A stretch of DNA of 64,000 nt from an uncultured bacterium (GTDB lineage Bacteria > Patescibacteriota > JABMPQ01 > CAVVCK01), in assembly GCA_963746775.1 (NCBI GenBank), contig CAVVCK010000002.1, forward strand, positions 367,592-431,591, in the 5' to 3' direction. Positions 1 through 64,000 of this stretch are shown here, in pieces. The position numbers were made by a program, and so were the translations under genes. The notes beneath the pieces were generated by a model. That model was not told the origin of the DNA. It ran no database searches and saw nothing but the letters and a program-made list of their open reading frames with translations. Numbering within the stretch: position 1 is the first letter of the stretch; each line of letters opens with the position of its first letter.

Positions 1-1067
1 AAGTTACATCACCTCTTCTAGTTGCTACATACCAAGTACAATATCCATAGGGGAATCCATTGGCAGAATATCTGGCGGTTGTAGATACTTGCCTACTAGT
101 AGGTGTACTATTACCAGCGCTAGAAGTTGAAGCGGCTGGACTACCAGTGTTTGCACTAGCAAGCAGCGTATTTGTAGGTTGAGCTGGTCTTGGTCTTTCT
201 TTTATTTCTCTCTTACCATCAGGGATAACTAATATCTGACCTGCTTCAATATCTGAGGCAAGTAATAAATTATTATATTTTTTAATTGTCTCTTCATCAA
301 CACCTTGTTTCTTAGCAATACTAGATAGCGTTTCACCAGCATCAACACGCTCAGTTGTACCAGATACAGGTAGAATAGATAAACTCATACCTGGCTTTAT
401 AATATCATCTGCGTATAAATCATTTTCTTGTAAAATTGTAGCTGCATCTATGCTAAATTTCTTAGCTATAGAAGATACTGTATCACCATCTTTTACACTA
501 TATTTAGATACTCCTGATTTTGCTTTTCCTGCCACCTTATCACTAGTCTCAGTCATATTTTTTCTAACCAGGGTATCATTACCTAAAGTATTTAGAGATT
601 CTTTTTCAGCGACATCTTCTTCTGAGGCCATAACGCCTTGATTATTAATAGAACCAGACACAAAGGCCGCTGAAGCCATAGAAATCATTGGCAAATAGTT
701 TTTATCCTTTTTTCTACCAGCATCGAAATCGCTTTTTACAACTTCATACTTATCATCTTCAGGAAATAATAAGTCAACTAAAATACTACTATCTTTAGCA
801 GACACTGTTATTTCATCATTAGCAATGATGTTAAAACCACCAATAGCAAGAGCTACGATAATAACACCAGCGTGTAATGAATTTTTATTTTGTCTTGATA
901 GTAGTTTCTCGTAAATACTTCTTAAATTTTCTACCCTTTCTCTCTTTAAAATATAAACAAATCCTTTTTTTGATTTTTGTATAACTTTTCCTAAAAAGTG
1001 CGATACCTTCTTAAAACTTAATAATAAAGCTTTAATAGGCTTTGAAATTGCTTTTAGGCTTAATTTC
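1..1067 (-). CDS. Membrane-anchored cell-wall hydrolase-like protein with two LysM repeats and a CHAP/NlpC-P60-like domain; 3' end runs off the window
   Basis: Minus-strand ATG at 1067 (MKLSLKAISK...), N-terminal TM segment, two LysM-like repeats (DGDTVSSIAKKF..., AGETLSSIAKKQGV...), then NGFPYGYCTWYVATRRG, which resembles the CHAP/amidase Cys motif. No stop before coordinate 1. Not in the ORF track because it is truncated. Confidence 0.55.
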
Positions 1068-1416
1068 ATATAACTATTTGACTGGTGACCAGATCAAGTA
1101 TAAACAGAATTACATCCACTATCCAGTCAAATTACCCCGAATTTATATAGTACTATGACCTATATAAACTCATATTGGGACCGTAACCCTTTTAAATAAG
1201 GGAATTACACGGAAATTAATCGATCTTTCTAAACACTGTTTTGACTTAATTTTGACTTAAATTAAGGCAAAAAGATGTCTATTGACTATTAAAGATCAAT
1301 CACCTTCTCTTAACTATGTTCACCATACTATATGATTGAAGAATGGTGTCAAGGGAATATCAATTTTCTATATTAAACTATTTTTAGACTTAAATTTTGT
1401 CTTATCAACAGCTAAA

Positions 1417-1815
1417 TTACCTATTATCTCCATCCCCATGTAATGTCCCTCTTTCTTTTCTAGAATATAACTTTTTAATATTTTTTTCAGCTATATCATC
1501 TAGTGATAATTTTAATTCTGTTGCCATTTGGGATAAATACCATAGAACATCACCTAATTCTTTTTCCAATTCTACTCTTTTTTCATTAGTTATACTCCCA
1601 TCTCCGTCTCGAAAAACTTTCTTTATCTTTTCCGCTATTTCTCCTGACTCGCCCACTAAACCTAGTGTAGTATAAACAAAATTATTACCTTGATTAGGAT
1701 AGATAGCTGTTTTCCTTGATTTTTCTTGATATTCTTTGAAATCCACTTTTTTAAATATAAGGCTTAAATTCTTACATTTGTATGTTATCAAATTTCCCAA
1801 TTTTTGAAAGTGCAT
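1417..1815 (-). CDS. MazG-like nucleotide pyrophosphohydrolase (small MazG family)
   Basis: 132 aa; conserved MazG-type helices (LGLVGESGEIAEKIKK, ELGDVLWYLSQMATEL). Confidence 0.55.
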   Translation of the reverse strand: MHFQKLGNLITYKCKNLSLIFKKVDFKEYQEKSRKTAIYPNQGNNFVYTTLGLVGESGEIAEKIKKVFRDGDGSITNEKRVELEKELGDVLWYLSQMATELKLSLDDIAEKNIKKLYSRKERGTLHGDGDNR

Positions 1816-3221
1816 AACATTTACAACAAATTGAACGATTACAACATTTAGAGCATTTCACAACACATCCTACTAGAACGCATAAAGTGAGGAGAGAGAT
1901 TTTTAACCCGAAGGGTTAACCCCTGATAGGAGTATTTCCTTATAGGGTTAATATTCTCAATTTATATATAATATAATTACATAAAAAATGAGAATGTCTT
2001 CATGCGTTCTAGTAAAAAGTGTTTTTTTATAAAAGTTATTTACCTGGCTTTAGCCAGATATAATCAGAATGGCTGGCTAAAGCCAGGTAAATAATTATTC
2101 TTATTTTTTTAATGTTTTAATGAGTCATGCCGCCATCCATTGAAAAACAGAGGAATTAAACTTAAAAGCTTTCATTATTACTTTAACTCTTAGTTTCAAC
2201 ATTCATCCTCCGAAATCTTAAATAAAGGAAGATTCTTTTCCGCTTGCGCAGGCAAGCCTCTGCTTATCAATAGATAGTTATATTTTCTCCCCTTTCTAAG
2301 GGGAGGTAGAGGGGTATTCACAATGTTCTTGTGATTCTATTTAATAACGTGATAAAAATCCCTTTATAACTCTCCCTTTTATAGGGGAAACTTATTTTTA
2401 ATGTTCTTGTGTTATCTTGTTATCTTGATTCCACCCATCAGTAGAAGGAAAGAAGCTTAGGACTTATAAAATATATTTAAGGCCCTAGAACTTTTATCTC
2501 TCTCCTTCTGCTGTTAGATAGAATCTTATCCTTCTCCCCTCAATTGAGAAGAAGAAGAATATAGAATATATGTTTTAATGTTATTGTGTTATTTTGTTAT
2601 CTTGATTTTCCCCCAAAGTAATGAAGAGAAGTACCTACGAGGGACATACAATGTTATTAATTCCCTATAGATAACTCTCTCCTCTCCATTACCCTGAAGG
2701 ATTTATTCTCCTAAAGAAAGGGTATTTACAATGTTTTACAATTCTTACCAGAATAATGAAGAGGACAAGCCTTAGGGTATATAATATTACTTTGACCCTA
2801 AAAAGCTTATTTACTCTCTCCCCTTCATTATTCCGATAAATAAAATACGGGTGACTCAATAAGGAAGAGCCACCCGTATTTATATATTACTACAATATTT
2901 AACAAATCTATCAAATATTATATAAATGTATCCACCACAAAAGGTGGACTTAGGTTAAAAACGGTTTACAGCACCGTTTTTTAGCTGACTCTCTCCCCAG
3001 AGAATTTGCTAATATCTATTAATTTGTGAAAGTTCTTTTTGGACAATTTTCATTTTACTTGAATATTATATCATATATTAAAAAATATGTCAATACTATT
3101 TTGACATATTCTATATATTATTATGTAATATTTACTATATTTAGCTTAAAATAGCTATTTTAAGCTAAATTAAAAATATCTATTACCTTGGAAATATTTT
3201 TTATATTAATTTTTGAATTAA

Positions 3222-3515
3222 TTACTGAACTGCCAACTCCCCAGAAAAAGGACTACTTTTCAATAATACCCCTTCTTCTTTTTCAGTAATCGCTTTCTTT
3301 CTTTTTAAAGTTTTAACTATATTATTTACTCTACTATCCACTTTACGAATTACAGGCATATCTTTACTTTTTTGTATTTCAGCGCTTACATGCTTTTTCA
3401 TATTTTCTTCAAGTTCTTTCAATTCATCTTCTAGGTTTTTATGCGTTGCAAACTTTTCCAAATTTTCTTTTTTAACAACATTCCTCTCTATAGAAATAGC
3501 CAAATTTTCTACCAA
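3222..3515 (-). CDS. Hypothetical coiled-coil protein (TTG start)
   Basis: 97-aa ORF, K/E-rich, no recognisable motif; a tandem 21-bp repeat lies immediately upstream. Confidence 0.3.
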   Translation of the reverse strand: MVENLAISIERNVVKKENLEKFATHKNLEDELKELEENMKKHVSAEIQKSKDMPVIRKVDSRVNNIVKTLKRKKAITEKEEGVLLKSSPFSGELAVQ

Positions 3516-3529
3516 ATTACTTAGTTTAT

Positions 3530-3650
3530 CAAATTTTTTTATCTATTTTATCAAATTTAAGATCAAACTTATTATTTACTTTTTTAAACTCGTTATCTAC
3601 TTTCTTAAATTTATTATCTATTTTTTTAAACTCATTTTTTGTTTCTTTAT
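3530..3650. repeat. Tandem ~21-bp repeats (ttatctaYtttNttaaaYt), 5 copies
   Basis: Read by eye. On the minus strand they encode a 40-aa ORF MDKETKNEFKKIDNKFKKVDNEFKKVNNKFDLKFDKIDKK. Confidence 0.5.
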
Positions 3651-3682
3651 CCATATTTTTATTTTAAGATTTTCATTTTATA

Positions 3683-4282
3683 CTATTTTATTTCTTTAGC
3701 CAAATTGAAGACCTTTTTATTCATTTCAAAATATTTCTCATTAATAATATTCTTTATACCACCTAATAGTTTATCTTCTTCTAAAGGAATATAGCCTTTA
3801 TGGAATGCATAACCTAACAAAAATATATTCAAGGGTACATTATTACCCACTGCTTTTCTAACTATACTGTCGCCTTCTACAAAATCTATTTTTTTTGTAA
3901 ATTTTTCAATGTCGCTTCTAATTTCTTCTGTATTAGGATAGGGTTTTTTATCAAAATTAACTGAGATAGGTACAATTTTAGTATTATTTATTACTACCTG
4001 AGTATCCTTGGAAGCATAAATTAATGATCTTAAAGCTTCTACCGGCTCAGTCGATAAAATCAAATCAGCTCCAGCTTGAGGTACTAAAGAGGAGTGGACT
4101 TTTTCACCAAATTTTACATGCGACTGCGTAGCTCCGCCTCTTTGTGCCAATCCATGTACTTCGGACATTTTTACATCCAATCCAGATAACATCGCCGCTT
4201 CAGCAATAATTCTGGAGAGAGTAATGCCGCCTTGACCACCGACAGCAGGAATGACTATGTTGTATGTTTCTTTATTTTGCAT
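3683..4282 (-). CDS. iorB: Indolepyruvate:ferredoxin oxidoreductase subunit beta
   Basis: 199 aa, IPAVGGQGGITLSRIIA; sits immediately downstream of iorA. Confidence 0.75.
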   Translation of the reverse strand: MQNKETYNIVIPAVGGQGGITLSRIIAEAAMLSGLDVKMSEVHGLAQRGGATQSHVKFGEKVHSSLVPQAGADLILSTEPVEALRSLIYASKDTQVVINNTKIVPISVNFDKKPYPNTEEIRSDIEKFTKKIDFVEGDSIVRKAVGNNVPLNIFLLGYAFHKGYIPLEEDKLLGGIKNIINEKYFEMNKKVFNLAKEIK

Positions 4283-4353
4283 AAGATTATTTTTAATTAA
4301 GAAAGTAATTATCTATATAGCTAATTTTTTTTAAAATTTATTGGCATTATTTT

Positions 4354-6240
4354 TTAGAACAGTTTAATAGCTCCAAACGGACAAACCTGCGAACACGCTC
4401 CGCAACCAGAACATAACTCTTTATCAATAAAATATTTATCACCTTCGTGTTGAATTGCTGGACAAGCATATTGATTAGTACAAGTACCACACTTTTTACA
4501 TTCACTCTGATCTATTTCAAAAGGAATAATTTTCTGCCCGCTCTTTCTCATTTCACTCCAGCGAAGAAGAATACAAGGCCCCTTAGCAACTAATACTGAT
4601 GGCCCCTTAACTTCCAATAATTCTTTGACCGCTGCTTGTGTTTCTTTCAAATTATAAACACTGACAACTTTCATATGCTTAATTCCACAAGCGCGTACAA
4701 TTTCTTCTACATTTACTTCACTAACTTTTTCTCTCATACCATTTCGACCCATGCCTGGATTAGGCTGATGACCAGTCATGGCTGTGATCCTATTATCCAT
4801 GATTACTATTAAAGAATTGGAATTATTATAGACAGTATTCAAAAGTCCGGAAATTCCAGCGTGAAAAAATGTTCCATCCCCAATAAATGAAATAGTTTTA
4901 TTTTTCTTAGCAGTTTCTGTACCAAAATAATCAGCCGCTTTTCTAATACCATGAACAATCCCAATATTGGCTCCCATATCATACATAAAATCAGCCATTT
5001 CGTAAGGAGGAAAAGCACCCAACATATAGCAACCAATATCTCCGCCAAAGACTGTACCTTGAGGCGCCATTTTTTTAACAGAGAAAAAGGTAGCACGATG
5101 CGGACAGCCCGGACACATTACAGGATATCTTCTAATAATATCTAAATCCTTAAATCTTTTTAAATGATCATCTAAATTTATTCGCTCAGATTTATTAAGT
5201 AATTTTGATAAAGCTTTTTCAACTATTTCTGGCCTGAGCTCTCCAGATCTTGGAATTAATTCTTTACCAGTTACTTTTAGTCCACAATTAACCTTACCTG
5301 CAATTGCTCTAACATCATTTTCTACCATAGGCTCCAGCTCATCAACAACTAATACTTCCTCTTTATCCTTAATAAAATCGGAAATATTTTTCTCCGGTAC
5401 AGGATAAGTTGCCCCTAATTTTAAAATAGGTAGTTTTATTCCTAAATTATCCAATGCTTCTCGGACATAACACATAGAAACGCCAGAAGTTATAATGCCA
5501 AATTTACTTTTTTCATCATTATTTTCAACATAATTAAAACTTGATTCTTCGAAATCTTTTTGTAATTCTTTTAGTTTCCCTAATATTCTATTGTGATTCT
5601 CTATCATTTTAGGAGCAAAGGTGAAATAACGATCATGGTCTTTCTTAAATTCCGCCTTCTGTCCAGTAGTACCCTTAATTTCTCCAACATTTACTGGACT
5701 TGAAGTATGGCATACTCTAGTAGTTAAACGCAGCATTACCGGAATTTTATACTTAGCTGATATTTCATAAGCCTTTTTAGTATAATCTAGCGCCTCTTGA
5801 GGATCTGATGGTTCAATCAAAGGAGCATTAGCCATACGTGCATAATAACGCGTATCTTGTTCTGATTGTACTGAACTCCAGCATTGTGGATCATCAGTAA
5901 CCACTATCACTATAGGTCCATCTGATTCTACATAGAAAGCAGGCATAAAACTATCTGAAGCAACATTCAAACCAAAGCTTTTAAATGAAACCATGGTCTT
6001 AAGACCAGATAGTGAGGCACCAATTCCGGCTTCTAAGGCTACTTTCTCATTTGTAGAATATTCAAAATACATCCCAGCATCTTTAGCAATTTCAGAAAAA
6101 GTATCCCCTATTTCTGAGGAAGGTGTGCCAGGGTAACAAGATGAAAAAGCAACACCTGATTCAAGCGCACCACGTACCACCGCTTCATTACCAAGCATAA
6201 ATAATTTCTTATCTTTATTTAAAACGTTTGTTTTACCCAT
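4354..6240 (-). CDS. iorA: Indolepyruvate:ferredoxin oxidoreductase subunit alpha (TPP-dependent, 2x[4Fe-4S])
   Basis: 628 aa; TPP-binding region GDGTFFHAG; C-terminal ferredoxin motifs CKKCGTCTNQYACPA and CSGCGACSQVCPFGAI. Confidence 0.85.
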   Translation of the reverse strand: MGKTNVLNKDKKLFMLGNEAVVRGALESGVAFSSCYPGTPSSEIGDTFSEIAKDAGMYFEYSTNEKVALEAGIGASLSGLKTMVSFKSFGLNVASDSFMPAFYVESDGPIVIVVTDDPQCWSSVQSEQDTRYYARMANAPLIEPSDPQEALDYTKKAYEISAKYKIPVMLRLTTRVCHTSSPVNVGEIKGTTGQKAEFKKDHDRYFTFAPKMIENHNRILGKLKELQKDFEESSFNYVENNDEKSKFGIITSGVSMCYVREALDNLGIKLPILKLGATYPVPEKNISDFIKDKEEVLVVDELEPMVENDVRAIAGKVNCGLKVTGKELIPRSGELRPEIVEKALSKLLNKSERINLDDHLKRFKDLDIIRRYPVMCPGCPHRATFFSVKKMAPQGTVFGGDIGCYMLGAFPPYEMADFMYDMGANIGIVHGIRKAADYFGTETAKKNKTISFIGDGTFFHAGISGLLNTVYNNSNSLIVIMDNRITAMTGHQPNPGMGRNGMREKVSEVNVEEIVRACGIKHMKVVSVYNLKETQAAVKELLEVKGPSVLVAKGPCILLRWSEMRKSGQKIIPFEIDQSECKKCGTCTNQYACPAIQHEGDKYFIDKELCSGCGACSQVCPFGAIKLF

Positions 6241-6431
6241 ATATTTTTTATACTTAATTATTTTTAAAATGATAAATACTCCGTAGCCTTTATTAAAATT
6301 ATATTTTACTTATAAATAAAATAAATAATTATGTTACATAAAACATGAAAATTTTAAAGGCGAAGGAGTATAAAAATTATAAATTTATAAACTTGAATTT
6401 ATATTATAGGAAATTATTATAGGAGTGGCAA

Positions 6432-6462
6432 ATAAAAAACTAGGGTTATAAATTCCTAGTTC
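6432..6462 (-). terminator. Rho-independent terminator-like hairpin downstream of 6474..6965
   Basis: aactagg...cctagtt stem followed by a T-run on the minus strand. Confidence 0.45.
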
Positions 6463-6473
6463 TTATTAATTTT

Positions 6474-6965
6474 CTATAAATCCTTAATTCCTTTTTCTTT
6501 TCTTATTTTCTCCCATTCTTTTTCTACTACTTTTAAATGCCTATCGGTATCTGTCCTTAATTTATCTAATAAATCTTTTAAATATTGTATATCTGTACTG
6601 ACAATTTCAAAGCATTTATTTTCCAAAAATGAACTTTCTATTATTCTAGCGATAGATATAGCATCTAATATACCAAAATCTTTTTTATCCACCTTTTTCA
6701 TGCTTTCTTCAATTTGATCACTAAAATAATCAACACTGTTAATAATTTTCTTACTTTGCGTAAAATAAACTTTTCCGTCTAACATTTCACCAGCTATTCT
6801 CCTAATCCAAGCAGCATGCCTTAATTCTTCTCCAGCAATATTTTTCCAGAATTTACTATAATCCTCAAATTTCCTGGCAAATTTTTTATATAACTCACTC
6901 AGTCTCTCTTCATTAGAAGCCATTTTCTTTAATGTTTCTATTTGTTTGTCTTTACTCTTAACCAT
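6474..6965 (-). CDS. Ferritin-like/rubrerythrin-like four-helix-bundle protein (tandem paralog 1)
   Basis: 163 aa; E...EELRH...E...DRH pattern reminiscent of diiron ferritin-like helices; strongly similar to the neighbouring ORF. Confidence 0.4.
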   Translation of the reverse strand: MVKSKDKQIETLKKMASNEERLSELYKKFARKFEDYSKFWKNIAGEELRHAAWIRRIAGEMLDGKVYFTQSKKIINSVDYFSDQIEESMKKVDKKDFGILDAISIARIIESSFLENKCFEIVSTDIQYLKDLLDKLRTDTDRHLKVVEKEWEKIRKEKGIKDL

Positions 6966-6985
6966 AATATTTATTCATTAAACAA

Positions 6986-7471
6986 TTAATTTTCTAAACC
7001 CTCTTCTCTTCTAAGTTTTTTCCATTCCTCCTCTACTTGATGTAAATGATCTTGAGTAGCTTTTTTTAATCTATTTAGTAAATCCTCAAGTTCAGGAGAA
7101 TTTGATTTAACAATCTCAAAACATTTATTTTCCAAAAGTGAGCTTTCCAATATTCTGGAAATAGAAATAGCGTTGATTAGTTTAAAATTTTTATTATCCA
7201 TTTCTTTCATGCTTTCTCTGACTTGATCAGTAAAATATTCAATCCCCGTAACCATTAAACTATCCTGATTATATAATACGCTTCCTTCTCTTATTTTATT
7301 GCTTAAATCCCTTATCCAGTCAGCGTGATCCACTTCTTCATAAGCTAAATGCTGCCAAAATTCTGTATGCGTTTTAAATTTTTTCGCAAAAGATTGGTAA
7401 AGCTCGCTTAAAAGCTCTTCATTAGAAGCCATTTTTTCTAATATTCCCAATTGTTTGTCCTCTTTATTCAT
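6986..7471 (-). CDS. Ferritin-like/rubrerythrin-like protein (tandem paralog 2)
   Basis: 161 aa; MASNEELLSELY...EEVDHADWIR; paralog of 6474..6965. Confidence 0.4.
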   Translation of the reverse strand: MNKEDKQLGILEKMASNEELLSELYQSFAKKFKTHTEFWQHLAYEEVDHADWIRDLSNKIREGSVLYNQDSLMVTGIEYFTDQVRESMKEMDNKNFKLINAISISRILESSLLENKCFEIVKSNSPELEDLLNRLKKATQDHLHQVEEEWKKLRREEGLEN

Positions 7472-7548
7472 AAAATTGTAATAATTATAATCTATTTAAT
7501 TATTTTAGCATAAAATTAAGTTCTAACCAATTTTTGAATAAAAATTTG

Positions 7549-7770
7549 CTATTCTAAAACTTCAAAAACCTTACTCCTACTCTTTCCTCCTCTAATCAAC
7601 CTAAATTTATTTTGCTCTATTCTAAAATAGCTAGCTAAGATTTGTAAAACTTTTTCGTTAGCTCTTCCTTGCTCTGCTTTTTCTTTTACTCTCACTTCAA
7701 AACTATCCTCTCTTTTTTTTATAATTTCATCTTTTTTTGATTTGGGAAATACTTTAACTCTTATCAACAT
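7549..7770 (-). CDS. DUF167/YggU family protein
   Basis: 73 aa; MLIRVKVFPKSKKDEI...RANEKVLQILASYF...RLIRGGKSRSKVFEV, typical of YggU. Confidence 0.65.
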   Translation of the reverse strand: MLIRVKVFPKSKKDEIIKKREDSFEVRVKEKAEQGRANEKVLQILASYFRIEQNKFRLIRGGKSRSKVFEVLE

Positions 7771-7892
7771 ACAATTATATTAAGGAATAACGAATTGAGC
7801 GGAGCGAAATTCGTTATTCTATCTATAACACATTCCCCTTCGGTCAATGTGTCACTCCAAATAACTTTTTGCTTGATTATTTTGTTCCTATA

Positions 7893-8066
7893 TTATCTTG
7901 TTTTTTTTGATCCCCTATTACTCATATAACTATGCACAATCCTCTCCACCAAAATCAAGGCAGCATCATCAAAATATCCTGGGATTAAATCCGGTGCAAT
8001 AAAATAAATTAAAACTAAAATTAGAGACCAATTTTTCTTGAAAAATATTTTTGTCTTGCTTGGCAT
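7893..8066 (-). CDS. Small DUF1232/YkvA-like membrane protein
   Basis: Unlisted ~57-aa minus ORF: MPSKTKIFFKKNWSLILVLIYFIAPDLIPGYFDDAALILVERIVHSYMSNRGSKKTR; the DxIPxxxDD motif is typical of DUF1232. Confidence 0.45.
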   Translation of the reverse strand: MPSKTKIFFKKNWSLILVLIYFIAPDLIPGYFDDAALILVERIVHSYMSNRGSKKTR

Positions 8067-8084
8067 ACTTTTTTAATTATTAAA

Positions 8085-8093
8085 AAATGTTAT
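8085..8093 (+). promoter_or_regulatory. Extended -10 promoter element (TGtTATAAT) upstream of the heliorhodopsin gene
   Basis: tgttataat lies 36 bp upstream of the ATG at 8129. Confidence 0.4.
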
Positions 8094-8128
8094 AATAAAT
8101 AAAATTGCTAAAAAATAATAAAAATAAA

Positions 8129-8899
8129 ATGAAACAGGAGAAAAAATTTAAAAAGCTACGTATTTTTAATGTAGTTATGGGATTCTTTCATGCTCTTCAG
8201 GGAACCTTAATGCTTTATTTGAGTAATGATTTCACTCTGCCTATTAATTCTTCTTTTTTAAAATTTATTCCGGAAAAACAAGCTCTTTCTCCTTTTATTG
8301 AAAAACTATACGATATAAAAGTTGGACCGGCTATTGCTTGTTTTCTATTTCTCTCTGCTTTGGCTCATTTTATTATCAGCCTGCCCGGTATAAATAGCTG
8401 GTATGTTAAGAATTTGAAAAAAGGCGCTAATTTTGCCCGCTGGATAGAATATTCCGCTAGCTCGTCTTTAATGATTGTTATAATCTCTATGTTAGTCGGT
8501 ATTTATGATATTGCCAGCTTAATTTTAATTTTTGCCGTAAATACTTGTATGATTTTATTCGGCTGGATGATGGAGCGGCACAATATGGATACTAATAAAG
8601 TTAATTGGACATCTTTTATTTTTGGCTCCTTTGCCGGATTAATACCTTGGGTTTGTGTTGCTATTTATTTATTCGGTTCCGGTGATGGTGATAATAAAGC
8701 GCCAACCTTTGTTTACTGGATATTTTTCTCAATGTTTATATTCTTTAATTTATTCGCCATTAATATGATTCTGCAATATAAAAAAGTTGGTCCCTGGAGG
8801 GATTATTTATTTGGTGAAAAAATGTATATAATTTTAAGCTTAGTTGCCAAGTCTCTACTCGCCTGGCAAGTTTTTGCTGGAACCCTAAGACCAGTATAA
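8129..8899 (+). CDS. Heliorhodopsin (7TM microbial rhodopsin of the heliorhodopsin family)
   Basis: The track ORF 8105..8899 starts at TTG; the ATG at 8129 is likely the real start. Strong colinear similarity to heliorhodopsin 48C12 as I recall it: FHALQ, NDFTLP, FLFLSALAHFI, RWIEYSASSSLMIVI, MILFGW, LIPW, FVYWIFFSMFIFFNLFA, QYKKVGPWRDYLFGEKMYIILSLVAKSLLAWQVFAGTLRPV. The TM7 retinal lysine sits in SLVAKS. Confidence 0.9.
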   Translation: MKQEKKFKKLRIFNVVMGFFHALQGTLMLYLSNDFTLPINSSFLKFIPEKQALSPFIEKLYDIKVGPAIACFLFLSALAHFIISLPGINSWYVKNLKKGANFARWIEYSASSSLMIVIISMLVGIYDIASLILIFAVNTCMILFGWMMERHNMDTNKVNWTSFIFGSFAGLIPWVCVAIYLFGSGDGDNKAPTFVYWIFFSMFIFFNLFAINMILQYKKVGPWRDYLFGEKMYIILSLVAKSLLAWQVFAGTLRPV

Positions 8900-9448
8900 T
8901 TATTTTCTGCTATACAATCCGATAATTTCCGCTTTATCTATAATATGCCCTACCATTGCATTTTCAAGATCGGGCTTTTTAGTATTTGGAGTTAAATCTA
9001 ATTCAATATCTAAAGCATAAACTTTAAAATAGTAATGATGTGCCCCAGAAGACGGACAAGGAGCACCATAGCCCGTACTTCCAAAACTAGTAATACCCTC
9101 AATTGCTCCTTCCGACACACTATTTTCTTTAATCTCACTCGTTCCGGGATTAATATTCCAAGCCAACCAATGAACAAAATCGCCAGAGGGTGCATCGGGA
9201 TCATCGAAAATTAAAGCTAAGCTTTTGGTGCCTTCTGGAATTTCTGAAATTTGTAAAGGCGGATTTACCCCTTCCCCATCGCAAGTATATTTGGCTGGAA
9301 GAGATTGTCCATTTTCAAAAGATGAACTTTTTATTTGCATAATATTTTTTAAATTATTATTTAAAATAGGTTCCGACTGCATGCCACAACCTACTATTAG
9401 CGTAGCGAAAAACAACAAGGGAATAATTAAAAATATTTTTGTTATCAT
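8900..9448 (-). CDS. YbhB/YbcL (PEBP/RKIP) family lipoprotein
   Basis: 182 aa; lipobox LIVGCG; PEBP signatures DPDAP...FVHWLAWNI...HHYYFKVYALD. Confidence 0.7.
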   Translation of the reverse strand: MITKIFLIIPLLFFATLIVGCGMQSEPILNNNLKNIMQIKSSSFENGQSLPAKYTCDGEGVNPPLQISEIPEGTKSLALIFDDPDAPSGDFVHWLAWNINPGTSEIKENSVSEGAIEGITSFGSTGYGAPCPSSGAHHYYFKVYALDIELDLTPNTKKPDLENAMVGHIIDKAEIIGLYSRK

Positions 9449-9543
9449 TATTTACTTTTTGAAATTAAGAATTTTTTGCCTGCCAGTTCATGTATAGATA
9501 AACTAACAGGCTAGCTTGGAAATGTTTAAGTACAAGAATTTGT

Positions 9544-10047
9544 TCAATCATCTTGAAATCGATCTGTTTGTACCAACTGAGGTATAGGAGAATCTCTTGT
9601 GAGACGAAATTCTCGCACCCGTCTTGGTACAGGCGTAGGCGTGGGAGTGATGCTGGTAAATATAAGTTCTAATAAATCTTCCACGTCTATTTGCCGATCA
9701 ACTTCCATCTCCAAATCATACCTTCTGTCTGTACCTATACTATAAATAGTTATACGTAAAGCTTCTATCTTCTCACCTTCAACCAAGATGATTATTTCTT
9801 GTAGGGGCAATATTTCCATAGAAATATGCTTTAACTTTATCTTCATCGGTGGAAGTAGAGCCGGGATCTGGTCTTTTTGAGCTTCAATTAATGCGATCTC
9901 ATCTTCAAGATTCCCCTCCAAATCACACCTCAAGACATTATCGCCATCATAGAATAAACTAATGGCCCAAATCTTACCATCACTAATAAGCTCAAGAAAT
10001 CCTTGTACTGTTAATTCTTTAAAAGGAACATTCCATAGTATGATCAT
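9544..10047 (-). CDS. Hypothetical protein (locally higher GC)
   Basis: 167-aa ORF, acidic, with a TPTPTPVP linker; no recognisable family; composition differs from the neighbours. Confidence 0.3.
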   Translation of the reverse strand: MIILWNVPFKELTVQGFLELISDGKIWAISLFYDGDNVLRCDLEGNLEDEIALIEAQKDQIPALLPPMKIKLKHISMEILPLQEIIILVEGEKIEALRITIYSIGTDRRYDLEMEVDRQIDVEDLLELIFTSITPTPTPVPRRVREFRLTRDSPIPQLVQTDRFQDD

Positions 10048-10083
10048 CTTATCCCTCCTTGTTTTCTATTGTGTTGTATATTT

Positions 10084-10611
10084 CTATCTAAAATATATTC
10101 TATACTCTAACCAATGATATTTATTACCTCCTTGGACATCTTTATCATATTCTCTAACAATTCTGCCACCCAACAATTCTGGTATCTTTCTACTAGCTAT
10201 ATTTTTATTAGCCACTGGATATAATAAATATTCATATTCTAAATTCTTATCTGCCCATTTCTTCAAAGCTTTCATCGCTTCCTGCCCATATTTATGCCCA
10301 TGAGCTGATTTTTTAAGCCAGATACCTAGCGCTGGATTTTTTTTATCTAAATGGTGCAAACCCATACAGCCTAAGAATTCTTTAGATATTTTGTTTAATA
10401 CTACTAAAATTAGATTGTCACCTTTCTTTAATCCCCTAATTGATTTATCAATAAAATCTTCTGTCTCGCTTACATTTTTAGCAGGTTCAGGATTCATATA
10501 AACAGTAATTTTTTTGGTAAATTCTCTGAAAATATCTTCCTTATATCTCATAGCAATTGGCAAAAGCAAAAGTCGTGAAGTTTTTATTCTGACATTTAAT
10601 AAATTTTTCAT
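10084..10611 (-). CDS. GNAT family N-acetyltransferase (RimJ/RimL-like)
   Basis: 175 aa; RLLLLPIAMRYKEDIF N-terminal motif, followed by an acetyl-CoA-binding-like core. Confidence 0.6.
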   Translation of the reverse strand: MKNLLNVRIKTSRLLLLPIAMRYKEDIFREFTKKITVYMNPEPAKNVSETEDFIDKSIRGLKKGDNLILVVLNKISKEFLGCMGLHHLDKKNPALGIWLKKSAHGHKYGQEAMKALKKWADKNLEYEYLLYPVANKNIASRKIPELLGGRIVREYDKDVQGGNKYHWLEYRIYFR

Positions 10612-10961
10612 TTTTTCCTTTTCTTCTTCTTTAAAATTTTATTGGTAATAAAACTAATAATAGAAATGATTAAAGCTCCCCAAAAGGCTGCCGCAAAAGT
10701 TTCTACTTCTACACCTTCTACGAAATAACTGGCCAAAAGTAGCATCAGAGCATTCACTACTAGAGTAAATAAACCCAGAGTTAAAATTTTAAAAGGCAAA
10801 GTTAAAATTGAGACAATGGGTTTAATAAGTGCATTTATAATACCAAGCACTATAGCCATAACTAAAGCTGTTATAAAATTAGAAACAATGATGCCTGGAA
10901 TTAAATACGCAATTAATAAAATTGCTAGAGCATTGACTAAAAGTCTTAATATAAATTTCAT
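10608..10961 (-). CDS. DUF360 / phage-holin-4_2 family membrane protein
   Basis: 117 aa; LIPGIIVSNFITALVMAIVLGIINALIKPIVSILTLPFKILTLGLFTLVVNALML matches the DUF360 pattern. Overlaps the GNAT gene by 4 bp, suggesting one operon. Confidence 0.6.
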   Translation of the reverse strand: MKFILRLLVNALAILLIAYLIPGIIVSNFITALVMAIVLGIINALIKPIVSILTLPFKILTLGLFTLVVNALMLLLASYFVEGVEVETFAAAFWGALIISIISFITNKILKKKKRKK

Positions 10962-10980
10962 AAATTTTAATGTTTCAGGA

Positions 10981-11008
10981 ACTCAATACTCGGTACCGAG
11001 TATTGAGT
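10981..11008. terminator. Perfect 13-bp-arm palindrome (actcaatactcggtaccgagtattgagt) between two minus-strand genes
   Basis: Perfect inverted repeat centred on ggtacc; terminator or operator. Confidence 0.5.
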
Positions 11009-11016
11009 CCTAATAT

Positions 11017-11379
11017 TTAATTAAATATCGTTATTAAAACCAAAGCCACAATAATAATTCCTAATAAAAATAAAGCAAAATATCCTAGCGTTTGCAATCC
11101 TTCTTTTATTTTATTCTCTTTTAAAATTAAGTAGACTGGATAGCCAAAAACAATTGAGCCCGAAATTGCAGCTGATAAAACAAAAATTACTAACATAAAT
11201 GCTACACCCAAAAATTGTGGAGGATTTGCTTCAACTCTATCTAATATAAGGAAAAATCCCGAAATAAGCAGACAGTAAGCTATAATTCCTAAACTTTCTA
11301 AAAAACCGATTAATAAAGGTGTTTTTTTCATTGTTTTTAAATTATTAATATTGTTTATTTTACCATATATTTTAAACAA
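11017..11379 (-). CDS. Small integral membrane protein (3 TM), hypothetical
   Basis: 120-aa hydrophobic ORF. Confidence 0.35.
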   Translation of the reverse strand: MFKIYGKINNINNLKTMKKTPLLIGFLESLGIIAYCLLISGFFLILDRVEANPPQFLGVAFMLVIFVLSAAISGSIVFGYPVYLILKENKIKEGLQTLGYFALFLLGIIIVALVLITIFN

Positions 11380-11668
11380 AATAAAAAAGCTAATATAATT
11401 TTAACTTTTTTGTTTACCACAAAATACAAAATACCTTTATATTTTTTGGGAGAAAGAAGAAAGGATAGCGATAATAGGATTATAAATTAAGAAATAACGT
11501 CCCTTCCTGTTCAACTCTGGATAAGACCCCAGTTAGTAACTTTTCCTGAGCCTCCTCTAAACTATCAAACTCTTTTATTATTGCATATTGATCTTCTCTT
11601 TTGCGCAATGCACTCACTGAACCAGAGATCAAGCTAAGACAGATGAGAATCCTGGCTAGATGACCTAC

Positions 11669-12442
11669 TCAAGTATTAGGAGGAATAACCTGGTAAGAAT
11701 AATAAAGCAATGCCAGGGGACCACCGACGCTTGCTACTATCCCCCAGCCTCCCGTCCTTTGCTTTATTTCCTTAAATCCTTTCGATGTCAAAGAAAGAGC
11801 TTGCCGCAATACCTCAATATCTTTACCTAACAATCCTAAGCAAGTTAAAGCCTCTTTTACTTTAACAAAATCTGCGCTTCTGATTATGGTAGATATAATT
11901 TTTAATTTGTCTTCACGAGCAATAAAATACTCTTCCTTATCCAAAAGCAAAACCAAAGCTATTTTCATAGCTTGATCGAATTTACCAGTGTCTGTACTTC
12001 CCAACCACTCAAACAAAGTATCCATAATATTATCCGAAACTTCTTCGTCAACTTCACTAAATTGACGGAAAAATTCATCAATATTATATTCTCTCGGAGA
12101 AATCCTCATTCCTCCAGAAGTTGTTGTTTCCATAACAACTCCCTCTTTACTCAATAATCTGATTAGAAAACCTTTGCCTTGCGCAAGATAATCTGTTCCA
12201 GAAAGAGAGGTGCTAGTATCCACTAGAGCTACTTGCCCTTCATGCTGATCATCCCCTTTTTTTGTTTTATAACAGCTTAATACTGTTATTGTTATGGTTT
12301 TTCTACCAAGACAATACGGGCATTTTCGATCTGCGGGATCAATTTCTTTTCCGCAATCTGGACAAACCCCGCAATTCAAACATACCTGGTTAGCGGTCCT
12401 TAGCCACTTATGGCCACACGACCTACAAGTTGTTATCGACAT
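11669..12442 (-). CDS. Hypothetical protein with an N-terminal multi-Cys zinc-ribbon module
   Basis: 257 aa; N-terminus CRSCGHKW...CLNCGVCPDCGKE...CPYC. The zinc-ribbon-coding segment is flanked by a ~35-bp direct repeat (see findings). Confidence 0.4.
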   Translation of the reverse strand: MSITTCRSCGHKWLRTANQVCLNCGVCPDCGKEIDPADRKCPYCLGRKTITITVLSCYKTKKGDDQHEGQVALVDTSTSLSGTDYLAQGKGFLIRLLSKEGVVMETTTSGGMRISPREYNIDEFFRQFSEVDEEVSDNIMDTLFEWLGSTDTGKFDQAMKIALVLLLDKEEYFIAREDKLKIISTIIRSADFVKVKEALTCLGLLGKDIEVLRQALSLTSKGFKEIKQRTGGWGIVASVGGPLALLYYSYQVIPPNT

Positions 12443-12606
12443 TTGTCTCCCTTCTTCTTTGTTTTATAACAGCTTAATACTGTTATCGTTAATGAACTTA
12501 CCTTAACGGAATATTTATTTATATCTTATACTACTTTTAACGTCAAATAAAAAAACAAAGTTATTTATATCTTTGCTCTTTTATTTCAATATAAAATTTT
12601 TAAGTT

Positions 12607-13458
12607 TTATTCCACAATCATAATTTCTTCTTCTAAATCTACTCCAAATTTTTCCTTAACTTTTGTTTTTACTAATGCAATCAACTCCTTTACATCAGAA
12701 GCTTTCGCCTTACCCAAATTCACAATAAAATTACCATGTTTTTCTGATATTTGTGCCTGACCTATTTTATATCCCTTTAAACCTAATTCTTCCACCATTT
12801 TACCAACGCCTATCTCCACAGAATTTTTAAAAACTGATCCGGCGCTAGGCTCCCAAGGATGATTTCCTTTTCTGTAATTTATATTTTTCTCAATTTCTGC
12901 CTTGGCTTCTTCAATATTGCCTTTATTTAATTTAAAATAGCCTGCTAAAATTACATCCTTATTTCTTTTAAATTCTGAATCACGATAGCCAAATTTTATT
13001 TCCTCTTTTGCAAGTTCAATAATTTCGCCATCTCGAATAACTTCAACTTTTTTTAAATAATCACTTATTGATTTTCTAAATGCTCCAGCATTGCCTCTAA
13101 TCGCTCCCCCCACCTCTCCGGGTACTCCAGCTATAAATTCTAAGCCTAATAATTCATTTCTAATTCCAAAATTTATTAAAGCCATTAGTTTCACACCAGA
13201 TTCAGCGTAAACAATGTTATCTTTAATACTTAAGTCTCTTAAATTTAACTTTATAACTAGTCCATCATACCCTTCATCAGAAAATAAGACATTGCTGCCT
13301 CCACATAAAATAAAATATTTTAAATTTTTACTTTCCGCAAATTCTAAGGCTCTCAAAACATCTTGCTTATTTTTAGCTTCTACAAAATATTTGGCTGGGC
13401 CTCCTATTTTGTAAGTTGTGTATGGCGCTAATTTTATATTTTCTTGAATGTTTATCAT
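12607..13458 (-). CDS. murB: UDP-N-acetylenolpyruvoylglucosamine reductase
   Basis: 283 aa; FAD-binding N-terminal pattern (YTTYKIGGPAKYF, LCGGSNVLF) and a MurB C-terminal domain. Confidence 0.85.
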   Translation of the reverse strand: MINIQENIKLAPYTTYKIGGPAKYFVEAKNKQDVLRALEFAESKNLKYFILCGGSNVLFSDEGYDGLVIKLNLRDLSIKDNIVYAESGVKLMALINFGIRNELLGLEFIAGVPGEVGGAIRGNAGAFRKSISDYLKKVEVIRDGEIIELAKEEIKFGYRDSEFKRNKDVILAGYFKLNKGNIEEAKAEIEKNINYRKGNHPWEPSAGSVFKNSVEIGVGKMVEELGLKGYKIGQAQISEKHGNFIVNLGKAKASDVKELIALVKTKVKEKFGVDLEEEIMIVE

Positions 13459-13527
13459 AAATTATATATTAACACTGCTCCTTCAATAATCATAACAATA
13501 ACAATTAATTTCAAAAAGACAATAAAT

Positions 13528-14457
13528 TTAATGATTTTCCCTTTCCAAATACTCTTTTACTTTCGGAATTATTTCCTTGCGCATTAAAATTGAATTAGTT
13601 TTGGCTATATTTTTTTCAAATTTTAAATCTAAAGAATCTTGAACTAATTGTCTGGAATTATTATCAATAACTATTATTATATTATAACCTTTTAAAATAT
13701 CTATAATAGTAAATGCCACAAAATCAAATTTATTATTTTCCTTATATTTTTTTAAAATATTATCAATCTTAATACTGTTTTTATTTAAAAATTCATTAAT
13801 ACCAACAATTTCTAACTGAACAATACAAATTTTTTTATTACCTACTTCAAGTATTTTCCAATCTTCTTTCAGTATTTCACTCAATTGCCTGCCACTTAAA
13901 TCAGACTTTGCCCTAAACATTTCTTCAATATAATTATTATCAATCTTTATAAATTCAGAAAGCCACTCAAACATCTTTTTATCTCTGTTAGTCGTAATAT
14001 TGCCTCGAAAATTAACAGTATTCGAAGCTATAGCAGAATATAATAAAATTGCAGACTCACTACTAATCTTAATTTTTTCTTTATAAAATTTCTCTGCAAT
14101 TAAGGTTGCACATGCTCCTACTAATTCTATTTGTTTTCTTTTTAAATTCTTTAACCTATTAGCATCATACACTTTCCTGTGATCTATTACTTCTATAATT
14201 TTATTATCATCAATGCCAGGTGCATTATCAGTATCAACTAAAATTACTTCGTCATAATCATTAATATTTTTTAACTTGTGAAGTCTATTAATATCAAATT
14301 TATTCAAAACAAATTCAGCCTCTCTGTGTATATTTCCGTCAAAAACACCAACCACATTTTCACCTTTTTTGTTTAAAAATTCACTATAAGCATAAATACA
14401 GGCATATGTATCTAAATCTGGATTCTTATATCCTGTTATTATTGTTTTTATCATCAC
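13528..14457 (-). CDS. DHH-family phosphoesterase (family II inorganic pyrophosphatase-like)
   Basis: 309 aa; GYKNPDLDTYACIYAYSEFL, VLVDTDN, VIDHRK (DHH-type motifs). Confidence 0.55.
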   Translation of the reverse strand: MMIKTIITGYKNPDLDTYACIYAYSEFLNKKGENVVGVFDGNIHREAEFVLNKFDINRLHKLKNINDYDEVILVDTDNAPGIDDNKIIEVIDHRKVYDANRLKNLKRKQIELVGACATLIAEKFYKEKIKISSESAILLYSAIASNTVNFRGNITTNRDKKMFEWLSEFIKIDNNYIEEMFRAKSDLSGRQLSEILKEDWKILEVGNKKICIVQLEIVGINEFLNKNSIKIDNILKKYKENNKFDFVAFTIIDILKGYNIIIVIDNNSRQLVQDSLDLKFEKNIAKTNSILMRKEIIPKVKEYLERENH

Positions 14458-15077
14458 AATACTTTCTTTAATACTTGCTTATTTAAGATAGCTAACCAAG
14501 TTTTTAAATATTTTGAAATGGGGTCGTTATCTTTTATTTTTCCTTTTCTAATGTGGTACATAGAGCCAAAAGATAGCGCTTGAAATCTTATAAAATCATT
14601 TTTCAAAATATCATTTTTGCTTTTAGAAAAATTTTTATCAATATTTTCCATTTGCAACCTATAATTCCTCTGGCATAACCTATAATCTTCATACCTTTTA
14701 TCTAGCAACTTCTCCCAATAATTAATACTTTTCTCTCCTATTTTTAATTTCTCTAACCAATTTTTAAATATTACTGGTATTTTGTCCTTCACTTGCTGCC
14801 AAAAATATATTTCTTCTGCCCTTATTTCTGCCAAATCATCAATCAAAAACATAGTGAAGCATAGAGCTGTAATGGATAATTCATTATATACTTTATCTCT
14901 CTGTACTTTAGTCATTTCTTGAAAATTAAAATTCTTTCTAAATTGACCGTCTCGAAAGACATCAAAAGCAGAATTCAAAACAAACTTTACCAGCTCCTCA
15001 CTAGTTTTTTCCGCATCTTTCTCTGGATTATATTCCCAGAAGTTTTTAAAAATATTTTTGAACATTTTTTTGATCAC
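14454..15077 (-). CDS. Hypothetical protein
   Basis: 207-aa ORF overlapping the DHH gene by 4 bp (operon); no motif recognised. Confidence 0.3.
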   Translation of the reverse strand: MIKKMFKNIFKNFWEYNPEKDAEKTSEELVKFVLNSAFDVFRDGQFRKNFNFQEMTKVQRDKVYNELSITALCFTMFLIDDLAEIRAEEIYFWQQVKDKIPVIFKNWLEKLKIGEKSINYWEKLLDKRYEDYRLCQRNYRLQMENIDKNFSKSKNDILKNDFIRFQALSFGSMYHIRKGKIKDNDPISKYLKTWLAILNKQVLKKVL

Positions 15078-15168
15078 AGGAATCCGAAACCCCCAAAGGT
15101 TTTTGGATTCCTTTACGTACTTTTATTTTAAAATATATTTTATCTATTTCGATCTTTCTGTTATTTTG

Positions 15169-17829
15169 TTATCTTGTTTTTTTTGTTCTTTTGATTATAA
15201 ACCACCACTTCACCGCTTCTATAGACATTATTTCAAATATACCAATAAAAACTAACAATATCCAATCTTTTAAGCCTAGCGGTACAGTATTTAAAATGTT
15301 TTGTAAAAAGGGAAGGTATAGAGAAATTATTATCATAGAGAAACCAAACAAGACAGCTATATTTAGATACATATTAGCGAAAGGATTCATCTGCCAAATA
15401 TTACGTCGCAGACTGCGACAGCTAAAAACATTACAGAGCGAATCAATTCCTACTACCACAAAAACGATTGTCCTGGCATAAGTTAAATCATAATTTTTCA
15501 ATAAATAATAATATAAACCAAACAAAACAATATCTGTCATTATGCTAATACCAAAAATCAATGTTTTCATTTCACGATCTAAAATTGGTTCGGATAATTT
15601 CCTGGGCGGATCAGACATCAAACCTTTTTCTTTCTTTTCAAATGTTAGAGCAAAATCAGGTAAACCATCTTCTACTAAATTAGTCCACAATATTTGAGCA
15701 GCCGTTAGAGGCAGGGGCAAACCCAGTAGTAAACTGCCACCAACTAATAATAATTCTGAAAAACTACCCGATAATAAATACAGGGTAACTTTTTTTATAT
15801 TATCAAAAATAGCTCGGCCTTCTTCTACAGCCCCTTCAATAGTCCTAAAATTAGAATCAAGCAAAATCATGTCAGAAGTATCCTTAGCTGCTTCAGTACC
15901 AGAGCCCATAGCAATGCCAATATCGGCTGATTTAAGGGCTGGGGCATCATTAATACCATCTCCAGTCATAGCTACTACCTCTCCCTGCCTTTGCAAAATA
16001 TCAACTATATTTAATTTGTGTTTTGGTGCCACTCGTGCAAATATTTTTATTCCAGGAATTATTTCTTCTAATTGCTCCGGTGCCAATTGATCAAATTCTT
16101 CCCCGCTAATTATTTCTCTATCCTCAACATCAAAACCAACTTCATGTGCAATAGCTTTGGCTGTTAATTTGTGATCGCCAGTAATCATTTTAATTTTTAT
16201 ACCTGCCTTCTTGCATATTCTTATTGCTTCCTTAACTCCTGGTCTTATAGGATCTCTAATAGCTACCAGACCTGTGAACACTAAGCCCTCTTTAACCTCT
16301 TTATTTAAATCAATACTATTACCTTCAATTTCTTTATAAGCAAAAGCTAAAACTCTATAAGTTTTTTTGCTCAAATTTTCATTGCTTTTAATTATTTTAT
16401 TCCTATCTTGATCATTAATGGCTCTACTAGTACCTTCTTCATAAATATATTTTGAGCGTTCTATGATTCTTTCGGCTGATCCTTTAATGTAGATAATAAT
16501 TTTACCAGAATTCTCGTCCTTATAAGCTACTGCCATATATTTCAAGTAAGAATCAAAAGGAATTTCAGCAATTAATTTTAAATTTTTCTCTAATTCTGAT
16601 TTTTTTAGTCCTGCCATACCTCCTGCTTGTACTAAAGCTACTTCTGTTGGATCACCAAGTATTTTCCAATCCTCTACCCTATCATCATCTATTTCTCCGA
16701 AATAGACATCATTACAAAGTAAGCCGTTTTGTAGTGTTTTTTCTAAATCACATGATTTTATTTTTCCCAAATCAGAATTATTGAATTCTTTGAGAGGCGT
16801 AATGATTTTCTCCACCGTCATTTTACCTGAAGTTATCGTACCTGTTTTATCAGTACAAATAACAGTTGTACTGCCTAGTGTTTCCGTAGCTAGAAGTTCA
16901 CGTACTAATGCTTTTCTTTTTAATATCCGACGCATACCAAGAGCTAAGATTATCGTAACAGCTACAATTAATCCTTCGGGTATAGCAGCTACTGCCACCG
17001 CTATAGCGAAAATAAACATTTCAGCCATTGATCTGCCCATAAATACTCCATAGGCCATAATAATTACCAAGCAAGCAGCAATTAAAATAGTTAGCTGTAA
17101 ACTCAATTTTTGCATTCGAATCTGGAGTGGTGTTTCTTCTTCCTTAGCCTCCACTACTAATTTAGTTATCTTACCTATTTCTGTTTCAATATTTGTCGCA
17201 CAAATTATAGCTTTAGCCTTACCGGTTGTAACTACTGTTCCCATATAAATCATATTTTCCCTATCACCTAGAGAAGTTTTTTCTGGTAAAACTTTTTGTG
17301 CTTCTTTTTTGGCTGGCAGAGATTCTCCGGTTAGGGCCATTTCATTTATTTGGAAATCTTGAGTCTCAATTAGCCTGGCATCAGCCGGCACCTTATCTCC
17401 TGAATCTAGAAAAATAATATCACCAGGAACGACCTCATGAGCATCTATCATCTTCACTTTGCCCTGCCTTAGTATTTTAGCTTTAACTTGAACCATATGT
17501 CTTAGGGCATCAATAGTTTTCTTAGCTTTATTTTCTTGGAAAAATCCAATGGCAATATTTAAAACTACTGAGGCTAAAATAACCCCCATATCTGTATATT
17601 CATGAAGCAAAAATGATATTAGAGCAGCTAATAAAAGTATAATAGTAAAAGTACCCTTGAATTGGCTTAAAAATATTATAAAACTAGAGGGAAATTTAGC
17701 TTCTGGTAGCTTATTTTTACCATATTTCTTTTGTCTTTCTGTAACTTCTTTTTCTGACAAACCTTTATCTGTATTAACATTTAAACTTGAAATAATATCT
17801 TTAATTGTTTTTGTGTAATAATTAGTCAT
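15169..17829 (-). CDS. P-type cation-transporting ATPase (type IIA Ca2+/Mg2+-like)
   Basis: 886 aa; TGES, DKTGTIT, MITGDH, TGDGINDAPAL motifs; 10 TM helices. Confidence 0.9.
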   Translation of the reverse strand: MTNYYTKTIKDIISSLNVNTDKGLSEKEVTERQKKYGKNKLPEAKFPSSFIIFLSQFKGTFTIILLLAALISFLLHEYTDMGVILASVVLNIAIGFFQENKAKKTIDALRHMVQVKAKILRQGKVKMIDAHEVVPGDIIFLDSGDKVPADARLIETQDFQINEMALTGESLPAKKEAQKVLPEKTSLGDRENMIYMGTVVTTGKAKAIICATNIETEIGKITKLVVEAKEEETPLQIRMQKLSLQLTILIAACLVIIMAYGVFMGRSMAEMFIFAIAVAVAAIPEGLIVAVTIILALGMRRILKRKALVRELLATETLGSTTVICTDKTGTITSGKMTVEKIITPLKEFNNSDLGKIKSCDLEKTLQNGLLCNDVYFGEIDDDRVEDWKILGDPTEVALVQAGGMAGLKKSELEKNLKLIAEIPFDSYLKYMAVAYKDENSGKIIIYIKGSAERIIERSKYIYEEGTSRAINDQDRNKIIKSNENLSKKTYRVLAFAYKEIEGNSIDLNKEVKEGLVFTGLVAIRDPIRPGVKEAIRICKKAGIKIKMITGDHKLTAKAIAHEVGFDVEDREIISGEEFDQLAPEQLEEIIPGIKIFARVAPKHKLNIVDILQRQGEVVAMTGDGINDAPALKSADIGIAMGSGTEAAKDTSDMILLDSNFRTIEGAVEEGRAIFDNIKKVTLYLLSGSFSELLLVGGSLLLGLPLPLTAAQILWTNLVEDGLPDFALTFEKKEKGLMSDPPRKLSEPILDREMKTLIFGISIMTDIVLFGLYYYLLKNYDLTYARTIVFVVVGIDSLCNVFSCRSLRRNIWQMNPFANMYLNIAVLFGFSMIIISLYLPFLQNILNTVPLGLKDWILLVFIGIFEIMSIEAVKWWFIIKRTKKTR

Positions 17830-18087
17830 TCTAAACTTTAATTTATAAATTATACATTCTATTATAGCTTATTTAAATCAAAATCCCTATATTTTTTATA
17901 TAAAATAAAATAGCGCTGTCGGATAACAAACGCTAATATAAAAGAACGTTTTTAACATAATTTAATGTAAAATAAAATAATAGAGTCAATAATTAACATT
18001 AAAATAATTTGAAATTTACAAGCACCCTTCTTCTTTAGCGCCTGCATACTTTCCTCCTTTCTTTCGATCCTTATCATCGGAAAAAGA

Positions 18088-18116
18088 AAAAGGATAATTT
18101 TTAAAATTTATCCTTT
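18088..18116 (-). terminator. Palindromic hairpin plus T-run downstream of the DUF2207 gene
   Basis: aaaggataa...ttatccttt arms followed by a T-rich tract on the minus strand. Confidence 0.4.
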
Positions 18117-18158
18117 CCCCTATTTCTAACAATAAAATATTCTAAGTAGAAATATAAT

Positions 18159-19964
18159 TTACCAACTCCCTCCTCCACCACCACCTCCACCGCCACCTGA
18201 TCCCCCGCCAGAAAATCCAGAACCGCCACTAGAAGCAGAAGATGGAGACGATACCATAGTAGTTTGTGAACTAGTAGAAAAACTACTTAAAGAATTAGTT
18301 AGAGCAATAGCTGACCAAGTACCTGTCGTAGAATATCCCTCATACCATTCAGGCGCTTGATTATAAATATCTTTGAAATTCTCCGCCCATTTATTCTCTA
18401 CTCCAAGAGCCATAGCGTAGGGCAAATATTTCTCAAATAATCCTGGTATCATATCAGGTGGATTATGAAATTTCAATCTTTCTTTTTCCGTCACCATCAT
18501 AAATTGTTTAAATCCTTGTATTTTCTCTAAAGTTTCAGCTCCTTTAACGGTCTTTTGGGGCATAAACATAGCAAAAACAAGCATAATTACACCAGATATA
18601 AATACAGAGACTCCTAAATAAAAATTAACTAACATAGATCCTATTATAAAACTTCCAAATATAGCGAACATCGATAGGACGAACAATAATCCGAATCTAG
18701 CTCGGCTAGGATTTTTTGAATAATAGCCTTTAGTAGTTACACTATTATAGATCTTACTTTTAATATCCTGCATATCTTTAAAAAATTTATTCTTCATGTC
18801 CTTCAATTCTTTTTCATTGCCAGAATCAAAAATAGAATCTAATAATTTTTTCTCAAATTCATTCTTTAAATCTACGTTTTCTTTCAATTTTATAAATTTA
18901 TAATCGCTTTTGCTTTTACTGGTTTGTTTTATTTTCAAATAACCATTAATCGCTAATTGAATCAGTGTCGCCGTCACGTCTTTATTATCTGCTCGATTAT
19001 CATAAACAGTACCAATCTCTGCTGGTGTTAGATTATCCGGCGCTTCGTACTCAGCAATAATAGTTCCCCTACCTTTAGGATCCTTGCCTCTTACCCTCCA
19101 GTATAGATAAGAAAGAATTAAAACTAAAAATGGCAAACCTAAATACCAATTATCAGATAATGTCCATAAAATTATTTGTGATAAGGCAGGTTTAGTAGTT
19201 ATGTTTTTAGGCCAACCCAATACGATAGTTAAGCCTTCATATGAATAGAGATCACTATTTGTTTCATAATAAACAGTATTATCATTAATAGCAGAAGCGG
19301 TACAATTGGAAGTTGTACTACCATATGTTCCTGTAAAACATTTAACTTGTATATTATTTTCAGTAATAGATTCTGGTAATATAACTTTGGATTGAGAAAT
19401 CTTAATTGGTACTAACCAATCATTACCAGTTACATTCCAATATAGTTCATCGTGATCTTTGAAATAGTTTAGAGCTCTCTCAACCTTATATGAAATAACA
19501 TAAGTATGAACACCGGTCACATATTGATCAGCATCACCTATTTTAATTTTAATCTTACCGCCCGATTTGGATGTAGTATAAGTATAACCATTGCCTTTTT
19601 CATCTGTCACTTTAATATTAGAAAATCTTAATTTAAAATTACCTCCACGAGCATTATATTTATAAGGAATATCACGATAAATACCATGTTTCTGCAAACT
19701 GCCAAAGTTATACACAATAATTTCTTTTACATCTATAGAACTATCTTTATTAATTTTTATTTCTGAATTAAAATTATTAATTTCTTCGGTATAAGAAGGC
19801 ATATTAGAATCATCAACTGTAATATCTTCTAAAGATGGACTATTATCTATAGCTGTTTGGTCTCCTGATAATGCCCCTTCATCTATTTGAGCTACGGCTT
19901 GAGCAAAATTAAAATTCAAAGCTAGAGCAAAAATAAAAACTAAAAAGGATATTATTTTTTTCAT
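18159..19964 (-). CDS. DUF2207 domain membrane protein (YciQ-like) with poly-Gly C-terminal tail
   Basis: 601 aa; signal peptide, extracellular domain, TM, cytoplasmic segment, TM cluster, and a C-terminal ...SGGGSGGGGGGGGGGSW typical of the DUF2207 family. Confidence 0.65.
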   Translation of the reverse strand: MKKIISFLVFIFALALNFNFAQAVAQIDEGALSGDQTAIDNSPSLEDITVDDSNMPSYTEEINNFNSEIKINKDSSIDVKEIIVYNFGSLQKHGIYRDIPYKYNARGGNFKLRFSNIKVTDEKGNGYTYTTSKSGGKIKIKIGDADQYVTGVHTYVISYKVERALNYFKDHDELYWNVTGNDWLVPIKISQSKVILPESITENNIQVKCFTGTYGSTTSNCTASAINDNTVYYETNSDLYSYEGLTIVLGWPKNITTKPALSQIILWTLSDNWYLGLPFLVLILSYLYWRVRGKDPKGRGTIIAEYEAPDNLTPAEIGTVYDNRADNKDVTATLIQLAINGYLKIKQTSKSKSDYKFIKLKENVDLKNEFEKKLLDSIFDSGNEKELKDMKNKFFKDMQDIKSKIYNSVTTKGYYSKNPSRARFGLLFVLSMFAIFGSFIIGSMLVNFYLGVSVFISGVIMLVFAMFMPQKTVKGAETLEKIQGFKQFMMVTEKERLKFHNPPDMIPGLFEKYLPYAMALGVENKWAENFKDIYNQAPEWYEGYSTTGTWSAIALTNSLSSFSTSSQTTMVSSPSSASSGGSGFSGGGSGGGGGGGGGGSW

Positions 19965-19983
19965 ATTTTATATTATTTTATTT

Positions 19984-20586
19984 TTATAATTTTATATTTT
20001 TAATAAACTCTTTCGCCTTTCTAAAAGCCTGTGCTCGATGACTTATTTTATTTTTCACACTTTTATCCATCTGTGAAAAAGTCTTATTATATCCTTCCGG
20101 TTGAAAAAGAGTATCATAGGGTAAAAATTTATCAGGCACACCTTTCACCTCTCTTGTTATTATACCATTTAATATTCCTTGAAAAAACCATTTTTCTTTT
20201 TTTGGTGAAATAAGCGCTACAGCTGTTTTAAAATATACTTGGCGTTCATCATCGGAAATATTTTTCATTCGCTCTATTACATAATTCATTTTATCTGACT
20301 GATTATCAAATTGCTCCAGCCAACGCTTAGGATAAGCTCCTGGTTTACCTTCTAAGGCTTCAATATAAATCCCTGTATCATCCGCTATTACCCACTCTGA
20401 AGTTTTTTGTGCTACGAAATTTGCTTTCTTTAAAACATTTTCCTCGATAGTTTCTCCATTCTCTTCTGCTTCACCACTAATTCCAGCTTCATCTATACTA
20501 ATTATTTTAATTGTTTTTAAACCGGCAAAAACATCTTTTACTTCTTCTAATTTTCCTTGATTGTGGGTGGCTAGGATTAATTTCAT
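19984..20586 (-). CDS. rdgB: Non-canonical purine NTP pyrophosphatase (RdgB/HAM1)
   Basis: 200 aa; ATHNQGKLEE, DDTGIYIEALEGKPGAY, ISHRAQAF. Confidence 0.8.
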   Translation of the reverse strand: MKLILATHNQGKLEEVKDVFAGLKTIKIISIDEAGISGEAEENGETIEENVLKKANFVAQKTSEWVIADDTGIYIEALEGKPGAYPKRWLEQFDNQSDKMNYVIERMKNISDDERQVYFKTAVALISPKKEKWFFQGILNGIITREVKGVPDKFLPYDTLFQPEGYNKTFSQMDKSVKNKISHRAQAFRKAKEFIKNIKL

Positions 20587-20597
20587 ATAATAAATTT

Positions 20598-20624
20598 GTA
20601 GGGCAGGATCGGATCCTGCCCTAC
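20598..20624 (-). terminator. GC-rich palindromic hairpin (gtagggcaggatc|ggatcctgccctac)
   Basis: Perfect 13-bp-arm palindrome between the inositol monophosphatase and rdgB genes. Confidence 0.5.
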
Positions 20625-20629
20625 CTTAT

Positions 20630-21397
20630 TTAAACTATTTTCAATAATCGCTTATGTATCTTCGTCCCATTACTAACTAAAAACCTATCTCCTTTAAATT
20701 TTTTATTACCCTCAAAATCAGTAATTAATGCTCCTGCCTCCTCAGCTATCAATCTCCCAGCTACCCGATCATAAAACTCGCTGCCATTATGAACAATAGC
20801 TTCTATCTTACCAGCAGCAAATAAACTGAAATCGAGAGCTACCGACCAATTGGTTAAAATTCTTTTTACTTTATATTTATCTAAATTTACTACTAATTTT
20901 TGATAATATTTTCTCGTATTTTTATAACCAGTAATATAAACTACGGAGCATTTCTCTATATCTGATTCCTTATTTACTTTTATTTTTTTATTATTAAAAT
21001 AAGCTCCCTTACTTTTCTCTGCCCAATAAGTCCTCTTTAAAATAGGATCGTGGATTACAGCAAAAACAGGCACTTTTTGATATAATAGAGCAATAGAAAC
21101 AGAAAAATACGGAATACCATAAATAAAATTTAAACTACCGTCTAGTGGATCAATTACAAAGGTATAATCTGAATTTTTATCAATATAATCACATTCCTCT
21201 GACCAAATATTATATTTTGGAAATTCTTTTTTTAAAATTTTTAAAATTGCTTTTTCGGATTCAATATCAGCCATAGTTCTTAAATCTGCTTTGGTGGATT
21301 TTTGTTCTGTTTTTAAATTTTTACCAAAATATTTTGATAATATTTTTCCTCCCATTTTAGCTGATTTTATAATCTTATCTTGTTTTAATTTTTCCAT
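20630..21397 (-). CDS. Inositol monophosphatase family protein (SuhB/CysQ-like)
   Basis: 255 aa; VIDPLDGSLNFIYGIPYFSVSIAL matches the WxIDPLDGT motif region. Confidence 0.75.
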   Translation of the reverse strand: MEKLKQDKIIKSAKMGGKILSKYFGKNLKTEQKSTKADLRTMADIESEKAILKILKKEFPKYNIWSEECDYIDKNSDYTFVIDPLDGSLNFIYGIPYFSVSIALLYQKVPVFAVIHDPILKRTYWAEKSKGAYFNNKKIKVNKESDIEKCSVVYITGYKNTRKYYQKLVVNLDKYKVKRILTNWSVALDFSLFAAGKIEAIVHNGSEFYDRVAGRLIAEEAGALITDFEGNKKFKGDRFLVSNGTKIHKRLLKIV

Positions 21398-21514
21398 ATA
21401 CTATTAGAAAAAATATTTATTTAACAAATAGTTAATCAATTAATCAAAGACCCAGAATCAACTATCATTTTAAGTCGATCCTAAGTTAACTGGTCCTCAA
21501 TTAACTATTTATTC

Positions 21515-22375
21515 CTATGTGTTAGCTTTACTTTTTAAACTCGTTTTTTCTCCCACTCGCACTATTAAACTCCCCACCGGCCAAGCCATCTTTAAAATAT
21601 AGTACTGCCAAGCAGGCTGCCATTTTTTAAAATACTTTAACATTGAGTTTCTGAAATATTTTTGAGTCTTGCCCCGGGGTAGTTGAATAAAACTTTTACC
21701 CTTTAGATCAATGCATTGAACAAATGGATTGTACATCACTTTGAAGCCAGCATTTTTTACTTGCCGGCAATAATCAACCTCCTCAAACCAAATAAAATAT
21801 CTCTCATCTAACCCCCTTATTTTATCAATCACCTCACGCCGAATCATAAAAAAAGAACCGCGAATAGAATCAACTTCGGCCTCTTTGTTATAATCAAAAT
21901 CAACCCGCAAATATTTATTTAAAATATTTTTAAAAATATGAGGTAGTTTTAAAATAATTGCTAGCTGATCGCTTAGTTTTGGATATCTTCTGACGTGCTG
22001 AAAATCACTGCCATCTTCCTTAACCAATCGACATCCACCTACTCCTACCTCTTTGTGCTCATCCATCCATTTGACCATTTTTGCAAAAGAATCTTCAAAG
22101 CATTTCATGTCGGGATTATAGAGTAAAACGTATCTACCTTGAGATTTTTTAATGGCTTGATTATTAGCTTTGGCAAATCCATAATTTTCTGAATTAGCAA
22201 TTAATTTTACTTGAGGAAATTCTTCTCTTATCATTTTAACTGATCCATCACTAGAACAATTATCAACCACAAAAACTTCAAAACTAATATTTTGGCTACT
22301 ATGAAATATTGATTTTAAATTTTCTCTTAAAATATCTTTTACGTTCCAAGAGACAATAATTATAGAGAGGTCCAT
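21515..22375 (-). CDS. Glycosyltransferase family 2
   Basis: 286 aa; LSIIIVSWNVKD...VVDNCSSDGS (GT2 DxD region). Confidence 0.75.
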   Translation of the reverse strand: MDLSIIIVSWNVKDILRENLKSIFHSSQNISFEVFVVDNCSSDGSVKMIREEFPQVKLIANSENYGFAKANNQAIKKSQGRYVLLYNPDMKCFEDSFAKMVKWMDEHKEVGVGGCRLVKEDGSDFQHVRRYPKLSDQLAIILKLPHIFKNILNKYLRVDFDYNKEAEVDSIRGSFFMIRREVIDKIRGLDERYFIWFEEVDYCRQVKNAGFKVMYNPFVQCIDLKGKSFIQLPRGKTQKYFRNSMLKYFKKWQPAWQYYILKMAWPVGSLIVRVGEKTSLKSKANT

Positions 22376-22426
22376 TTGAATTGAAATAAAATATTACTTT
22401 GTTCTTAAGTGACTTGTTATTCTGAC

Positions 22427-24247
22427 TTACCTTTCCATCAACGCTTCAATATGCTTCTGTGTTTTAACTCTACGCTTTATCTGCTCTCGTCTATCTCTAA
22501 TTGGTTTTCTTAATTTTATTAATTTAAACCATTGTTTTATTAGATACGGTTCAAAAAATATTGTATAAGAATTACTCTTTACTTCATACCAAAATGTTTT
22601 AAATTTAACTTCATTAGAATAACTACTATCTACAATTTTTCCCAATATAATGTGATGATTCAGCCAAGACCATTCTTTATATTTTTGATTTCTCTCCCTT
22701 CTCCCTTTTATAGTTGCCACCACTCCTTGCCCTTTGGATTCAATGCTTCTGTCGTGATAAATTTTAGCTTTTGGCGTATAAATACTTTTATAGCCCGCAC
22801 ATTGCAAACGATAAGCTAAATCAACATCTTCTTTATACATAAACATTAATTCATCAAAATATTCTTTAGTACCGTTTTCCCTTATAAAAGCTACATCATC
22901 CAAAGAAGATATTCGATAAATTGCCGCTGCACCTGAAGTGCCAAATATTTCTTCTTCACTGTCATATTGGCCATAATCAATATCACCTTGGCCACGGTCT
23001 ATAAATCTATGCTCTCGTGTAATTCCAATACCCACCGTATCTATAAAATTTGTTTTACCCTGAAAACTTTCATCACGTTTTTCAAAATCCCATCTTTTTA
23101 CCTTACAAGTAGCAGAAGCCACTTGTGGAGTCTTCATAACAGCATAAACTAATTCTTCAACTACATTAGGTTCATAAATCATATCTGGATTAGTAGTTAA
23201 GAAATAATCTGCTTTGATTTTTCTCGCTTCTTCAATTAATAAATTATTAGCTTTGGCAAAACCTAAATTCTCGCCAGTATGTATTATTTTAGCCTCTGGA
23301 CAATATTTTTTAATATAGCCTACATTCTCATTGTCTTTATTAACACTATTATCAACAAATACTAATTCTATGTTTTGATAACTTTGCTCTTTTATACTAG
23401 GCAATAAATATGGTAAATATTTAGAAGTTTTGTAGCTTCCGTCCTCATTATCATATAAAACCATACCTATCACTACTTTGGGGGCATTTTTTTGTTCTAG
23501 TGATAGCGGATCACGAGGCTTATTAGATTGCCTTAATTTATAAGCAGCATCAACTAAGCTTTCATGTGTGCCAGCGTCATACCAAAATCCTTTCAATATC
23601 CCAGCTTTCATTTTGCCTTTTCTAACATATATGTTATTCAAATCAGTAATTTCAAGTTCCCCTCTCTCAGAAGGTTTTAATTTTTTAATATAGTTAAAGG
23701 CATTACTATCATAAATATATAATCCCACAGCCGCCCAATCAGTCTGAGGGTCTTTTGGTTTCTCAACTATTTTAATAACCTTATCACCATCTAGATGTGC
23801 TACACCAAACCTTTCTGGATCAGGAACTTTTTTCAAAAATATTTCCGCGCCCTCTTCGAAATCCTGCACATCCTTAACAATATTATCTTCAATAATATTA
23901 TCACCAAATACAACCGTAAAATTATCCTCTCCTACAAACCCTTCAGCCAACCCTACAGCATAAGCCAAGCCTCCGGCATGATCCTGGACTTTGAAAGAAA
24001 AATTAGCATTAAATTCTTTACCGGATCCTAATAACTTAGCAAAGTCCCCAGCATTATCTTTTCCCGGCATAATTAAAATATCCGTAATCCCTGCTCTCAT
24101 TAGAGTCTGGATCGGATAATAAATCATAGGCTGGTTGTAAACTGGTAGTAAATGCTTATTAGTTACCTTAGTATTGGGAAAAAGTCTACTCCCGGTACCA
24201 CCTGCTAATATTACTCCTTTCATCTTTTTAACCATATTTTTAGTCAA
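22427..24247 (-). CDS. Bifunctional sugar-1-phosphate nucleotidyltransferase (RmlA-like) / family 2 glycosyltransferase fusion
   Basis: 606 aa; N-terminal KGVILAGGTGSRLFP nucleotidyltransferase fold; C-terminal VVIGMVLYDNEDG...VFVDNSV GT2 domain. Confidence 0.65.
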   Translation of the reverse strand: MTKNMVKKMKGVILAGGTGSRLFPNTKVTNKHLLPVYNQPMIYYPIQTLMRAGITDILIMPGKDNAGDFAKLLGSGKEFNANFSFKVQDHAGGLAYAVGLAEGFVGEDNFTVVFGDNIIEDNIVKDVQDFEEGAEIFLKKVPDPERFGVAHLDGDKVIKIVEKPKDPQTDWAAVGLYIYDSNAFNYIKKLKPSERGELEITDLNNIYVRKGKMKAGILKGFWYDAGTHESLVDAAYKLRQSNKPRDPLSLEQKNAPKVVIGMVLYDNEDGSYKTSKYLPYLLPSIKEQSYQNIELVFVDNSVNKDNENVGYIKKYCPEAKIIHTGENLGFAKANNLLIEEARKIKADYFLTTNPDMIYEPNVVEELVYAVMKTPQVASATCKVKRWDFEKRDESFQGKTNFIDTVGIGITREHRFIDRGQGDIDYGQYDSEEEIFGTSGAAAIYRISSLDDVAFIRENGTKEYFDELMFMYKEDVDLAYRLQCAGYKSIYTPKAKIYHDRSIESKGQGVVATIKGRRERNQKYKEWSWLNHHIILGKIVDSSYSNEVKFKTFWYEVKSNSYTIFFEPYLIKQWFKLIKLRKPIRDRREQIKRRVKTQKHIEALMER

Positions 24248-24377
24248 ATTTAATGATTATTACTATTAAATTTAACTAAAATTATGGGTTTTTGTCAAAT
24301 TGTATTCTTCTTTTGTTTATAAATATTATTTTATGTTAAAATATTAGATATAATTCTATTTTTTATTTTATAAAATT

Positions 24378-24797
24378 ATGAATGAAACAACAGAATTTTC
24401 TACAAATCCAGAAGAAGAGATAAGCCCGGAGCAAATAAGAGCTATTATTCAGGATGTTATTGACGGTGCTTATAAACTTTTTGATGTCAAAACTATGGCC
24501 GATTACGATGCTGAATTTTCAGGAGAAGAGCCTTTATTTATAAACATCTGGAATAAAAAAGAAGGCCACAATTTCGGATATATTGTCTTTCATGATTTTT
24601 TAAGAAAAGTCGGACAAGACAATACTTTTCTATCAACCGATCTGACAAGTCCAGGTAAAAAGTTATTTGAAAAAGCAATTCAAGATAGTTTAATAGAGAA
24701 AATGACCGAAAATATAGGACTTCATAGAATGACTCGTTATAAAGTAATAAACGATCCTAATAAAAATTTAGAAAAAATAAAAAATCAAATAATATAA
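24378..24797 (+). CDS. Hypothetical protein
   Basis: 139-aa ORF, one of the few on the plus strand; no motif recognised. Confidence 0.3.
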   Translation: MNETTEFSTNPEEEISPEQIRAIIQDVIDGAYKLFDVKTMADYDAEFSGEEPLFINIWNKKEGHNFGYIVFHDFLRKVGQDNTFLSTDLTSPGKKLFEKAIQDSLIEKMTENIGLHRMTRYKVINDPNKNLEKIKNQII

Positions 24798-24979
24798 AAT
24801 TTATTAATTCCTAATCAAGTTTAATAAGTTTGAAAAAAATAAAAAGCCAATTTAGAAAAACTAAACCAGCTTCTTATAAATAAGTCTATATATAATCTAT
24901 TTAATTTTGAATTTGCCCTTTTGACATGAAGTCCGGCCGGGCTAGCCAAGGAGAAAGGGCTTGTTTTCTAAAATATTGT

Positions 24980-25114
24980 TCATTCCCTCCTAAGAAGAGA
25001 AAAGAGCTCCCTACAAAACCTCATCACCGAACGTCTCTTTCCACCACATTCTTCACATCTCGATGTGGCATAATTGTTATGTCCACAATACCCACACCTC
25101 CATGATAAATCCAT
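24980..25114 (-). CDS. Small zinc-ribbon protein (44 aa)
   Basis: Unlisted minus ORF MDLSWRCGYCGHNNYATSRCEECGGKRRSVMRFCRELFSLLRRE with a GGAGG Shine-Dalgarno 8 nt upstream. CxxC...CxxC. Confidence 0.35.
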   Translation of the reverse strand: MDLSWRCGYCGHNNYATSRCEECGGKRRSVMRFCRELFSLLRRE

Positions 25115-25193
25115 CAACCAACCTCCAATATTATTTTATTCTATTTTTTAAAATAAATCAAAGATCTAATTTCTAATACCTACTCTCTACTCC

Positions 25194-26714
25194 CTAACTC
25201 TGCCTACTCCTATACTGTATCGCCTCAGCCACATGTTCAGATAAAACTTCATCATTTCCATCTAAATCAGCTATAGTTCTAGATAATTTCAATATTCTAT
25301 TAAAACCGCGAGCCGATAGGTGCATATTAGTCACCGCCATTTTGACTAATTCCTGGGATTTACTATCTAAATTACAAAATTCCTTCAGCTCTTTATTCCC
25401 CATTTCAGAATTACAGGTAATATGATAATTTTCATATCGTCTCTCTTGTATTTCCCTTGCCTTTTGTACTCTTTCTTTTATATTAGCTGACTTTTCAGCC
25501 AAATCTTTAGAAATAAGTTTTTCATATTTTACCTTAGGAACATCTATATATAAATCTATACGATCAAGCAGTGGCCCAGAAATCTTTTTTTGGTATCTAA
25601 TTATCTCATTGGGTGTACAGGTGCATTCTTGATCAGAACTTCCATAAAATCCGCAAGGGCAGGGATTCATAGAGGCAAGTAGTGTAAATTTGGCTGGAAA
25701 AATTATAGTTTGCTGAGCACGAGAAATTTGAATAACTGAATCTTCCAGTGGCTGTCTTAAATTTTCTAATACTTGTCTTTCAAATTCCGGTAATTCATCT
25801 AAAAATAATACTCCTCGGTGAGACAAGCTTATCTCACCTGGCCTAGGCCAAGCTCCTCCGCCAACTAGAGATACTCCAGAAGATGTATGATGAGGAGATC
25901 TAAATGGCCTCTCAGAAATAAGAGGCTGATCTTTAGGCAATATACCAGCAATGCTATAAATTTTAGTTACTTCCAGTGATTCATCTAAAGTCATTTTAGG
26001 TAAAATAGAAGGCATAGTTTTAGCTAGGAGTGTTTTACCTGATCCGGGAGGTCCCGACATGAGAATGTTGTGCCCTCCAGCAGCTGCTATTTCAAAAGCA
26101 CGCTTGGCATTTTCTTGGCCTTTTACATAAGCCATATCAAATTTATATTTATTTTCGTAGGATACAAAAAAATCCTCCTTATTTTTTTGATAAGCAGGAA
26201 TTTTTTCTGTTTCTCGCAAATGCATTATTAAATCAGTAAATTTTTTAACTGGAATAATTTCAATACCGTCTATTAAACTTGCCTCTTTAGCATTATCTTC
26301 CGGTAAAAATAATGTTTTAAATCCCAATTTCTGACACATAATAGCTACCGGTAAAACTCCGTTAACTGGCCTTAATTTTCCATCTAGAGCTAATTCACCA
26401 ATAAATATTTTACTTTCTGGATTAAAATTAATTTGAGCCGTTGTCTGCATAATGGCAACCGCAATAGGCAAATCATAAGACGGTCCTGCTTTTCTTAAAT
26501 CTGCCGGCGCTAAATTTACAGTAATTCTTGTTCCAGGAAAAAAGGAATCACTATTTTTAATAGCTGATCTTACTCTCTCTCTTGATTCTGAAACTGCTGC
26601 ATCAGGTAATCCTACCACATTAAACTTTGGCAACCCTCCTAATACATCAGCTTCAACTTCTATTGGTTCAGAATCGAGACCAACTAAAGCGGCTGAATAT
26701 ACTTTTGAAGCCAT
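25194..26714 (-). CDS. comM: YifB/ComM family Mg-chelatase-like AAA+ ATPase
   Basis: 506 aa; ChlI-type Walker A GPPGSGKT; matches the ComM/YifB domain order. Confidence 0.85.
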   Translation of the reverse strand: MASKVYSAALVGLDSEPIEVEADVLGGLPKFNVVGLPDAAVSESRERVRSAIKNSDSFFPGTRITVNLAPADLRKAGPSYDLPIAVAIMQTTAQINFNPESKIFIGELALDGKLRPVNGVLPVAIMCQKLGFKTLFLPEDNAKEASLIDGIEIIPVKKFTDLIMHLRETEKIPAYQKNKEDFFVSYENKYKFDMAYVKGQENAKRAFEIAAAGGHNILMSGPPGSGKTLLAKTMPSILPKMTLDESLEVTKIYSIAGILPKDQPLISERPFRSPHHTSSGVSLVGGGAWPRPGEISLSHRGVLFLDELPEFERQVLENLRQPLEDSVIQISRAQQTIIFPAKFTLLASMNPCPCGFYGSSDQECTCTPNEIIRYQKKISGPLLDRIDLYIDVPKVKYEKLISKDLAEKSANIKERVQKAREIQERRYENYHITCNSEMGNKELKEFCNLDSKSQELVKMAVTNMHLSARGFNRILKLSRTIADLDGNDEVLSEHVAEAIQYRSRQS

Positions 26715-26754
26715 TTTTTATAGAATAATTATATAATTTATCTTATCATCTTTA

Positions 26755-26905
26755 AAATTCACCTAATTCATCTAATTTCTAATTCACCTAATAAAATAAC
26801 TAAATATCAAAGTAATAAATTTTAAAAAGTATATTTAATTTTTATATTTTTATTATTTAACCTTTTATTAGGTGAATTAGATGAATTGGTAATTAGGTGA
26901 ATTTT
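26755..26905. repeat. MITE-like palindromic intergenic element, family A (arms aattcacctaattcatctaa... / ttattaggtgaattagatgaatt...)
   Basis: ~40-bp imperfect inverted-repeat arms around an AT-rich spacer. A second copy lies at 42915..43042 and a half copy at 27324..27364. Confidence 0.55.
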
Positions 26906-26914
26906 AATCTTTCT

Positions 26915-27300
26915 TTTCTAAATTTTTCTTTTTTTCAGTTTCCTTAGCTTTTATAATAATAGACATAAAAATAAGATTTAATTCATGTCCTCCTTTAGCA
27001 TACTCTAAACATGCTTTTGATAACATCCTAATAAAATGTTTTGACTCTTTTGCTTCTTTATTAGCAATAGCCATTTTATGAATAAAATCCTTATTACTCT
27101 CGGCGCAATCTGCTTCACAGTAATTAGCACCAATACTTGTAGCTGAAGCAGCTAACTGCGGTATTAAACGTTTAGTAATATCATTTCTTGGTAATTTTCC
27201 AATCCAATCAATTATATTCTCGCCAAACTTAGCTGTTCTTTCTTCTAAATCATATTTTTTATTAACTTTTTCTTTGTCTTCCTCCTTAAGACATTTTATT
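26915..27300 (-). CDS. Four-helix-bundle protein (23S rRNA intervening-sequence protein family); start codon uncertain
   Basis: Unlisted minus ORF ...FGENIIDWIGKLPRNDITKRLIPQLAASATSIGANYCEADCAESNKDFIHKMAIANKEAKESKHFIRMLSKA... typical of the TIGR02436/PF05635 family. No in-frame ATG/GTG/TTG near the 5' end; possibly ATA/ATT-initiated or frameshifted. Confidence 0.5.
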
Positions 27301-27317
27301 TTTTTATATTTTATCTT

Positions 27318-27806
27318 TTAATTTTTATTAGATGAATTGTAATTTAGGTGAATTTTATTAGATCTTTTATCTATTAACCCCAACTCCTTCAAAATCAACA
27401 ACCCTATCCCTACCACTATTGCCACATCAGCCAAATTAATAGCTGAAATATTGAAAAAAAGCAGATAATCAACTACAAATCCATGCAAAATCCGATCAAT
27501 AATATTGCTTATCGCTCCTACCCCAATTAGTAATAAAGAAGTGATGACTAAATTATCTTTATTTTTTATTTCTTTTTTAAATTTTTCAAAAATAAAATAA
27601 ATTATAACCGCTACTAAAATATAAAATAATTCCTGATTGATTTTAATACCAAAAGCTATCCCCTCATTTTTATACAGTCCAAACTCAAATTTACTCCAAA
27701 TAAAAAAACCTCCTCTTTGTGTAAAATATATAGCATACCATTTTAGTAACTGATCAAGCGTTAATACTATAATACCACATAAATATATCCAAAATCTTTT
27801 ACCCAT
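27318..27806 (-). CDS. lspA: Lipoprotein signal peptidase II
   Basis: 162 aa; NEGIAFG and NIIDRILHGFVVDY catalytic-Asp motifs. Confidence 0.8.
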   Translation of the reverse strand: MGKRFWIYLCGIIVLTLDQLLKWYAIYFTQRGGFFIWSKFEFGLYKNEGIAFGIKINQELFYILVAVIIYFIFEKFKKEIKNKDNLVITSLLLIGVGAISNIIDRILHGFVVDYLLFFNISAINLADVAIVVGIGLLILKELGLIDKRSNKIHLNYNSSNKN

Positions 27807-27970
27807 AAATAGTGTGTAATTCCTAATTACCTATGTCTCTTCGACAGGTCGCCAAAGAGGTAACAATTAATAATTTCTAACAAAAACATAAATATTCAAT
27901 TCTTAACTTAAAAATTAGTCATTTAATATTTTATTAGAAATTGGATAGTAGGAATTAGGAATTAATATGT

Positions 27971-28363
27971 TTATCCACTATAATATTTTCCTCTCTTATC
28001 TCCAGAAGCACATTTAATACACTCACTAGCTGCTGGATCAGCCTTTAATCTATCTTCTGAAATATCTATACCGCATTTTTTACATTTTCCATAATCACCA
28101 CCTTCAATCCTAATAATTGCCTCATTAACTTCTTTTAGACGCATTTCTAAATTTGCTTCAAGAGATAATTTTTTATCGTATTCAGAAACTTCCGTGGCTT
28201 CTGATGTCTGATCAAATACTTCATTGCCATAATCTTCATATCTAGCATCATAATCCCCTTTCAAATTTTTATCCTTACTGGCTATTTTAGCTAAATCTTC
28301 TACTAATTCATTTTTTTCTTTAATTAATAGCTCTTTTAAGTCTTTTTTTAATTCTTCTTGCAT
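27971..28363 (-). CDS. DksA/TraR family C4 zinc-finger transcriptional regulator
   Basis: 130 aa; coiled-coil N-terminus; C-terminal CKKCGIDISEDRL...CIKC. Confidence 0.65.
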   Translation of the reverse strand: MQEELKKDLKELLIKEKNELVEDLAKIASKDKNLKGDYDARYEDYGNEVFDQTSEATEVSEYDKKLSLEANLEMRLKEVNEAIIRIEGGDYGKCKKCGIDISEDRLKADPAASECIKCASGDKRGKYYSG

Positions 28364-28508
28364 GTTTTAAGTTTTATATTTTTAAAATTTATATTCTAAT
28401 TATATATAAATTAATTAAATAAATCTAGCATTATTTGTCCATAAACAAAAAAACCCTCTATTAGGGTATTGTTTTAGGGCGCCTATGCGCCCGTTTTTTT
28501 ATAATATT

Positions 28509-28620
28509 GGCGCTAGGCGCCCTGATGTGCTTCATGCTAACTCGAATACCTCCCGAAGGAAGTAACCAAGATGACCGCATAAAGCAGAAGGTCGCCTGAC
28601 AAGCCTGGAAAGCTTGTCCT
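28509..28620 (+). ncRNA. ffs: Signal recognition particle RNA (4.5S/ffs), approximate boundaries
   Basis: ctcCCGAAGGAAGTAACCAAGATGACCGC aligns with the SRP domain IV consensus uCCGGAAGGAAGCAGCCAAGG...GAUGACGCG. The flanking strands pair (ggcgccctgatgtgcttcatgc / gcataaagcagaaggtcgcc). The segment is GC-richer than its surroundings. A hairpin plus T-tract precedes it, and a gacaagc...gcttgtc hairpin follows. Confidence 0.55.
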
Positions 28621-28814
28621 GCATAATTTTCCCTTACCATTCTTATGGTAAATGTAGACTATTTGGCTCCACATCTACCTACGAATTTTTTATTTTTGTT
28701 TTTGTTCCTGATATAATCAGGAAAAGAAATAAAGAACGTAATTAGGGAAAACCAATTCCCTACTACGAATAGTAAGAGAGATAAAGTTATAATTTTCTAC
28801 AACTTCGTCTCTTT

Positions 28815-29016
28815 TTATCCACATGTTTTAATGTACTGAGTACAGTATAGCATAAAATTTAGTTTTTCTCAACCACCTTGTGCTTATTTTATTTTTGATT
28901 ATAATTCCCTATTTCTAGCCAACATTAAATAATAAATTATATTTTATTAAAAGTTATCAACATATACACTTTTTATCCACAGTTGATTTTAGCTAAAATT
29001 CTAATAGTTATCCACA
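28815..29016 (+). promoter_or_regulatory. Cluster of three perfect DnaA boxes (TTATCCACA) at 28815-28823, 28974-28982 and 29008-29016
   Basis: Exact 9-mers, all in the same orientation, in an AT-rich intergenic region. The last box ends 7 bp before the helicase ATG. Confidence 0.5.
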
Positions 29017-29022
29017 ATTTTT

Positions 29023-30486
29023 ATGTTTAATCTTTTAAAAAATCTAGATTCAGGTCAAAGGGAAGCAGTAATATCTTCTAGTAAACATATTTTATGCCTA
29101 GCTGGTGCTGGATCAGGTAAAACTAGAGTCTTAACTAGTCGTATCTATTATTTAGTCTATAAATTAAATATAAACCCAGAAAATATTTTAGCTATTACTT
29201 TCACTAAAAATGCAAGTATAGAAATGAAAGAACGGCTAAAATCACTTAAAATAGATATTAACAAAATCTGGTGTAAAACATTCCATAGTACTTCCTATTA
29301 TATTTTGAAAGAAATAAACGCAAAAGGTTCTTTAAATATACTAAATGAAGCTAAACAAGATGGAATTTTACAATATATAATTAAAAAACTATCCGAAAAT
29401 AAAGAATTCTCCTATAAAATGGCTAGATTCAAAGAAGAAAATAATTGGCCGGATTATTTATTTCATGAAGAGGTGCTCAAAATAATTCATGAATGTAAAA
29501 ATTACTCTATTTCACCCCAAGAAATAGTAAAAAGGTGTAAAAGAGAAAGGAATCAAGATACTTTAGAATTTTATAGGCTTTTTTATGTAATTTATTTAAA
29601 ATACTGCCAGTTTATGACTCAGAATAAGTTTTATGATTTTTCTGATTTAATCTTAAAATCAATCAAATTACTTAAAAACAATCCTAAATTATTAAAATAT
29701 TATAAACATAAATTTAAATATATTCTTGTTGATGAATTTCAAGATGTAAATTATCCTCAAGTTCAATTAATATCCCTGTTAAAAGGTAAAAATAACAATT
29801 TATTTGCTGTTGGTGATGACTGGCAATCTATTTATGGCTGGAGAGGGTCAGATGTTAGTTTTATCTTAAAATTTAAAAAAATATTTAAAGAAAATAATAA
29901 AGTTATAACTCTCCCCTACAATTACAGATCCGATAGCTATATTGTTAGAGCTGCTTCTAAGTTTATTTATAAAAACAGATATCAATGCAAAAAGAAAATA
30001 AAGTCCCATCATCCAAAATTAAACAAAATAAAAATATTTAGAGGTAAAAACGAAGAAGATAATATATTATTTGTAACAAAAGCTATAAAAAAGATTATTA
30101 AACATGGTATTTCTCCAGATAATATTATGATTTTAGGTAGAAATTGGAAAAATCTTAATATTTATATAAAAAATTTACCAAAACTAAACTTGAAAAATAT
30201 AAAAATAAATACTATTCATGGCTCTAAAGGATTAGAAAGTGATATAATTTTCTTAGTCGGCCTTTATCGCGGCCGAGGCGGATTCCCTTATATTAAAGAA
30301 GACCATGAAATAATGAAAGTAATCAAAAAAACACCTCTCAAACTTCGGCTAGAAGAAGAAAGAAGGTGTTTTTATGTGGGTATGACTCGTGCCCGTAAGC
30401 TTTTGTTTCTAATTACAGAAAAAGATCATGAATCACGGTTTATTGGAGAAATACCGAGAAGATATTGTAAGGAAGTTAGTAAATAA
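29023..30486 (+). CDS. Compact UvrD/Rep/PcrA-family superfamily-1 DNA helicase
   Basis: 487 aa; AGAGSGKT (Walker A), VDEFQDVN (motif II), GDDWQSIYGWRG (III), NYRS (IV), TIHGSKGLESD (V), YVGMTRAR (VI). Confidence 0.8.
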   Translation: MFNLLKNLDSGQREAVISSSKHILCLAGAGSGKTRVLTSRIYYLVYKLNINPENILAITFTKNASIEMKERLKSLKIDINKIWCKTFHSTSYYILKEINAKGSLNILNEAKQDGILQYIIKKLSENKEFSYKMARFKEENNWPDYLFHEEVLKIIHECKNYSISPQEIVKRCKRERNQDTLEFYRLFYVIYLKYCQFMTQNKFYDFSDLILKSIKLLKNNPKLLKYYKHKFKYILVDEFQDVNYPQVQLISLLKGKNNNLFAVGDDWQSIYGWRGSDVSFILKFKKIFKENNKVITLPYNYRSDSYIVRAASKFIYKNRYQCKKKIKSHHPKLNKIKIFRGKNEEDNILFVTKAIKKIIKHGISPDNIMILGRNWKNLNIYIKNLPKLNLKNIKINTIHGSKGLESDIIFLVGLYRGRGGFPYIKEDHEIMKVIKKTPLKLRLEEERRCFYVGMTRARKLLFLITEKDHESRFIGEIPRRYCKEVSK

Positions 30487-30611
30487 CAACGGTTTCAATA
30501 AGACATTTACTAAAAATATCCAATTTCTAATATCTAATAACAAGTAATTTTTTGAAATTTAACATTTGTCATTTGAATTTTTGTTAGAAATTAGAGATTG
30601 GTAATTGGAAA

Positions 30612-31535
30612 TTATTTCAATCCATCTTTATAATAATCCGCTGCACTCTCTGGCGTAATCGGATTAATCACTACTCCTGACCCTATCTCTATCCCCGCCC
30701 AAGTACTGCCTCTGGGAATTACTTTCATATACAAATGTTGGTCTTCATCATGAATTACTTGATGAAAATAATAATTATAAGGAAGTCCTAGCTTTTTTAT
30801 TTTCCTTAAAATATGTTTTAGAATTTTAGCAAAAGAATATTGCTCTTCTTTATTTAGATTAGTTACATTATCAAGATGCCTAATTGGCATAATCCAAATT
30901 TCATAGTTATGCATAGAAGCATAAGGGCAAAAAGCAATCACGTGTTCATCTCTATAAACCATCCTAGGACCTTTTAATTCCGATATGATGGTATCACAAT
31001 AAACACAAGTTCCATATTTTAACTTATATTCCTGCATTTTCTGTGATTTATCCAGTAAATGCGGAGGAAGAAAGCTAGTAGCAAAAATTTGCGAATGAGG
31101 ATGAAGTAGAGATGCTCCGGCTGTTTTACCACTATTTTTAAAAATTAAAATATATTCTATTTTTTCATCTCTCGATATTTCCTTTGTCCTTTTACTATAA
31201 ACTTTTAAAATCTTAGCTATATGTTCTATAGAGTGTTTTTCTAAATCATTAGCATGATCAACTGTCTCTACTACTATTTCCTGATATCCATAAGCCCTAG
31301 AATTATTCTCTGTTACTGCTGGAAATTTATTAGGAATAACTACTACTCGGTCTTTTCCAGAACCGGAAACTAATAACTTTTTAGCTTTTTTCAAATTTTC
31401 CTGGCAAAAAGGACATAATTTTTTGGCTTCTTTTAATTTTGTTTCACCTGTTTGATGTGGCCTCTTAGCTCTTCCTGGAGCTACTATGACATATTTATCT
31501 TGAATATAGTCTTTGCGAATTTCACTGTTTGGCAT
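30612..31535 (-). CDS. galT: Galactose-1-phosphate uridylyltransferase
   Basis: 307 aa; CPFC zinc site and HPHSQ active-site motif. Confidence 0.75.
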   Translation of the reverse strand: MPNSEIRKDYIQDKYVIVAPGRAKRPHQTGETKLKEAKKLCPFCQENLKKAKKLLVSGSGKDRVVVIPNKFPAVTENNSRAYGYQEIVVETVDHANDLEKHSIEHIAKILKVYSKRTKEISRDEKIEYILIFKNSGKTAGASLLHPHSQIFATSFLPPHLLDKSQKMQEYKLKYGTCVYCDTIISELKGPRMVYRDEHVIAFCPYASMHNYEIWIMPIRHLDNVTNLNKEEQYSFAKILKHILRKIKKLGLPYNYYFHQVIHDEDQHLYMKVIPRGSTWAGIEIGSGVVINPITPESAADYYKDGLK

Positions 31536-31931
31536 GTTTTTATTTATTTATTCGATTTATTTTTTATTTCTAGAAGAAACCCAATTTTCTAATTTATCTT
31601 TATCCCAAAGGTTTACTAAATTTTCTGGTTTTATGCCTGCTTTTCTAACCCTATAGATTCTTCTAATATATCTTATTAAAGTTGAAGGTGATAAAGGATA
31701 TTTATCTATTTCCTTGCCATTAGTTGATCTCATTTTTTCCGTTATTAGTAACTCATCATGTATTTCCCTTAATTTTTTACTCCCTTTTAATTCTTCTAAT
31801 TCTCTCCTCTGGAATGAAGATGAATGAAACCTCTGGCATTACTTGTTCGCTACTCTCTATTTTCTTTATTGTCTTCAGCTTCAAAGCTGGCAGTTTCTGA
31901 TTTTAAATACCTACCTTAAGTTTCCATAAAA

Positions 31932-33098
31932 TTACTTAGATTTATTTATTACTGAATTAAAAATCTTTAAATGTTTTCTTGCTACTTTCTCCCAAGTTGT
32001 TTTTCGTCCAAATGCATAGGCTTTTTTTTCTATTTTCTTATGTATGTTTGGATGATCTAAAATATAATTTACCTTTTTTGCTATATCTTTGGAATCATTA
32101 AAATTTACTAGAAACCCGCGTAAATTTTTTCCAATCATTTCTTTGGCATAAATATAAGGAGTTGATACTACGCATCTGCCACAAGCAATTGCATAGGCCA
32201 ATGTTCCCGAAGAAACTTGCGCAGCCCCCTTGTAAGGTGTTAAATAAATATCAGATGCCTGAAAATAATTTATTAGTTCCCTCTCAGTTAAATATTTATT
32301 AACCCGCATAATATATTTATCCACTTTTAGCTCTTTAGCTCTTAACATTGTTTTCTTCAAATATTTATCAACTTCTTTTTTCCTTGATGGATGAATAGCA
32401 CCAATTATTAAGTAAACAATATTTTTATGTTTTTTAACTACATAAGGTAATGCTTCAATTACTAAATCAATACCTTTGTGTGAATTAATTAAGCCAATTG
32501 ATGATAAAACCTTTTTATTGCTTAATTTTAACTTATCTTTTATTCTATTTTGATTAATATATTTAACCTGAGGCGTACCATGATATATAACTTTTAACTT
32601 ATTTTTAGAAATTCCAGTTTCATCTATTAAAGTTTTTTTGGCTAACCCAGTTGTTAAAATAATTTTTCTACAGTATTTTGAAAATTTTTTTAACAGCTCA
32701 ATTCTTGACTTTTTTCTCCTGGCTTCTTTTGTTATTGGTACAGTATGAAGCGACATTACTATGGGTACTTTTAAATTTTTTAATAATTGTATTAATAATC
32801 TGCCATCATGTTTTCCAAAAATCCCAAACTCATGCTGAATATAAACTAAATCAGCCCCAGAATTATTAATATACTTAGCAGCCTCACGATAAGAACTAAT
32901 TTTTTCTTTCTCTATTATTCTTTTTACTTCTTTCGGGTATTTTTTTTTAAATTTATCAATTGCTAATATAGAAATATTTACTTTAGGATTTACTTTACTT
33001 AAAGCTATGAACAAATTTCTGGCATAGGTGGCAATTCCACATTCTTTTGGTGGATAAGTAGAAATCATAATAATATTAAATTTTTGCTTTTCTACCAT
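31932..33098 (-). CDS. Glycosyltransferase family 4 (tandem paralog 1)
   Basis: 388 aa; N-terminal STYPPKECGIATYARNL; C-terminal GT-B (Glycos_transf_1-like) region. Confidence 0.65.
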   Translation of the reverse strand: MVEKQKFNIIMISTYPPKECGIATYARNLFIALSKVNPKVNISILAIDKFKKKYPKEVKRIIEKEKISSYREAAKYINNSGADLVYIQHEFGIFGKHDGRLLIQLLKNLKVPIVMSLHTVPITKEARRKKSRIELLKKFSKYCRKIILTTGLAKKTLIDETGISKNKLKVIYHGTPQVKYINQNRIKDKLKLSNKKVLSSIGLINSHKGIDLVIEALPYVVKKHKNIVYLIIGAIHPSRKKEVDKYLKKTMLRAKELKVDKYIMRVNKYLTERELINYFQASDIYLTPYKGAAQVSSGTLAYAIACGRCVVSTPYIYAKEMIGKNLRGFLVNFNDSKDIAKKVNYILDHPNIHKKIEKKAYAFGRKTTWEKVARKHLKIFNSVINKSK

Positions 33099-33104
33099 AT
33101 TCTT

Positions 33105-34292
33105 TTATTTCCTAACTATTTTTAAGAATAATTTAACATACTTATTTGCCACCTCTTCCCAAATCATTGTTTGTCCATAATGATATGCTTTTTCTTCTAT
33201 TATCTTTTTTTGTTTTGGATGTGAAAATAAATAATCTACTGCTTTATAAATTTGCAGAGAATTTCTAAAATTAATTAATATCCCTCTGCCTTCTGACAAA
33301 ACATCTTTGGCATATAAAAATTTTGTTGAGATAATTGCCTTACCACAACCTAACGCGTAAGAAACAACTCCGCTACTTGTCTGTTCTGGTACAAGATACG
33401 GTGTTATAAATATATCTGACGCTAGTAAGTAACGAATAATTTCTTTATATGTTAAATATTGCTCATAAAAAATAATATTGTTACTTAGCTTTAATTTTTT
33501 TACTTCTTTCTGTAAAAATTTATAATAACCTCTCGGTCTTCCTGGATGAGACTCACCCAATATTAAAAAAATAGTTTCTGGATACTTTTTCAATATTTTT
33601 GGCATAGCATAAATTACATATTCTAAACCCTTTTTTTGTCTAATTAAACCAAACGTTGAGATAAGCTTGTTATTTTTAAAACCTATTTTTTTCTTATATT
33701 TTACGACATTTTGTTTTGCTATATATGGCAACCCATGTGGAATAACTATTACTTTATTACTTGATACTTTATATTTATAAACTAACAAATCTTTTACTGG
33801 CTGAATCATTACTACAATTTTTTTTGAGTATTTGGCAATTTCTTTTGTGATTTTAATAAAATTTTTATCAACAATTTCAAATTTGTGTGGTTTTTTTTGA
33901 AAAGAATAAACCATATGCATTGTTGTCACACATGGTTTTTTTAACCTTTTTAAAAACTCTAATATTAATTCTCCATTATGCCCACCAAAAAGACTAAAAA
34001 CATGTTGTAAGCTGACAATATCAATCTTTGGATCATTATTGATAATTTTTGCAGCATTTATATAATCATTTTTATTATCTTGTCTTACTACCTTTATAAC
34101 TCGTGAAGAATATTTTCGTCTTTTCTTCGGTTCATCAATCGCCACAATATAAAAAGTAACTTTTGGTAAATTTTTTTTTACTGCTTCCTTTAAGGCCGTG
34201 GTAAAAGTTGCCATTCCACATTCTCTTGGTGGATAAGAAGAAAAGAAACAAACTCCAATTCTTTTATTTTTTAACTTTTTGATTAAATTCAT
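33105..34292 (-). CDS. Glycosyltransferase family 4 (tandem paralog 2)
   Basis: 395 aa; SSYPPRECGMATFTTAL; paralog of 31932..33098. Confidence 0.65.
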   Translation of the reverse strand: MNLIKKLKNKRIGVCFFSSYPPRECGMATFTTALKEAVKKNLPKVTFYIVAIDEPKKRRKYSSRVIKVVRQDNKNDYINAAKIINNDPKIDIVSLQHVFSLFGGHNGELILEFLKRLKKPCVTTMHMVYSFQKKPHKFEIVDKNFIKITKEIAKYSKKIVVMIQPVKDLLVYKYKVSSNKVIVIPHGLPYIAKQNVVKYKKKIGFKNNKLISTFGLIRQKKGLEYVIYAMPKILKKYPETIFLILGESHPGRPRGYYKFLQKEVKKLKLSNNIIFYEQYLTYKEIIRYLLASDIFITPYLVPEQTSSGVVSYALGCGKAIISTKFLYAKDVLSEGRGILINFRNSLQIYKAVDYLFSHPKQKKIIEEKAYHYGQTMIWEEVANKYVKLFLKIVRK

Positions 34293-34304
34293 ACTTATAA
34301 ATAT

Positions 34305-35306
34305 TTATATTTTGTCCCCCTTTATTGCTTCTAGAATTTCTGATAATTTGCATGAAGCTACTCCAACAACCGTATCCGCTCCTCCATAATAAACAAGCAA
34401 ATTATCATCTACAACCACCGCACCACAAGTAAAAACAACTTTGGGAATTAATCCTTCTATCTCATATTTTTCTTGGGGTTCTAAAATAAATCCCTTTGAT
34501 CTATAAATAATTTTCTCAGGATTATTCTTATCAATTAAAATAACACCTAATCTATATTTTCTTTCGCAGTCTATTGTTCCATAACCAGTCTTTACTTGGC
34601 GTCCAAGAGAACTCATTTTATCTACTCCATGATATATAAAAAGCCAACCTATGTCAGTTTTTATAGGAGGAGCACCTGCCCCAATTTTAAATCCATCCCA
34701 TTTACCTTTCCTTGTAGAAATTATTTTTTTATGCCCTCTCCATAAAGGTCTCTCTAAACTTTTAGAATAAGCTACGTAAATATTTGGTTCAATCCTATAA
34801 TAACAAACATAATAGCCATTAATTTTTTCAGGAAACAAAACTCCATTTTTATCTGGTGCATCAACTTCCGGAAGAAAAATTCCATGTTTTTCCCAATTCA
34901 AAAAATCTTTAGTTGAAGCCATAGCAATATTAACTCTCTCCTCTTTCATTATAGTTTCCGTTTGTTTTTTTCTTCCAAAGTAAGCTGTATACAATAAATA
35001 GTATTTACCACCTATCTCAGTAATTCTTGGATCTTCACAACCAGCTGGCTCATACCACTCCGTAGGTCCAAACACCGGATTTTCATATCTTTTTTCTAAA
35101 GTTACTCCATCTTTCTTAAAAATAGCATAACCAAGTCTAGAAATTAAAACATCACCAAATTTATCTTCTCCTCTTGCTCTATAAATAACATGAATTTTAT
35201 TGTCTTTATAAATTACCGCTGGATTAAAAACCATCTTTGATTCCCAAGAATGCTTTTTAATTGGCTTTAAAATTGGATTTTTAGAATATCTTTCTAGCTT
35301 AAACAT
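34305..35306 (-). CDS. Glycoside hydrolase family 130-like (beta-mannoside phosphorylase-like)
   Basis: 333 aa; five-bladed beta-propeller GH130/DUF377-type motifs (VFNPAV, YRARGED, GCEDPRI, YYGGAD). Confidence 0.6.
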   Translation of the reverse strand: MFKLERYSKNPILKPIKKHSWESKMVFNPAVIYKDNKIHVIYRARGEDKFGDVLISRLGYAIFKKDGVTLEKRYENPVFGPTEWYEPAGCEDPRITEIGGKYYLLYTAYFGRKKQTETIMKEERVNIAMASTKDFLNWEKHGIFLPEVDAPDKNGVLFPEKINGYYVCYYRIEPNIYVAYSKSLERPLWRGHKKIISTRKGKWDGFKIGAGAPPIKTDIGWLFIYHGVDKMSSLGRQVKTGYGTIDCERKYRLGVILIDKNNPEKIIYRSKGFILEPQEKYEIEGLIPKVVFTCGAVVVDDNLLVYYGGADTVVGVASCKLSEILEAIKGDKI

Positions 35307-35344
35307 TTGTTATTGTTTTTAGTAGCAAAATTAATACATAAAAA

Positions 35345-35375
35345 TTAAAGCTGTCTTTTCAAAAAACAGCTTTAA
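35345..35375 (-). terminator. Hairpin ttaaagctgt...acagctttaa downstream of murF
   Basis: 10-bp-arm inverted repeat with an A/T-rich loop. Confidence 0.4.
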
Positions 35376-35422
35376 TTTAAAGTTCTCGTTATATTTTAGC
35401 ACATTTTAGCTCAATAGTCTAG

Positions 35423-36652
35423 CTAAGATATAGTTTTATCTTCAAATTTATCAATAATTTTTTTCATCTCCATGCCATTAGATCCTTTAACCAAAACTAT
35501 AGTATTTGATTTAATATCCTTCGAAAGATACTCGGCTGCTTTCTCTGAGTTTTCAAACCATTTTAAGTTTCCCACATCAAAATTACTCTTTTTAGCTTCA
35601 TCTATAATATATTTTGAATTTTCTCCTACACAAATAATTTGATTAGCTATTTCTGCTGCTTTTTTGCCAACTTCTCGATGCCCTTCTTCAGTATAATCAC
35701 CTAATTCTAGCATATCACCCAATACTGCTATTTTATATTTATTTTTACCTAACATTTCTAAATTTTCTAAGGCAGCAGTGCATGATACTGGATTAGAATT
35801 ATAAGAATCATTTATTAAAGTAATATCTTTGTTCTTTTTTTTAATAATATTACCTCTATTTTTAATTGAATTTAATTTTCTAACATTAATTATTATTTCT
35901 TTCCATTCTAAATTGAAAACAAATCCACAAGCAATAGCTGCTAAAACTGAATAAATCATTATCATATTGAAAATACCTGGAATTTCAACGAAAGAATAAT
36001 TTTTTTTATAATGTAGAATAAATTGTAATCCATTCTCTGTAACTTTAACTTTTTCCGCCCAAACATCGGCTTTTGGATTTAATCCATAATACAATACTTT
36101 AGCCTTTGTAAAATCTTTCATCTGCCTAATATAATCATCATCATAATTCAATATGGCTGTTCCTTCTTTTGGTAATTCTTCAACTAAAATTTGTTTCTGC
36201 TTGGTTATTTCTTCTATTGAGCCAAAATATTCAATATGAGAAGGAGCTATTTTCGTTACTATGCCAATTTTAGGCCTAGTCATATTGGTAAAATGACGAA
36301 TACCTCCCTTTTTTCTCATTGTGGAGATTTCTAAAATTAATATTTTAGGAAATTTAATGTTTCCAAAAAGTATTTTAAATATATGAGGTATTTGAGAAAT
36401 AAATTTTGTAATTGTATTACAAATATCAATACGTAACACTTCTGCAGGTAGAGATAAGCTGGTGTTGCGTGTTAATCTTGTTTCTAAAACATCATATTTT
36501 GAAGTTAGAATATTTTTTATATATTCTTTTGTTGATGTTTTTCCTACACTCCCTGTAATATTTATTACAAATGGCTTATATTTTATTAAAACCATTCTAA
36601 CTGTTACATATAATAAATATTCTAAAATAATTCTTCTTATGTGTTTAATCAT
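35423..36652 (-). CDS. murF: UDP-N-acetylmuramoyl-tripeptide--D-alanyl-D-alanine ligase
   Basis: 409 aa; Mur ligase P-loop ITGSVGKTSTKE and the MurF-typical NDSYNSNP. Confidence 0.7.
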   Translation of the reverse strand: MIKHIRRIILEYLLYVTVRMVLIKYKPFVINITGSVGKTSTKEYIKNILTSKYDVLETRLTRNTSLSLPAEVLRIDICNTITKFISQIPHIFKILFGNIKFPKILILEISTMRKKGGIRHFTNMTRPKIGIVTKIAPSHIEYFGSIEEITKQKQILVEELPKEGTAILNYDDDYIRQMKDFTKAKVLYYGLNPKADVWAEKVKVTENGLQFILHYKKNYSFVEIPGIFNMIMIYSVLAAIACGFVFNLEWKEIIINVRKLNSIKNRGNIIKKKNKDITLINDSYNSNPVSCTAALENLEMLGKNKYKIAVLGDMLELGDYTEEGHREVGKKAAEIANQIICVGENSKYIIDEAKKSNFDVGNLKWFENSEKAAEYLSKDIKSNTIVLVKGSNGMEMKKIIDKFEDKTIS

Positions 36653-36658
36653 GAACTT

Positions 36659-37552
36659 TTAAATATGAACTTGATATTTATTTTTAGCCTTTTTTATCAA
36701 ATATTCAACCATCCTATCGTTAATATCATATTTTAGATCTTCTATTATAGGAACAAAATTAAGAGGAAAATTAACTTCAAAAATCTTTAAATTACCACTT
36801 TTATCATAAACAAAATCCACTGCTCCTAATTCTATATCTAGGGTTGATACAGCCTTTACTAATATTTTTTCATCTTCTTTTGGTAATTTTATTATTTCTC
36901 TTTTTCTTGTAGTTTGGTCAACATTAGACCTAAAATCATCACTAGAACTGACATTAGTATTTTTATAAGCAATTTCTAATTTATCACCTAAAATCACAGC
37001 CCTATTTGAATAAGAAGGTTTTCCAATATCAATAAATTCTCTTATTACCAGCTCATCAACATTTTCCGATCTCAAATAATCCACTACTGAAAAAAGAGAT
37101 GATAATGAATCTATTTTAAGAACTCCTACACCGCAACTACCGCCTACGACTTTCAAAATAACAGGAAAACCACCTACATAATCAACATATTTTTTTAGTA
37201 AATCCCGATTTTCACTTAAGTCAAATATTGTTTTGGGCACAGGAACATTCTCCTTTTGATGAACAAAAAAAGAAGTAGGATATTTAGAAATTGATCTTTT
37301 ATAATCTTTATAAAATGTAGTTAGTTCTTTGCTTAACAGAAATTTCTCTAGCGTTTGACATCTCTTTGCAATATATGGTCTATATAACATATCGCCCTTT
37401 TCTATTTTAATATTATTAGTATAGTCATAGGTTTCAATATAGAGCTCATGAAAATCTACTTTTAATTTTTCACAGGAAGATCTTAAATATTCAACTATTT
37501 CGGGTTTTGTATTTTTTTTGCATATACAATAAAATTTCATTTTTTTATACAT
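36659..37552 (-). CDS. RimK-like ATP-grasp ligase (tandem paralog 1)
   Basis: 297 aa; GGFPVILKVVGGSCGVGVLKIDS and EVNFP ATP-grasp motifs. The Ddl alternative was considered but the N-terminal Ddl motifs are absent. Confidence 0.55.
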   Translation of the reverse strand: MYKKMKFYCICKKNTKPEIVEYLRSSCEKLKVDFHELYIETYDYTNNIKIEKGDMLYRPYIAKRCQTLEKFLLSKELTTFYKDYKRSISKYPTSFFVHQKENVPVPKTIFDLSENRDLLKKYVDYVGGFPVILKVVGGSCGVGVLKIDSLSSLFSVVDYLRSENVDELVIREFIDIGKPSYSNRAVILGDKLEIAYKNTNVSSSDDFRSNVDQTTRKREIIKLPKEDEKILVKAVSTLDIELGAVDFVYDKSGNLKIFEVNFPLNFVPIIEDLKYDINDRMVEYLIKKAKNKYQVHI

Positions 37553-37616
37553 TATTTTATTTATATAATAATTTTGTTCTCAATTCAAAGATTACAAATA
37601 TTATGCTTTTACATCT

Positions 37617-38510
37617 TTATCTTTTTTGTTTTTTAAAAACACTAATAGCATAATCAAAAAGATGCTCTGTTGGACTTATGCCAGTATACTTTCTAAATCC
37701 ACCAAACCCTGGACAGTTTTCTATTTCTAAAACATATACTCTATTTTTATATTTTAATAAATCAACCCCCAATACATCATTTTTTGTTACTTTAGCTAAT
37801 TTTTCTGCAATATTTTTCATCTCTTTGCTTAATTTTGCCTTTTCGCCTGATCCACCTTGATGTAAATTACCTCTAAAATCATTCTTCGCTGCTATTCTTT
37901 TATAAACTCCTAATACTTTATACCCAACTACTAAAACTCTATAATTACTTCTTACTGGAATGTATTCTTGTATTAGCAATCCTGTTTTTGATTTAAAATA
38001 ATTTTTGAATTTATTAGCATCCTTTTCGCTAGTTAATTTTTCTACTTCTTTACCCATCCAGCCATGAGGATCTTTTATTATCACAGGAAGTTTTACATTT
38101 TCTATTATATTTTTAAAGCAGAAATAGCTATTTACAATATATGTTTTAGGATGATTTAACTTTAATTTTTTTAAGATATTAATAAAGCTCACTTTATCCG
38201 AATTAGTCCTACCATCACAAAAACTCTGGTTGATTACTATTTTTTTATTTTTATCTAAATATTTTGCTAAAAAATATATTTCTTCCACAAAACTTTTCAA
38301 GTCTGGTCTAAAAATAAAAACATCATAGTCTAATAAATTATGTTTACAACAATAGACATTCAGACTACCATTGTCCCATTTACAGACAATATCTTCCATA
38401 AAAAATAGATTTACAGAAATATTTAATTTCCTTCTTTTAATAATATTGTCTATGTCTTTATATAAAGTGGCTTTGGGAAACTGTTTTAAACCAATTGTAG
38501 CAATCTTCAT
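37617..38510 (-). CDS. RimK-like ATP-grasp ligase (tandem paralog 2)
   Basis: 297 aa; LPVIIKDPHGWMGKEV and LEIENCPGFGGFRKYTG resemble the RimK C-terminal LEVNSSPGLEGIEKATG. Confidence 0.55.
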   Translation of the reverse strand: MKIATIGLKQFPKATLYKDIDNIIKRRKLNISVNLFFMEDIVCKWDNGSLNVYCCKHNLLDYDVFIFRPDLKSFVEEIYFLAKYLDKNKKIVINQSFCDGRTNSDKVSFINILKKLKLNHPKTYIVNSYFCFKNIIENVKLPVIIKDPHGWMGKEVEKLTSEKDANKFKNYFKSKTGLLIQEYIPVRSNYRVLVVGYKVLGVYKRIAAKNDFRGNLHQGGSGEKAKLSKEMKNIAEKLAKVTKNDVLGVDLLKYKNRVYVLEIENCPGFGGFRKYTGISPTEHLFDYAISVFKKQKR

Positions 38511-38527
38511 ATTACATTGTTTGTTAT

Positions 38528-39952
38528 TTATTTGGTTGTATCGACTAGAAATCTCTTCAAATCTCTCTTCCCAATAATTACTTTATACCGTAAAAGTTTC
38601 CTGTTAGTCACATTAGTTTTGGAAATAACTTTAATTCCTGATAATATAAAGGTTATTTTAATATAAGGACGTAAACTTAAACCATGTGATGACCTAATCC
38701 AAGCAACATCAACGATTTCACCATTTTCCTTTTGTAAAATATTTCTAACTTTTCTAGCTTCATTAGTAGCCTCTTTATCTGTCAACTCAGGACTTAATTC
38801 TTTTGTCTCTAATAAATTTAATATGTCTTGATAACCTAATTTACTAGCCAGTTCTCTATCTATTGAAGTCGAATCAGCTCCCGTATCTATTTTAGCCATA
38901 ACTTCAAAATTTTTATCGCCTTCTTTACTAAACAATTTCACTTTTTCAATACTTCCAATCACTTCTCTATTAGACACTTCTTCTACTCTTCTCTCAACAT
39001 CCCCTCCAAATAAATCTTTAGCAATCCTAATGCCATGCGCCACTGATTTTACTTTTAAACCTTTAACTCTCTTCAATCTTCCAGCCAAGCCTTCTAAATT
39101 GGCTACTTGAATATCAAGCCCTGGCCTGGCATTTAGTTCTAAAATTTCCGGACCGTATTTTTTATCAATAGCTATATCTACCCCTAAATATCCTAAATTA
39201 GTAGCAACTTGCGCTTCTACGCTCATTTCTAGTATTTTATCCCACTCTGGTATTTGAAAATCTGATAACTTTTGATTAGTGTCAGGGTGGCTATCAATTA
39301 TTTTTCTAGATGGTAATTTAGTCATGGCAGTCGTAGTCATCCCCGAACCAATATCAATTCCAACTGCTACTGCTCCTTGGGCAATATTAGCTCTTCCTTG
39401 AGATCTTTCGGTGGGAAGACGCATCATGGACATTACCGGCACTTTATTAAACACAATTATTCTGATATCCGGAATTCCCCGGCGAGTATAGTTTTTAAAA
39501 ATTGGATGAGTAGTTAATTTTCTTTCAATAAAAGCTGTATCTGGTAAACCTTGCAGGGAAAAACTACCATCTAAAATATCTAATACATGTGATTTTAATT
39601 TTTCAAAATCCCAAAGATTACCGGAACTTGTATACCATTCTCTTCTACGTAATGGCAATTTTAAAAATGCTTCTTTTTTCTTACTACGACGTAATAAGAC
39701 TATCCCCTCTCCACCAAAACCTCTATTAGGTTTTATAACAAAATTCGCCGGTAATTTTTTCCAATCAAAACTTTCAAAATCTTTTATAGTTCTGATAACA
39801 CCATATAATCTAGGCGTAGATATGCCAGTTTTTATTAATATTTCTTTCGAATCCAATTTACTGTCAGCCAATCTGACTGCCTTTTTTTTATTGTAGGGAC
39901 GAATAAAATTTAGGTTTCTTTCATTCATTCCTAAAATTTCATTTTGAGCCAT
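38528..39952 (-). CDS. Alpha-L-glutamate-ligase-like ATP-grasp enzyme fused to a C-terminal retropepsin-like (DTGA) aspartyl protease domain
   Basis: 474 aa; N-terminal ILGMNERNLNFIRPYN...IKPNRGFGGEGIVLL...ELNARPGL (ATP-grasp); C-terminal VMAKIDTGADSTSID (retropepsin / RimK-associated Zn_protease-family motif). Confidence 0.6.
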   Translation of the reverse strand: MAQNEILGMNERNLNFIRPYNKKKAVRLADSKLDSKEILIKTGISTPRLYGVIRTIKDFESFDWKKLPANFVIKPNRGFGGEGIVLLRRSKKKEAFLKLPLRRREWYTSSGNLWDFEKLKSHVLDILDGSFSLQGLPDTAFIERKLTTHPIFKNYTRRGIPDIRIIVFNKVPVMSMMRLPTERSQGRANIAQGAVAVGIDIGSGMTTTAMTKLPSRKIIDSHPDTNQKLSDFQIPEWDKILEMSVEAQVATNLGYLGVDIAIDKKYGPEILELNARPGLDIQVANLEGLAGRLKRVKGLKVKSVAHGIRIAKDLFGGDVERRVEEVSNREVIGSIEKVKLFSKEGDKNFEVMAKIDTGADSTSIDRELASKLGYQDILNLLETKELSPELTDKEATNEARKVRNILQKENGEIVDVAWIRSSHGLSLRPYIKITFILSGIKVISKTNVTNRKLLRYKVIIGKRDLKRFLVDTTK

Positions 39953-41527
39953 TTATTTCTTATTATCTTGGCGAGTAAATCTTTTTATTTCTCTAAATCG
40001 GATATATTCAGAAATACGAAGTCCTACCCATTTGGCCATTAAAATATTTATAACAAAAGTGAGTAATAAGCTTTCTGGATAAGCAAGTATAAAAGTCGTT
40101 AAAACATCCCAGCTAGCTACATAATAACATGCTACAGAAACTAAAATCGTTTCCAGAGATAGCATAATAGCTGTACGTGGCCCTTTTTCCATTTGAATAG
40201 CAATAAATTTTTCTACCATGATAATTAATACCAGTATAGGCAAGATCGAAATACCAATGATACCAGTTCTATTTGTAGCTGCTCCAACTACAAACATAGC
40301 CAAAATAGTAAAAGCAACGATAGATAGTACTATCGCCATTCTAGGTAAATACAAAAATCTGAATTTTCTCAATAATAATCTAACCAAGGTTGCTGCTACT
40401 AATATAACTATAAATATGGTTAATCCGTATTTTAAACCAGTAGCTAAAAATGAAAGTGTAATAATTGATGGTGTATAAATACCAAATGTTTTAATTCCTA
40501 AAAATTGACGAAAAAAGGCAATAATAGTAGCAATAATCGGCAACATAAGCATTAAAATAATATTATCTGTCGATACTCCTTTATTGATTAAATAATTAAT
40601 TGTATAGCTCATAAAATTCGTTATGCCTAAATCTTTTATTCCGCGCTCGCTATAGAAAGTAATTAAATTATGACTAATTCCCGCCTCTCTAATTGACTCT
40701 AATATCTCATCTGCTTTTTTGGCTTCAATTACATAATCAAGAGCAGATTTTTTAGTTAAAAGTATGTATTTTGGATTTAAAACATCAAAAGTGGATTGAG
40801 CATAACGAGCAATAGAAGTGAATCCACCTTCCGTAATATTAATAACAGCTTTATTATTAACATTTAAACTTTCTAAATCTTCACTCTTTTGAGCAAATTT
40901 TGATAAGACATTTAAACCCAAATTCCCCGATGTCCAAACTATAATAGCTGATGAATTCTTTACAACTTCGCTATTTTCTAAAAGCGAATCAGCCAATGTC
41001 CCCTCTACAATATAGTCAGGATCAGCTTTATCATTTCTGATATCAAATAAATATACCCTTTCTCTCGAAGCTGTTTTCCTTATAGGCTGTAAATCTTCTT
41101 CCAGAATAGATTTATCCGTTATTAAAATTATAGAATCTTCATATATTTTTACTATTAATTCATCAGTATCTTCTCCTGCCTCATTTTTGCTTTTTAAAAT
41201 TACACTGTAGTCTCCTGAGTTATTATATAAATGTTCTATTTTCGAACCTGCTCCTGATTCACCATCTCCAAAATCCCATTCATATTGGGTATTGCTATTA
41301 TCATCCTCTTCATTCGTAATTGCCTTAAAAACTACTTTATAACCTAATAATTGTTCTGAATCTGGCCCAGCATTAGCTTTGGGAATTTTTATTTCTGGCT
41401 TATTTTCTTCAATATTTTCTTGATTTACATTATTATCTCCTGTCTTATTTTCGTCTTGAGCAAAAGCATAAGAAAAACCAAAAATAATCAAGCTTATTGT
41501 TAAAAATAATGTTATAAATTTTTTCAT
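39953..41527 (-). CDS. Secreted PKD-domain protein with a C-terminal 7TM domain (7TM receptor-like partner of ATP-grasp/retropepsin systems)
   Basis: 524 aa; signal peptide; PKD-like YEWDFGDGESGAGSKIEHLYNNSGDYSV; ~200-aa extracytoplasmic domain; seven predicted TM helices at the C-terminus. Confidence 0.5.
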   Translation of the reverse strand: MKKFITLFLTISLIIFGFSYAFAQDENKTGDNNVNQENIEENKPEIKIPKANAGPDSEQLLGYKVVFKAITNEEDDNSNTQYEWDFGDGESGAGSKIEHLYNNSGDYSVILKSKNEAGEDTDELIVKIYEDSIILITDKSILEEDLQPIRKTASRERVYLFDIRNDKADPDYIVEGTLADSLLENSEVVKNSSAIIVWTSGNLGLNVLSKFAQKSEDLESLNVNNKAVINITEGGFTSIARYAQSTFDVLNPKYILLTKKSALDYVIEAKKADEILESIREAGISHNLITFYSERGIKDLGITNFMSYTINYLINKGVSTDNIILMLMLPIIATIIAFFRQFLGIKTFGIYTPSIITLSFLATGLKYGLTIFIVILVAATLVRLLLRKFRFLYLPRMAIVLSIVAFTILAMFVVGAATNRTGIIGISILPILVLIIMVEKFIAIQMEKGPRTAIMLSLETILVSVACYYVASWDVLTTFILAYPESLLLTFVINILMAKWVGLRISEYIRFREIKRFTRQDNKK

Positions 41528-41584
41528 ACTATTAAAATAAATTATATAAGCACAATCTCCTAAGTGCTAATATATTTTAGCACC

Positions 41585-42067
41585 TTAATACTTTAACATT
41601 TTCTCTGAATTAGCATGGCAGATAGCTATTGCTAGGGCATCAGCCGCATCGTCTGGTTTAGGAATTACATCTAAATTAAGTAATATTTTCACCATTTTTT
41701 GCATTTGCATTTTTTCAGCCCGGCCATAACCCGTAAGTGCTTGCTTTACTTGAAGCGGCGTATATTCAAATACTAGTATTTTATTCCTACGTCCAGAAAC
41801 CATTAATACCCCCCTAGCTTGTGCCACTGTTATAACGGTTTTTACATTTTTAAAGAAAAAAAGCTCTTCACAAGCCATAACATCCGGTTTAAATTTTTTT
41901 ATAATTTTCTCAGTCTGTTTAAAAATTTCATTTAATCTATCAGGCATGGCTAGATTTGGTTTGGTTTCTATACAACCATAACTAATAGAATATAATTTGT
42001 TTCCTTCTTTTTTTATTAATCCAAAACCTGTCGTTGCTGTTCCTGGATCTATACCTAAAATTATCAT
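41585..42067 (-). CDS. ruvC: Holliday junction resolvase RuvC
   Basis: Likely start MIILGIDPGTATTGFG; RuvC catalytic D/E pattern. The track ORF extends 9 codons upstream to 42094. Confidence 0.85.
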   Translation of the reverse strand: MIILGIDPGTATTGFGLIKKEGNKLYSISYGCIETKPNLAMPDRLNEIFKQTEKIIKKFKPDVMACEELFFFKNVKTVITVAQARGVLMVSGRRNKILVFEYTPLQVKQALTGYGRAEKMQMQKMVKILLNLDVIPKPDDAADALAIAICHANSEKMLKY

Positions 42068-42144
42068 CATTAAAACATTAAAATATAAAAACATAGAAAC
42101 AAGAAATTAAAAATGTTTTTTTAATGTTCTCGTGTTCTAGCGTT

Positions 42145-42870
42145 TTAATTAATATTTGAATAAATCTCATTAACATCATCATGCTCTCCAAGTTCTTCCA
42201 TTAATTTCTCAACCTTTTCTAATATATTTTTATCATCAATTTTTACTGGATTTTTAGTAATTAATTCTACTTCTGAAGAATCAATCTTTATTCCTTCTTT
42301 TTCTAATATTTCTTTTAACTTTGATAATTTTTCAGGAACAATATAGATAACTATACTTGTATCTTCTTCTTTAATATCAGAAGCTTCATTATCAATAGCC
42401 AAAAGTTCAATTTCTTCTTTTTTATCATTAGAAACTTTGGAAATCCTAATAACTCCTTTTCGATCAAACATCCAGGAAACGCTTCCACTACCCCCTAATT
42501 TACCTTCATGATCAGATAAAATCTTTTTAATTTCTGATACTGTTCTATTCTTATTATCCGTAATAGCTTCAATAATCACTGCTATCCCGCCAGGACCATA
42601 AGCTTCGTAGACAACATCTTCTATTTGAGTACCACCATCGAGTTCACCTGTACCCTTCTTTATAGCTCTATCAATATTATCAATAGGCATATTAACTGCC
42701 CTAGCTTTATCAATAGCCAATCTCAACTTGTAATTAGCCTCAGGATCTCCTCCGCCATCTCGGGCGGCAATAGATACTATTTTAGATATTTTAGCAAAAA
42801 CATTGCTTTTTTTAGCATCAGCAATACCCTTTTTTCTTTTAATTGTAGACCATTTGGAATGACCTGACAT
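42145..42870 (-). CDS. yebC: YebC/PmpR family DNA-binding regulator
   Basis: 241 aa; MSGHSKWSTIKRKKG... is the canonical YebC N-terminus. Confidence 0.85.
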   Translation of the reverse strand: MSGHSKWSTIKRKKGIADAKKSNVFAKISKIVSIAARDGGGDPEANYKLRLAIDKARAVNMPIDNIDRAIKKGTGELDGGTQIEDVVYEAYGPGGIAVIIEAITDNKNRTVSEIKKILSDHEGKLGGSGSVSWMFDRKGVIRISKVSNDKKEEIELLAIDNEASDIKEEDTSIVIYIVPEKLSKLKEILEKEGIKIDSSEVELITKNPVKIDDKNILEKVEKLMEELGEHDDVNEIYSNIN

Positions 42871-42914
42871 AAGGATTAGATTAATAACATAAAAATTAAT
42901 ATACTTTTAAATAT

Positions 42915-43042
42915 TAATTCATCATTTCGTAATTCACCTAATAAAATTCTAAAATATTAAAATTAAAAAAATATTTTTTAAAATTTGATATTTAAGAATT
43001 TTATTAGGTGAATTAGATGAATTATAATTTAGGTGAATTTTA
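42915..43042. repeat. MITE-like palindromic intergenic element, family A, second copy
   Basis: taattcatcatttcgtaattcacctaataaaatt ... ttttattaggtgaattagatgaattataatttaggtgaatttt. Confidence 0.55.
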
Positions 43043-43061
43043 ATCAATAACTAATACCATT

Positions 43062-44261
43062 TTACTTAACAATTTTAATAAATTTCCTCTTCCCCACCTG
43101 TACCACCATCCCATCTTTTACTTCAACTTCACTATCCCACTTTTTTTCAACCTGTCCCTCGATTTTCACCGCTCCTTGCTCTACTAATCTTCTAGCTTCT
43201 CCTTTACTAGAACTCATACCTGATTCAAAAACTAAATCTATTAATTTTCTTTTTTTATCCGAAACTTTATATTCTTTTATATCTTCTGGATTTTCTTTTT
43301 TTTGAAATACATTTATAAAGTTTTCTTGAGCTTCCTCAGCTTCTTTCTCGGAATAGAATATTTTAATAATTTCTTTAGCTAAATCAATCTTTACATCACG
43401 CGGATTAACTTCGTTTAAACGTACTTTTTCTTTATTTTTAGATATTTCTTCTTCTGAAACATCAGTTAGCAATTTAAAATATTTCCAAAGTAGATTATCT
43501 GGTAAAGACATTGTTTTACCAAACATATCAGAAGCACTATCATTAAAAGAAATATAATTACCATAACTTTTACTCATCTTTTTAACACCATCTAATCCTT
43601 CTAATAATGGTACTGTCATAATATCTTGCTCTGGCTGATTATATCTTCTTTGAACTTTTCTTCCTGTTAAAAGATTAAATTTTTGATCTCTACCACCTAA
43701 TTCTACATCCGCCTTAAGCTCAACAGAATCATAACCCTGTAAAAGAGGATAAAGAAGTTCCACCATACTAACATCTATATCTTCCTTAATTCTTTTTTTA
43801 AAATCATCTCTTTCAATCATTCTCGCAAAAGTAAACTTTGAAGTTAATTCCATCATAAAAACTGGCCCCTTTTTGTCATACCATTCACTATTATATCTTA
43901 TCTCTACTTCATCCATTTTTAAGACTTTACTTGCCTGATCTATATAGTCTTTCATATTCTTTTTAATATCTTCATCTGTCAGCATTTTTCTTGTTTCTGA
44001 TCTGCCAGTAGGATCTCCGATTTTCGCCGTATAATTACCAATCAAAAAAATTACCTGATGTCCCAAATCTTGAAATTGTTTTAATTTTCGGAAAGGGACT
44101 AAATGACCCAAATGCAATTCTGAGCCAGTCGGATCAATACCAAATTTTACTCTTAATTTATCACCCCTAAGCAGTCGTTTTTCTAAATGTTCCTTTTCTA
44201 TAACCTCATCTACCCCTCTCTCTAATAATTCTTTAATTTTTTTTTCTTTTACATTAGCCAT
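43062..44261 (-). CDS. tyrS: Tyrosine--tRNA ligase
   Basis: 399 aa; HIGH-type (ELHLGHL) and KMSKS motifs; C-terminal S4 domain. Confidence 0.9.
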   Translation of the reverse strand: MANVKEKKIKELLERGVDEVIEKEHLEKRLLRGDKLRVKFGIDPTGSELHLGHLVPFRKLKQFQDLGHQVIFLIGNYTAKIGDPTGRSETRKMLTDEDIKKNMKDYIDQASKVLKMDEVEIRYNSEWYDKKGPVFMMELTSKFTFARMIERDDFKKRIKEDIDVSMVELLYPLLQGYDSVELKADVELGGRDQKFNLLTGRKVQRRYNQPEQDIMTVPLLEGLDGVKKMSKSYGNYISFNDSASDMFGKTMSLPDNLLWKYFKLLTDVSEEEISKNKEKVRLNEVNPRDVKIDLAKEIIKIFYSEKEAEEAQENFINVFQKKENPEDIKEYKVSDKKRKLIDLVFESGMSSSKGEARRLVEQGAVKIEGQVEKKWDSEVEVKDGMVVQVGKRKFIKIVK

Positions 44262-44270
44262 ATTTTAACT

Positions 44271-45161
44271 TTATTTAATCTCCCCAGCTATTAAACTTGC
44301 CACCGATAATACCTTAATCTTCCCAAAATTCTTCTCTTTTGGCAAGTAAATACTGTCAGTTATTATAATTTCATCTATTTTACTCTTTTGTAATTTCAAA
44401 GCAGCCTTCCCTGATAAAACTCCATGAGTACAAGCAAAAATAATGGATTTAGCTCCTTTTTGTTTCAGAATAGTTGCTGCTTTCATTAAAGTTCCACCTG
44501 TATTTATTTCGTCATCTAGAATTATTACATTTTTATCCTTAATTTCACCAGTTAATTCCATTTTAGCTACTCTATCATGTTTTCTCTCTCTTGATTTTTT
44601 TATATAGCAAGCATCAAAACCTAGTTTCTTAGCTAATTTATTATTTATTCCAAATGCACCCTCATCGGGAGCAACTACTATCGTATCTTTTAATTTTTTA
44701 TTTTTAAAATAATCCACAAACAAATCAAAAGCAGTTATATGTTTAAATGGTATTTTGAAAAATTTTTCAACTTTTTCAGTATGTAGATCTAATACTATTA
44801 ATTTATTAACTCCACTAGCTTTTAATAACTTGGCGCATAATTCAGAAGTAATTGCCTCTCCACTCTCAACTTTTCTTTCCTGCCTTCTATAAGGATAAAA
44901 AGGTAAAATAACTGTGATTTTCTTTGGTTTAAGTCTTTGTAGCGCATCTACAATTATTAAAAGTTCCATTAGATTCTCATTAGCAGAATTTGAGCCTGAT
45001 TGTAGGATATAGCAATCATCCCCTTTGACATTTTCCTTAACATTCACATAAGTCTCCCCGTCAGAAAACTTCTTAATATTAATTTTAGCTAGTTTAATTT
45101 TTAGTTCCCTAGCTATTTTTTGCGCTAAAGGTTTATTTGATGTTCCAGAAAATAACTTCAT
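44271..45161 (-). CDS. prs: Ribose-phosphate pyrophosphokinase
   Basis: 296 aa; PRPP synthetase pattern (MKLFSGTSNKPLAQKIA..., PRPP-binding loop DDEINTGGT). Confidence 0.85.
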   Translation of the reverse strand: MKLFSGTSNKPLAQKIARELKIKLAKINIKKFSDGETYVNVKENVKGDDCYILQSGSNSANENLMELLIIVDALQRLKPKKITVILPFYPYRRQERKVESGEAITSELCAKLLKASGVNKLIVLDLHTEKVEKFFKIPFKHITAFDLFVDYFKNKKLKDTIVVAPDEGAFGINNKLAKKLGFDACYIKKSRERKHDRVAKMELTGEIKDKNVIILDDEINTGGTLMKAATILKQKGAKSIIFACTHGVLSGKAALKLQKSKIDEIIITDSIYLPKEKNFGKIKVLSVASLIAGEIK

Positions 45162-45197
45162 TTTTATATTATAAATTATACATTATAAATTCTACAT

Positions 45198-46112
45198 TCA
45201 CTTTCCCAATTTATAAGTTTTATACGCCCAATCTATTAAACTTTTTGTTTCCTGAAATTGCTCTCCGTTTAAATCTTCCCCCAGAACAACTGTAATAATC
45301 TGATTACCTTGCCCATCATCTGATAATCCCAGAAAACAAAACCCAGCATTATCGGTAAAACCAGTTTTACCTGCCTTTATATGAGGATAATCAGCTAATA
45401 AAAGTTTATTTGTGCTTCTGATATGACGGCTAATTCCGTCTTCGGGTACAATATCATACTCTTTGGTAGTATCTGCTTCAATAAATTTATTATTATTAAA
45501 AGCATAATCCGCTAATTTAGCTAAATCTTCAGCTGTTGAATAATGTCCTTCGGCATCCAAGCCTGATGGATTAACAAAATGCGTATTTTTCATACCAAGT
45601 TCATCCGCTTTTTTGTTCATTCTAGAAATAAATACATTTAAATCACCTCCGGCGTATAAAGCTAAGGCTGAAGCGGCATCATTGCCAGAGGCAATTAAAG
45701 TCCCATAAAGGAGATCTCTCACTTTTAGTTTTTCCCCCTGTGCAAGATTAATATCTGCTCCTTCTAATTCAACAAAATCATTTGTAATAATTACCGAATC
45801 ATCTAAATTTATTTTATTATCTAGAGCTACAATAGATGTCATTATTTTAGTAATACTAGCCATTGCTAATTTTTGCCGAGCATTTTTTGCAAATAATATT
45901 TCGCCTGATTTTCTATCTAATACTATAGCTGATTTTGCTTCTAATTTTACTCCCAAACTATCGCTTATTTTTTGGGGTGCTTTAATATTTCTTGTTTCTG
46001 CATTTTCCGAAATATTACTATTATTGGCAACATATGATTCATTGCCAACACCACTATTAAAATTAAATATTTGTGAAGCACCTAATAAAATTGTAAATAA
46101 TATATTACTCAT
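45198..46112 (-). CDS. dacA: Serine-type D-Ala-D-Ala carboxypeptidase (PBP5/6-like, S11)
   Basis: 304 aa; SITK (SxxK), SGN, KTG motifs. Confidence 0.75.
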   Translation of the reverse strand: MSNILFTILLGASQIFNFNSGVGNESYVANNSNISENAETRNIKAPQKISDSLGVKLEAKSAIVLDRKSGEILFAKNARQKLAMASITKIMTSIVALDNKINLDDSVIITNDFVELEGADINLAQGEKLKVRDLLYGTLIASGNDAASALALYAGGDLNVFISRMNKKADELGMKNTHFVNPSGLDAEGHYSTAEDLAKLADYAFNNNKFIEADTTKEYDIVPEDGISRHIRSTNKLLLADYPHIKAGKTGFTDNAGFCFLGLSDDGQGNQIITVVLGEDLNGEQFQETKSLIDWAYKTYKLGK

Positions 46113-46128
46113 ATTTAAATGTTAGACA

Positions 46129-47721
46129 CTATTTAATACCTGATTTTAAATATTCAAATGCCATTTTGTCTGTTAAGTATTCTAGTGGAGCTCTATCGTC
46201 AGTTAAAATTAATTCATCCGGATCAAAAGATACTTTTTGCACAGAACTTTCCATAGATGATGACAAATTACGCAAATCATTATTGCCAATGCTGGGTGTA
46301 ATTTTCGAAAAATCAATACTATCAGAAGATGCCAAAACAAAATAGTTATAAGAATATTCTGAAGAAGCTACATAAACATTTTCAAATTCTGATGCCAGTG
46401 TATTAGTAATTGCTTTTAGTAGTTTAGAATCTGGAGAGAGGGCTACAATATTAATAGCTAAAACTCCTTTATTTGATAAATGCGAGGGTACTGTTTGAAA
46501 AAATTCACGAGTTACTAAATGAGCAGGAATATATAATTGCTTAGCAAAAGCATCAATTATAATTATATCATATTTTTTACTATTTTGGCGAAGAAAAATC
46601 CTGCCATCAGAATTATAAATATCTAAATTATCATATTTTAAATTAAATTTATCTTGGACAATATCAGTCAGTTTTTTATCTATTTCTACCCCATCTATTT
46701 TAAAATCAAAATCATTTTTTAACAAATTACTATACTGATGCACCATTGTTCCTCCAGCCAAGCCTAAAATTAAAATATCTTTCTGCTTGTCTTGATAATT
46801 GACATAAGGAGCAATGCTAAAATAATCATAATACCCCTCTGTTATACCTAGATTTTCTTTATACATAGAGCTATAGGCATTATCAGCCCCTAATTTTAAA
46901 TAATATATATCATCATTTTTTACAATATTTATATTTTGATAGATGGATTCATCTTTAAAAACAGTTTTTCCATATACTTTGTTTTTATCAAAGAATGACC
47001 AAACGAAAATTAATCCTATCAATAAAATAACAAGTATAATTGTCCATTTCTTTTTTAAAACTCTAGGTAATGTGAATATAATCAATATAGCCGCCGCAAT
47101 AAAAATAGTATTATTAGTTCCTAAGATTGGTATAAAAACCAAAGAAGGCAAAAAAGTGCCAAATATACTGCCAACTGTAGAATAAGCAAACACCAAACCA
47201 CTCTTTGTTCCTTCGTCTTTTTTTTCTCTATCTATTAATATTTTAATCATAAATGGACTCACAGCACCAAGAAGTGTTATTGGAACAATAAATAATAGTA
47301 GAGTAGTTATAAAAGAGCCTAATATAATAACTAGTGAAGCATAATTCTCTATTAAGAAATTTAGAGAAACAATTTTAGTAATAGGCTCGGTTAAAAATGG
47401 AATGATTAATATAAATAAAGAAGCTATAGAAATAATTTTCAAAATTAAATATTCATTTGGATTTTTATCAGCTAACTTGCCACCAAGATAATATCCTATA
47501 GATAAAAAAACCATAATTAAGCCAATAACATTTGTCCAAACAAATAATGAACTGCCAAAATATGGTGTTAACAACCTGGAAGCAGCAATCTCTATCGCCA
47601 TAATAGTAAAGCCAGACAAAAAAGCAACAAATAATAAATATTTGCTGCTAATTGTTATTTTGTCCGCCTCTGACGGCGAATCTGCCGATAGAGGCAGATT
47701 TTTTTGTTCTTGTGTTTTCAT
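46129..47721 (-). CDS. Fused polytopic membrane domain / spermidine-synthase-like aminopropyltransferase
   Basis: 530 aa; ~7 N-terminal TM helices; C-terminal ILILGLAGGTMV...GVEIDKKL...DIIIIDAF (class I SAM-MTase-like fold of the spermidine synthase family). Confidence 0.6.
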   Translation of the reverse strand: MKTQEQKNLPLSADSPSEADKITISSKYLLFVAFLSGFTIMAIEIAASRLLTPYFGSSLFVWTNVIGLIMVFLSIGYYLGGKLADKNPNEYLILKIISIASLFILIIPFLTEPITKIVSLNFLIENYASLVIILGSFITTLLLFIVPITLLGAVSPFMIKILIDREKKDEGTKSGLVFAYSTVGSIFGTFLPSLVFIPILGTNNTIFIAAAILIIFTLPRVLKKKWTIILVILLIGLIFVWSFFDKNKVYGKTVFKDESIYQNINIVKNDDIYYLKLGADNAYSSMYKENLGITEGYYDYFSIAPYVNYQDKQKDILILGLAGGTMVHQYSNLLKNDFDFKIDGVEIDKKLTDIVQDKFNLKYDNLDIYNSDGRIFLRQNSKKYDIIIIDAFAKQLYIPAHLVTREFFQTVPSHLSNKGVLAINIVALSPDSKLLKAITNTLASEFENVYVASSEYSYNYFVLASSDSIDFSKITPSIGNNDLRNLSSSMESSVQKVSFDPDELILTDDRAPLEYLTDKMAFEYLKSGIK

Positions 47722-47723
47722 GA

Positions 47724-48869
47724 TTACCCAATCATATCTTTAAAAATTTGTAAACTCTCTAAGTATCCATCATATAACCCATTTTTAGTTAAGCTAAATA
47801 ATCTAAATACTTTTTTATTAGTGTATTCATGTGTTATAGTTCCATATTCAAAAATAGATGATTTCTCTAATAGATATTTAATACTGTTTTCAAATCCTTT
47901 TCTATATTTCCCTTTAATAAAATCTAGAGACAAATGTTCATCATAAAAATATTTATTTTTTTCTTTTCTAATAAATTTTGATAAATTTGTCCAAAAAATC
48001 ATATACATTAAATATTTTTTAAATATTCCTTTTCTGAATTTTTTATATTGGGGAAAATGGCATCTATTATAATGTAAATGCATATGGGCTATTTCTTTTC
48101 CTAGAATATCTACAAATTCTTTTATGTGCTTAAAATCTAAACAATCCTCGCTTTCTTTATAATATTTATTTCTAAATTCTGGATTCATTAAATTACTATT
48201 CAAATGCCCCCAGTCAAAAGTTACTTTTAAATTAGGATGTTTTAATTGATCTATAATATATTTTAAATCTTCCGCATCATTGCAAAAGGGCATAATCCCT
48301 GAACCCCATCCCCAAGCCATATTTTCTATGCAAACCACCACATTTTTTTCTTTGGCGTAATTTAAATTTTCTTTTAAATTATTTATTACATTTTTAAAAG
48401 CTTTTTCTCTACTATTTCCTTTCGTAATAATTCCAGGATGAAAAACTAAGGTAGATTGTTCTTTTTGTAATAATGAAACCGCTTCTATGTGTGCATGAAC
48501 AGCTTTCTTTGTTTTAGCCGTCGATTCATCAGCTAAATTTAAATATATATTTTTATATCTCTTAGGAAAGTTTTCATAACAACCATGAAAACTGTAATAG
48601 GGTATCTCCGATTTTTCGTAACTTTTGATTTTATCATCTCTAATATCCCAATCATTATCAAAAATTCCTATCATCATAAATTCAGCTCCATCAAATTTAC
48701 CCCTGCCAAATAAACTTTTATTTAAATTTATAGTATTACCATTTCTTTCAACAAACTTTCTAATTTTTGGCCATTCTGAAAAAATCATTTCTGACACCAA
48801 AAAAAAGGGGTTGGATGTAGCTGCCAACCCGCACAATAAATGTTTAACTTTTCTATTATTTTGATTCAT
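47724..48869 (-). CDS. Sugar phosphate isomerase/epimerase (xylose-isomerase-like TIM barrel) family protein
   Basis: 381 aa; VFHPG, CIENM, DWGH metal-binding-like motifs. Confidence 0.5.
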   Translation of the reverse strand: MNQNNRKVKHLLCGLAATSNPFFLVSEMIFSEWPKIRKFVERNGNTINLNKSLFGRGKFDGAEFMMIGIFDNDWDIRDDKIKSYEKSEIPYYSFHGCYENFPKRYKNIYLNLADESTAKTKKAVHAHIEAVSLLQKEQSTLVFHPGIITKGNSREKAFKNVINNLKENLNYAKEKNVVVCIENMAWGWGSGIMPFCNDAEDLKYIIDQLKHPNLKVTFDWGHLNSNLMNPEFRNKYYKESEDCLDFKHIKEFVDILGKEIAHMHLHYNRCHFPQYKKFRKGIFKKYLMYMIFWTNLSKFIRKEKNKYFYDEHLSLDFIKGKYRKGFENSIKYLLEKSSIFEYGTITHEYTNKKVFRLFSLTKNGLYDGYLESLQIFKDMIG

Positions 48870-48887
48870 CTTTAAACAATATTCTCT

Positions 48888-49475
48888 TTATTCTACTTTA
48901 CCATCGGTATTTTCAACAGCAGATGGCGTCTCTTCTTTTACTTCTTTTAAATCTTCTACCTTTACATTAATTTTATCAAATAAAAATTTGTCTGTTAAAA
49001 AAACATAATCTTGGTCTGTAATTTTAGTATAGATATTAGTTTCATCTATAGAATTATCTCCAAAATTTATCTCTTTCTCTGAATCATCATTAAATTGAAA
49101 TTTTACAATACCTTTTGGCTTATCAAGTCCAAATTCTTTTAAATCCGAGGCGTCTATTTTCTCTTCTTTACCTTCAATGACCTTATATTCATCTAAAATA
49201 GAATTTATTTTATCTAAATCTGCATTTGCTTCTTTTGGTTTAGTAATTTTCCAGGTATTATCTTCTTGTTTATTTATTTCTATCTCTACCTCATCATGTT
49301 TAATGTTAATTAACTTCACATCATCACTATTTACATCTAAAACATTAAATGTTTTTGCTGCTAGAGTATCATCTGTTTCACTTTTATCTTCTTTCTTGAC
49401 TTCATAAAGATAAAAAAACGCTAACAAACCAACAAATAAACCTACTAAAATTATAGTTGTAGTATATTTTTTCAT
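48888..49475 (-). CDS. Hypothetical membrane-anchored acidic protein
   Basis: 195 aa; N-terminal TM, D/E/K-rich. Confidence 0.3.
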   Translation of the reverse strand: MKKYTTTIILVGLFVGLLAFFYLYEVKKEDKSETDDTLAAKTFNVLDVNSDDVKLINIKHDEVEIEINKQEDNTWKITKPKEANADLDKINSILDEYKVIEGKEEKIDASDLKEFGLDKPKGIVKFQFNDDSEKEINFGDNSIDETNIYTKITDQDYVFLTDKFLFDKINVKVEDLKEVKEETPSAVENTDGKVE

Positions 49476-49490
49476 TTTTATTTCAATAAA

Positions 49491-51005
49491 TTATTTTTTC
49501 TTTCTTCGTCTAATCCAAACTAATATACCAGCAATAATTACCACTACCGGCATACCAAATACTGTTCCATAAAATATTGCTTTTGATTGTCCGCCAGTTA
49601 GTGCCACTGTTCGCTCTTCTTCATCTTTGGGTCTGATTGAAATTAAATCTTCTTCAGAAGCAAGATAATCTACAGAATTTAGGAAGAAATCCTGATTACC
49701 TAGAGCATCAGCATAAGCATCAACAGCAAAATCTGAATCTCCAACCACGATTAACCTTGGATTTTTTTGGTTTGGCTCGGTATTGCCATCCTCTGAAGTA
49801 CTCGGAGCTTTTTCAGCAGCTACTGCTATTGATATTGGTCCTTGTTTATCTTTATCTTTGTCAAAGGCAACTTGTTGATTATCAACATCCATTTCTAACC
49901 AAGAATCTGCTGAAGTACTGGCTAGGCTTGTTATAGTATAATCAGCGGAAGCATCACTGGCTGCAGAAATTTCACCTACTCCAGGGAAAAAGGCAGCTGA
50001 TAATTTCTCTGTAATTTGATGAGATGCCCAATCATTAATAACAGGAGCAGAAGGATCAGTCCAAAAATACAATTTGGGATCAATTACAACATGATTATCA
50101 GAATTTATTCCCCATTTTGATACCAATGATGAGAACCCTGTATCAACTTTAACTTCACTTAGTGGATCAGTAAGTAAAAATAATTTACCACCATCATCAA
50201 CATATTTTTCTATAACTTCTTTTTCTTTATCTAATAATTTTTTTTGCGGACCAGCGATAACTAAAACTGCTAAATCTTGTGGAATTTCTGGCTTTGTCAA
50301 AAGCGATAATTTAGCTACTTCATATCCTTCTTTCTCTAAGGAAGCTTTCACAATACTGTAGCTAGATTGATCCATGCCTTCGATATCCTTCTCACCATGA
50401 CCATCTAAAAAATATATTTTTTTAACTTCATTGCGAGTTAATTTCAAAATACTAGAAGTAAAATCACTCTCTGAAGCTGTAGTTGTTTGCTCAGATTTAT
50501 CTCCCATTTTAAATATAATTGTACCATATCGATCTATACCGTATTGCCTAGCTGCTGCTGGATTTGTATCAGGATCTATAAATTCTGTTTGAATATGGCT
50601 GGATAATTCTTTATATTCTTTAAGTAAATTATCTGCATTTGTTTTCTCAGCATCACTTGCTTGATAAAACAAAGTAACTTTTATATCTTGATCTACATTT
50701 TCTAAAACTCTTTTTGTCTGATCTGATAAAGAATATTTTTTAGATTTTGTTAAATCCCATCTAATATTTTCTTTCTTAGCAATAAAATTAGCAATAACTA
50801 AAACACCTAATAGGGCTAGGATTGCTACCACCGTATTAGTTCCATATTTTGTCTGCCTCATACCAAAAACATGTTTGATACCCTCACCAATTTTTTTTAC
50901 AAAGTCATTTGTATTCTTGTCTGTATTTTCTTTTTTCTCAGTATTTTTAGTGGTTTCTTGTTTTTTATTATCTTGATTATCCATATTTTTATCTGAATTA
51001 TCCAT
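49491..51005 (-). CDS. GldG-like ABC transporter auxiliary protein
   Basis: 504 aa; N-terminal TM, large extracytoplasmic domain, C-terminal TM; follows the ABC-2 permease and ATPase genes. Confidence 0.55.
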   Translation of the reverse strand: MDNSDKNMDNQDNKKQETTKNTEKKENTDKNTNDFVKKIGEGIKHVFGMRQTKYGTNTVVAILALLGVLVIANFIAKKENIRWDLTKSKKYSLSDQTKRVLENVDQDIKVTLFYQASDAEKTNADNLLKEYKELSSHIQTEFIDPDTNPAAARQYGIDRYGTIIFKMGDKSEQTTTASESDFTSSILKLTRNEVKKIYFLDGHGEKDIEGMDQSSYSIVKASLEKEGYEVAKLSLLTKPEIPQDLAVLVIAGPQKKLLDKEKEVIEKYVDDGGKLFLLTDPLSEVKVDTGFSSLVSKWGINSDNHVVIDPKLYFWTDPSAPVINDWASHQITEKLSAAFFPGVGEISAASDASADYTITSLASTSADSWLEMDVDNQQVAFDKDKDKQGPISIAVAAEKAPSTSEDGNTEPNQKNPRLIVVGDSDFAVDAYADALGNQDFFLNSVDYLASEEDLISIRPKDEEERTVALTGGQSKAIFYGTVFGMPVVVIIAGILVWIRRRKKK

Positions 51006-51078
51006 TTTAAATTAATTAATTTTATTTTAAATTATCTTAAATTCTTGATTCTTTATTCATAATTCATAATTCTGAATT

Positions 51079-51795
51079 CTATCTCCACTTTCTAACTCCA
51101 ATAGATTTAGTAGTTACAAATAGCCAAAAACCAATAAAACTTAAATAAAATACTATATTTTTAATATCTATAATTCCTTTTACAAAGTCATCAAAATGAC
51201 CCGCTAGAGATAAATAATTAAGAAGTTCATTTAATTTATCACTTAATTCTAAATTTCCAGATATCCAATTTATTATCCATAATAAAAGCATTAGAGCAAA
51301 GCTTAAAACTGCCGCTATAATTTGATTTTCACTCAGAGTAGAAGCAAAAATACCAATAGAAGCAAAACAAGCTCCAAGTAATATTAAACCTAAATAGCCA
51401 GATAAAATTGGACCCATATCAGGATTACCATATTTAAATAAAATCAAAACATAAACCAGCGTAGAAGAAAACATAATAACTAAAAATGTAAGAGAACCAA
51501 TAAATTTTCCCAAGACAACTTCAAAATCTCGAACTGGTTTAGTCATTAAAATTTCCAAGGTACCCAATTTTCTTTCTTCCGCAAATAATTTCATCGTAAT
51601 TAAGGGTATTAAAAACAATAAAGTAATAGTCGTGTTATATAGAGCTCCTTCTAATGAAGCTTGCTTAGACACTAACAAGATTACTGAGAAAAAATAACCA
51701 GATAAAATTAAAAACATAGCAAAAACTACATAAGCTACAGCTGAAGCAAAATATGATTTTAGTTCTTTTTTGGCGATAATGAAGATGTTGTACAT
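51079..51795 (-). CDS. ABC-2 type transporter permease (GldF-like)
   Basis: 238 aa; 6 TM. Confidence 0.6.
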   Translation of the reverse strand: MYNIFIIAKKELKSYFASAVAYVVFAMFLILSGYFFSVILLVSKQASLEGALYNTTITLLFLIPLITMKLFAEERKLGTLEILMTKPVRDFEVVLGKFIGSLTFLVIMFSSTLVYVLILFKYGNPDMGPILSGYLGLILLGACFASIGIFASTLSENQIIAAVLSFALMLLLWIINWISGNLELSDKLNELLNYLSLAGHFDDFVKGIIDIKNIVFYLSFIGFWLFVTTKSIGVRKWR

Positions 51796-51854
51796 AACTT
51801 CGTATAAAAATTATTAAGTTTAAAAAATTTATTCTTTTATTTTAAGACATCATA

Positions 51855-51977
51855 ATTCCCAATATCTAATATCTAATTTCCAGTAAAATTTATAATGCCT
51901 AATAATAAATTATTTTTAAATTTAGTATTTGACATTTAGATTTTTATTAGAAATTGAAAATTGGTAATTAGAAATTT
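51855..51977. repeat. Palindromic intergenic element, family B (ccaatatctaat... / ttattagaaattg...ggtaattagaaattt)
   Basis: Related copies at 30520..30613 and 27815..27966. Shares the ttattagaaatt and ggtaattag(g)aa submotifs. Confidence 0.5.
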
Positions 51978-51983
51978 ATATAA

Positions 51984-52913
51984 TTACTTCGTCAATTTCA
52001 AGAAAACATCTTCAAGCTCCATCGCTTCTTTCTTTAGCTCTAATAAATCCCATCCTTTTCCAATAACTTCACGAGCTATAATTTTATTTAAATCTGTACC
52101 TTTATCAGATTCTATTGTATAAGTTGCTATATCATCTTCTAATCTATCTTTTTCTGAGGCTTTATTGACATCATTGATACTCTGTAAATGAGATAAAACT
52201 TCCCCTACTGGTCCTTTTATCTTCACAATCACTTTCTCGATACTACCAGTACCTGAAGTTAAATTCTCTGGAGTATCTGAGGCTACTATTTTACCCTTTG
52301 AAATTATTATTACTCGATCACAAATAGCCGAAACTTCTGATAATATATGAGTTGATAATATTATAGTTCGGCTTTTTCCTAATTCTTTAATTAATTTTCT
52401 TATTTCTGTTACTTGTTTAGGATCTAGGGTAATGGTTGGCTCGTCTAATATTAAAAATTCAGGATCCCCTACTAGAGCCTGAGCTAACGATACTCTTTGT
52501 CTAAATCCTTTAGATAAAGTTTTTATAATTCTATTTTTAACTTCTTGCAACCCTGTTTCATTAACAATTCTCTCAATCTGTTTAATTCTTTCTTCTTTTT
52601 TTATCCCTTTAAGCTCAGAACAATATTTAAGTAAATCAGTTACGGTCATATCTAAATACAAAGGTGCATTTTCTGGTAAATAACCAATCATTTTACGCGC
52701 TTCAATTGAATCTTCTAAAACATCATGACCAAAAATTTCTACTTTTCCCTCACTAGGAGGTAGGAATCCAGTTAAAATTCTCATAGTAGTTGATTTGCCT
52801 GCTCCATTGGGACCAAGAAAACCAACAATCTCGCCTTTTTCTATTTCAAAATTAAGATTTGAAATAGCCTCTACCTTACCATAACGTTTGGTTAAATTTT
52901 CTACTTTAATCAT
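51984..52913 (-). CDS. ABC transporter ATP-binding protein (GldA-like)
   Basis: 309 aa; Walker A GPNGAGKST, signature LSKGFRQR, Walker B ILDEPT. Confidence 0.85.
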   Translation of the reverse strand: MIKVENLTKRYGKVEAISNLNFEIEKGEIVGFLGPNGAGKSTTMRILTGFLPPSEGKVEIFGHDVLEDSIEARKMIGYLPENAPLYLDMTVTDLLKYCSELKGIKKEERIKQIERIVNETGLQEVKNRIIKTLSKGFRQRVSLAQALVGDPEFLILDEPTITLDPKQVTEIRKLIKELGKSRTIILSTHILSEVSAICDRVIIISKGKIVASDTPENLTSGTGSIEKVIVKIKGPVGEVLSHLQSINDVNKASEKDRLEDDIATYTIESDKGTDLNKIIAREVIGKGWDLLELKKEAMELEDVFLKLTK

Positions 52914-53097
52914 TTTATTAATAACTTTTTAATTTGTTTTATATATATACGCGGAAGTTTTTATATTTTATTCAATTTTTAAAATATAAAACACCTATTG
53001 AATTGAGTTTCATTATCTTTAAAGATAGTTCATATAAATATTGGTGTCAATATTGACAATATTAAAATATATTTTATAAATACATTTCAAATATTTT

Positions 53098-53956
53098 TTA
53101 TTTTATAAACATAGACAATAAATATCCTAAAATACACCCAAAAGCAATTGGCGGCAGAGCAGCCACTGGTTTCCTTGTCTTAGTTATGTAGAAATAAAGA
53201 TAAATTAAGTTAACTCCTAAAAAAGCTCCAAATATTACAAAGAATGAAGAGACTACATTATCTTTTATTAATGAAACAGAAAAAATAAGTGGAAAAGCTA
53301 GGTCTCCTGTTCCTAAATAAAAATTATTACCTTTAGTATCAATACTTTGATCTTTTATTTTAGCACTTAAATTTTTAAAACTTGAAGGAATAATTAGAGA
53401 AAATATAGCCCCACCGCGAGCCATATTTTTAAACATAGAAACCATATGACCACTAAAATGCACCGCAATCACATCATAAATTGACAATATTATTAATAAT
53501 ATTAAAACTTGTGTACTGGATAATCCTAAACCTAAATAAACACTAGCCCCAATAATAGAAATTATAATAGCTAAATTTTGAGTTAAAATATTTGGGTAAA
53601 AATATCTTAATAGTGGCAGAGTAATAGATAAAATAAGCGTTAAATAAATAGGCAAAAAAGTATCAAAAAAAACTAAACTACCGAAGAATATCATAATATA
53701 AAAAAACACTCCGAAGATGCCTTTTCTTTTTTATAATTTTAGTTAAAATAAACAAAACAGCCGTACCAATAAAAAAGGCTACTAAAAAATTTACCAGCGA
53801 TATATCCTGCTCTACTATCGTTTCTTTCATTTCAGGAATACTATATAAAACCCAAGCAGTATATAGTCCTAAAAATTGAGTTGTTAAAAATATAATTGAT
53901 TCAATGATAAAAAAAGATGATGATAGGTTTGATTTTTTTGTGTTTTTATTTTTCAT
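53098..53956 (-). pseudogene. Presenilin/signal-peptide-peptidase-like intramembrane aspartyl protease (A22/DUF1119-like), split by a frameshift in a T7 homopolymer near 53695-53706
   Basis: ORFs 53678..53956 (2 TM) and 53098..53709 (7 TM) overlap in different frames. The downstream part carries SIYDVIAV (YD), YLGTGDLAFP (GxGD) and AALPPIAFG (PAL-like). A single base change within gttttttta merges them into a ~295-aa, 9-TM protein. Confidence 0.45.
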
Positions 53957-53968
53957 AAAAATTTGTAT

Positions 53969-54457
53969 CTACTCCCCCGTCCTAAACCTAAATACATATC
54001 TAATCTCATCACTCTCGCCCTTCTTTTCAGAATGCGCTAATTCTTTCCCTTCTTTAGTCTTTATATTTGAACTTAATTTAACTTCAATAAGCTGGTTGGG
54101 TAGAAGTTCTGAAGCTGGCTTAATAGTTAGAGTTTTATTTTCATATTTGTATTCACTGCCTAAAAATGGATTCACGTTAAATTTCAAATCAGTATTCAAA
54201 TAATCAATTGTTATATTCTTGCTATTGAGCGAACTTTCATCAACTTCTTTATTAAAAGTAATTTTTATGGCTGAATTTAGAGCAACATTTTCTAGATTAT
54301 CTTTTGGTTCTGTCTTGGTAACCCTAGGATTGCCAATAATAAAATCAATAGATTGCTCTGCTTGATTAGTAGGCATACATCCAGAAAAAATAGTGGTTGT
54401 TATAATTGCTAATAAAAAAATAATTGTTTTTCTCATACGAGACTTGTAAAGTTTCAT
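53969..54457 (-). CDS. Hypothetical lipoprotein
   Basis: 162 aa; lipobox IFSGC; beta-rich. Confidence 0.35.
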   Translation of the reverse strand: MKLYKSRMRKTIIFLLAIITTTIFSGCMPTNQAEQSIDFIIGNPRVTKTEPKDNLENVALNSAIKITFNKEVDESSLNSKNITIDYLNTDLKFNVNPFLGSEYKYENKTLTIKPASELLPNQLIEVKLSSNIKTKEGKELAHSEKKGESDEIRYVFRFRTGE

Positions 54458-54505
54458 TTTACTTTTAATTTATATATTTTTATTATAATACATTGCCAAC
54501 TTAAA

Positions 54506-54916
54506 TCAAAACACGTCTTCACTAATTTTCCGTTTCTCTTTTTTTATTGACCTTTCTTTTTTTTCTTTCAACCTTCTCTTAACTGATCCTCTAGTCGGTT
54601 TTGTCGGCACTCTTTTCTTTACAGATTTAATTGCCATATTAATCAAACTATTAAATTTATCAATTACCTCTACCCTATTTTGCCATTGCTGCCTCTCACT
54701 CTGAGAATAAAGAATTAAATTTCCCTGCTTATCAATTTTATTTTTCAAATTTATAAATACTCTTCTCTTCTGTTCTTCGTTTAAAAAAGTGGAATTAATA
54801 ATATTCCACTTCAGAGTTACTTTTGTTGAAACCTTATTAACATTCTGCCCACCTTTGCTAGAAGATCTGGAAAAAGTTAATGCATATTCATTTTCTGGAA
54901 TAGTAATTTTATTCAT
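54506..54916 (-). CDS. arfB: Peptidyl-tRNA hydrolase ArfB (alternative ribosome-rescue factor B, GGQ domain)
   Basis: SRSSSKGGQNVNKVSTKV GGQ motif plus a basic C-terminal tail. Likely start MNKITIPE (54916); the track ORF extends to 54982 through a repeat element. Confidence 0.7.
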   Translation of the reverse strand: MNKITIPENEYALTFSRSSSKGGQNVNKVSTKVTLKWNIINSTFLNEEQKRRVFINLKNKIDKQGNLILYSQSERQQWQNRVEVIDKFNSLINMAIKSVKKRVPTKPTRGSVKRRLKEKKERSIKKEKRKISEDVF

Positions 54917-54956
54917 ATTAGTATAATTCGTATGTATTAGTATATTAGCATCGCAT

Positions 54957-56039
54957 CTAGTATCGAAGTAATGCTCCAACATTGCCTAATTTTTCTAACT
55001 CTTCACTCTCTTGTACAAACTCCACTTTCCCACCCTGCGCTATTACTTGCTGCACTAATTCATCAATTACATCCTCCACTTCTTCTTTATTATTCTCACA
55101 TTGCTTACAATCATCTTTTTTATAAATCAACTTATCACAATTTGTACAAATATAGCCCGGTTTCTGCAAGCCTTCTTTTACAATTAATTTCATAATTTTC
55201 TTCTCAAAAGAAACTTGCAGCACTTCGTCTAAACCCGAGACTGCCTTATTCCCATCACCTAAATTTTCTTTTAATAATTGGACTTGTTCTTTTTCTTTTT
55301 CTCTTTCAACTTTTTCTTCAATTTTCAATGATTGTTCTAAAAAATGTTGATCATTTTCAAACATTTCTGTGTAGAAATCACCAACTAATTTATCTTTTAA
55401 ATCATTGTGTAATAATTTTTCAAATTCTACCATTGCTTCTTTTGTCCCTCCAATAATTAATCGATCAAAATCTTTTTCTCTAAAATAGTTATAAGCTCTA
55501 TCAGCTACTTCTTTTAAATTTTTATGTTCGATAGCATTAATGTGCCCCTGAAATCTTTTTTGAGATGATCCGCCTTTTTTATGCTTACCTGGAAATTCAT
55601 TAAAAACATTAGTTATATCTTCAATCTCACCCAAATAAACTGAAAATATTTTTGCTTTTTCTTTATCTACCACAATTGTGCAATATCTTTCGTATTCATC
55701 AAACATAGCAAATAATGGTTTTAAGTGTAGGTTATTTTCTATATGAATTTGATTAGAAAATGGCTTATTCAGCTTATAACTATAAGCAATATCTTCTCTG
55801 GGATTTAGGAAAAATACTACCCCTTTGGATTTTTTGTCGGGAACTAATCTAGCTTGATCTAAGACTAATTTATAATTTTCTTCTCCAATTATTTCTTTGG
55901 ATTTTTTAAGTAAATTTTTTAAATTTATTAAAATTTTCTCCGGAGTATTATATTTTTGATCGGCATTTAAATAAAGACTGATAGTCGGGGTATTTGTTTT
56001 AATTTTATTAAGTTCTTTTAGTTCTTCTTGGGTAATCAT
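54957..56039 (-). CDS. eRF1/Pelota(Dom34)-like three-domain protein (bacterial eRF1-like, baeRF1) with inserted C4 zinc ribbon
   Basis: 360 aa; central-domain loop FPGKHKKGGSSQKRFQ aligns with eRF1 KHGRGGQSALRF but has S in place of the catalytic Q; C-terminus GNVGALLRY matches the eRF1/Pelota end motif; CTNCDKLIYKKDDCKQC zinc ribbon. Confidence 0.55.
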   Translation of the reverse strand: MITQEELKELNKIKTNTPTISLYLNADQKYNTPEKILINLKNLLKKSKEIIGEENYKLVLDQARLVPDKKSKGVVFFLNPREDIAYSYKLNKPFSNQIHIENNLHLKPLFAMFDEYERYCTIVVDKEKAKIFSVYLGEIEDITNVFNEFPGKHKKGGSSQKRFQGHINAIEHKNLKEVADRAYNYFREKDFDRLIIGGTKEAMVEFEKLLHNDLKDKLVGDFYTEMFENDQHFLEQSLKIEEKVEREKEKEQVQLLKENLGDGNKAVSGLDEVLQVSFEKKIMKLIVKEGLQKPGYICTNCDKLIYKKDDCKQCENNKEEVEDVIDELVQQVIAQGGKVEFVQESEELEKLGNVGALLRY

Positions 56040-56143
56040 TTAGAGTTAATTTATTTAATAATATATACATCTTACCATATTTTAAGGTTTTTTTCAATCG
56101 CATCTTTACACTTTTATTTTTAAACTTTAAACTTATATAATAA

Positions 56144-56214
56144 GCGGGATTGGTATAGTGGCAGAATGCAACCTTCCCAAGGTTGAGACACGAGTTCGAT
56201 TCTCGTATCCCGCT
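56144..56214 (+). tRNA. tRNA-Gly (anticodon CCC)
   Basis: Acceptor stem GCGGGAT/ATCCCGC, T-arm GTTCGATTC, anticodon stem CAACC/GGTTG with loop TTCCCAA. Confidence 0.8.
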
Positions 56215-56333
56215 TATTATAAAAAATAAATGAGTTCGCCAGGTTATTCAACCTGGCGCCAGGTCGGATGACCAGGCGATTCTCGTATCCCGCTTTTATT
56301 TTAATTATTTATTTTTTTATATTTTTAATCATT

Positions 56334-56406
56334 GCCACCTTAGCTCATCTGGTAGAGCGATGGTATCGTAAACCATAGGTAGCCAGTTCGACTCTGGCAG
56401 GTGGCT
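56334..56406 (+). tRNA. tRNA-Thr (anticodon CGT)
   Basis: Acceptor stem GCCACCT/AGGTGGC, D-loop AGCTCATCTGGTAGAGC, anticodon loop ATCGTAA, T-arm GTTCGACTC. Confidence 0.8.
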
Positions 56407-56413
56407 ATTGAAA

Positions 56414-56440
56414 AAACCGTCTTAAACGGTTTTTGATTTT
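56414..56440 (+). terminator. Rho-independent terminator after the tRNA pair (aaaccgt-ctta-aacggttttt)
   Basis: 7-bp stem followed by a T-run. Confidence 0.6.
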
Positions 56441-56539
56441 GAAAATAAATTATAGAACAGCTAATTAGCCAATATCCGCCTTATCTCGCCTCTGTCGGCG
56501 AGTTACCGTAAGAGACAACCGCTCAATCCGCAACATCCG

Positions 56540-56959
56540 CTATTTAAGAGCGAAAAAATAATTCCACCACCTTTTACCATTAGATATTTCTTGAGCATTT
56601 TCATCCGATTTAAAAGTTGAACCCTGATCTTCATCATCCGCAGCTAATCCTGGCTCAACTGCTACTGCTACCTCTCCATCTTTCTGTAAACCTAAATTCT
56701 GTCTGGCTTGAATCTCTTTAAATGAATCTGTGTTTAAATAATCAACCAGAGCTTGCATTTCATGGTTTTTCCTCTCTAGTTCTTCAATTTGTTGCTTAAC
56801 CGTATCTATTTCTTGATTTATTTGATATCTTCTATAAATTTCCTTGCCCAAAGCAATAGATACAAATATTAAAACTACCATTCCCACTAATGTTATAAGT
56901 TTATACAATGTCCTTCTTCTTTGTGTTTTAATTTTTCGAGCTAATGGTCTTTCACTCAT
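56540..56959 (-). CDS. FtsB/DivIC-like septum formation initiator
   Basis: 139 aa; single TM followed by a coiled coil (QINQEIDTVKQQIEELERKNHEMQALVDYLNT). Confidence 0.5.
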   Translation of the reverse strand: MSERPLARKIKTQRRRTLYKLITLVGMVVLIFVSIALGKEIYRRYQINQEIDTVKQQIEELERKNHEMQALVDYLNTDSFKEIQARQNLGLQKDGEVAVAVEPGLAADDEDQGSTFKSDENAQEISNGKRWWNYFFALK

Positions 56960-57575
56960 CTGATTTTATTTCTTTTATGTTAAAATCGTTTTTTATTTCT
57001 TCTTTATTTTCCTCTAATTTATTCTTAATAATTTCATCTTTATTTTGCTCTAAAAAGTCAATTAACTCCTGAGCTGATATATCTTTTTTAGTTTTACTAT
57101 GTAAATCCATAATTATTTCTTGCACTTCTTTCGGCTTTTCAATAGCAGCCATTTCCAACAAATTATTATTAGAGGCAGTCATTACTTTTACTGTACCATA
57201 ATTAAATAAAGATGCCAGTAACCCATTAATCTCATAAGTAACATCTTGGATGCTAGAAATACCGCTCTCTGATACTGTTCTGGCAAATAATGTTTTTTGG
57301 TCTATATTAACAATACGTAAATTGGTAATAATAAAATGATCAAAATACCAACATACCCATTGGTATAGACCATAGCCAAGCCCAATAGATACCCAAACAA
57401 AAAAAATAATTATTCCTATATAATTTGCAAATAGAAAAGCACTTAATAAGAATGGAAATAAAAGTATTAAAAATGTTTTGCATAATGGCCAAACAAAACT
57501 CGCCCAATGCTTTCTGACAACTCTTATTACTTCTTCCCCTTCTTTTAAATCTTGTGAAAAATAATCTTTAAACAT
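56952..57575 (-). CDS. Membrane protein with bacterial PH (YdbS/YdbT-like) domain
   Basis: 207 aa; two TM helices then a bPH-like domain. Confidence 0.45.
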   Translation of the reverse strand: MFKDYFSQDLKEGEEVIRVVRKHWASFVWPLCKTFLILLFPFLLSAFLFANYIGIIIFFVWVSIGLGYGLYQWVCWYFDHFIITNLRIVNIDQKTLFARTVSESGISSIQDVTYEINGLLASLFNYGTVKVMTASNNNLLEMAAIEKPKEVQEIIMDLHSKTKKDISAQELIDFLEQNKDEIIKNKLEENKEEIKNDFNIKEIKSDE

Positions 57576-57852
57576 ATAATATTAATAAGTCGATATCAAT
57601 ATACGAATTGATACTAATAATACTAATAAAATATATTCGTATAATTCGTATATATTAATATATTAGCATCAAAACAATGAAACAAAAAACTGTTAAAAAA
57701 ATTACAACAATCGGTTTGGTAATAATTACCTGTCTTTGTATGATTATTTGGTTAATCTTTCCTTTATTCAAATAAATTGATACCAATATGCTAATTAATA
57801 CAAATGAATCATTCGTATAATTCGTATGCATTAGTATATTAGCATTGCACAG

Positions 57853-59646
57853 TTATTTCTTCAACACTTCAATAAAGGCACTAGATGGAATATTAACTCT
57901 ACCCATAGCTTCCATTCTCTTTTTACCTTTCTTTTGTTTTTTAAGTAATTTATCTTTACGAGTTCTATCCCCTCCATATAATTTGGCTGTAACATCTTTC
58001 CTAACAGCTGAGATATTTTCACGAGCAATAACTTTCCCATTAATAGATGCTTGTAGAGATACTTGGAAGTTTTGTCTTGGCAAAACTTCTTTTAATTTTT
58101 TAAGCATACTTCTCGATTCTTGCATTGCCTTCTCTCTAATAAGAATTCTAGAAAAGGCTTCTACTTCATCTCCAGCAATTAAAATATCTACTTTTACTAA
58201 ATCAGCTGGTCTATAATCTTTTATTTCATAAGATAGCGAAGCATAACCAGAAGAAACTGATTTTAATTTATCATAAAAATCTCCCGTCATAGAAGCAAGC
58301 GGCATTTCATAATGTAGGATTGTCCTAGTTTCTTCCTTGCCCGAAACTAAATATTCACTTGATAAATATGTTCCTCTGGATTTTTTTACTAATTCTGTAA
58401 TAGAACTTAAATATTCAACTGGAGTGATAACATCTATGGCTGCCCAAGGTTCAGATATCTCCAGAATTTCGGTTGGATCAGGTAGTTCCTGGGGTGTGTG
58501 GATTACATAAGTTTCTTTATTTTTTTTGGTAATTTTAAATTTTACTTGAGGAGATGTTACTACTAAATCCAAACCAAATTCACGCTTAAGTCTTTCCTGG
58601 ATTATTTCTAAATGCAAAAGTCCTAAAAATCCACACTTGAAACCTCGCCCCAGTGTTGCTGAACTTTCCGGTTCATAGGTCAAGGAGGCATCATTCAAAC
58701 TTAATTTAGCTAGACCATCTTTTAAATCATCAAATTGATCAGCATCCTCAGGATAAAAAGTAGTAAATATGATCGGCTCCATTTTTTTATAGCCTGGTAA
58801 AGGTTTTTCGCATTTAATTGATGCCAGGGTATCCCCCACATGACAATCTTTCATGTCTTTAAGGCCGGTTACCACATAGCCTACTTCCCCTGCTTTAATT
58901 TCCGGCTTTGATTGCATTTTTGGTTTAAAGAAGCCAACATCAAGTACATCAAATTCTTTACTTGTAGCCATTAATCTAACTTTGTCACTTTTTTTTACAC
59001 TTCCCTCAAATACTCTGACATAAGTAATTACACCCTTAAAATCATCGTAGACAGAATCAAATATTAACGACTTTAATTCGTTCCCTTCTACTGCTTTAGG
59101 CGATGGAACTTTATCAATTACTACTTTCAAAAGTTCCTTTACTCCTGTTCCATCCTTAGCACTTACTTCATATATTTCATTTTCTTTACATCCCAGGACT
59201 CCAATAATTTCATTTTTAACTTTTTCTGGATTAGCATTAGGTAAATCAATTTTATTTATAACTGGAATTATTTCCAAATTATGTTCTACGGCTTGATATA
59301 AGTTAGCTAAAGTTTGCGCTTGAATCCCTTTGGTCGCATCAACAACTAATAAAGCTCCCTCACAACAAGCAAGACTGCGTGATACTTCATAACCAAAATC
59401 AACATGTCCAGGAGTATCAATTAAATTTAGGACATATCCTTCGTAATCCATTCGAACAGGTTGTAATTTTATAGTTATTCCTCTTTCCCTCTCCAAATCC
59501 ATCGAATCTAAATACTGTTCTTTCATATCACGGCTTGCCACAGTATTGGTCAATTCCAAAAAGCGATCAGATAGCGTTGATTTGCCATGATCAATATGGG
59601 CAATGATGCAGAAATTGCGGATTTTTTTTAAATAATCTTTATTCAT
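57853..59646 (-). CDS. lepA: Elongation factor 4
   Basis: 597 aa; AHIDHGKSTL, DTPGHVDF, NKIDL G-domain motifs and the LepA-specific C-terminal domain. Confidence 0.9.
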   Translation of the reverse strand: MNKDYLKKIRNFCIIAHIDHGKSTLSDRFLELTNTVASRDMKEQYLDSMDLERERGITIKLQPVRMDYEGYVLNLIDTPGHVDFGYEVSRSLACCEGALLVVDATKGIQAQTLANLYQAVEHNLEIIPVINKIDLPNANPEKVKNEIIGVLGCKENEIYEVSAKDGTGVKELLKVVIDKVPSPKAVEGNELKSLIFDSVYDDFKGVITYVRVFEGSVKKSDKVRLMATSKEFDVLDVGFFKPKMQSKPEIKAGEVGYVVTGLKDMKDCHVGDTLASIKCEKPLPGYKKMEPIIFTTFYPEDADQFDDLKDGLAKLSLNDASLTYEPESSATLGRGFKCGFLGLLHLEIIQERLKREFGLDLVVTSPQVKFKITKKNKETYVIHTPQELPDPTEILEISEPWAAIDVITPVEYLSSITELVKKSRGTYLSSEYLVSGKEETRTILHYEMPLASMTGDFYDKLKSVSSGYASLSYEIKDYRPADLVKVDILIAGDEVEAFSRILIREKAMQESRSMLKKLKEVLPRQNFQVSLQASINGKVIARENISAVRKDVTAKLYGGDRTRKDKLLKKQKKGKKRMEAMGRVNIPSSAFIEVLKK

Positions 59647-60033
59647 TATGAAAAATTATTTACCCTACTTTAGTAGGTTTATAATTTCCGACTAGAATTG
59701 ATAAAATAACTTTTTAATAATCAAATTCTATCAGGAGAATTAGCAGTAGTAAAGTAAGTATTTTTTGGAGTGACAAATTGGGCCTTGCGAAATTTGTTAT
59801 TTATCGCGTACTAATAACTAATTTCGCTTCACTTAATTCGTTAACCCTAATATTTTTTTAACTAAAGCAAAAAGAAACCTATAAATTTAGATTTCTTATT
59901 ATTTCTCAATAATATTTTTTAAAAAAACAATATGAAAATTTTCTTACTTATAGATTAAGTAATATTTTAAGTTATTTGTCAATAATAAAGCATACTACTC
60001 CACGTTTTCCCCTAAAATAAGCTAATAATACAT

Positions 60034-60062
60034 TTGACACATGCTATTAATCAGAGTATAGT
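60034..60062 (+). promoter_or_regulatory. Consensus sigma70-type promoter: TTGACA, 17-bp spacer, TATAGT, upstream of typA
   Basis: ttgacacatgctattaatcagagtatagt, 30 bp upstream of the ATG at 60093. Confidence 0.55.
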
Positions 60063-60092
60063 AATGTTTATTACTTTTTAACCTAAATCTTA

Positions 60093-61878
60093 ATGAAAAC
60101 TAGAAATATAGCCATTATCGCTCATGTAGATCACGGCAAAACCACCCTCACAGACGCCCTAATGCAGCAAACTGGTGTAGCCAGCGCAGATATCACTATG
60201 GATACCGATATTATGGAAAAGGAGAGAGGAATTACAATTTATTCCAAAAATACCAGTATTTTCTATAAAGATACTAAAATAAACATAGTTGATACTCCGG
60301 GACACGCTGATTTCGGCTCGGAAGTAGAACGTGTTTTACGCTCTATTGATTCTGTTTTACTCCTAGTAGATGCCCAAGAGGGACCAATGCCTCAGACTAA
60401 ATTTGTTTTGAAAAAATCTCTGGAATTAGGATTAAAACCAATTGTAGTTATTAATAAAATAGACAAGCCAGCCGCCAGACCCAATGAGGTGAATGATATG
60501 GTCCTAGAATTATTCATGGATTTAAAAGCCTCAGATGAACAACTTGATTTTAAAACCATTTATACTATTGCCAAACAAGGGATAGCTAAACATAAGCTAG
60601 AAGATGAATCAAAAGACCTAACTCCCCTGCTTGATTTGATTATGGAAAATGTGAAGCCAGCCTCAAGCGAAGAGTTATCAAATAAGAAACTTTTATTCCA
60701 ACCTTTTAACCTAGCTTATGATAATTTTTTGGGCCGTTTGGCAATTGGTAGAATATATGAAGGTAAAATAAAAGATACTCAAAGTGTTATTATAAAAAAC
60801 AAAGACAAGGTAAGATCTGGGCGACTAACAAAATTATTTACTTTCTACGGATTAGAAAGACGCGAGGCAAAAATTGCGGAAGCTGGAGATATAGTTATGA
60901 TTGCTGGTCTTCCAGAAATTTTTATTGGCGAAACAGTTTGTGAAGATGAAAATCAAGAAACTCTACCCAGTATTGATATTGATGAGCCAACCATCTCACT
61001 AAATTTCCTAGTAAATGATTCCCCTTTTGCAGGACAGGAAGGTGACAAAGTAACTACCCGACAAATTAGAGAAAGATTAGAAAAAGAATTAGAAGTAAAT
61101 GTGGGTTTAAAAATAGATTTTTCCAATAATGATTATTATAAAGTATATGGCCGTGGTGAATTGCATATCACTATTCTACTTGAAAACATGAGAAAAAAGG
61201 GCTATGAAGTTCAGGTCTCTGAACCACAAGTTATTATAAAAGAAAAAGATGGCCGTAAATTAGAGCCTTTTGAAGAGGTAACTATCGACGTCCCCAATAA
61301 TATGTTCTGGCACCATTATTGAAAAAATGGCTAAAAGAAAAGGTGAAATGATTGATATGCAGCAAGAAGAAAATCAAACTAGAATGATTTTCCATATTCC
61401 AACCAGAGGACTCCTAGGATATCGAGGAGAATTTATTATGGATACTAGAGGAGAAGGAATATTATGTTCCAGAGTGTTAGGATTTAAACCACACGTTGGA
61501 GAGATAAAGAAACACAAAGTAGGTTCTATGATTTCTATGGAAAATGGCAAAGCTCTAGCATATTCTTTATTTAATTTACAAGATAGAGGCAAATTATATA
61601 TTAATGCTAACACTGAAGTATATGAAGGCATGGTTATCGGTAATACCTCTAAAGGAGTAGATATTCCAGTTAATCCAATTAAAGGAAAACACTTAACTAA
61701 TATGCGAGCCGCCAGCGCTGATGATGCTATGATTTTAAAAGCTTCTCAAGAAATAAACATTGAAAGAGGTTTAGAAATAATGAAAGATGATGAATATTTA
61801 GAAATTACACCGAAAAACGTCAGGTTAAGAAAAAAGTATTTGAGTGAATTAGATAGAAAAAGACATAATAGAAAATAA
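60093..61878 (+). pseudogene. typA: Translational GTPase TypA/BipA interrupted by a +1 frameshift near 61300-61306 (ORFs 60093..61322 and 61327..61878)
   Basis: [22 protein letters not shown] motifs. The reading frame switches between ...IDVPNNMF and GTIIEKMAKRKGEMIDMQ. Removing one T from gttctgg restores a colinear ~595-aa TypA. Confidence 0.8.
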
Positions 61879-61895
61879 AATTTTTTAAAATATAA

Positions 61896-61970
61896 AGGCT
61901 CAATCTTGAATCTCCAGAAAGGTTGAGCTTTGATTATTTGCAAAGAGACTCGGTTCCCATTTTAGAACCG
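61896..61970. terminator. Bidirectional terminator region between convergent typA and mscS (two hairpins, the second a perfect 15-bp stem)
   Basis: aaagagactcggttc-ccattttag-gaaccgagtctcttt followed by T/A runs on both strands. Confidence 0.6.
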
Positions 61971-61981
61971 AGTCTCTTTTA

Positions 61982-62806
61982 TTATACTATTTTAACTCCC
62001 TCAACTTTTTTCTCACTTAGTAACCAATATACATCCTCAATAACTTTACTCCTATTTAATTTAATTTTATCCCTCTCTGGCTTAGTCCAAAAAGATAATT
62101 TTAGCCTTATTTTTTCATCTTCAATTCCATCAAAAAATAACTCTATATCATCACCAGCTTCTACCCCTTTTATCTTTCTAACTGTATTTCTTATTTTCTT
62201 TATTATTTCCCCCAATTCATTCTCGTTATTTAGTCCTTTAAAACTAATCTCTAAATCAATTCTTCTCTTAGAATAGCCAGTAGTAATTACTACCGCTTTT
62301 TTTAAAACATCCGAATTAGAAATCAAAACTTTTCTATTGTCATAAGTTTTAATCACTATAAATCTCATTTCAATTCCTTTCACTACACCTTCATAATCAC
62401 CTATTTTTATTTCATCAGATATAACAAAGGGTCTTTGAGTTAATATTATAAGTCCCGCTAGAAAATCCATTATATAGTCGCGCAAAACAAAACTTAAGGC
62501 AAAACCAATTAACCCTAAGCTCGCTATCAGAGCTGATAATTGTATACCATAAACACTCATAGCAATAATTAAGCCTACAACTAGTACAGCCGCTCTAAAA
62601 ATACGGCCTATTACAATAGTAATCTCTATTCTTCCCTTGTCTTTTAATCGTTCAACTATTTCTAAAGAAATTCTTCTGCCAATATAAGAAACAACAAGGA
62701 AAATAATTAGAACAATTATCGCCAACATTAAAAGGGGCAGCTTATCTACAAAGTACTGCCAGTAGTTTTTTAGAGTTTGGATCAATATTGGCATAAAACT
62801 GCTCAT
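61982..62806 (-). CDS. mscS: Small-conductance mechanosensitive channel (MscS family)
   Basis: 274 aa; 3 N-terminal TM helices then the MscS beta-domain (GDYEGVVKGIEMRFIVIKTYDNRKVLISNS). Confidence 0.8.
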   Translation of the reverse strand: MSSFMPILIQTLKNYWQYFVDKLPLLMLAIIVLIIFLVVSYIGRRISLEIVERLKDKGRIEITIVIGRIFRAAVLVVGLIIAMSVYGIQLSALIASLGLIGFALSFVLRDYIMDFLAGLIILTQRPFVISDEIKIGDYEGVVKGIEMRFIVIKTYDNRKVLISNSDVLKKAVVITTGYSKRRIDLEISFKGLNNENELGEIIKKIRNTVRKIKGVEAGDDIELFFDGIEDEKIRLKLSFWTKPERDKIKLNRSKVIEDVYWLLSEKKVEGVKIV

Positions 62807-62861
62807 AAAATATAGAATAATAAATTATGAATTAAGAATTATAGAAAATATATTATAATTT

Positions 62862-64000
62862 TTAATTTTTGATTTTTGATGCACATTTATTAGAAAAAAA
62901 GTTTTTAAAATTACCTATGAAATCTTTTGCATTTTCCTGCTTTAAAATAAGCCCCATAATAATATAAACCACCAATCCCCCCAGAGCTGCTCCTAAAGCC
63001 TGTAAGAGTACACCTAAATAGGTCTGCATGTCAACATATTCTGCTAATAGATATAACATTAGATAGGTAACTACAATCATAACTATACAAGCAGCCAATA
63101 TTTTGAAGCCATTTTTAAAAATTCCCCCTTCATCTAAAGTTCCAACTTTTATCTTTAAAACTATAATAAGTAAAATCATATTTATAAAAGAGGTAGCAGA
63201 AAAAGCAAGAGCCAAGCCCAAGACGCCCATATAATTTACCAAAACAAGGCTGGCTATAATATTAAAAATCATGGAAATAATACTAATTATGACTGGCGTC
63301 TTAGTATCCGATAAAGAATAAAATGATCGCGCCAAAAGAGGTATCAGGCTCTGAGCAAAAATTGATAAAGCAAAAAGTCCCAAAGATTGAGCGGTTAAGT
63401 AGGTATCATTCCAATCAAAATGCCCCGCTCCTAAAATCAATCTTACAATTTGCGCTCGCTCTAATAACATCAAGGCACTAATAGGTACTACGAAAAATAA
63501 TATTTTCAGAAAAGTCTTAGAAAATTGTTCTCTAAATAATTTTTCATCATTGCGAGCAGCTGCTTCCGCTAAACAAGGAAAGGCAGCGATAGAAAATGAT
63601 ACACCAAATATTCCAATAGGAAAAGTTTGTAGGTTATTGGCTAAATTATAAATAGCAATACTACCTGAAGCAATGGTTGAAGCAATAACTGTCACCATCC
63701 ACAAATTAATTTGATTAAAAGCCAGAGCTAGGCTCCTGGGAATCATCAATTTAGTAATTTCTCTTACTCCTTGATGATTAATATTAAATCTTGGCTTCCA
63801 TCTAAATCCTAATTTAATAACCTGAGGCAATTGCACTAATCCATGTAAAAATGCACCGATAACAACTCCAAAAGCTATCCCCGCAACTCCATATTTTGGT
63901 ACGATGAATAGTACACCAAAAATAATACCCAGATTGTACAAAATTGGTGCCAGAGAATAAGTTAAAAAACTTTTGAATGAATTAAGAATGCAAGAGAAGA
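62862..64000 (-). CDS. murJ: Lipid II flippase MurJ (C-terminal ~380 aa; gene continues beyond the window end)
   Basis: Polytopic MviN/MurJ-like helices. The listed start at 63941 is a TTG, and the frame stays open upstream to coordinate 64000. Confidence 0.65.
   Translation of the reverse strand, partial: FSCILNSFKSFLTYSLAPILYNLGIIFGVLFIVPKYGVAGIAFGVVIGAFLHGLVQLPQVIKLGFRWKPRFNINHQGVREITKLMIPRSLALAFNQINLWMVTVIASTIASGSIAIYNLANNLQTFPIGIFGVSFSIAAFPCLAEAAARNDEKLFREQFSKTFLKILFFVVPISALMLLERAQIVRLILGAGHFDWNDTYLTAQSLGLFALSIFAQSLIPLLARSFYSLSDTKTPVIISIISMIFNIIASLVLVNYMGVLGLALAFSATSFINMILLIIVLKIKVGTLDEGGIFKNGFKILAACIVMIVVTYLMLYLLAEYVDMQTYLGVLLQALGAALGGLVVYIIMGLILKQENAKDFIGNFKNFFSNKCASKIKN

What the first reader, a model, noticed from the sequence alone, without database searches (positions are those of the whole stretch)
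1850..3220. 1.35 kb gene-free, hairpin-dense region with degenerate ~78-bp tandem periodicity
No ORF of 60 aa or more occurs in any frame across 1.35 kb, which is unusual for this compact genome. The segment contains many short hairpins whose pyrimidine arms (ctctcc/ccctt) pair with purine arms (ggggagg/gagaag). The motif (T)ACAATGTT / TTAATGTT recurs at 2323, 2400, 2575, 2650 and 2729, with spacings of about 75-79 bp and one doubled unit. Two near-identical 33-bp copies, TTAATGTTcTTGTGTTATcTTGTTATCTTGATT, sit at 2398 and 2574. The region ends in terminator-like hairpins at 2930-2949, 2960-2985, 3086-3110 and 3139-3171. It could be an array of small-RNA genes or promoters, a decayed repeat array, or a mobile-element remnant.
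Basis: seen in the sequence. Interest (0 to 1): 0.55.

Follow-up and report, generated by a model that had tools for sequence, protein, structure and literature searches.

The report
Conserved hairpin-rich noncoding RNA locus
The gene-free stretch is a real, evolutionarily conserved block of highly structured noncoding RNA on the minus strand of a small symbiotic (CPR/Patescibacteria) bacterial genome; it matches no known RNA family, its function is unknown, and the claimed 78-bp periodicity is not real.

Summary
The ORF-free, hairpin-dense region is real. It runs 1747-3221, the largest gap in the window. It is not a ~78-bp tandem array: only a 177-bp offset is significant (z 13 against 2.6 for 78 bp).

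Syntenic loci from six or more related Patescibacteria keep a 1.4-1.9 kb noncoding block between the IOR genes and MazG. The shared parts, read on the minus strand, are:
- a consensus sigma-70 promoter (3093-3065);
- a ~220-nt 5' module ending in a hairpin plus U-tract;
- paralogous ~100-nt hairpins, with a GGAGAGAG purine 5' arm and a CU-rich 3' arm (three in the window);
- a ~145-nt three-way-junction core (2132-2278), 87-92% identical across genomes whose MazG third codon positions are 66-70% identical;
- a terminal hairpin (1862-2023) exposing an invariant single-stranded AAAUCUCUCUCCUCA, complementary to the GGAGAGAG boxes.

Substitutions keep pairing through G·U only on the minus strand. 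There are no matches in Rfam, phage, plasmid or viral-contig searches, no adjacent effector gene and no protein remnants. The genome almost lacks Shine-Dalgarno sites.

Best reading: a clade-restricted orphan structured ncRNA locus, probably acting by RNA-RNA pairing between the boxes and the CU-rich seed. Transcription and function are untested.

The parts
3139..3170 (.). Perfect 16+16-nt palindrome (ATTTAGCTTAAAATAG/CTATTTTAAGCTAAAT) upstream of the promoter. Its role is unknown: it could be the terminator of the upstream ORF or an operator.
   Evidence: I8, 100% complementary, no spacer. TTAGCYTAAAAT-like motifs recur upstream of the promoter in L056 but not in L053.
3065..3093 (-). Sigma-70-type promoter TTGACA-17-TATAAT with a TG extension. 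The inferred transcription start is near 3058.
   Evidence: 12/12 match, the best in the region. The same 12/12+TG promoter sits at the same relative place in L053 (3242-3270) and L056 (4351-4379). The start site is inferred, not measured.
2832..3058 (-). 5' module (~220 nt). It contains the M0 box UUCUCUGGGGAGAGAGU (2988-3004) folded as a small hairpin, and hairpins at 2957-2982 and 2930-2949. It ends in a GC-rich hairpin (2843-2881) followed by UUUUAUUUAU, which looks like an intrinsic terminator.
   Evidence: Fold z = -8.25. L053 and L056 have the same layout, with CUCUUUGAGGAGAGAGU and a long hairpin plus U6-8; L063 reads the same way in its sequence.
2742..2843 (-). Hairpin module U2. It has a purine-rich 5' arm (AAUGAAGGGGAGAGAG), an inner UAGGG...CCCUA hairpin and a CU-rich 3' arm. 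This copy is seen only in the window.
   Evidence: Covariance model R1 scores 68.3 bits on the minus strand. Fold z = -6.57 on minus against -4.31 on plus.
2607..2704 (-). Hairpin module U3. Orthologues are present in L053, L056, L063 and L073, and its apical loop AAYAAAUAACAUUGU is conserved in sequence.
   Evidence: R1 scores 58.3 bits. Fold z = -6.13 on minus against -1.78 on plus. BLAST blocks match L056, L053 and L063.
2573..2606 (-). A/C-rich linker AUCAAGAUAACAAAAUAACACAAUAACAUUAAAA (copy 1 of the 34-nt repeat).
2427..2529 (-). Hairpin module U4. Orthologues are present in L053 (two copies), L055, L056, L063, L051 and L073.
   Evidence: R1 scores 100.5 bits on minus against 36.3 on plus. 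Fold z = -5.72. It is 88.7% identical to L055.
2396..2429 (-). Linker copy 2, AUCAAGAUAACAAGAUAACACAAGAACAUUAAAA. It contains (AAGAUAAC)x2, an 8-nt microsatellite that is expanded to 12 and at least 16 copies in relatives.
2287..2389 (-). Two short hairpins with a pyrimidine 5' arm, a loop and a purine 3' arm: CUCCCCUUAGAAAGGGGAG at 2287-2305 and UCCCCUAUAAAAGGGAGA at 2371-2389. The intervening linker carries AACAUUGUGAAUAC.
   Evidence: Equivalent hairpins occur in L053, L055 and L063.
2132..2278 (-). Conserved core, a three-way junction. P1 is about 21 bp. P2 ends in CUGC-GCAA-GCGG (a GNRA loop). P3 is AUCUUCC/GGAGGAU. P4 is AACUAAGAG/CUUUUA-GUU in the window (AACUGAGAG in the relatives).
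   Evidence: It is 87-92% nt identical to relatives, against 82-85% for the MazG CDS and 66-70% for its third codon positions. The structure has 44 pairs with 97.4% of cells paired, and 6 pairs changed on both sides against 2.5±1.2 in shuffles. The 25-aa ORF inside it is not conserved.
2031..2099 (-). Double hairpin, or a 27-bp long hairpin (UUACCUGGCUUUAGCCAG...CUGGCUAAAGCCAGGUAA). It is terminator-like in both directions.
   Evidence: (I1). It is conserved in L056:5664-5731, where compensatory changes favour two small hairpins (CCGGC/GCCGG). The miRNA-family 'hits' only reflect the hairpin shape.
1862..2023 (-). Terminal element I3. It has a 15-bp basal stem (CUAGAACGCAUGAAG/CUUUAUGCGUUCUAG) and variable apical hairpins. 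An invariant unpaired 3'-side strand, AAAUCUCUCUCCUCA (+ strand 1888-1902), is complementary to the GGAGAGAG boxes.
   Evidence: Alignment of 7 lineages. All six orthologues folded adopt this architecture, with the CU-rich strand unpaired (z = -5.6 to -10.7). Duplexes with M0 and the U boxes are -18.4 to -20.2 kcal/mol, 10-11 bp.
1802..1822 (-). Conserved box AAUGUUAUGCACUUUCAAAA between I3 and the MazG start. Its role is unknown; it may be a MazG promoter or operator region.
   Evidence: It is present in all relatives read.
1417..1746 (-). MazG-family NTP pyrophosphohydrolase (109 aa, GTG start at 1746). This is the downstream neighbour, given for context only.
   Evidence: Pfam MazG 4.1e-12. 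Homologues are 109 aa and cover 83% of the 132-aa ORF.

Best explanation
The region is a clade-restricted, functional noncoding RNA locus read from the minus strand. It is not a tandem repeat array.

One consensus sigma-70 promoter (3093-3065) drives a chain of structured modules:
- a ~220-nt 5' module ending in a terminator-like hairpin;
- three paralogous ~100-nt hairpins, in which a GGAGAGAG-type purine box is paired to a CU-rich arm;
- a strongly conserved three-way-junction core;
- a terminator-like double hairpin;
- a terminal hairpin (I3), just upstream of MazG, that displays an invariant single-stranded AAAUCUCUCUCCUCA.

Most likely mechanism (inferred): RNA-RNA pairing between this CU-rich 'seed' and the GGAGAGAG boxes of the same locus. 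In relatives the seed could also pair with the GGAGA-type ribosome-binding site of the secreted TSP3-repeat protein gene that lies between the core and I3. This would be an anti-Shine-Dalgarno-style riboregulator with decoy boxes, in a genome that otherwise hardly uses Shine-Dalgarno sites.

Shown: conservation, strand-specific structure, the promoter motif and the complementarity.
Inferred: transcription, transcript boundaries, pairing in vivo and any regulatory output.

My confidence that this is a selected, structured minus-strand RNA locus is about 0.75. My confidence in the box/seed pairing mechanism specifically is about 0.25.
For: Positional conservation
- Relatives with MazG 82-91% identical keep IOR-[1.4-1.9 kb without conserved genes]-MazG-LysM/CHAP-RsmA.
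- Blocks of the window align in the same order to L053, L056, L055, L051, L063 and L073.

Selection
- The core is 87-92% nt identical, against 82-85% for the MazG CDS and 66-70% at its third codon positions.
- The small ORF in the core is destroyed in relatives.
- The TSP3 gene between the core and I3 is absent in the window, L055 and L073 with different boundaries. The core and I3 are kept each time.

Strand
- The minus strand folds at -419 kcal/mol against -326 for plus.
- Module z-scores are -4.5 to -6.6 on minus against -1.8 to -4.3 on plus.
- The covariance model scores 55-106 bits on the RNA strand against 36-52 bits on the other.
- Single-sided substitutions keep pairs through G·U.

Structure
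- Core: 97.4% of cells paired, 45-54% when partners are slid, and 6 compensatory pairs.
- I3: same architecture with unrelated apical sequences in six genomes.

Promoter
- A 12/12+TG promoter in three genomes.

Complementarity and context
- The I3 seed forms 10-11-bp duplexes with M0 and the U boxes (-18.4 to -20.2 kcal/mol), and M0 is the best site in 3 of 4 genomes.
- GAGAG is 5-fold enriched on the RNA strand, and GGAGAGAGW gives 7 hits against 0.55 expected.
- Only 2 of 56 genes have a Shine-Dalgarno site.
- L069's TSP3-like gene starts behind GAGGAGAGAGAAAUG.
Against: - There is no expression data of any kind.
- The terminator-like hairpin after ~220 nt (2843-2881 plus a U-tract) could stop most transcripts. 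No second good promoter was found, so the downstream modules may be poorly transcribed or need read-through.
- Only 7 closely related lineages were available, so covariation is modest. Most core pairs are invariant (27 of 44).
- For the purine/pyrimidine hairpins, the slid controls still pair at 58-78%.
- The seed and the boxes are nearly invariant, so the proposed pairing has no covariation support.
- The boxes in U2-U4 are buried in 20-27-bp stems.
- The locus is confined to one narrow clade. MazG relatives at 76-79% identity have a different context.
- L063 lacks the consensus promoter at its contig end.
Confidence: 0.45

Rival explanations
1. The region is a long cis-acting leader or attenuator. 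The promoter at 3093-3065 would drive the MazG-LysM/CHAP-RsmA operon (and, in relatives, the TSP3 gene). The hairpins would be a series of regulated terminators or stability elements, with I3 and the conserved box as the operon-proximal control element.
For: - It is on the same strand as MazG and always directly upstream of it.
- Terminator-like hairpins lie inside it (2843-2881, 2031-2099).
- I3 and the AAUGUUAUGCACUUU box are always within ~120 nt of the MazG start.
- There is no U-tract after I3.
Against: - A 1.3-kb leader (2.7 kb in L053, with two ORFs inside) is far outside normal leader sizes.
- MazG has its own promoter-like site downstream of I3 (TTGATA-17-TATAAC in L056, my reading).
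- The core is kept regardless of which gene follows it.
Confidence: 0.2
2. The region is a protein-binding scaffold or a processed hairpin array. The 20-27-bp purine/pyrimidine helices would be substrates or decoys for a double-strand RNA-binding protein or RNase III. The A/C-rich linkers (AAGAUAAC repeats, GAACAUU motifs) would bind a single-strand RNA-binding protein.
For: - Long near-perfect helices rich in G·U.
- Repeated linear motifs in the linkers, conserved across genomes.
- Module number varies between genomes, as in sponge-type RNAs.
Against: - No candidate partner is encoded next to the locus or anywhere in the 64-kb window.
- GGA is not enriched (15.6 against 14.6 per kb), so a CsrA-type sponge is unlikely.
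- This reading does not explain the invariant CU-rich strand of I3.
Confidence: 0.15
3. The region is non-functional DNA: a graveyard of palindromic selfish repeats (MITE/REP/BOX-like), or leftovers of deleted genes, that happens to fold well because of inverted repeats.
For: - Module number and linkers change between close relatives, and a microsatellite expands and contracts.
- A gene (TSP3) has been lost from this very gap.
- A dispersed GC-rich palindrome family exists in these genomes.
Against: - The core and I3 are conserved at or above coding-sequence level.
- Orthologous modules are kept in place across species, with pair-preserving changes.
- The asymmetry between strands points to RNA.
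- There are no copies outside the locus in 230 kb searched.
- There are no protein remnants.
Confidence: 0.07
4. The region is a guide-RNA array (a degenerate CRISPR array or a TIGR-type stem-loop array) whose effector is encoded elsewhere.
For: - It consists of tandem hairpins with variable but consistently palindromic stems, in a CPR bacterium. This is the phylum in which TIGR stem-loop arrays were reported (PMC12045711).
Against: - No Nop/Tas, Cas, IS110 or TnpB-like gene is adjacent or in the 64-kb window.
- There is no regular repeat.
- The units are ~100 nt, not ~36 nt.
- The loop sequences are conserved between species rather than turning over like spacers.
- No conserved box C/D pairs were seen in the aligned units (A3; my reading).
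Confidence: 0.02
5. The region is a DNA-level element, such as a replication origin, an iteron region or a dense transcription-factor binding region.
For: - It is AT-rich.
- It carries 8-bp GATAAC direct repeats, a perfect palindrome at 3139-3170, and TATCCACC-like sequences in one hairpin.
Against: - Cumulative GC skew runs monotonically through the region, and the genes on both sides share one orientation.
- No dnaA or dnaN gene was identified among the flanking genes scanned.
- The variable spacing of the conserved I3 arms (33-130 nt apart) fits an RNA stem, not a protein-DNA site.
- G·U-dependent pairing is strand-specific.
Confidence: 0.04

Closest known systems
CU/C-rich 'anti-Shine-Dalgarno' base-pairing sRNAs and sibling-sRNA clusters of Gram-positive bacteria (Listeria LhrC1-5, streptococcal csRNAs, RsaE/RoxS); from my own knowledge, not tested here
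   Same: - A structured RNA exposes an invariant pyrimidine-rich single strand, here AAAUCUCUCUCCUCA in I3.
- That strand can pair with purine-rich, ribosome-binding-site-like sequences.
- Several paralogous hairpin modules sit in one intergenic region.
   Different: - There is no sequence or Rfam relationship.
- There is one strong promoter rather than one per unit.
- The units here carry the purine box, not the seed.
- The host genome almost lacks Shine-Dalgarno sites.
- No target has been validated.
Large orphan structured bacterial ncRNAs (OLE, GOLLD, ROOL, raiA, HEARO)
   Same: - It spans hundreds of nucleotides to about 1 kb of conserved multi-helix RNA with GNRA loops and multi-way junctions.
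- Its function is unknown.
- It was found as an unusually long noncoding gap.
   Different: - There is no match to any of these Rfam models. The only GOLLD hit is 7.6 bits against a threshold of 150.
- Its architecture is modular and variable in module number, rather than one fixed global fold.
- It is confined to a very narrow clade.
Sponge or decoy RNAs with repeated binding motifs (CsrB/RsmZ for CsrA; CrcZ for Hfq/Crc)
   Same: - It has tandem hairpins carrying a repeated short motif.
- The number of repeats varies between relatives.
   Different: - The repeated motif is GGAGAGAG inside stems, not GGA in loops.
- GGA is not enriched.
- No CsrA or Hfq gene was seen in the window. This covers only 64 kb of about 1 Mb.
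TIGR stem-loop arrays (Tas/Nop-domain RNA-guided systems; PMC12045711)
   Same: - It consists of tandem stem-loops with variable palindromic stems.
- It occurs in CPR bacteria.
   Different: - There is no tas gene.
[quoted passage not shown]
- The units are about three times longer.
- The loops are conserved between species.
Transcribed palindromic repeat elements (pneumococcal BOX, Neisseria Correia, enterobacterial REP/ERIC)
   Same: - The modules are ~100 nt and form long, stable RNA hairpins.
- They have a modular composition.
   Different: - They are not dispersed. All copies sit in one locus.
- No terminal inverted repeat or target-duplication signature was noticed.
- Orthologous copies are conserved in place across species.

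Membership tests
Any Rfam 15 family | Covariance-model score at or above the family's gathering threshold | tested here: not met
   The window's only hits at gathering threshold are two tRNAs at 56 kb. Permissive scans of the region, its sub-parts and six orthologous loci give only sub-threshold hairpin-shape hits that differ between loci.
   Tandem Repeats Finder reports no such array. Autocorrelation z is 2.6 at 73 and 78 bp against 13.1 at 177 bp, with a shuffle maximum of 6.4.
CRISPR array | At least 3 near-identical 25-40-nt direct repeats with similar-sized unique spacers, usually with cas genes nearby | tested here: not met
   The only repeat of that size has 2 copies 177 bp apart. No cas domains were found in the window.
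TIGR-Tas (dual-repeat or stem-loop array) | An adjacent Nop-domain Tas protein gene | tested here: not met
   Flanking genes are IOR alpha/beta, small non-conserved ORFs, MazG and LysM/CHAP. There is no Nop domain among 55 ORFs of the window scanned or among the called genes of L052-L057.
TIGR-Tas (dual-repeat or stem-loop array) | Units with two 8-12-nt spacers, each flanked by conserved box C / box D motifs, and variable between units | tested here: inconclusive
   I recognised no such pattern in the aligned units, and loop sequences are conserved between species. No dedicated motif search was run.
CsrB/RsmZ-type CsrA sponge | Many GGA motifs, mostly in hairpin loops, enriched over background | tested here: not met
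   GGA occurs at 15.6 per kb in the region against 14.6 per kb in the window. The recurrent motif GGAGAGAG lies in stems.
Dispersed palindromic repeat / MITE | Multiple copies dispersed in the genome | tested here: not met
   Model R1 finds units only inside this locus, in 230 kb searched. That includes the 64-kb window and about 40 kb from the same clade. A whole genome could not be searched.
Protein-coding gene or pseudogene | A conserved reading frame, or detectable similarity to proteins encoded at the same place in relatives | tested here: not met
   There is no ORF of 60 aa or more under three stop-codon sets. The small ORFs are not conserved. tblastn with the TSP3, 110-aa, 40-aa and 142-aa proteins of relatives finds nothing in the window.
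Chromosomal replication origin | A GC-skew switch, a change of gene orientation, and DnaA-box clusters near dnaA/dnaN | tested here: not met
   Cumulative skew is monotonic through the region and the genes on both sides are on the minus strand. DnaA boxes were not searched formally.
Base-pairing regulatory sRNA (generic) | Own promoter and terminator, plus a conserved exposed seed with complementarity to targets | tested here: inconclusive
   The consensus promoter is conserved. Terminator-like hairpins are present. An invariant exposed CU-rich strand is complementary to GGAGAGAG boxes. Transcription and target regulation are not testable with these tools.
Structured RNA under selection (generic) | Compensatory or pair-preserving substitutions above controls, and conservation above the neutral level | tested here: met
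   In the core, 97.4% of cells are paired and 6 pairs are changed on both sides (4 of 500 shuffles reach this); slid controls pair at 45-54%. Identity is 87-92% against 66-70% at MazG third positions. I3 keeps the same fold with unrelated apical sequences. Caveat: only 7 related sequences were available.

The most novel reading that the evidence does not exclude
The locus is a self-contained RNA-RNA regulatory circuit that has not been described before in the Candidate Phyla Radiation. A multi-box decoy RNA (GGAGAGAG boxes in M0 and the U hairpins, plus a conserved three-way-junction core, possibly a ligand or protein sensor) would control the availability of a CU-rich anti-ribosome-binding-site seed (I3). 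That seed in turn would gate the few Shine-Dalgarno-bearing genes, such as the neighbouring secreted TSP3-repeat protein, in a genome that otherwise initiates translation without Shine-Dalgarno pairing. Alternatively, the whole ~1-kb transcript could be a new large 'ornate' ncRNA class.
Probability: 0.15. Interest if true: 0.7.

Novelty: new member of a known kind. Interest (0 to 1): 0.45.

Why it matters
CPR/Patescibacteria genomes are about 1 Mb and tightly packed, and almost nothing is known about their RNA-based regulation. A 1.4-1.9 kb noncoding block is kept at one chromosomal position across species. Its core is conserved as strongly as the neighbouring protein-coding gene, and it carries an invariant exposed pyrimidine strand. 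This makes it a concrete, testable candidate for a lineage-specific regulatory RNA.

If the box/seed pairing is real, it would show how an organism that has largely abandoned Shine-Dalgarno-led initiation still uses Shine-Dalgarno-like pairing for gene-specific control.

The apparent 78-bp 'array' is an effect of a short enriched motif plus one 177-bp duplication.

The limits are a very narrow taxonomic range and no expression data.

Tried and rejected
- Known RNA families. Rfam at gathering and at permissive thresholds on the window, its sub-regions and six orthologous loci gave nothing consistent. ARAGORN found only the two tRNAs at 56 kb.
- 78-bp tandem array. Rejected by Tandem Repeats Finder and autocorrelation.
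- Hidden genes under another genetic code. The longest stop-free run is 65-73 codons whichever stop set is used.
- Small peptides. The ORFs in the core and after the inferred start site are not conserved.
- Pseudogene remnants. tblastn with the proteins that relatives encode in the gap gave nothing.
- Mobile or viral origin. There was no blastn match in the phage or plasmid collections. Two core/I3 patterns were absent from viral contigs.
- Wider distribution. The metagenome pattern scan found only 2 true homologues among 7 hits. 47 GTDB loci with more distant MazG show no similarity and no comparable gap next to MazG. MazG homologues at 76-79% identity sit in other contexts.
- CRISPR or TIGR. 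No effector gene and no regular repeats.
- CsrA sponge. GGA is not enriched.
- Replication origin. There is no skew switch.
- Invertible promoter switch for I3. Rejected because the segment between the inverted repeats is itself a hairpin in every genome and is only 33 nt in L053.
- An alternative P3 pairing in the core (AAUCUU/AAGAUU). It is broken in L056, so I replaced it with AUCUUCC/GGAGGAU.
- A kissing interaction between the U3 loop (AUAACAUU) and the MazG-proximal box (AAUGUUAU). The L053 change is not compensated, so it was not retained.
- RNase P-like sequence resemblance (GCGCAAGCGG). There is no model support.
Full report
**Context**

The window is a ~30% GC genome with nearly all genes on the minus strand. 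The MazG gene next to the finding has its best relatives in Patescibacteria/Parcubacteria metagenome-assembled genomes, so this is a CPR bacterium. A Logan contig, L001, is 99.97% identical to window 1-3168.

Flanking genes on the minus strand are:
- IOR alpha (4354-6240) and IOR beta (3683-4282);
- two small ORFs (3529-3654 and 3222-3515) that have no counterpart in relatives;
- the gap;
- MazG and a LysM/CHAP protein.

MazG homologues are 109 aa, so the gene starts at 1746 and the gap is 1747-3221.

**Check of the observation**

The region is the largest ORF-free stretch in the window, 1406 nt against 659 nt for the next.
- It has no ORF of 60 aa or more.
- Reassigning stop codons does not open a reading frame.
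- It is dense in inverted repeats, with 29 pairs.

The two 34-nt copies (2396-2429 and 2573-2606) are real. They are part of a 110-nt duplication at 70% identity.

The ~78-bp periodicity, however, is not significant.
- Tandem Repeats Finder sees no such array.
- Autocorrelation at 73 and 78 bp gives z = 2.6.
- Only 177 bp stands out: z = 13.1 against a shuffle maximum of 6.4.

**Which strand?**

As RNA, the minus strand folds far better than the plus strand.
- Over 1820-3060: -419 against -326 kcal/mol.
- Per module: z = -4.5 to -6.6 on minus against -1.8 to -4.3 on plus.

The difference comes from G·U pairs, which become C·A mismatches on the other strand.

The only perfect sigma-70 promoter in the region lies on the minus strand at 3093-3065: TTGACA-17-TATAAT, 12/12 with a TG extension.

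**Relatives**

MazG homologues at 80-93% identity exist in metagenomes. Their contigs show the same synteny.
- L056, from a 1.05-Mb contig, has 1937 nt without a called gene between IOR beta and MazG.
- L053 has 1389 nt of noncoding sequence followed by a 294-aa thrombospondin-type-3-repeat (TSP3) secreted protein gene.

Blocks of the window align, in the same order and on the same strand, to L053, L056, L055, L051/L049, L063 and L073.

MazG homologues at 76-79% identity, and 47 GTDB loci with more distant MazG, lack the feature. A metagenome pattern scan added only one new homologue. The element is therefore confined to a narrow clade.

**Anatomy (minus strand, 5' to 3')**

1. Promoter, conserved 12/12+TG in L053 and L056.

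2. A ~200-235-nt 5' module.
   - It contains a small hairpin made of the box CUCU(UU)G(A/G)GGAGAGAGU (M0, 2988-3004).
   - It ends in a strong hairpin followed by a U-tract.
   - In the window this is 2843-2881 plus UUUUAUUUAU. In L053 and L056 it is a long hairpin plus U6-8; L063 reads the same way in its sequence.

3. Hairpin modules of ~100 nt.
   - Each has a purine 5' arm ending in GGAGAGAG, an inner UAGGG...CCCUA hairpin and a CU-rich 3' arm.
   - The window has three: U2 (2742-2843), U3 (2607-2704) and U4 (2427-2529).
   - L053 has three, and L056 and L063 have two.
   - A covariance model of the unit finds them only in this locus in 230 kb searched, and always scores higher on this strand: 55-106 bits against 36-52.
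   - Pairing is kept in 91% of cells. Because the arms are homopurine/homopyrimidine, slid controls still pair at 58-78%, so covariation here is weak evidence.

4. A/C-rich linkers carrying GAACAUU motifs and an 8-nt microsatellite, (AAGAUAAC)n.

5. Short hairpins with a pyrimidine arm, a loop and a purine arm.

6. A ~145-nt core (2132-2278).
   - It folds as a three-way junction: P1 of about 21 bp, P2 with a GCAA loop, P3 AUCUUCC/GGAGGAU, and P4.
   - 97.4% of cells are paired. Six pairs are changed on both sides, against 2.5±1.2 in shuffles. Slid controls pair at 45-54%.
   - It is 87-92% identical to relatives. The MazG coding sequence is 82-85% identical, and its third codon positions are 66-70% identical.
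   - The 25-aa ORF inside it is destroyed in relatives.

7. A terminator-like double hairpin (2031-2099), conserved in L056 with compensatory changes.

8. Element I3 (1862-2023).
   - It has a 15-bp stem, and apical hairpins whose sequences differ completely between genomes.
   - An invariant 3'-side strand, AAAUCUCUCUCCUCA, is unpaired in the minimum-energy fold of all six orthologues (z = -5.6 to -10.7).

9. A conserved box, AAUGUUAUGCACUUU (1802-1822).

10. MazG.

**Evidence for selection independent of neighbours**

The TSP3 gene lies between the core and I3 in L053, L063 and L069. It is decayed in L056. It is absent, with different deletion boundaries, in the window, L055 and L073. The core and I3 are retained in every case where the contig covers them.

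**Towards a mechanism**

This genome hardly uses Shine-Dalgarno sequences: 2 of 56 gene starts have one. The 5-fold enrichment of GAGAG, and 7 GGAGAGAGW hits against 0.55 expected, are therefore not ordinary ribosome-binding sites.

The invariant CU-rich strand of I3 is the exact complement of these boxes.
- Predicted duplexes are 10-11 bp, at -18.4 to -20.2 kcal/mol.
- The 5' box M0 is the best site in three of four genomes.
- In L069 the TSP3-like gene starts behind GAGGAGAGAGAAAUG.

I therefore propose an RNA-RNA pairing circuit with a CU-rich seed and purine boxes acting as targets or decoys. This step is inference. Both partners are invariant, so there is no covariation. The boxes in U2-U4 are buried in stems. 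No expression data exist. The terminator-like hairpin after ~220 nt also leaves open whether the downstream modules are made by read-through.

**Comparison with known systems**

- There are no Rfam matches.
- There is no phage, plasmid or viral similarity.
- TIGR stem-loop arrays occur in CPR (PMC12045711). But there is no Nop/Tas gene, or any other RNA-guided effector, next to the locus or among 55 ORFs scanned in the window. The units are three times longer than TIGR units, and the loops are conserved between species.
- A CsrA-type sponge is unlikely because GGA is not enriched.
- A replication origin is excluded by the monotonic GC skew.
- The closest functional analogues are CU-rich anti-Shine-Dalgarno sRNAs with sibling copies, and large orphan structured ncRNAs. 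Membership in any named family is not supported.

**Verdict**

This is a real, conserved, strand-specific structured noncoding RNA locus of unknown function: a new orphan family of a known kind.
The periodicity is not.
- Confidence in a selected minus-strand structured RNA is about 0.75.
- Confidence in the specific box/seed mechanism is about 0.25.

**Limits**

Only seven closely related lineages were available. MAFFT alignments of the hairpin interiors are imperfect. Covariance-model E-values are rough. Transcription was not measured.

Noticed in passing
window 2396-2429 (minus strand); L051:264-359; L049:8-135: An 8-nt microsatellite, (AAGATAAC)n, lies between hairpin U4 and the core. It has 2 copies in the window, 12 in L051 and at least 16 in L049, where the contig starts inside it. 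L049 and L051 encode the identical MazG protein, so the copy number varies within one species. A second x3 run follows the core in both.
   Followed up: partly
window 20598-20624; L051:1019-1081; L053:5851-5910; L056:5873-5925: A GC-rich palindrome, GTAGGGCAGGATC-N-GATCCTGCCCTAC, lies between the Ham1 and inositol-monophosphatase genes. The same hairpin, with a second GTCAGGTT..AACCTGAC hairpin, is inserted between I3 and MazG in three relatives but not in the window. It looks like a small dispersed terminator or REP-like element.
   Followed up: partly
whole window (56 gene starts): Only about 2 of 56 genes have a recognisable Shine-Dalgarno sequence upstream of the start codon. The upstream regions are A/T-rich instead.
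   Followed up: partly
L053:4513-5397; L069:27-431; L056:5275-5440; end of L063: Relatives carry a thrombospondin-type-3-repeat secreted or lipoprotein gene between the core and I3. It is GC-richer than its surroundings and has a GGAGA-type ribosome-binding site. The gene is decayed in L056 and absent from the window, L055 and L073.
   Followed up: partly
window 60093-61322 and 61327-61878 (+): A BipA/TypA GTPase appears split into two ORFs in different frames: GTP_EFTU plus D2, then EFG_C plus BipA_C. This could be a frameshift, a sequencing error or a pseudogene.
   Followed up: no
window 54506-56039 (-): A bacterial archaeo-eukaryotic release-factor-like protein (baeRF family 10, with eRF1 domains) overlaps an RF-1-domain (ArfB-like) protein. 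This may be a ribosome-rescue pair.
   Followed up: no
window 8105-8899 (+): A heliorhodopsin gene (Pfam E = 5e-103), one of the few plus-strand genes, next to two rubrerythrin-like genes.
   Followed up: no
window 36659-41527 (-): A cluster of two RimK-like ATP-grasp enzymes, a sugar-transfer-associated ATP-grasp protein with a Zn-protease domain, and a PKD plus 7TM-transglutaminase membrane protein.
   Followed up: no
window 3222-3654 (-): The 97-aa and 41-aa lysine/glutamate-rich ORFs between IOR beta and the promoter have no counterpart in L053 or L056. L053 has an unrelated 110-aa ORF there. This flank is as variable as the RNA locus is conserved.
   Followed up: partly
L001, L049, L050, L055, L072, L073 (contig ends): Many metagenomic contigs of this clade end inside the noncoding locus, for example at the 3139-3170 palindrome or inside the microsatellite. 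This may reflect assembly trouble from repeats or strain variation, but these contigs are short anyway.
   Followed up: no

Follow-up and report, generated by a model that had tools for sequence, protein, structure and literature searches.

What does a heliorhodopsin (HeR) do in a bacterium with a reduced genome, and where would its retinal come from if the genes for making it are not at hand? Both questions are raised by a 64,000-nucleotide stretch of DNA (the window), which makes up about 12% of a 547,535-bp source contig. An earlier sequence-only reading of the window had recognized a heliorhodopsin gene, placed it in a reduced genome without a retinal pathway and held that such a case would be informative. 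The best named relatives of the LepA protein encoded in this genome are all from Patescibacteria or Parcubacteria, and the nearest relatives of the heliorhodopsin are from Patescibacteria, which makes the organism a small-genome Patescibacterium. By this assignment the cell would have a single membrane (monoderm); Patescibacteria are among the phyla that bear heliorhodopsins, and robustly classified heliorhodopsin contigs all fall in monoderm phyla (PMC8612252).

Profile, sequence and predicted fold point to a heliorhodopsin

Two family profiles cover the open reading frame (ORF) over their full lengths: PF18761 from Pfam (E = 4.7e-103; 344.2 bits, cut-off 26.7; positions 1-242 of 242) and the NCBIfam equivalog NF038020 (347.6 bits, cut-off 100, positions 1-244 of 244). 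Heliorhodopsins in the PDB were matched by phmmer at E values of 1e-76 to 3e-63, with TaHeR at 1e-76 and 48C12 at 4e-64. Similarity of this order is far beyond chance. The lysine motif of TM7 reads SxxxK in heliorhodopsins and DxxxK in type-1 rhodopsins. The present protein has SxxxK, and the type-1 profile PF01036 gave no match in the ORF at E ≤ 0.01, so that comparison of the two families places the protein with heliorhodopsins and not with type-1 rhodopsins. The AF2 model of the 256-amino-acid protein (pLDDT 86.8, pTM 0.82) shows seven transmembrane helices and a beta-hairpin. Foldseek aligned this model with TaHeR (6IS6) at TM scores of 0.94-0.96 and an r.m.s.d. of 1.4 Å, and with 48C12 (6SU3) at 0.90; type-1 rhodopsin structures reached only 0.55-0.67 at 9-15% identity. 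The sequence blocks quoted in the earlier reading (FHALQ, NDFTLP, RWIEYSASSSLMIV, MILFGW, IPW and LSLVAKSLLAWQ) were all found in the translation, and together with the Schiff-base lysine they match TaHeR and 48C12 column for column, with no misalignment. Profile, sequence and fold evidence thus agree with the proposal of a heliorhodopsin colinear with 48C12 and, judged by sequence and model, the gene product is a canonical full-length heliorhodopsin of the TaHeR-like prokaryotic group.

All the functional residues that we examined are retained (Table 1). Identical to 48C12 are N14, H21, Q24, S76, H80, Y92, N101, R104, W105, E107, Y108, E149, Q216, Y226, E230, S237, K241 and W246, and none of the 18 varies among 27 relatives that are 62-74% identical; the cytoplasmic polar network (H21, H80, Q216, Y226 and E230) is conserved among them. 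The long hairpin between TM1 and TM2 is a hallmark of heliorhodopsins, and the structures of TaHeR and 48C12 can be overlaid on the model. Counted on the loops of the model, 12 lysines and arginines fall in the cytoplasmic loops and the N-terminus and 6 fall outside. Four of these six sit in the 33-residue hairpin, which has a net charge of zero, and the N-terminus (MKQEKKFKKLR) holds six lysines and arginines. This positive-inside count is a computational indication that the charge distribution fits a cytoplasmic N-terminus, the orientation that the earlier reading had named for heliorhodopsins.

Table 1 Features of the heliorhodopsin gene and its immediate flanks, in window coordinates.
Feature	Position	Strand	Remarks
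Upstream divergent membrane ORF, 57 aa	7893..8066	-	DUF1232 at E 0.78, 10 bits; absent from related loci
Candidate extended -10 element, TGTTATAAT	8088..8096	+	Exact match; 32 nt upstream of the ATG
Heliorhodopsin CDS	8129..8899	+	256 aa plus TAA stop; ATG start
Codon H21	8189..8191	+	Counterpart of H23 in 48C12 and TaHeR; part of the cytoplasmic polar cluster; unchanged in 27 close relatives
TM1-TM2 extracellular (ECL1) beta-hairpin, residues 36-64	8234..8320	+	DSSP strands E36-47 and E52-64 in the AF2 model
Codon H80	8366..8368	+	Aligned to H80 of 48C12; invariant in relatives
Codon E107, single Schiff-base counterion, in RWIEYS	8447..8449	+	E107 of 48C12, E108 of TaHeR; invariant
TM5 side of fenestration: F163, S167, G170	8615..8638	+	Aligned to F162, C166, G169 of 48C12
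Codon M202	8732..8734	+	Position of V2HeR3 E191 (I199 in TaHeR); no carboxylate
TM6 side of fenestration: F206, N207, A210	8744..8758	+	F206, N207, A210 of 48C12; invariant in relatives
SLVAK in TM7: S237 and retinal-binding K241	8837..8851	+	aag at 8849-8851; K241 of 48C12, K238 of TaHeR
Convergent PEBP/YbhB-family lipoprotein	8900..9448	-	PF01161 at E 8.6e-41; TIGR00481; lipobox LIVGC

Relationship to known heliorhodopsins

TaHeR of the Thermoplasmatales archaeon SG8-52-1 (PDB 6IS6, 7CLJ and 7U55) is 52-53% identical to the present protein over its whole length. The two have in common the counterion glutamate, the SxxxK lysine, the histidine pair, the glutamine and glutamate residues of the polar network and the lateral fenestration, and the organism of TaHeR likewise has no retinal pathway (PMC9296517). 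They differ in their hosts (archaeal for TaHeR, a CPR bacterium here), in the TM5-TM6 loop, which is four residues longer here (GSGDGDNKA), and at TaHeR Y164, which corresponds to F163. The founding heliorhodopsin 48C12 (PDB 6SU3 and 6UH3), at 46% identity, is more distant than TaHeR and came from an actinobacterial fosmid. It nevertheless shares its numbering with the present protein at E107, Q216, Y226, E230, S237 and K241, and its polar-cavity and fenestration residues are all conserved here; among the differences, C166 of 48C12 is S167 here and Q213 is M213.

Closest of all are the catalogued heliorhodopsins of CPR bacteria (Chiriac et al. 2022, PMC9166423; Patescibacteria heliorhodopsins at NCBI; Dojkabacteria UniRef A0A0G0GLS1), with 62-74% identity. 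They share with the present protein the length class of 253-268 amino acids, the SLVAK motif and the type of host, although even its nearest cluster is only 74% identical to it. The exact sequence is present in a public MAG contig without annotation, and the run ERR11571143 holds an identical gene. A survey of CPR genomes counted 115 rhodopsins in 86 genomes; with the exception of 17, these rhodopsins were heliorhodopsins, and SLVAK was the commonest heliorhodopsin motif (PMC9166423).

The gene stands alone

The real ORFs in the window lie nearly all on the minus strand. The heliorhodopsin gene is, as had been pointed out, one of few exceptions, alongside a 139-amino-acid hypothetical protein, UvrD, BipA and two tRNAs. 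The genes on either side run on the other strand, so the gene is monocistronic. An alternative in-frame TTG start exists at 8105, but the ATG is favoured by the gene call of an independent assembly and by the lengths of homologues (253-256 amino acids). The gene had also been credited with its own extended -10 promoter. The motif does exist at this site, but with 10 copies of TGNTATAAT in the AT-rich window against 8.6 expected by chance it is not enriched, and a consensus scan found no acceptable -35 for TGTTATAAT and called no promoter there. A promoter at this site is therefore plausible, not demonstrated; we list the element as a candidate and dropped it as evidence of an own promoter. At the other end the PEBP stop codon abuts that of the heliorhodopsin gene, and since the two genes converge without a spacer, no intrinsic terminator fits the junction.

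Among the neighbours, the PEBP lipoprotein, the GNAT protein and the DUF360 protein (now Phage_holin_4_2) named in the earlier reading were recovered, and the match of the divergent membrane ORF to DUF1232 proved weaker than given there (Table 1). That these neighbours give no functional hint is supported by comparison with related loci. We searched 17 window proteins from around the heliorhodopsin gene by tblastn against 80 related loci in species-representative genomes and found no conserved neighbour. Shared genes were sporadic: DUF167 in one locus, a P-type ATPase, a common gene, in seven, and PEBP in two, where it lies within 10 kb of the heliorhodopsin gene and is adjacent to it in neither. 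Nothing around the gene is shared with the contig of the closest relative (74% identity), where LiaF-like and DUF4342 genes occur instead. When the neighbours in the related loci were clustered de novo, the published classes came back (ABC exporters, SDR, alpha/beta hydrolase, DUF2177, DUF1295 and histidine kinases) together with a pyrimidine-dimer glycosylase; none of these was found near the heliorhodopsin gene in the 64-kb window.

Two links to nearby genes were considered and rejected. The PEBP lipoprotein as a retinal shuttle had abutting stop codons as its sole support, and the pairing is not conserved (2 of 80 loci). A connection to oxidative stress through two ferritin/rubrerythrin-like genes 0.7-1.7 kb upstream was set aside as well: their Pfam matches fall below the cut-off (E ~1e-4), they have no NCBIfam match, and they were not found in the 80 related loci.

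A likely non-pumping photosensor supplied with external retinal

We consider it likely that the protein is a slow-cycling, non-pumping photosensor that uses exogenous all-trans retinal, a canonical TaHeR-like heliorhodopsin of a CPR bacterium. What we say of chromophore binding, of the photocycle and of the lack of transport is extrapolated from relatives with 46-53% identity. The apoprotein would span the cell's only membrane with the N-terminus on the inner side and would take all-trans retinal from the membrane or the environment through the fenestration between TM5 and TM6; the source of this retinal would be other organisms, among them possibly the host of this bacterium. Green light would be absorbed and drive a slow photocycle during which the proton of the Schiff base shifts only within the protein and no ions are pumped, and a conformational signal may then pass to at least one partner protein encoded elsewhere, as for glutamine synthetase, photolyase and an ABC exporter. 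Those three partners are modulated by heliorhodopsins (PMC9529153, PMC9769723, PMC11109279), namely AbHeR (glutamine synthetase), TfHeR (photolyase) and OcHeR (the ABC exporter OmrDE), which belong to the same family as the present protein. It probably works as they do, by light-dependent protein-protein regulation without ion transport. Their genes are co-transcribed with that of the partner, whereas the present gene is monocistronic between genes on the opposite strand, and none of ten published neighbour groups (PMC11109279; glutamine synthetase, photolyase, ABC exporter, DUF2177, SDR and others) was found within 10 kb.

For the supply of the chromophore we examined every non-overlapping ORF of at least 90 amino acids and the ORF cut off by the left edge of the window. 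No carotenoid (crt), blh or CCD gene, no type-1 rhodopsin and no enzyme whatsoever of isoprenoid or carotenoid metabolism was found among them in the 64 kb, and the earlier statement that crtEBIY and blh are absent is true on this scope. The absence of blh is the rule in genomes whose only rhodopsin is a heliorhodopsin, and blh and heliorhodopsin co-occur mostly in the company of a type-1 rhodopsin (bioRxiv 10.1101/2021.02.16.431466). Scavenging of retinal has been put forward, with biochemical support, for CPR rhodopsins and for TaHeR, which takes up external retinal rapidly, with the fenestration as the proposed entry route (PMC9296517). A parallel is the type-1 rhodopsin SacR of Saccharibacteria (Jaffe et al. 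2022, PMC9296517), also a CPR rhodopsin in a genome without blh, which is thought to obtain its retinal from other organisms, with rapid uptake through an opening in the protein. SacR differs in being a DTS-motif type-1 outward proton pump with the opposite membrane orientation; the present protein has no PF01036 match.

The fenestration could serve a second pigment. A recent preprint (Kornilov et al. 2025, 10.1101/2025.11.27.691015) defines the fenestration and a carotenoid-binding site, in 48C12 numbering, by opposing aromatic residues at 162 and 206, Gly169, non-bulky residues at 166 and 210, and Asn207. Every one of these is present here as F163, F206, G170, the small S167 and A210, and N207, which makes this a predicted carotenoid site, and a monoderm-type cell is open to external lipids. 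The protein might then be mainly a 'two-antenna' light harvester that recruits exogenous xanthophylls beside retinal, rather than a simple sensor. We regard this as rather unlikely: carotenoid binding in the preprint consists of docking and sequence motifs and was not measured, retinal uptake accounts for the fenestration equally well (PMC9296517), and an antenna by itself defines no output function.

It is unlikely that the bacterium makes its own retinal and does no scavenging, whether with genes beyond the window or by an unconventional route without blh. The window does show only about an eighth of the contig, and for Aurantimicrobium minutum a retinal pathway of unknown nature has been inferred in the literature. 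Against this stand the lack of any isoprenoid or carotenoid enzyme in the 64 kb, the absence of blh from the rhodopsin-bearing CPR genomes surveyed in published work (PMC9296517), the absence from the window of its usual companion, a type-1 rhodopsin, and the conservation of the retinal-access fenestration in the heliorhodopsin.

A more elaborate variant of scavenging would tie the light signal to the host of the bacterium. In an episymbiotic CPR bacterium without retinal or carotenoids of its own, the heliorhodopsin might become photoactive only after chromophore has arrived from a pigment-producing host through the fenestration, so that the light signal would be a read-out of host contact, with its output going to a partner encoded elsewhere, for example a P-type ATPase. 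A P-type ATPase gene does lie about 6 kb from the heliorhodopsin gene, and homologues occur within 10 kb of it in 7 of the 80 related loci. We find this reading quite improbable.

The non-pumping photosensor that we favour would also be displaced if the protein moved protons. Proton transport is known for some heliorhodopsins (PMC9448325), and as CPR cells have few proton-moving routes, a pump would be useful to them (PMC9296517). The group of V2HeR3 is marked by a glutamate at the E191 position in TM6, a tryptophan at 195 and a glutamate or glutamine at 205. By the residue equivalences of PMC9448325, the corresponding residues here are M202, F206 and Q216, so that the hallmarks of V2HeR3 proton transport, including the carboxylate, are missing. 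The protein is of the TaHeR/48C12 type, for which transport was undetected (PMC9448325), and its fenestration is retained, a feature missing from the group to which the viral transporting subfamily belongs (10.1101/2025.11.27.691015). Transport is thus very improbable.

That the gene is a recently transferred passenger without a role here, or encodes something other than a heliorhodopsin (a type-1 rhodopsin or a member of another 7TM family), is hardly credible: the context differs even from that of the closest relative, and the closest heliorhodopsins come from several CPR classes, from Chloroflexota and from archaea, a spread suggestive of lateral transfer, but the ORF is intact with all functional residues conserved, its G+C content (about 0.30) equals that of its surroundings, which rules out an argument for foreign origin from composition, and profile and fold searches return heliorhodopsin only.

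Significance

The expectation that this case would be informative was overstated. Heliorhodopsins of CPR bacteria (PMC9166423), the rarity of blh beside them (10.1101/2021.02.16.431466) and the scavenging of retinal (PMC9296517) have all been published, so there is little new here, and with no conserved neighbour pointing to a partner, the locus makes the question of heliorhodopsin function no more testable. Many heliorhodopsins are known in Patescibacteria already; the locus contributes a further stand-alone one and matters little past correct annotation. It is again a heliorhodopsin without retinal-synthesis genes nearby, yet with a retinal-access fenestration, and for expression work on CPR heliorhodopsins this protein, compact and well conserved, could be a candidate.

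Identification of the heliorhodopsin

The gene that the sequence-only reading had named as a heliorhodopsin (HeR) begins with ATG. An in-frame TTG at 8105 offers an alternative start, adding eight residues; we preferred the ATG because homologues are 253–268 amino acids long and align from residue 1–3. The 256-amino-acid product is also what is called in a second, independently made assembly from this organism, which likewise favours the ATG. HeR covered the entire Pfam heliorhodopsin profile (PF18761; E = 4.7e-103), the sole Pfam family at E ≤ 0.01, and the type-1 rhodopsin family was not matched. Its score for the NCBIfam equivalog NF038020 ('heliorhodopsin HeR') was 347.6 bits, where the cut-off is 100, and a standard annotation pipeline would therefore give it the correct name. 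The top sequence matches among solved structures were the Thermoplasmatales heliorhodopsin TaHeR (PDB 6IS6; E = 1e-76) and the founding heliorhodopsin 48C12 (PDB 6SU3; E = 4e-64). All of the conserved blocks quoted previously (FHALQ, NDFTLP, RWIEYSASSSLMIV, MILFGW, IPW and LSLVAKSLLAWQ) were found in the translation.

An AlphaFold2 model using an alignment of 27 relatives (mean pLDDT 86.8, pTM 0.82) has seven long helices and, between helices 1 and 2, the two-stranded beta-hairpin that is a heliorhodopsin signature. Using Foldseek, the model matched TaHeR with a TM score of 0.94–0.96 (rmsd 1.4 Å, 52–53% identity) and 48C12 with about 0.90 (46% identity); type-1 rhodopsins reached 0.55–0.67 at most (9–15% identity). 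Profile, sequence and Foldseek results thus all point to a heliorhodopsin, bearing out the original assignment, and neither a non-rhodopsin 7TM family nor a misaligned lysine was found. With helix boundaries from the model, 12 Lys and Arg residues lie in the N terminus and cytoplasmic loops and 6 in the extracellular loops and C terminus; four of these six are in the 33-residue hairpin, which has a net charge of zero. The predicted distribution agrees with an inverted topology, with the N terminus inside.

An identical protein is encoded on a public contig of 547,535 bp. The nearest relatives (62–74% identity) carry the annotation 'heliorhodopsin HeR [Patescibacteria group bacterium]' or belong to Dojkabacteria (WS6), and species-representative genomes added relatives from Kerfeldbacteria, Saccharibacteria, Berkelbacteria, Nomurabacteria and other lineages of the Patescibacteria (CPR). 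Chloroflexota and archaeal sequences come next (54–64%). The best named relatives of the window's LepA are solely Patescibacteria or Parcubacteria. The affiliation of both proteins supports the premise of a reduced genome. CPR bacteria are generally held to be host-dependent, and we infer that this bacterium may depend on a host.

Gene surroundings

Features of the window.
Feature	Coordinates	Strand	Description
Hairpin-rich stretch	1816..3221		About 1.4 kb without an ORF of at least 60 aa; inverted repeats at 2031-2099 (27 nt), 1862-1887/1998-2023 and 2843-2881; degenerate direct repeats TTTTAATGTTCTTGTGTTATCTTGTTATCTTGATT at 2396 and 2573, shorter relatives at 2315 and 2720
Oxidoreductase	4354..6240	-	Pyruvate/2-oxoacid:ferredoxin oxidoreductase alpha/beta-type subunit and 4Fe-4S ferredoxin domain in a single 628-aa ORF
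Tandem paralogues	6474..7471	-	161-163 aa; 0.7-1.7 kb upstream of HeR
Divergent membrane ORF	7893..8066	-	57 aa; upstream of HeR
HeR	8129..8899	+	256 aa
PEBP/YbhB-family lipoprotein	8900..9448	-	Convergent; downstream of HeR
Ligase cluster	35423..41527	-	Mur-ligase-like enzyme, two RimK-type ATP-grasp ligases, ATPgrasp_ST-Zn_protease fusion, PKD and 7TM_transglut membrane protein
Release-factor genes	54506..56039	-	Two overlapping genes: baeRF family 10 (eRF1 domains 2 and 3) and small RF-1-domain (ArfB-like)
BipA/TypA GTPase	60093..61878	+	Two adjacent ORFs: 60093..61322 (GTP_EFTU, domain 2) and 61327..61878 (EFG_C, BipA_C)

Both flanking genes lie on the opposite strand, so HeR must be monocistronic. 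Its TAA stop (8897–8899) abuts the stop codon of the PEBP gene (8900–8902) with zero intergenic bases, and these convergent ends leave no space for a terminator. HeR had been credited with its own extended -10 promoter. A perfect TGnTATAAT is indeed present at 8088..8096, but with 10 copies in the window against 8.6 expected at ~30% G+C the motif is no more frequent than chance, and a consensus scan accepted no -35 element; it is a plausible promoter candidate. The G+C content of HeR is like that of its surroundings. Pfam confirmed the PEBP, GNAT and DUF360 (now Phage_holin_4_2) labels of neighbouring genes; the DUF1232 label of the 57-aa ORF lacked statistical support (E = 0.78).

We compared 17 window proteins around HeR with 80 related loci (flanks up to 10 kb). 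Only a P-type ATPase (seven loci), a non-adjacent PEBP homologue (two) and a DUF167 homologue (one) recurred, and the closest relative of HeR (74% identity) has an unrelated gene context on its contig. De novo clustering of neighbours in the related loci recovered ABC exporters, SDR, alpha/beta hydrolase, DUF2177, DUF1295, PAS histidine kinases and a pyrimidine-dimer DNA glycosylase, essentially the published neighbour classes (PMC11109279; bioRxiv 10.1101/2021.02.16.431466; PMC8612252); none of these adjoins HeR in the window. The heliorhodopsin gene likewise has no close same-strand neighbour in 31 of 75 related loci (about 41%).

The glycosylase (PF03013) occurs in 5 of the 80 loci (L014, L019, L022, L036 and L074), directly downstream of the heliorhodopsin gene on the same strand in four and upstream on the opposite strand in L014. 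This UV-repair neighbour is outside the ten published classes and parallels the known heliorhodopsin–photolyase link. The tandem paralogues upstream of HeR matched rubrerythrin/ferritin-like Pfam families only below threshold (E ~1e-4) and had no match in NCBIfam; they were not seen close to heliorhodopsin genes at other loci.

Elsewhere in the window, the hairpin-rich stretch matched no Rfam family (the sole hit was a spurious miRNA match to a hairpin) and contained no repeated small-peptide ORFs. In L001, the independent Logan assembly, the oxidoreductase and ferredoxin (1207..3099) are called as separate genes of 498 and 129 aa, so a small sequence change distinguishes the two assemblies. 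A frameshift, an in-frame stop or a sequencing error could explain the BipA/TypA split, or the gene may truly be divided. The ligase cluster resembles a system for ligating or modifying peptides, and the baeRF protein, a bacterial archaeo-eukaryotic release factor homologue, and its partner are a possible ribosome-rescue pair.

Retinal supply and proposed function

Of the less likely readings weighed against the one set out below, synthesis of retinal by the bacterium itself retains appreciable probability. Every non-overlapping ORF of at least 90 aa was assessed, either by a Pfam search or from Pfam hits already computed for the same proteins. The ORF running off the left window end, which has LysM repeats and a C-terminal CHAP-like motif, was read as well. 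As the sequence-only reading had stated, the 64 kb held no retinal-pathway genes: polyprenyl synthase, phytoene synthase/desaturase, lycopene cyclase, Blh and carotenoid oxygenase were absent, as were type-1 rhodopsin, glutamine synthetase and photolyase. The blh gene is rare in heliorhodopsin-only genomes (bioRxiv 10.1101/2021.02.16.431466), and retinal scavenging by CPR rhodopsins and rapid retinal entry by way of a hole in TaHeR have both been published (PMC9296517).

A role as a carotenoid antenna is another of these readings that retains appreciable probability. The lateral fenestration comprises, in 48C12 numbering, aromatic residues at 162 and 206, Gly 169, small residues at 166 and 210, and Asn 207, and has also been proposed as a carotenoid-binding site (bioRxiv 10.1101/2025.11.27.691015). 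Pairwise alignment onto 48C12 numbering showed the full set in HeR (F163, F206, G170, S167, A210 and N207). The other two alternatives, proton transport and a non-functional passenger gene, keep no appreciable weight. Proton-transporting viral heliorhodopsins are marked by Glu at 191 (TaHeR I199) and Trp at 195 of V2HeR3 (PMC9448325); HeR aligns M202 and F206 there. As for a passenger gene, HeR retains N14 (48C12 N16), H21 (H23), Q24 (Q26), S76, H80, Y92, N101, R104, W105, E107, Y108, E149, Q216, Y226, E230, S237, K241 and W246, all invariant among the 27 relatives (62–74% identity). Its TM7 motif, SLVAK, is the most frequent one reported for CPR heliorhodopsins (PMC9166423).

Beyond what the analysis showed (the sequence and its conserved residues, the predicted fold, the arrangement of the genes and the absence of pathway genes from the window), characterised relatives suggest how HeR most likely works. 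The apoprotein would insert with its N terminus inside, and all-trans retinal would enter from the membrane via the TM5/TM6 fenestration and bind K241 as a protonated Schiff base, with E107 as the counterion. Green light would then drive a slow photocycle with the proton kept within the protein, and HeR would probably pass a conformational signal on to a partner protein. Signalling to glutamine synthetase, photolyase and an ABC exporter has been demonstrated in other bacteria (PMC9529153, PMC9769723, PMC11109279), and a connection with light-induced oxidative stress has been proposed for CPR (PMC9166423).

Of 1,326 CPR genomes in a survey, 86 carried a total of 115 rhodopsins; all except 17 were heliorhodopsins, which came from Saccharimonadia, Dojkabacteria, ABY1 and further classes (PMC9166423). 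Because CPR heliorhodopsins, the rarity of blh and retinal scavenging are already published, HeR is a known kind of protein in a known host group, and the locus adds one well-preserved heliorhodopsin to that family.

What the first reader, a model, noticed from the sequence alone, without database searches (positions are those of the whole stretch)
36659..41527. 7TM receptor-like protein + ATP-grasp/retropepsin fusion + two extra RimK-like ligases: candidate peptide-tagging/processing system next to murF
There are four co-directional, tightly spaced genes. 39953..41527 encodes a signal peptide, a PKD domain, an unknown ectodomain and a C-terminal 7TM. 38528..39952 encodes an alpha-L-glutamate-ligase-like ATP-grasp fused to a retropepsin-like DTGA protease domain; these are usually separate genes in the RimK-associated neighbourhoods predicted by comparative genomics. 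37617..38510 and 36659..37552 are tandem RimK-like ATP-grasp paralogs. Such 7TM + ATP-grasp + aspartyl-peptidase neighbourhoods have been predicted to add and remove amino-acid tags on protein tails or to make peptide signals. To my knowledge none is experimentally characterised, and this version, with a fusion and three ligase domains, is unusual. Being adjacent to murF also leaves a cell-wall peptide link open.
Basis: partly seen in the sequence, partly recalled or inferred. Interest (0 to 1): 0.8.

Follow-up and report, generated by a model that had tools for sequence, protein, structure and literature searches.

The report
Rlo-like ligase–protease membrane module, CPR form
This low-GC, CPR-like bacterium carries a compact relative of the Pseudomonas rloABC envelope-stress operon: a membrane protein, an amino-acid ligase fused to the protease that trims its product, and extra ligases; the layout is standard across CPR bacteria, so it offers a minimal system for finding out what these enzymes make.

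Summary

**Already known.** The gene set is a homolog of rloABC of P. aeruginosa, studied genetically and biochemically in 2025. A protease–ligase hybrid (RimBK) has also been shown to be active. So "none characterised" is out of date.

**Not unusual in its lineage.**
- At least 582 species-level genomes encode relatives, and the best 80 are all CPR/Patescibacteria.
- The 7TM gene sits directly upstream of the fusion in effectively 77 of 77 loci, and ruvC lies upstream in 66 of 67.
- One to three (up to five) accessory ATP-grasp ligases follow in 71 of 76 loci.

**What differs from Rlo.**
- The protease is fused C-terminally to the RloC-type ligase, so it is cytoplasmic rather than secreted.
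- The 7TM partner has no inactive-transglutaminase domain. Here it carries PKD plus a flavodoxin-like α/β ectodomain; most CPR relatives have none.
- The accessory ligases are variable.

**murF.** It is the ordinary CPR MurF, and its adjacency is confined to this sub-clade.

**Most likely function (inferred).** Synthesis and trimming of acidic α-peptide (poly-Glu-like) chains at the membrane, for envelope homeostasis.

Verdict: new variant of a known kind, moderate interest.

The parts
39953..41527 (-). RloB-like membrane protein (524 aa): signal/anchor helix, PKD domain, α/β ectodomain, 7TM_transglut domain, cytoplasmic C-terminal helix
   Evidence: ORF. PF14402 E=3.4e-29, with PKD hits PF18911/PF00801. 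The NCBIfam RloB model matches only the 7TM part (protein residues 304-513 to profile positions 297-504 of 508). AF2 model pLDDT 80.7.
41153..41383 (-). PKD domain (aa 49-125), extracellular
40658..41137 (-). α/β (flavodoxin-like, five β-α units) ectodomain, aa 131-290; not a transglutaminase
39956..40615 (-). 7TM bundle plus the invariant cytoplasmic C-terminal helix G502-L-R504-x-x-E507-Y-x-R510-F511; conserved membrane residues E439, E459, E485
   Evidence: Hydropathy, positive-inside loops and conservation in A2. In 68 relatives this region alone is the partner protein. Translation checked.
38528..39952 (-). Fusion protein (474 aa): N-terminal RloC-type ATP-grasp ligase plus C-terminal RloA/RimB-type retropepsin; no signal peptide or TM segment, so cytoplasmic
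   Evidence: AF2 pLDDT 90.1 with a flexible linker at about 320-330. Maximum 19-residue hydropathy is 1.21.
38993..39952 (-). ATP-grasp ligase domain (aa 1-320); K74, D259, E272, N274 and R276 are invariant
   Evidence: PF14397 E=5.5e-71 and TIGR02291 281 bits. Invariant columns in A1/A3. Nearest folds are RimK, LysX/ArgX and cyanophycin synthetase.
38531..38965 (-). Retropepsin-like aspartic protease domain (aa 330-474); K354-x-D356-T-G-A359, R428 and R451 are invariant
   Evidence: Profile A4 hits only 9g58 (1.2e-8), 9g59 (4.9e-7) and 2pma (1.4e-5). PF05618 scores 27.1 bits against a cut-off of 27. DTGA is at nt 38876-38887.
37617..38510 (-). Accessory RimK-like ATP-grasp ligase A (297 aa); keeps DFRGNLHQGG and the D250/E263/N265 Mg-binding motif
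   Evidence: PF08443 E=7.7e-34 and TIGR00768 134.6 bits against a cut-off of 143.4. Best PDB hits are RimK 7qyr/5zct. Its orthogroup is present in about 29 loci. Motifs.
36659..37552 (-). Accessory RimK-like ATP-grasp ligase B (297 aa); Mg motif kept, but the RimK 'HRGG' loop is replaced by DQTT
   Evidence: PF08443 E=3e-17. Best PDB hit is RimK 5zct, E=1.5e-13. Rare orthogroup of 4 loci. Motifs.
35423..36652 (-). CPR-type MurF (409 aa, Mur M and C domains only); probably co-transcribed, but probably not a functional part of the module
   Evidence: TIGR01143 265 bits. CPR homologs are 400-445 aa. An ortholog sits in a dcw cluster. Adjacent to the array only in the window, L085 and L086/87; none found within about 10 kb in the 80 other loci.
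35342..35378 (-). Terminator-like hairpin (17-bp stem plus T-run); likely 3' end of the transcription unit
   Evidence: It is the only strong − strand terminator-like site between ruvC and GH130.
41585..42870 (-). ruvC (41585-42094) and yebC (42145-42870): conserved upstream synteny partners of the module
   Evidence: Pfam/NCBIfam for RuvC. RuvC is upstream in 66 of 67 loci and YebC in 58 of 62.

Best explanation
This is the CPR/Patescibacteria version of the Rlo (RloB-RloC-RloA) system, a membrane-associated 'writer plus eraser' for α-linked acidic peptide chains.

Shown:
- An RloB-type 7TM protein is encoded immediately upstream of, and probably translationally coupled to, a cytoplasmic RloC-type ATP-grasp ligase.
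- The C-terminus of that ligase carries an RloA/RimB-type retropepsin.
- Two further RimK-like ligases follow.

Inferred, step by step:
1. The RloC-type domain polymerises glutamate (or a similar acidic residue) through α-peptide bonds. It does this either as free chains or on a still-unknown acceptor at the inner face of the membrane.
2. The fused retropepsin dimerises and cuts these chains, so it limits their length and stimulates turnover. This is what RimB does for RimK.
3. The 7TM partner docks the enzyme through its invariant cytoplasmic helix, and it exports or presents the product. Its conserved membrane-embedded glutamates fit a transport role.
4. The accessory ligases start, extend or diversify the chain.
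5. The physiological output concerns the cell envelope or osmotic homeostasis, as in Pseudomonas.
For: Homology to all three Rlo components:
- 7TM_transglut E=3.4e-29, and the RloB model aligned over its whole 7TM part.
- TIGR02291, the RloC family, at 281 bits.
- The protease-domain profile hits only RloA-family crystal structures. 9G58 and 9G59 are from the Rlo paper.

Residues consistent with polyglutamate cleavage:
- K354-x-D356, R428 and R451 are invariant in 50 fusions. They align with the K-x-D, 'RP' and 'DR' motifs of the RloA structures.
- The R428-R451 spacing of 23 residues equals the spacing between R114 and R137 of RloA. Those two residues bind poly-Glu and are needed for function (PMC12239564).

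Ligase:
- The Mg/ATP residues are invariant.
- The nearest folds are RimK (a poly-α-Glu synthetase), LysX/ArgX and cyanophycin synthetase.

Experimental precedents:
- RimB stimulates RimK poly-α-Glu synthesis and cleaves poly-E, and a RimBK hybrid is active (PMC11957791).
- ΔrloB or ΔrloC suppresses ΔrloA1-3 (PMC12239564).

Conserved linkage and context:
- 7TM directly upstream in effectively 77 of 77 loci; accessory ligases in 71 of 76.
- TAA-ATG junction.
- Topology is N-out, C-in, with conserved E439, E459 and E485 and an invariant C-terminal helix.
- Related loci add TTL-like ligases and a MATCAP carboxypeptidase, enzymes that edit C-terminal tails.
Against: - No enzyme activity, substrate or product is known for RloC, RloB or any CPR member. 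Glutamate specificity is inferred only from the protease's conserved basic residues and from RimK analogy.
- The mapping of K354/R428/R451 onto RloA K46/R114/R137 rests on motif alignment and spacing, not on a residue-numbered alignment with P. aeruginosa RloA.
- The protease is cytoplasmic here but secreted in Pseudomonas. The two systems may therefore handle their product differently.
- The window encodes no protein with an EE terminus or a poly-acidic tract.
- Up to five different accessory ligases argue that the product may be a heteropeptide rather than plain poly-Glu.
Confidence: 0.55

Rival explanations
1. Protein-tail tagging. The ligases add amino acids to the C-terminus of a specific protein, and the retropepsin erases the tag. 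Candidates are the cytoplasmic tail of the 7TM partner itself, or ribosomal protein S6 as with RimK. This would be a bacterial analogue of the tubulin tail code.
For: - RimK/RimB act this way on RpsF (PMC11957791).
- LysX/ArgX, close structural neighbours, ligate onto the C-terminal Glu of LysW.
- In one subclade (P0196-P0240, and L030) the 7TM tail ends in EE or EEE, like S6.
- TTL-like ATP-grasp genes and a MATCAP carboxypeptidase recur in related loci.
Against: - The window's own 7TM tail ends in ...RQDNKK, and most CPR tails are short and basic. Only 1 of 81 locus-derived tails ends in EE.
- There is no EE-tailed or poly-acidic ORF in the 64-kb window.
- The gene gaps leave no room for a precursor-peptide gene.
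- The ligase is RloC-type, not RimK-type: PRK10446 scores 15.5 bits against a cut-off of 331.
Confidence: 0.2
2. Cell-wall precursor editing. The ATP-grasp array adds amino acids to the peptidoglycan stem peptide or to another envelope glycopolymer precursor, upstream or alongside MurF. The protease trims mistakes, and the 7TM protein couples this to export.
For: - MurF lies in the same predicted transcription unit, and it recurs after the ligase array in L085 and L086/87.
- A class A PBP neighbours the module in 56 of 80 loci, and GT4 and YdjC-like genes recur.
- An S11 D-Ala-D-Ala carboxypeptidase lies 3.7 kb upstream.
- Rlo mutants in Pseudomonas have cell-shape, hypo-osmotic and β-lactam phenotypes (PMC12239564).
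- From my own knowledge: ATP-grasp enzymes such as Ddl and the enterococcal D-Asp ligase do act on peptidoglycan precursors.
Against: - MurF is absent from 80 of 80 surveyed loci and from the closest long relative, L083.
- This MurF is the housekeeping type.
- None of the ligases scores as Ddl or as a Mur/pMur enzyme.
- The protease keeps the poly-E-binding residues of RloA.
- PBP adjacency could be inherited synteny within Moranbacteria.
Confidence: 0.15
3. Signal transduction. The 7TM protein is a receptor whose ectodomain senses an external cue and switches the cytoplasmic ligase/protease on or off. The peptide product would be an intracellular signal or an osmolyte.
For: - The ectodomains are modular and swappable: inactive transglutaminase in Proteobacteria, PKD plus an α/β domain here, and none in Moranbacteria.
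- The invariant cytoplasmic helix could transmit a signal.
- The Rlo paper raises glutamate/poly-glutamate homeostasis as one possibility.
Against: - 68 of 76 partners have no ectodomain at all, so sensing through it cannot be the core function.
- Conserved acidic residues inside the membrane suit transport at least as well.
- This reading is compatible with the best explanation, not exclusive of it.
Confidence: 0.1

Closest known systems
rloABC operon of Pseudomonas aeruginosa (RloA secreted retropepsins, RloB inactive-transglutaminase 7TM protein, RloC ATP-grasp; Lormand et al., mBio 2025, PMC12239564)
   Same: All three protein families are present and linked in one operon:
- 7TM_transglut membrane protein.
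- TIGR02291-type ATP-grasp.
- PF05618 retropepsin with the catalytic D-T-G-A and the basic residues used for poly-Glu binding.

   Different: - The protease has no signal peptide and is fused to the C-terminus of the ligase, so it is cytoplasmic rather than periplasmic.
- The 7TM protein has no inactive-transglutaminase domain. It has PKD plus a flavodoxin-like domain here, and nothing in most CPR relatives.
- Gene order is B, then the C-A fusion, followed by 0-5 extra ATP-grasp ligases.
- The host is CPR, whereas the paper found 96% of RloB hits in Proteobacteria.
RimK-RimB and the RimBK hybrid (Little et al., JBC 2025, PMC11957791)
   Same: - A cytoplasmic ATP-grasp α-L-glutamate ligase is paired with, or fused to, a retropepsin-like endopeptidase.
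- That peptidase cleaves poly-Glu and stimulates the ligase.
- The accessory ligases A and B, and the fold of the fusion's ligase domain, are closest to RimK.
   Different: - In RimBK the protease is N-terminal; here it is C-terminal, so this is probably an independent fusion.
- The ligase is RloC/ATPgrasp_ST-type, not RimK-type.
- A 7TM partner is obligatory here and absent from rim loci.
- RimBK is reported mainly in Flavobacteriales and Rhodobacterales.
7TM + inactive transglutaminase + ATP-grasp + aspartyl-peptidase neighbourhoods predicted by Iyer, Abhiman, Burroughs and Aravind (Mol Biosyst 2009; recalled from memory, the paper could not be read)
   Same: The same Pfam families that this work defined (PF14402, PF14397) co-occur here, with a predicted role in peptide synthesis or peptide tagging.
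   Different: - There is no transglutaminase domain.
- The protease is fused.
- The locus carries arrays of extra ligases.
I could not check whether the CPR form or this fusion was mentioned there.
Tubulin tail-editing enzymes (TTL/TTLL ATP-grasp ligases and the MATCAP carboxypeptidase)
   Same: Related CPR loci carry TTL-like ATP-grasp hits and a PF08014 MATCAP-family protein directly after the fusion. The logic is the same: one enzyme adds C-terminal residues and another removes them.
   Different: - The window itself has no MATCAP gene.
- No tubulin-like substrate is known.
- The similarity is at domain-family level only.

Membership tests
Rlo system (rloABC-type operon) | RloB: membrane protein with a C-terminal 7TM_transglut domain | tested here: met
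   PF14402 E=3.4e-29. The NCBIfam RloB model NF052267 aligns over profile positions 297-504 of 508, E=9.3e-21.
Rlo system (rloABC-type operon) | RloB: N-terminal periplasmic inactive-transglutaminase domain | tested here: not met
   - No PF14400 or transglutaminase hit.
- The RloB model scores 74 bits against a cut-off of 900, and only the 7TM part matches.
Rlo system (rloABC-type operon) | RloC: cytoplasmic TIGR02291/ATPgrasp_ST-type ATP-grasp with intact catalytic residues | tested here: met
   PF14397 E=5.5e-71. TIGR02291 scores 281.3 bits, just under its cut-off of 314.2. K74, D259, E272 and N274 are invariant.
Rlo system (rloABC-type operon) | RloA: retropepsin-like protease with catalytic D-T/S-G and basic substrate-channel residues | tested here: met
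   DTGA at residues 356-359. K354, R428 and R451 are invariant. The domain profile hits only 9g58, 9g59 and 2pma.
Rlo system (rloABC-type operon) | RloA is secreted (N-terminal signal peptide) and encoded as a separate gene | tested here: not met
   The protease is the C-terminal domain of a soluble 474-aa protein with no signal peptide and no TM segment.
Rlo system (rloABC-type operon) | Role in hypo-osmotic tolerance, cell shape, biofilm formation and β-lactam tolerance; loss of rloB or rloC suppresses loss of the proteases | not testable with these tools
   This needs genetics. It is known only for P. aeruginosa (PMC12239564).
RimK (ribosomal protein S6 L-glutamate ligase) | Equivalog-level similarity to S6 glutamate ligase (PRK10446) or the rimK_fam model | tested here: not met
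   PRK10446 (cut-off 331): fusion 15.5 bits, ligase A 72.5, ligase B 63.5. TIGR00768 (cut-off 143.4): 48, 134.6 and 84.2 bits. They are RimK-like in fold and family but not RimK orthologs.
RimBK hybrid | RimB protease domain N-terminal to a RimK-type ligase | tested here: not met
   The domain order is reversed and the ligase is RloC-type.
D-Ala-D-Ala ligase (Ddl) | Ddl family score and a Dala_Dala_lig N/C architecture for the 297-aa enzymes | tested here: not met
   PRK01372 scores 24.8 and 15.7 bits against a cut-off of 243. PF07478 hits only ligase B, at 18.4 bits against a cut-off of 24.
MurF (UDP-MurNAc-tripeptide D-Ala-D-Ala ligase), for the neighbouring 409-aa gene | MurF-type Mur ligase M and C domains, and orthology to the dcw-cluster MurF | tested here: met
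   TIGR01143 scores 265 bits (cut-off 288.6), far above the other Mur models. CPR homologs annotated as MurF are 400-445 aa with the same two domains. A 41%-identical homolog sits in an MraZ-RsmH-FtsI-MurF cluster. The canonical N-terminal Mur domain is missing, as it is in CPR MurFs generally.

The most novel reading that the evidence does not exclude
The module is a ribosome-independent peptide assembly line. A membrane-docked RloC-type ligase and up to five stand-alone ATP-grasp ligases would build a defined acidic hetero-oligopeptide or polymer. The fused retropepsin would cut it to length and the 7TM protein would export it. The result would be a previously unknown envelope or surface component that is near-universal in some CPR classes, and it would also reveal the long-sought product of the Rlo system in pathogens.
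Probability: 0.2. Interest if true: 0.8.

Novelty: new variant of a known kind. Interest (0 to 1): 0.55.

Why it matters
The product and substrate of the Rlo system are unknown, although the system affects antibiotic tolerance, biofilm formation and cell shape in P. aeruginosa. The CPR form narrows down what the system needs:
- The conserved core is the 7TM bundle with its cytoplasmic helix, the RloC-type ligase and the retropepsin.
- The transglutaminase ectodomain is dispensable.
- The protease can work in the cytoplasm, so its substrate must already exist there.

It also changes the evolutionary picture. The Rlo paper proposed that the locus arose from rim and became advantageous in Gammaproteobacteria, with 96% of RloB hits in Proteobacteria. 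Here the gene set is found in hundreds of CPR species, at a fixed position after yebC-ruvC.

These organisms have very small genomes yet keep 3 to 8 genes for this module, which suggests an important envelope function in poorly understood bacteria. The two-gene minimal versions (a 7TM-only protein plus the fusion) are convenient targets for biochemistry.

Tried and rejected
2. **The 7TM C-terminal tail as the general ligase substrate.** An EE/EEE terminus exists only in a subclade. The window's tail ends in NKK and most tails are basic.
3. **The truncated MurF-like gene as a module-specific fourth ligase.** Rejected: CPR MurFs are generally this short, and one ortholog sits in a dcw cluster.
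4. **The two 297-aa genes as recent tandem duplicates or as Ddl.** Rejected.
5. **A substrate gene in the window** (EE terminus or poly-acidic tract). None found.
6. **Promoter scan.** Uninformative: 73 sites found against 71.5 expected.
8. **Things that could not be done.** The source record could not be named: the exact look-up found no gene and the clusters carry no names. Iyer et al. 2009 could not be read. The AFDB fold library was unavailable.
9. **Literature searches for a CPR description of the module.** Nothing found.

Full report
**Observation**

All are on the − strand, in a run of − strand genes with about 28% G+C.

The 524-aa product of 39953..41527 has these parts:
- An N-terminal hydrophobic helix.
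- A PKD domain, residues 49-125.
- A confidently modelled α/β ectodomain, residues ~131-290.
- A C-terminal 7TM_transglut domain, PF14402, E=3.4e-29.

The 474-aa product of 38528..39952 has two parts:
- An ATPgrasp_ST/TIGR02291-type ligase (E=5.5e-71; 281 bits).
- A retropepsin-like domain with D356-T-G-A359.

Each of the two 297-aa genes encodes a RimK-like ATP-grasp. The 7TM stop codon abuts the fusion's ATG. The remaining gaps are 17, 64 and 6 bp. The only strong − strand terminator-like hairpin follows the murF-like gene at 35378-35342. The five genes therefore probably form one transcription unit.

**What it is**

NCBIfam now names the relevant families RloB and RloA. That led to Lormand et al. 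2025 (PMC12239564). In P. aeruginosa, rloABC encodes three proteins:
- RloA, a secreted retropepsin that cleaves runs of 8 or more glutamates.
- RloC, a cytoplasmic ATP-grasp.

Loss of the three RloA paralogs causes hypo-osmotic, cell-shape, biofilm and β-lactam defects. Deleting rloB or rloC suppresses those defects.

A companion paper (PMC11957791) shows that the cytoplasmic homolog RimB both cleaves poly-Glu and stimulates poly-α-Glu synthesis by RimK. It also shows that a natural RimB-RimK hybrid is active.

**Protease domain**

Pfam support is borderline: 27.1 bits against a cut-off of 27. I therefore built a profile of the domain from 14 fusions (A4). Against all PDB sequences it hits only the two RloA-family crystal structures from the Rlo paper and Lpg0085:
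- 9g58, E=1.2e-8
- 9g59, E=4.9e-7
- 2pma, E=1.4e-5

K354-x-D356-T-G-A, R428 and R451 are invariant in 50 fusions. They align with the K-x-D, 'RP' and 'DR' motifs of those structures. The 23-residue spacing between R428 and R451 equals the spacing between RloA R114 and R137, the residues shown to bind poly-Glu and to be needed in vivo. This mapping is an inference from motifs and spacing.

**Ligase domain**

The AlphaFold model of the fusion is confident (pLDDT 90.1), with two domains joined by a flexible linker. The nearest solved folds of the ligase domain all ligate amino acids onto peptide or C-terminal carboxylates:
- RimK
- LysX/ArgX
- cyanophycin synthetase

The protein has no signal peptide and no TM segment, so the protease must be cytoplasmic. 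This differs from RloA and resembles RimB.

**How common it is**

A protein search found more than 5,000 relatives. The top 120 are all full-length fusions of at least 48% identity, from Parcu-, Moran-, Doudna-, Andersen- and other Patescibacteria. A scan of one genome per species found at least 582 genomes with relatives, and the best 80 are all CPR.

I surveyed 80 non-duplicate loci by tblastn and ORF clustering:

| Feature | Count |
|---|---|
| 7TM gene directly upstream of the fusion | 76 of 77, plus L057 where the genes overlap |
| ruvC upstream | 66 of 67 |
| yebC upstream | 58 of 62 |
| Accessory ATP-grasp domains after the fusion: 0 / 1 / 2 / 3 | 5 / 20 / 36 / 15 of 76 loci |

Some accessory ligases are fused in pairs. 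One close relative has five (L084). The fusion with extra ligases is therefore the norm in this lineage, not an oddity.

The accessory ligases fall into at least three broad families. Ligase A belongs to an orthogroup seen in about 29 loci and ligase B to a rare one seen in 4. The two share only 31% identity over 121 aa. Both keep the Mg/ATP motif. Ligase B has replaced the RimK 'HRGG' loop with DQTT.

**The 7TM partner**

Only 8 of the 76 partners have the PKD-plus-ectodomain form. The other 68 are 7TM-only proteins of about 215-230 aa. A separate search shows that the PKD form recurs in more than 100 CPR proteins.

The conserved core of RloB-type proteins is therefore the TM bundle. The topology is N-out, C-in, with basic cytoplasmic loops. 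The conserved features are membrane residues E439, E459 and E485, and an invariant cytoplasmic helix G-L-R-x-x-E-Y-x-R-F. The bundle has no convincing solved homolog.

**murF and the cell wall**

The neighbouring 409-aa ligase lacks the canonical N-terminal Mur domain. This is typical for CPR MurFs, which are 400-445 aa with only the M and C domains. A 41%-identical homolog sits in an MraZ-RsmH-FtsI-MurF cluster, so the gene is the housekeeping MurF.

None of the 80 surveyed loci has it within about 10 kb, and neither does the closest long relative, L083, which shares both flanks with the window. It does recur right after the ligase array in L085 (40% identity over the full length) and in L086/87. 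A sub-clade-level link therefore exists, but its meaning is unclear.

A class A PBP neighbours the module in 56 loci, and GT4, YdjC-like and MATCAP genes recur. Together with the Pseudomonas phenotypes, this keeps an envelope role plausible, but it does not show a peptidoglycan substrate.

**Mechanism**

My best reading, at a confidence of about 0.55, has four parts:
1. The RloC-type domain makes α-linked acidic (poly-Glu-like) chains at the inner face of the membrane.
2. The fused retropepsin limits their length and drives turnover, as RimB does for RimK.
3. The 7TM protein docks the enzyme and exports or presents the product.
4. The accessory ligases start, extend or diversify the chain.

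The homologies, conserved residues, topology and gene linkage are shown. The chemistry, the acceptor and the role of the 7TM protein are inferred.

There are three rivals:
- **Protein-tail tagging.** It is supported by the EE-ended 7TM tails in one subclade and by the TTL/MATCAP neighbours. It is weakened by the window's basic tail and by the absence of any EE-tailed ORF.
- **Peptidoglycan-precursor editing.**
- **A receptor role for the 7TM protein.**

**Novelty and verdict**

The gene families and their association are known, and one relative has been characterised. What I could not find described is the CPR-wide form, which has four distinctive features:
- An independent C-terminal protease fusion.
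- No transglutaminase domain.
- Variable ligase arrays.
- Fixed synteny after yebC-ruvC.

I classify it as a new variant of a known kind, with interest 0.55. It is a useful minimal system, it constrains models of Rlo function, and it contradicts a Gammaproteobacteria-centred origin. It is not a new kind of system.

Noticed in passing
P0196-P0240; L030:3385-4044: In one subclade of PKD-7TM and 7TM-only partners (Peregrinibacteria-like, Kerfeldbacteria) the cytoplasmic C-terminal tail ends in EE or EEE. This resembles the Glu-Glu terminus of ribosomal protein S6 that RimK extends. The window's own protein ends in NKK.
   Followed up: partly
L050:11128-12480 and 11 other loci (cluster c4): A MATCAP-family (PF08014, tubulin tyrosine carboxypeptidase family) protein of about 450 aa is encoded right after the ligases in 12 loci. 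TTL-like hits occur in some of the accessory ATP-grasp genes.
   Followed up: partly
L084:10444-15585: A close relative (fusion 71% identical) carries five consecutive stand-alone ATP-grasp genes after the fusion. Some Moranbacteria loci have pairs fused into 590-660 aa proteins (for example L041:11386-13293).
   Followed up: partly
window 41585-42870 and loci L001-L085: The order yebC-ruvC-7TM-fusion is kept across several CPR classes (ruvC in 66 of 67 loci, yebC in 58 of 62). This is unusually stable synteny for this group. I did not examine whether it reflects co-regulation or only inheritance.
   Followed up: partly
56 of 80 related loci, e.g. L021:7187-9754: A class A penicillin-binding protein (transglycosylase plus transpeptidase plus Big_7, about 850 aa) lies just downstream of the ligase array in most Moranbacteria loci, and upstream in the Doudna- and Andersenbacteria loci. 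The window has none within 20 kb.
   Followed up: partly
window 35423-36652: This MurF, like CPR MurFs in general (400-445 aa), lacks the N-terminal Mur-ligase domain that binds the UDP-MurNAc moiety in canonical MurF. A short hydrophobic N-terminus precedes the P-loop at residue 34.
   Followed up: partly
L004:12392-13846, L013:13261-15102: Two recurrent neighbours of the module have no Pfam hit: a 484-500 aa protein in 5 loci and a 613-632 aa protein in 4 loci.
   Followed up: no
window 30612-35306: Directly downstream lies a glycan-related block: a GH130 phosphorylase (34305-35306) and a GalT/HIT-like gene (30612-31535), both by Pfam, with two 388-395 aa ORFs in between (31932-34292). I did not scan those two ORFs. 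The ORFs at the same position in the close relative L083 carry Glycos_transf_1 hits, and the whole block is conserved there.
   Followed up: partly
window 40218-40478 (+): An 86-aa ORF runs antisense inside the 7TM gene. It is most likely a chance ORF in AT-rich DNA.
   Followed up: no
window 46129-47721: A 530-aa protein with a spermine/spermidine-synthase-like domain only in its C-terminal part lies next to an S11 D-Ala-D-Ala carboxypeptidase (45198-46112). The pair is conserved in L083.
   Followed up: no
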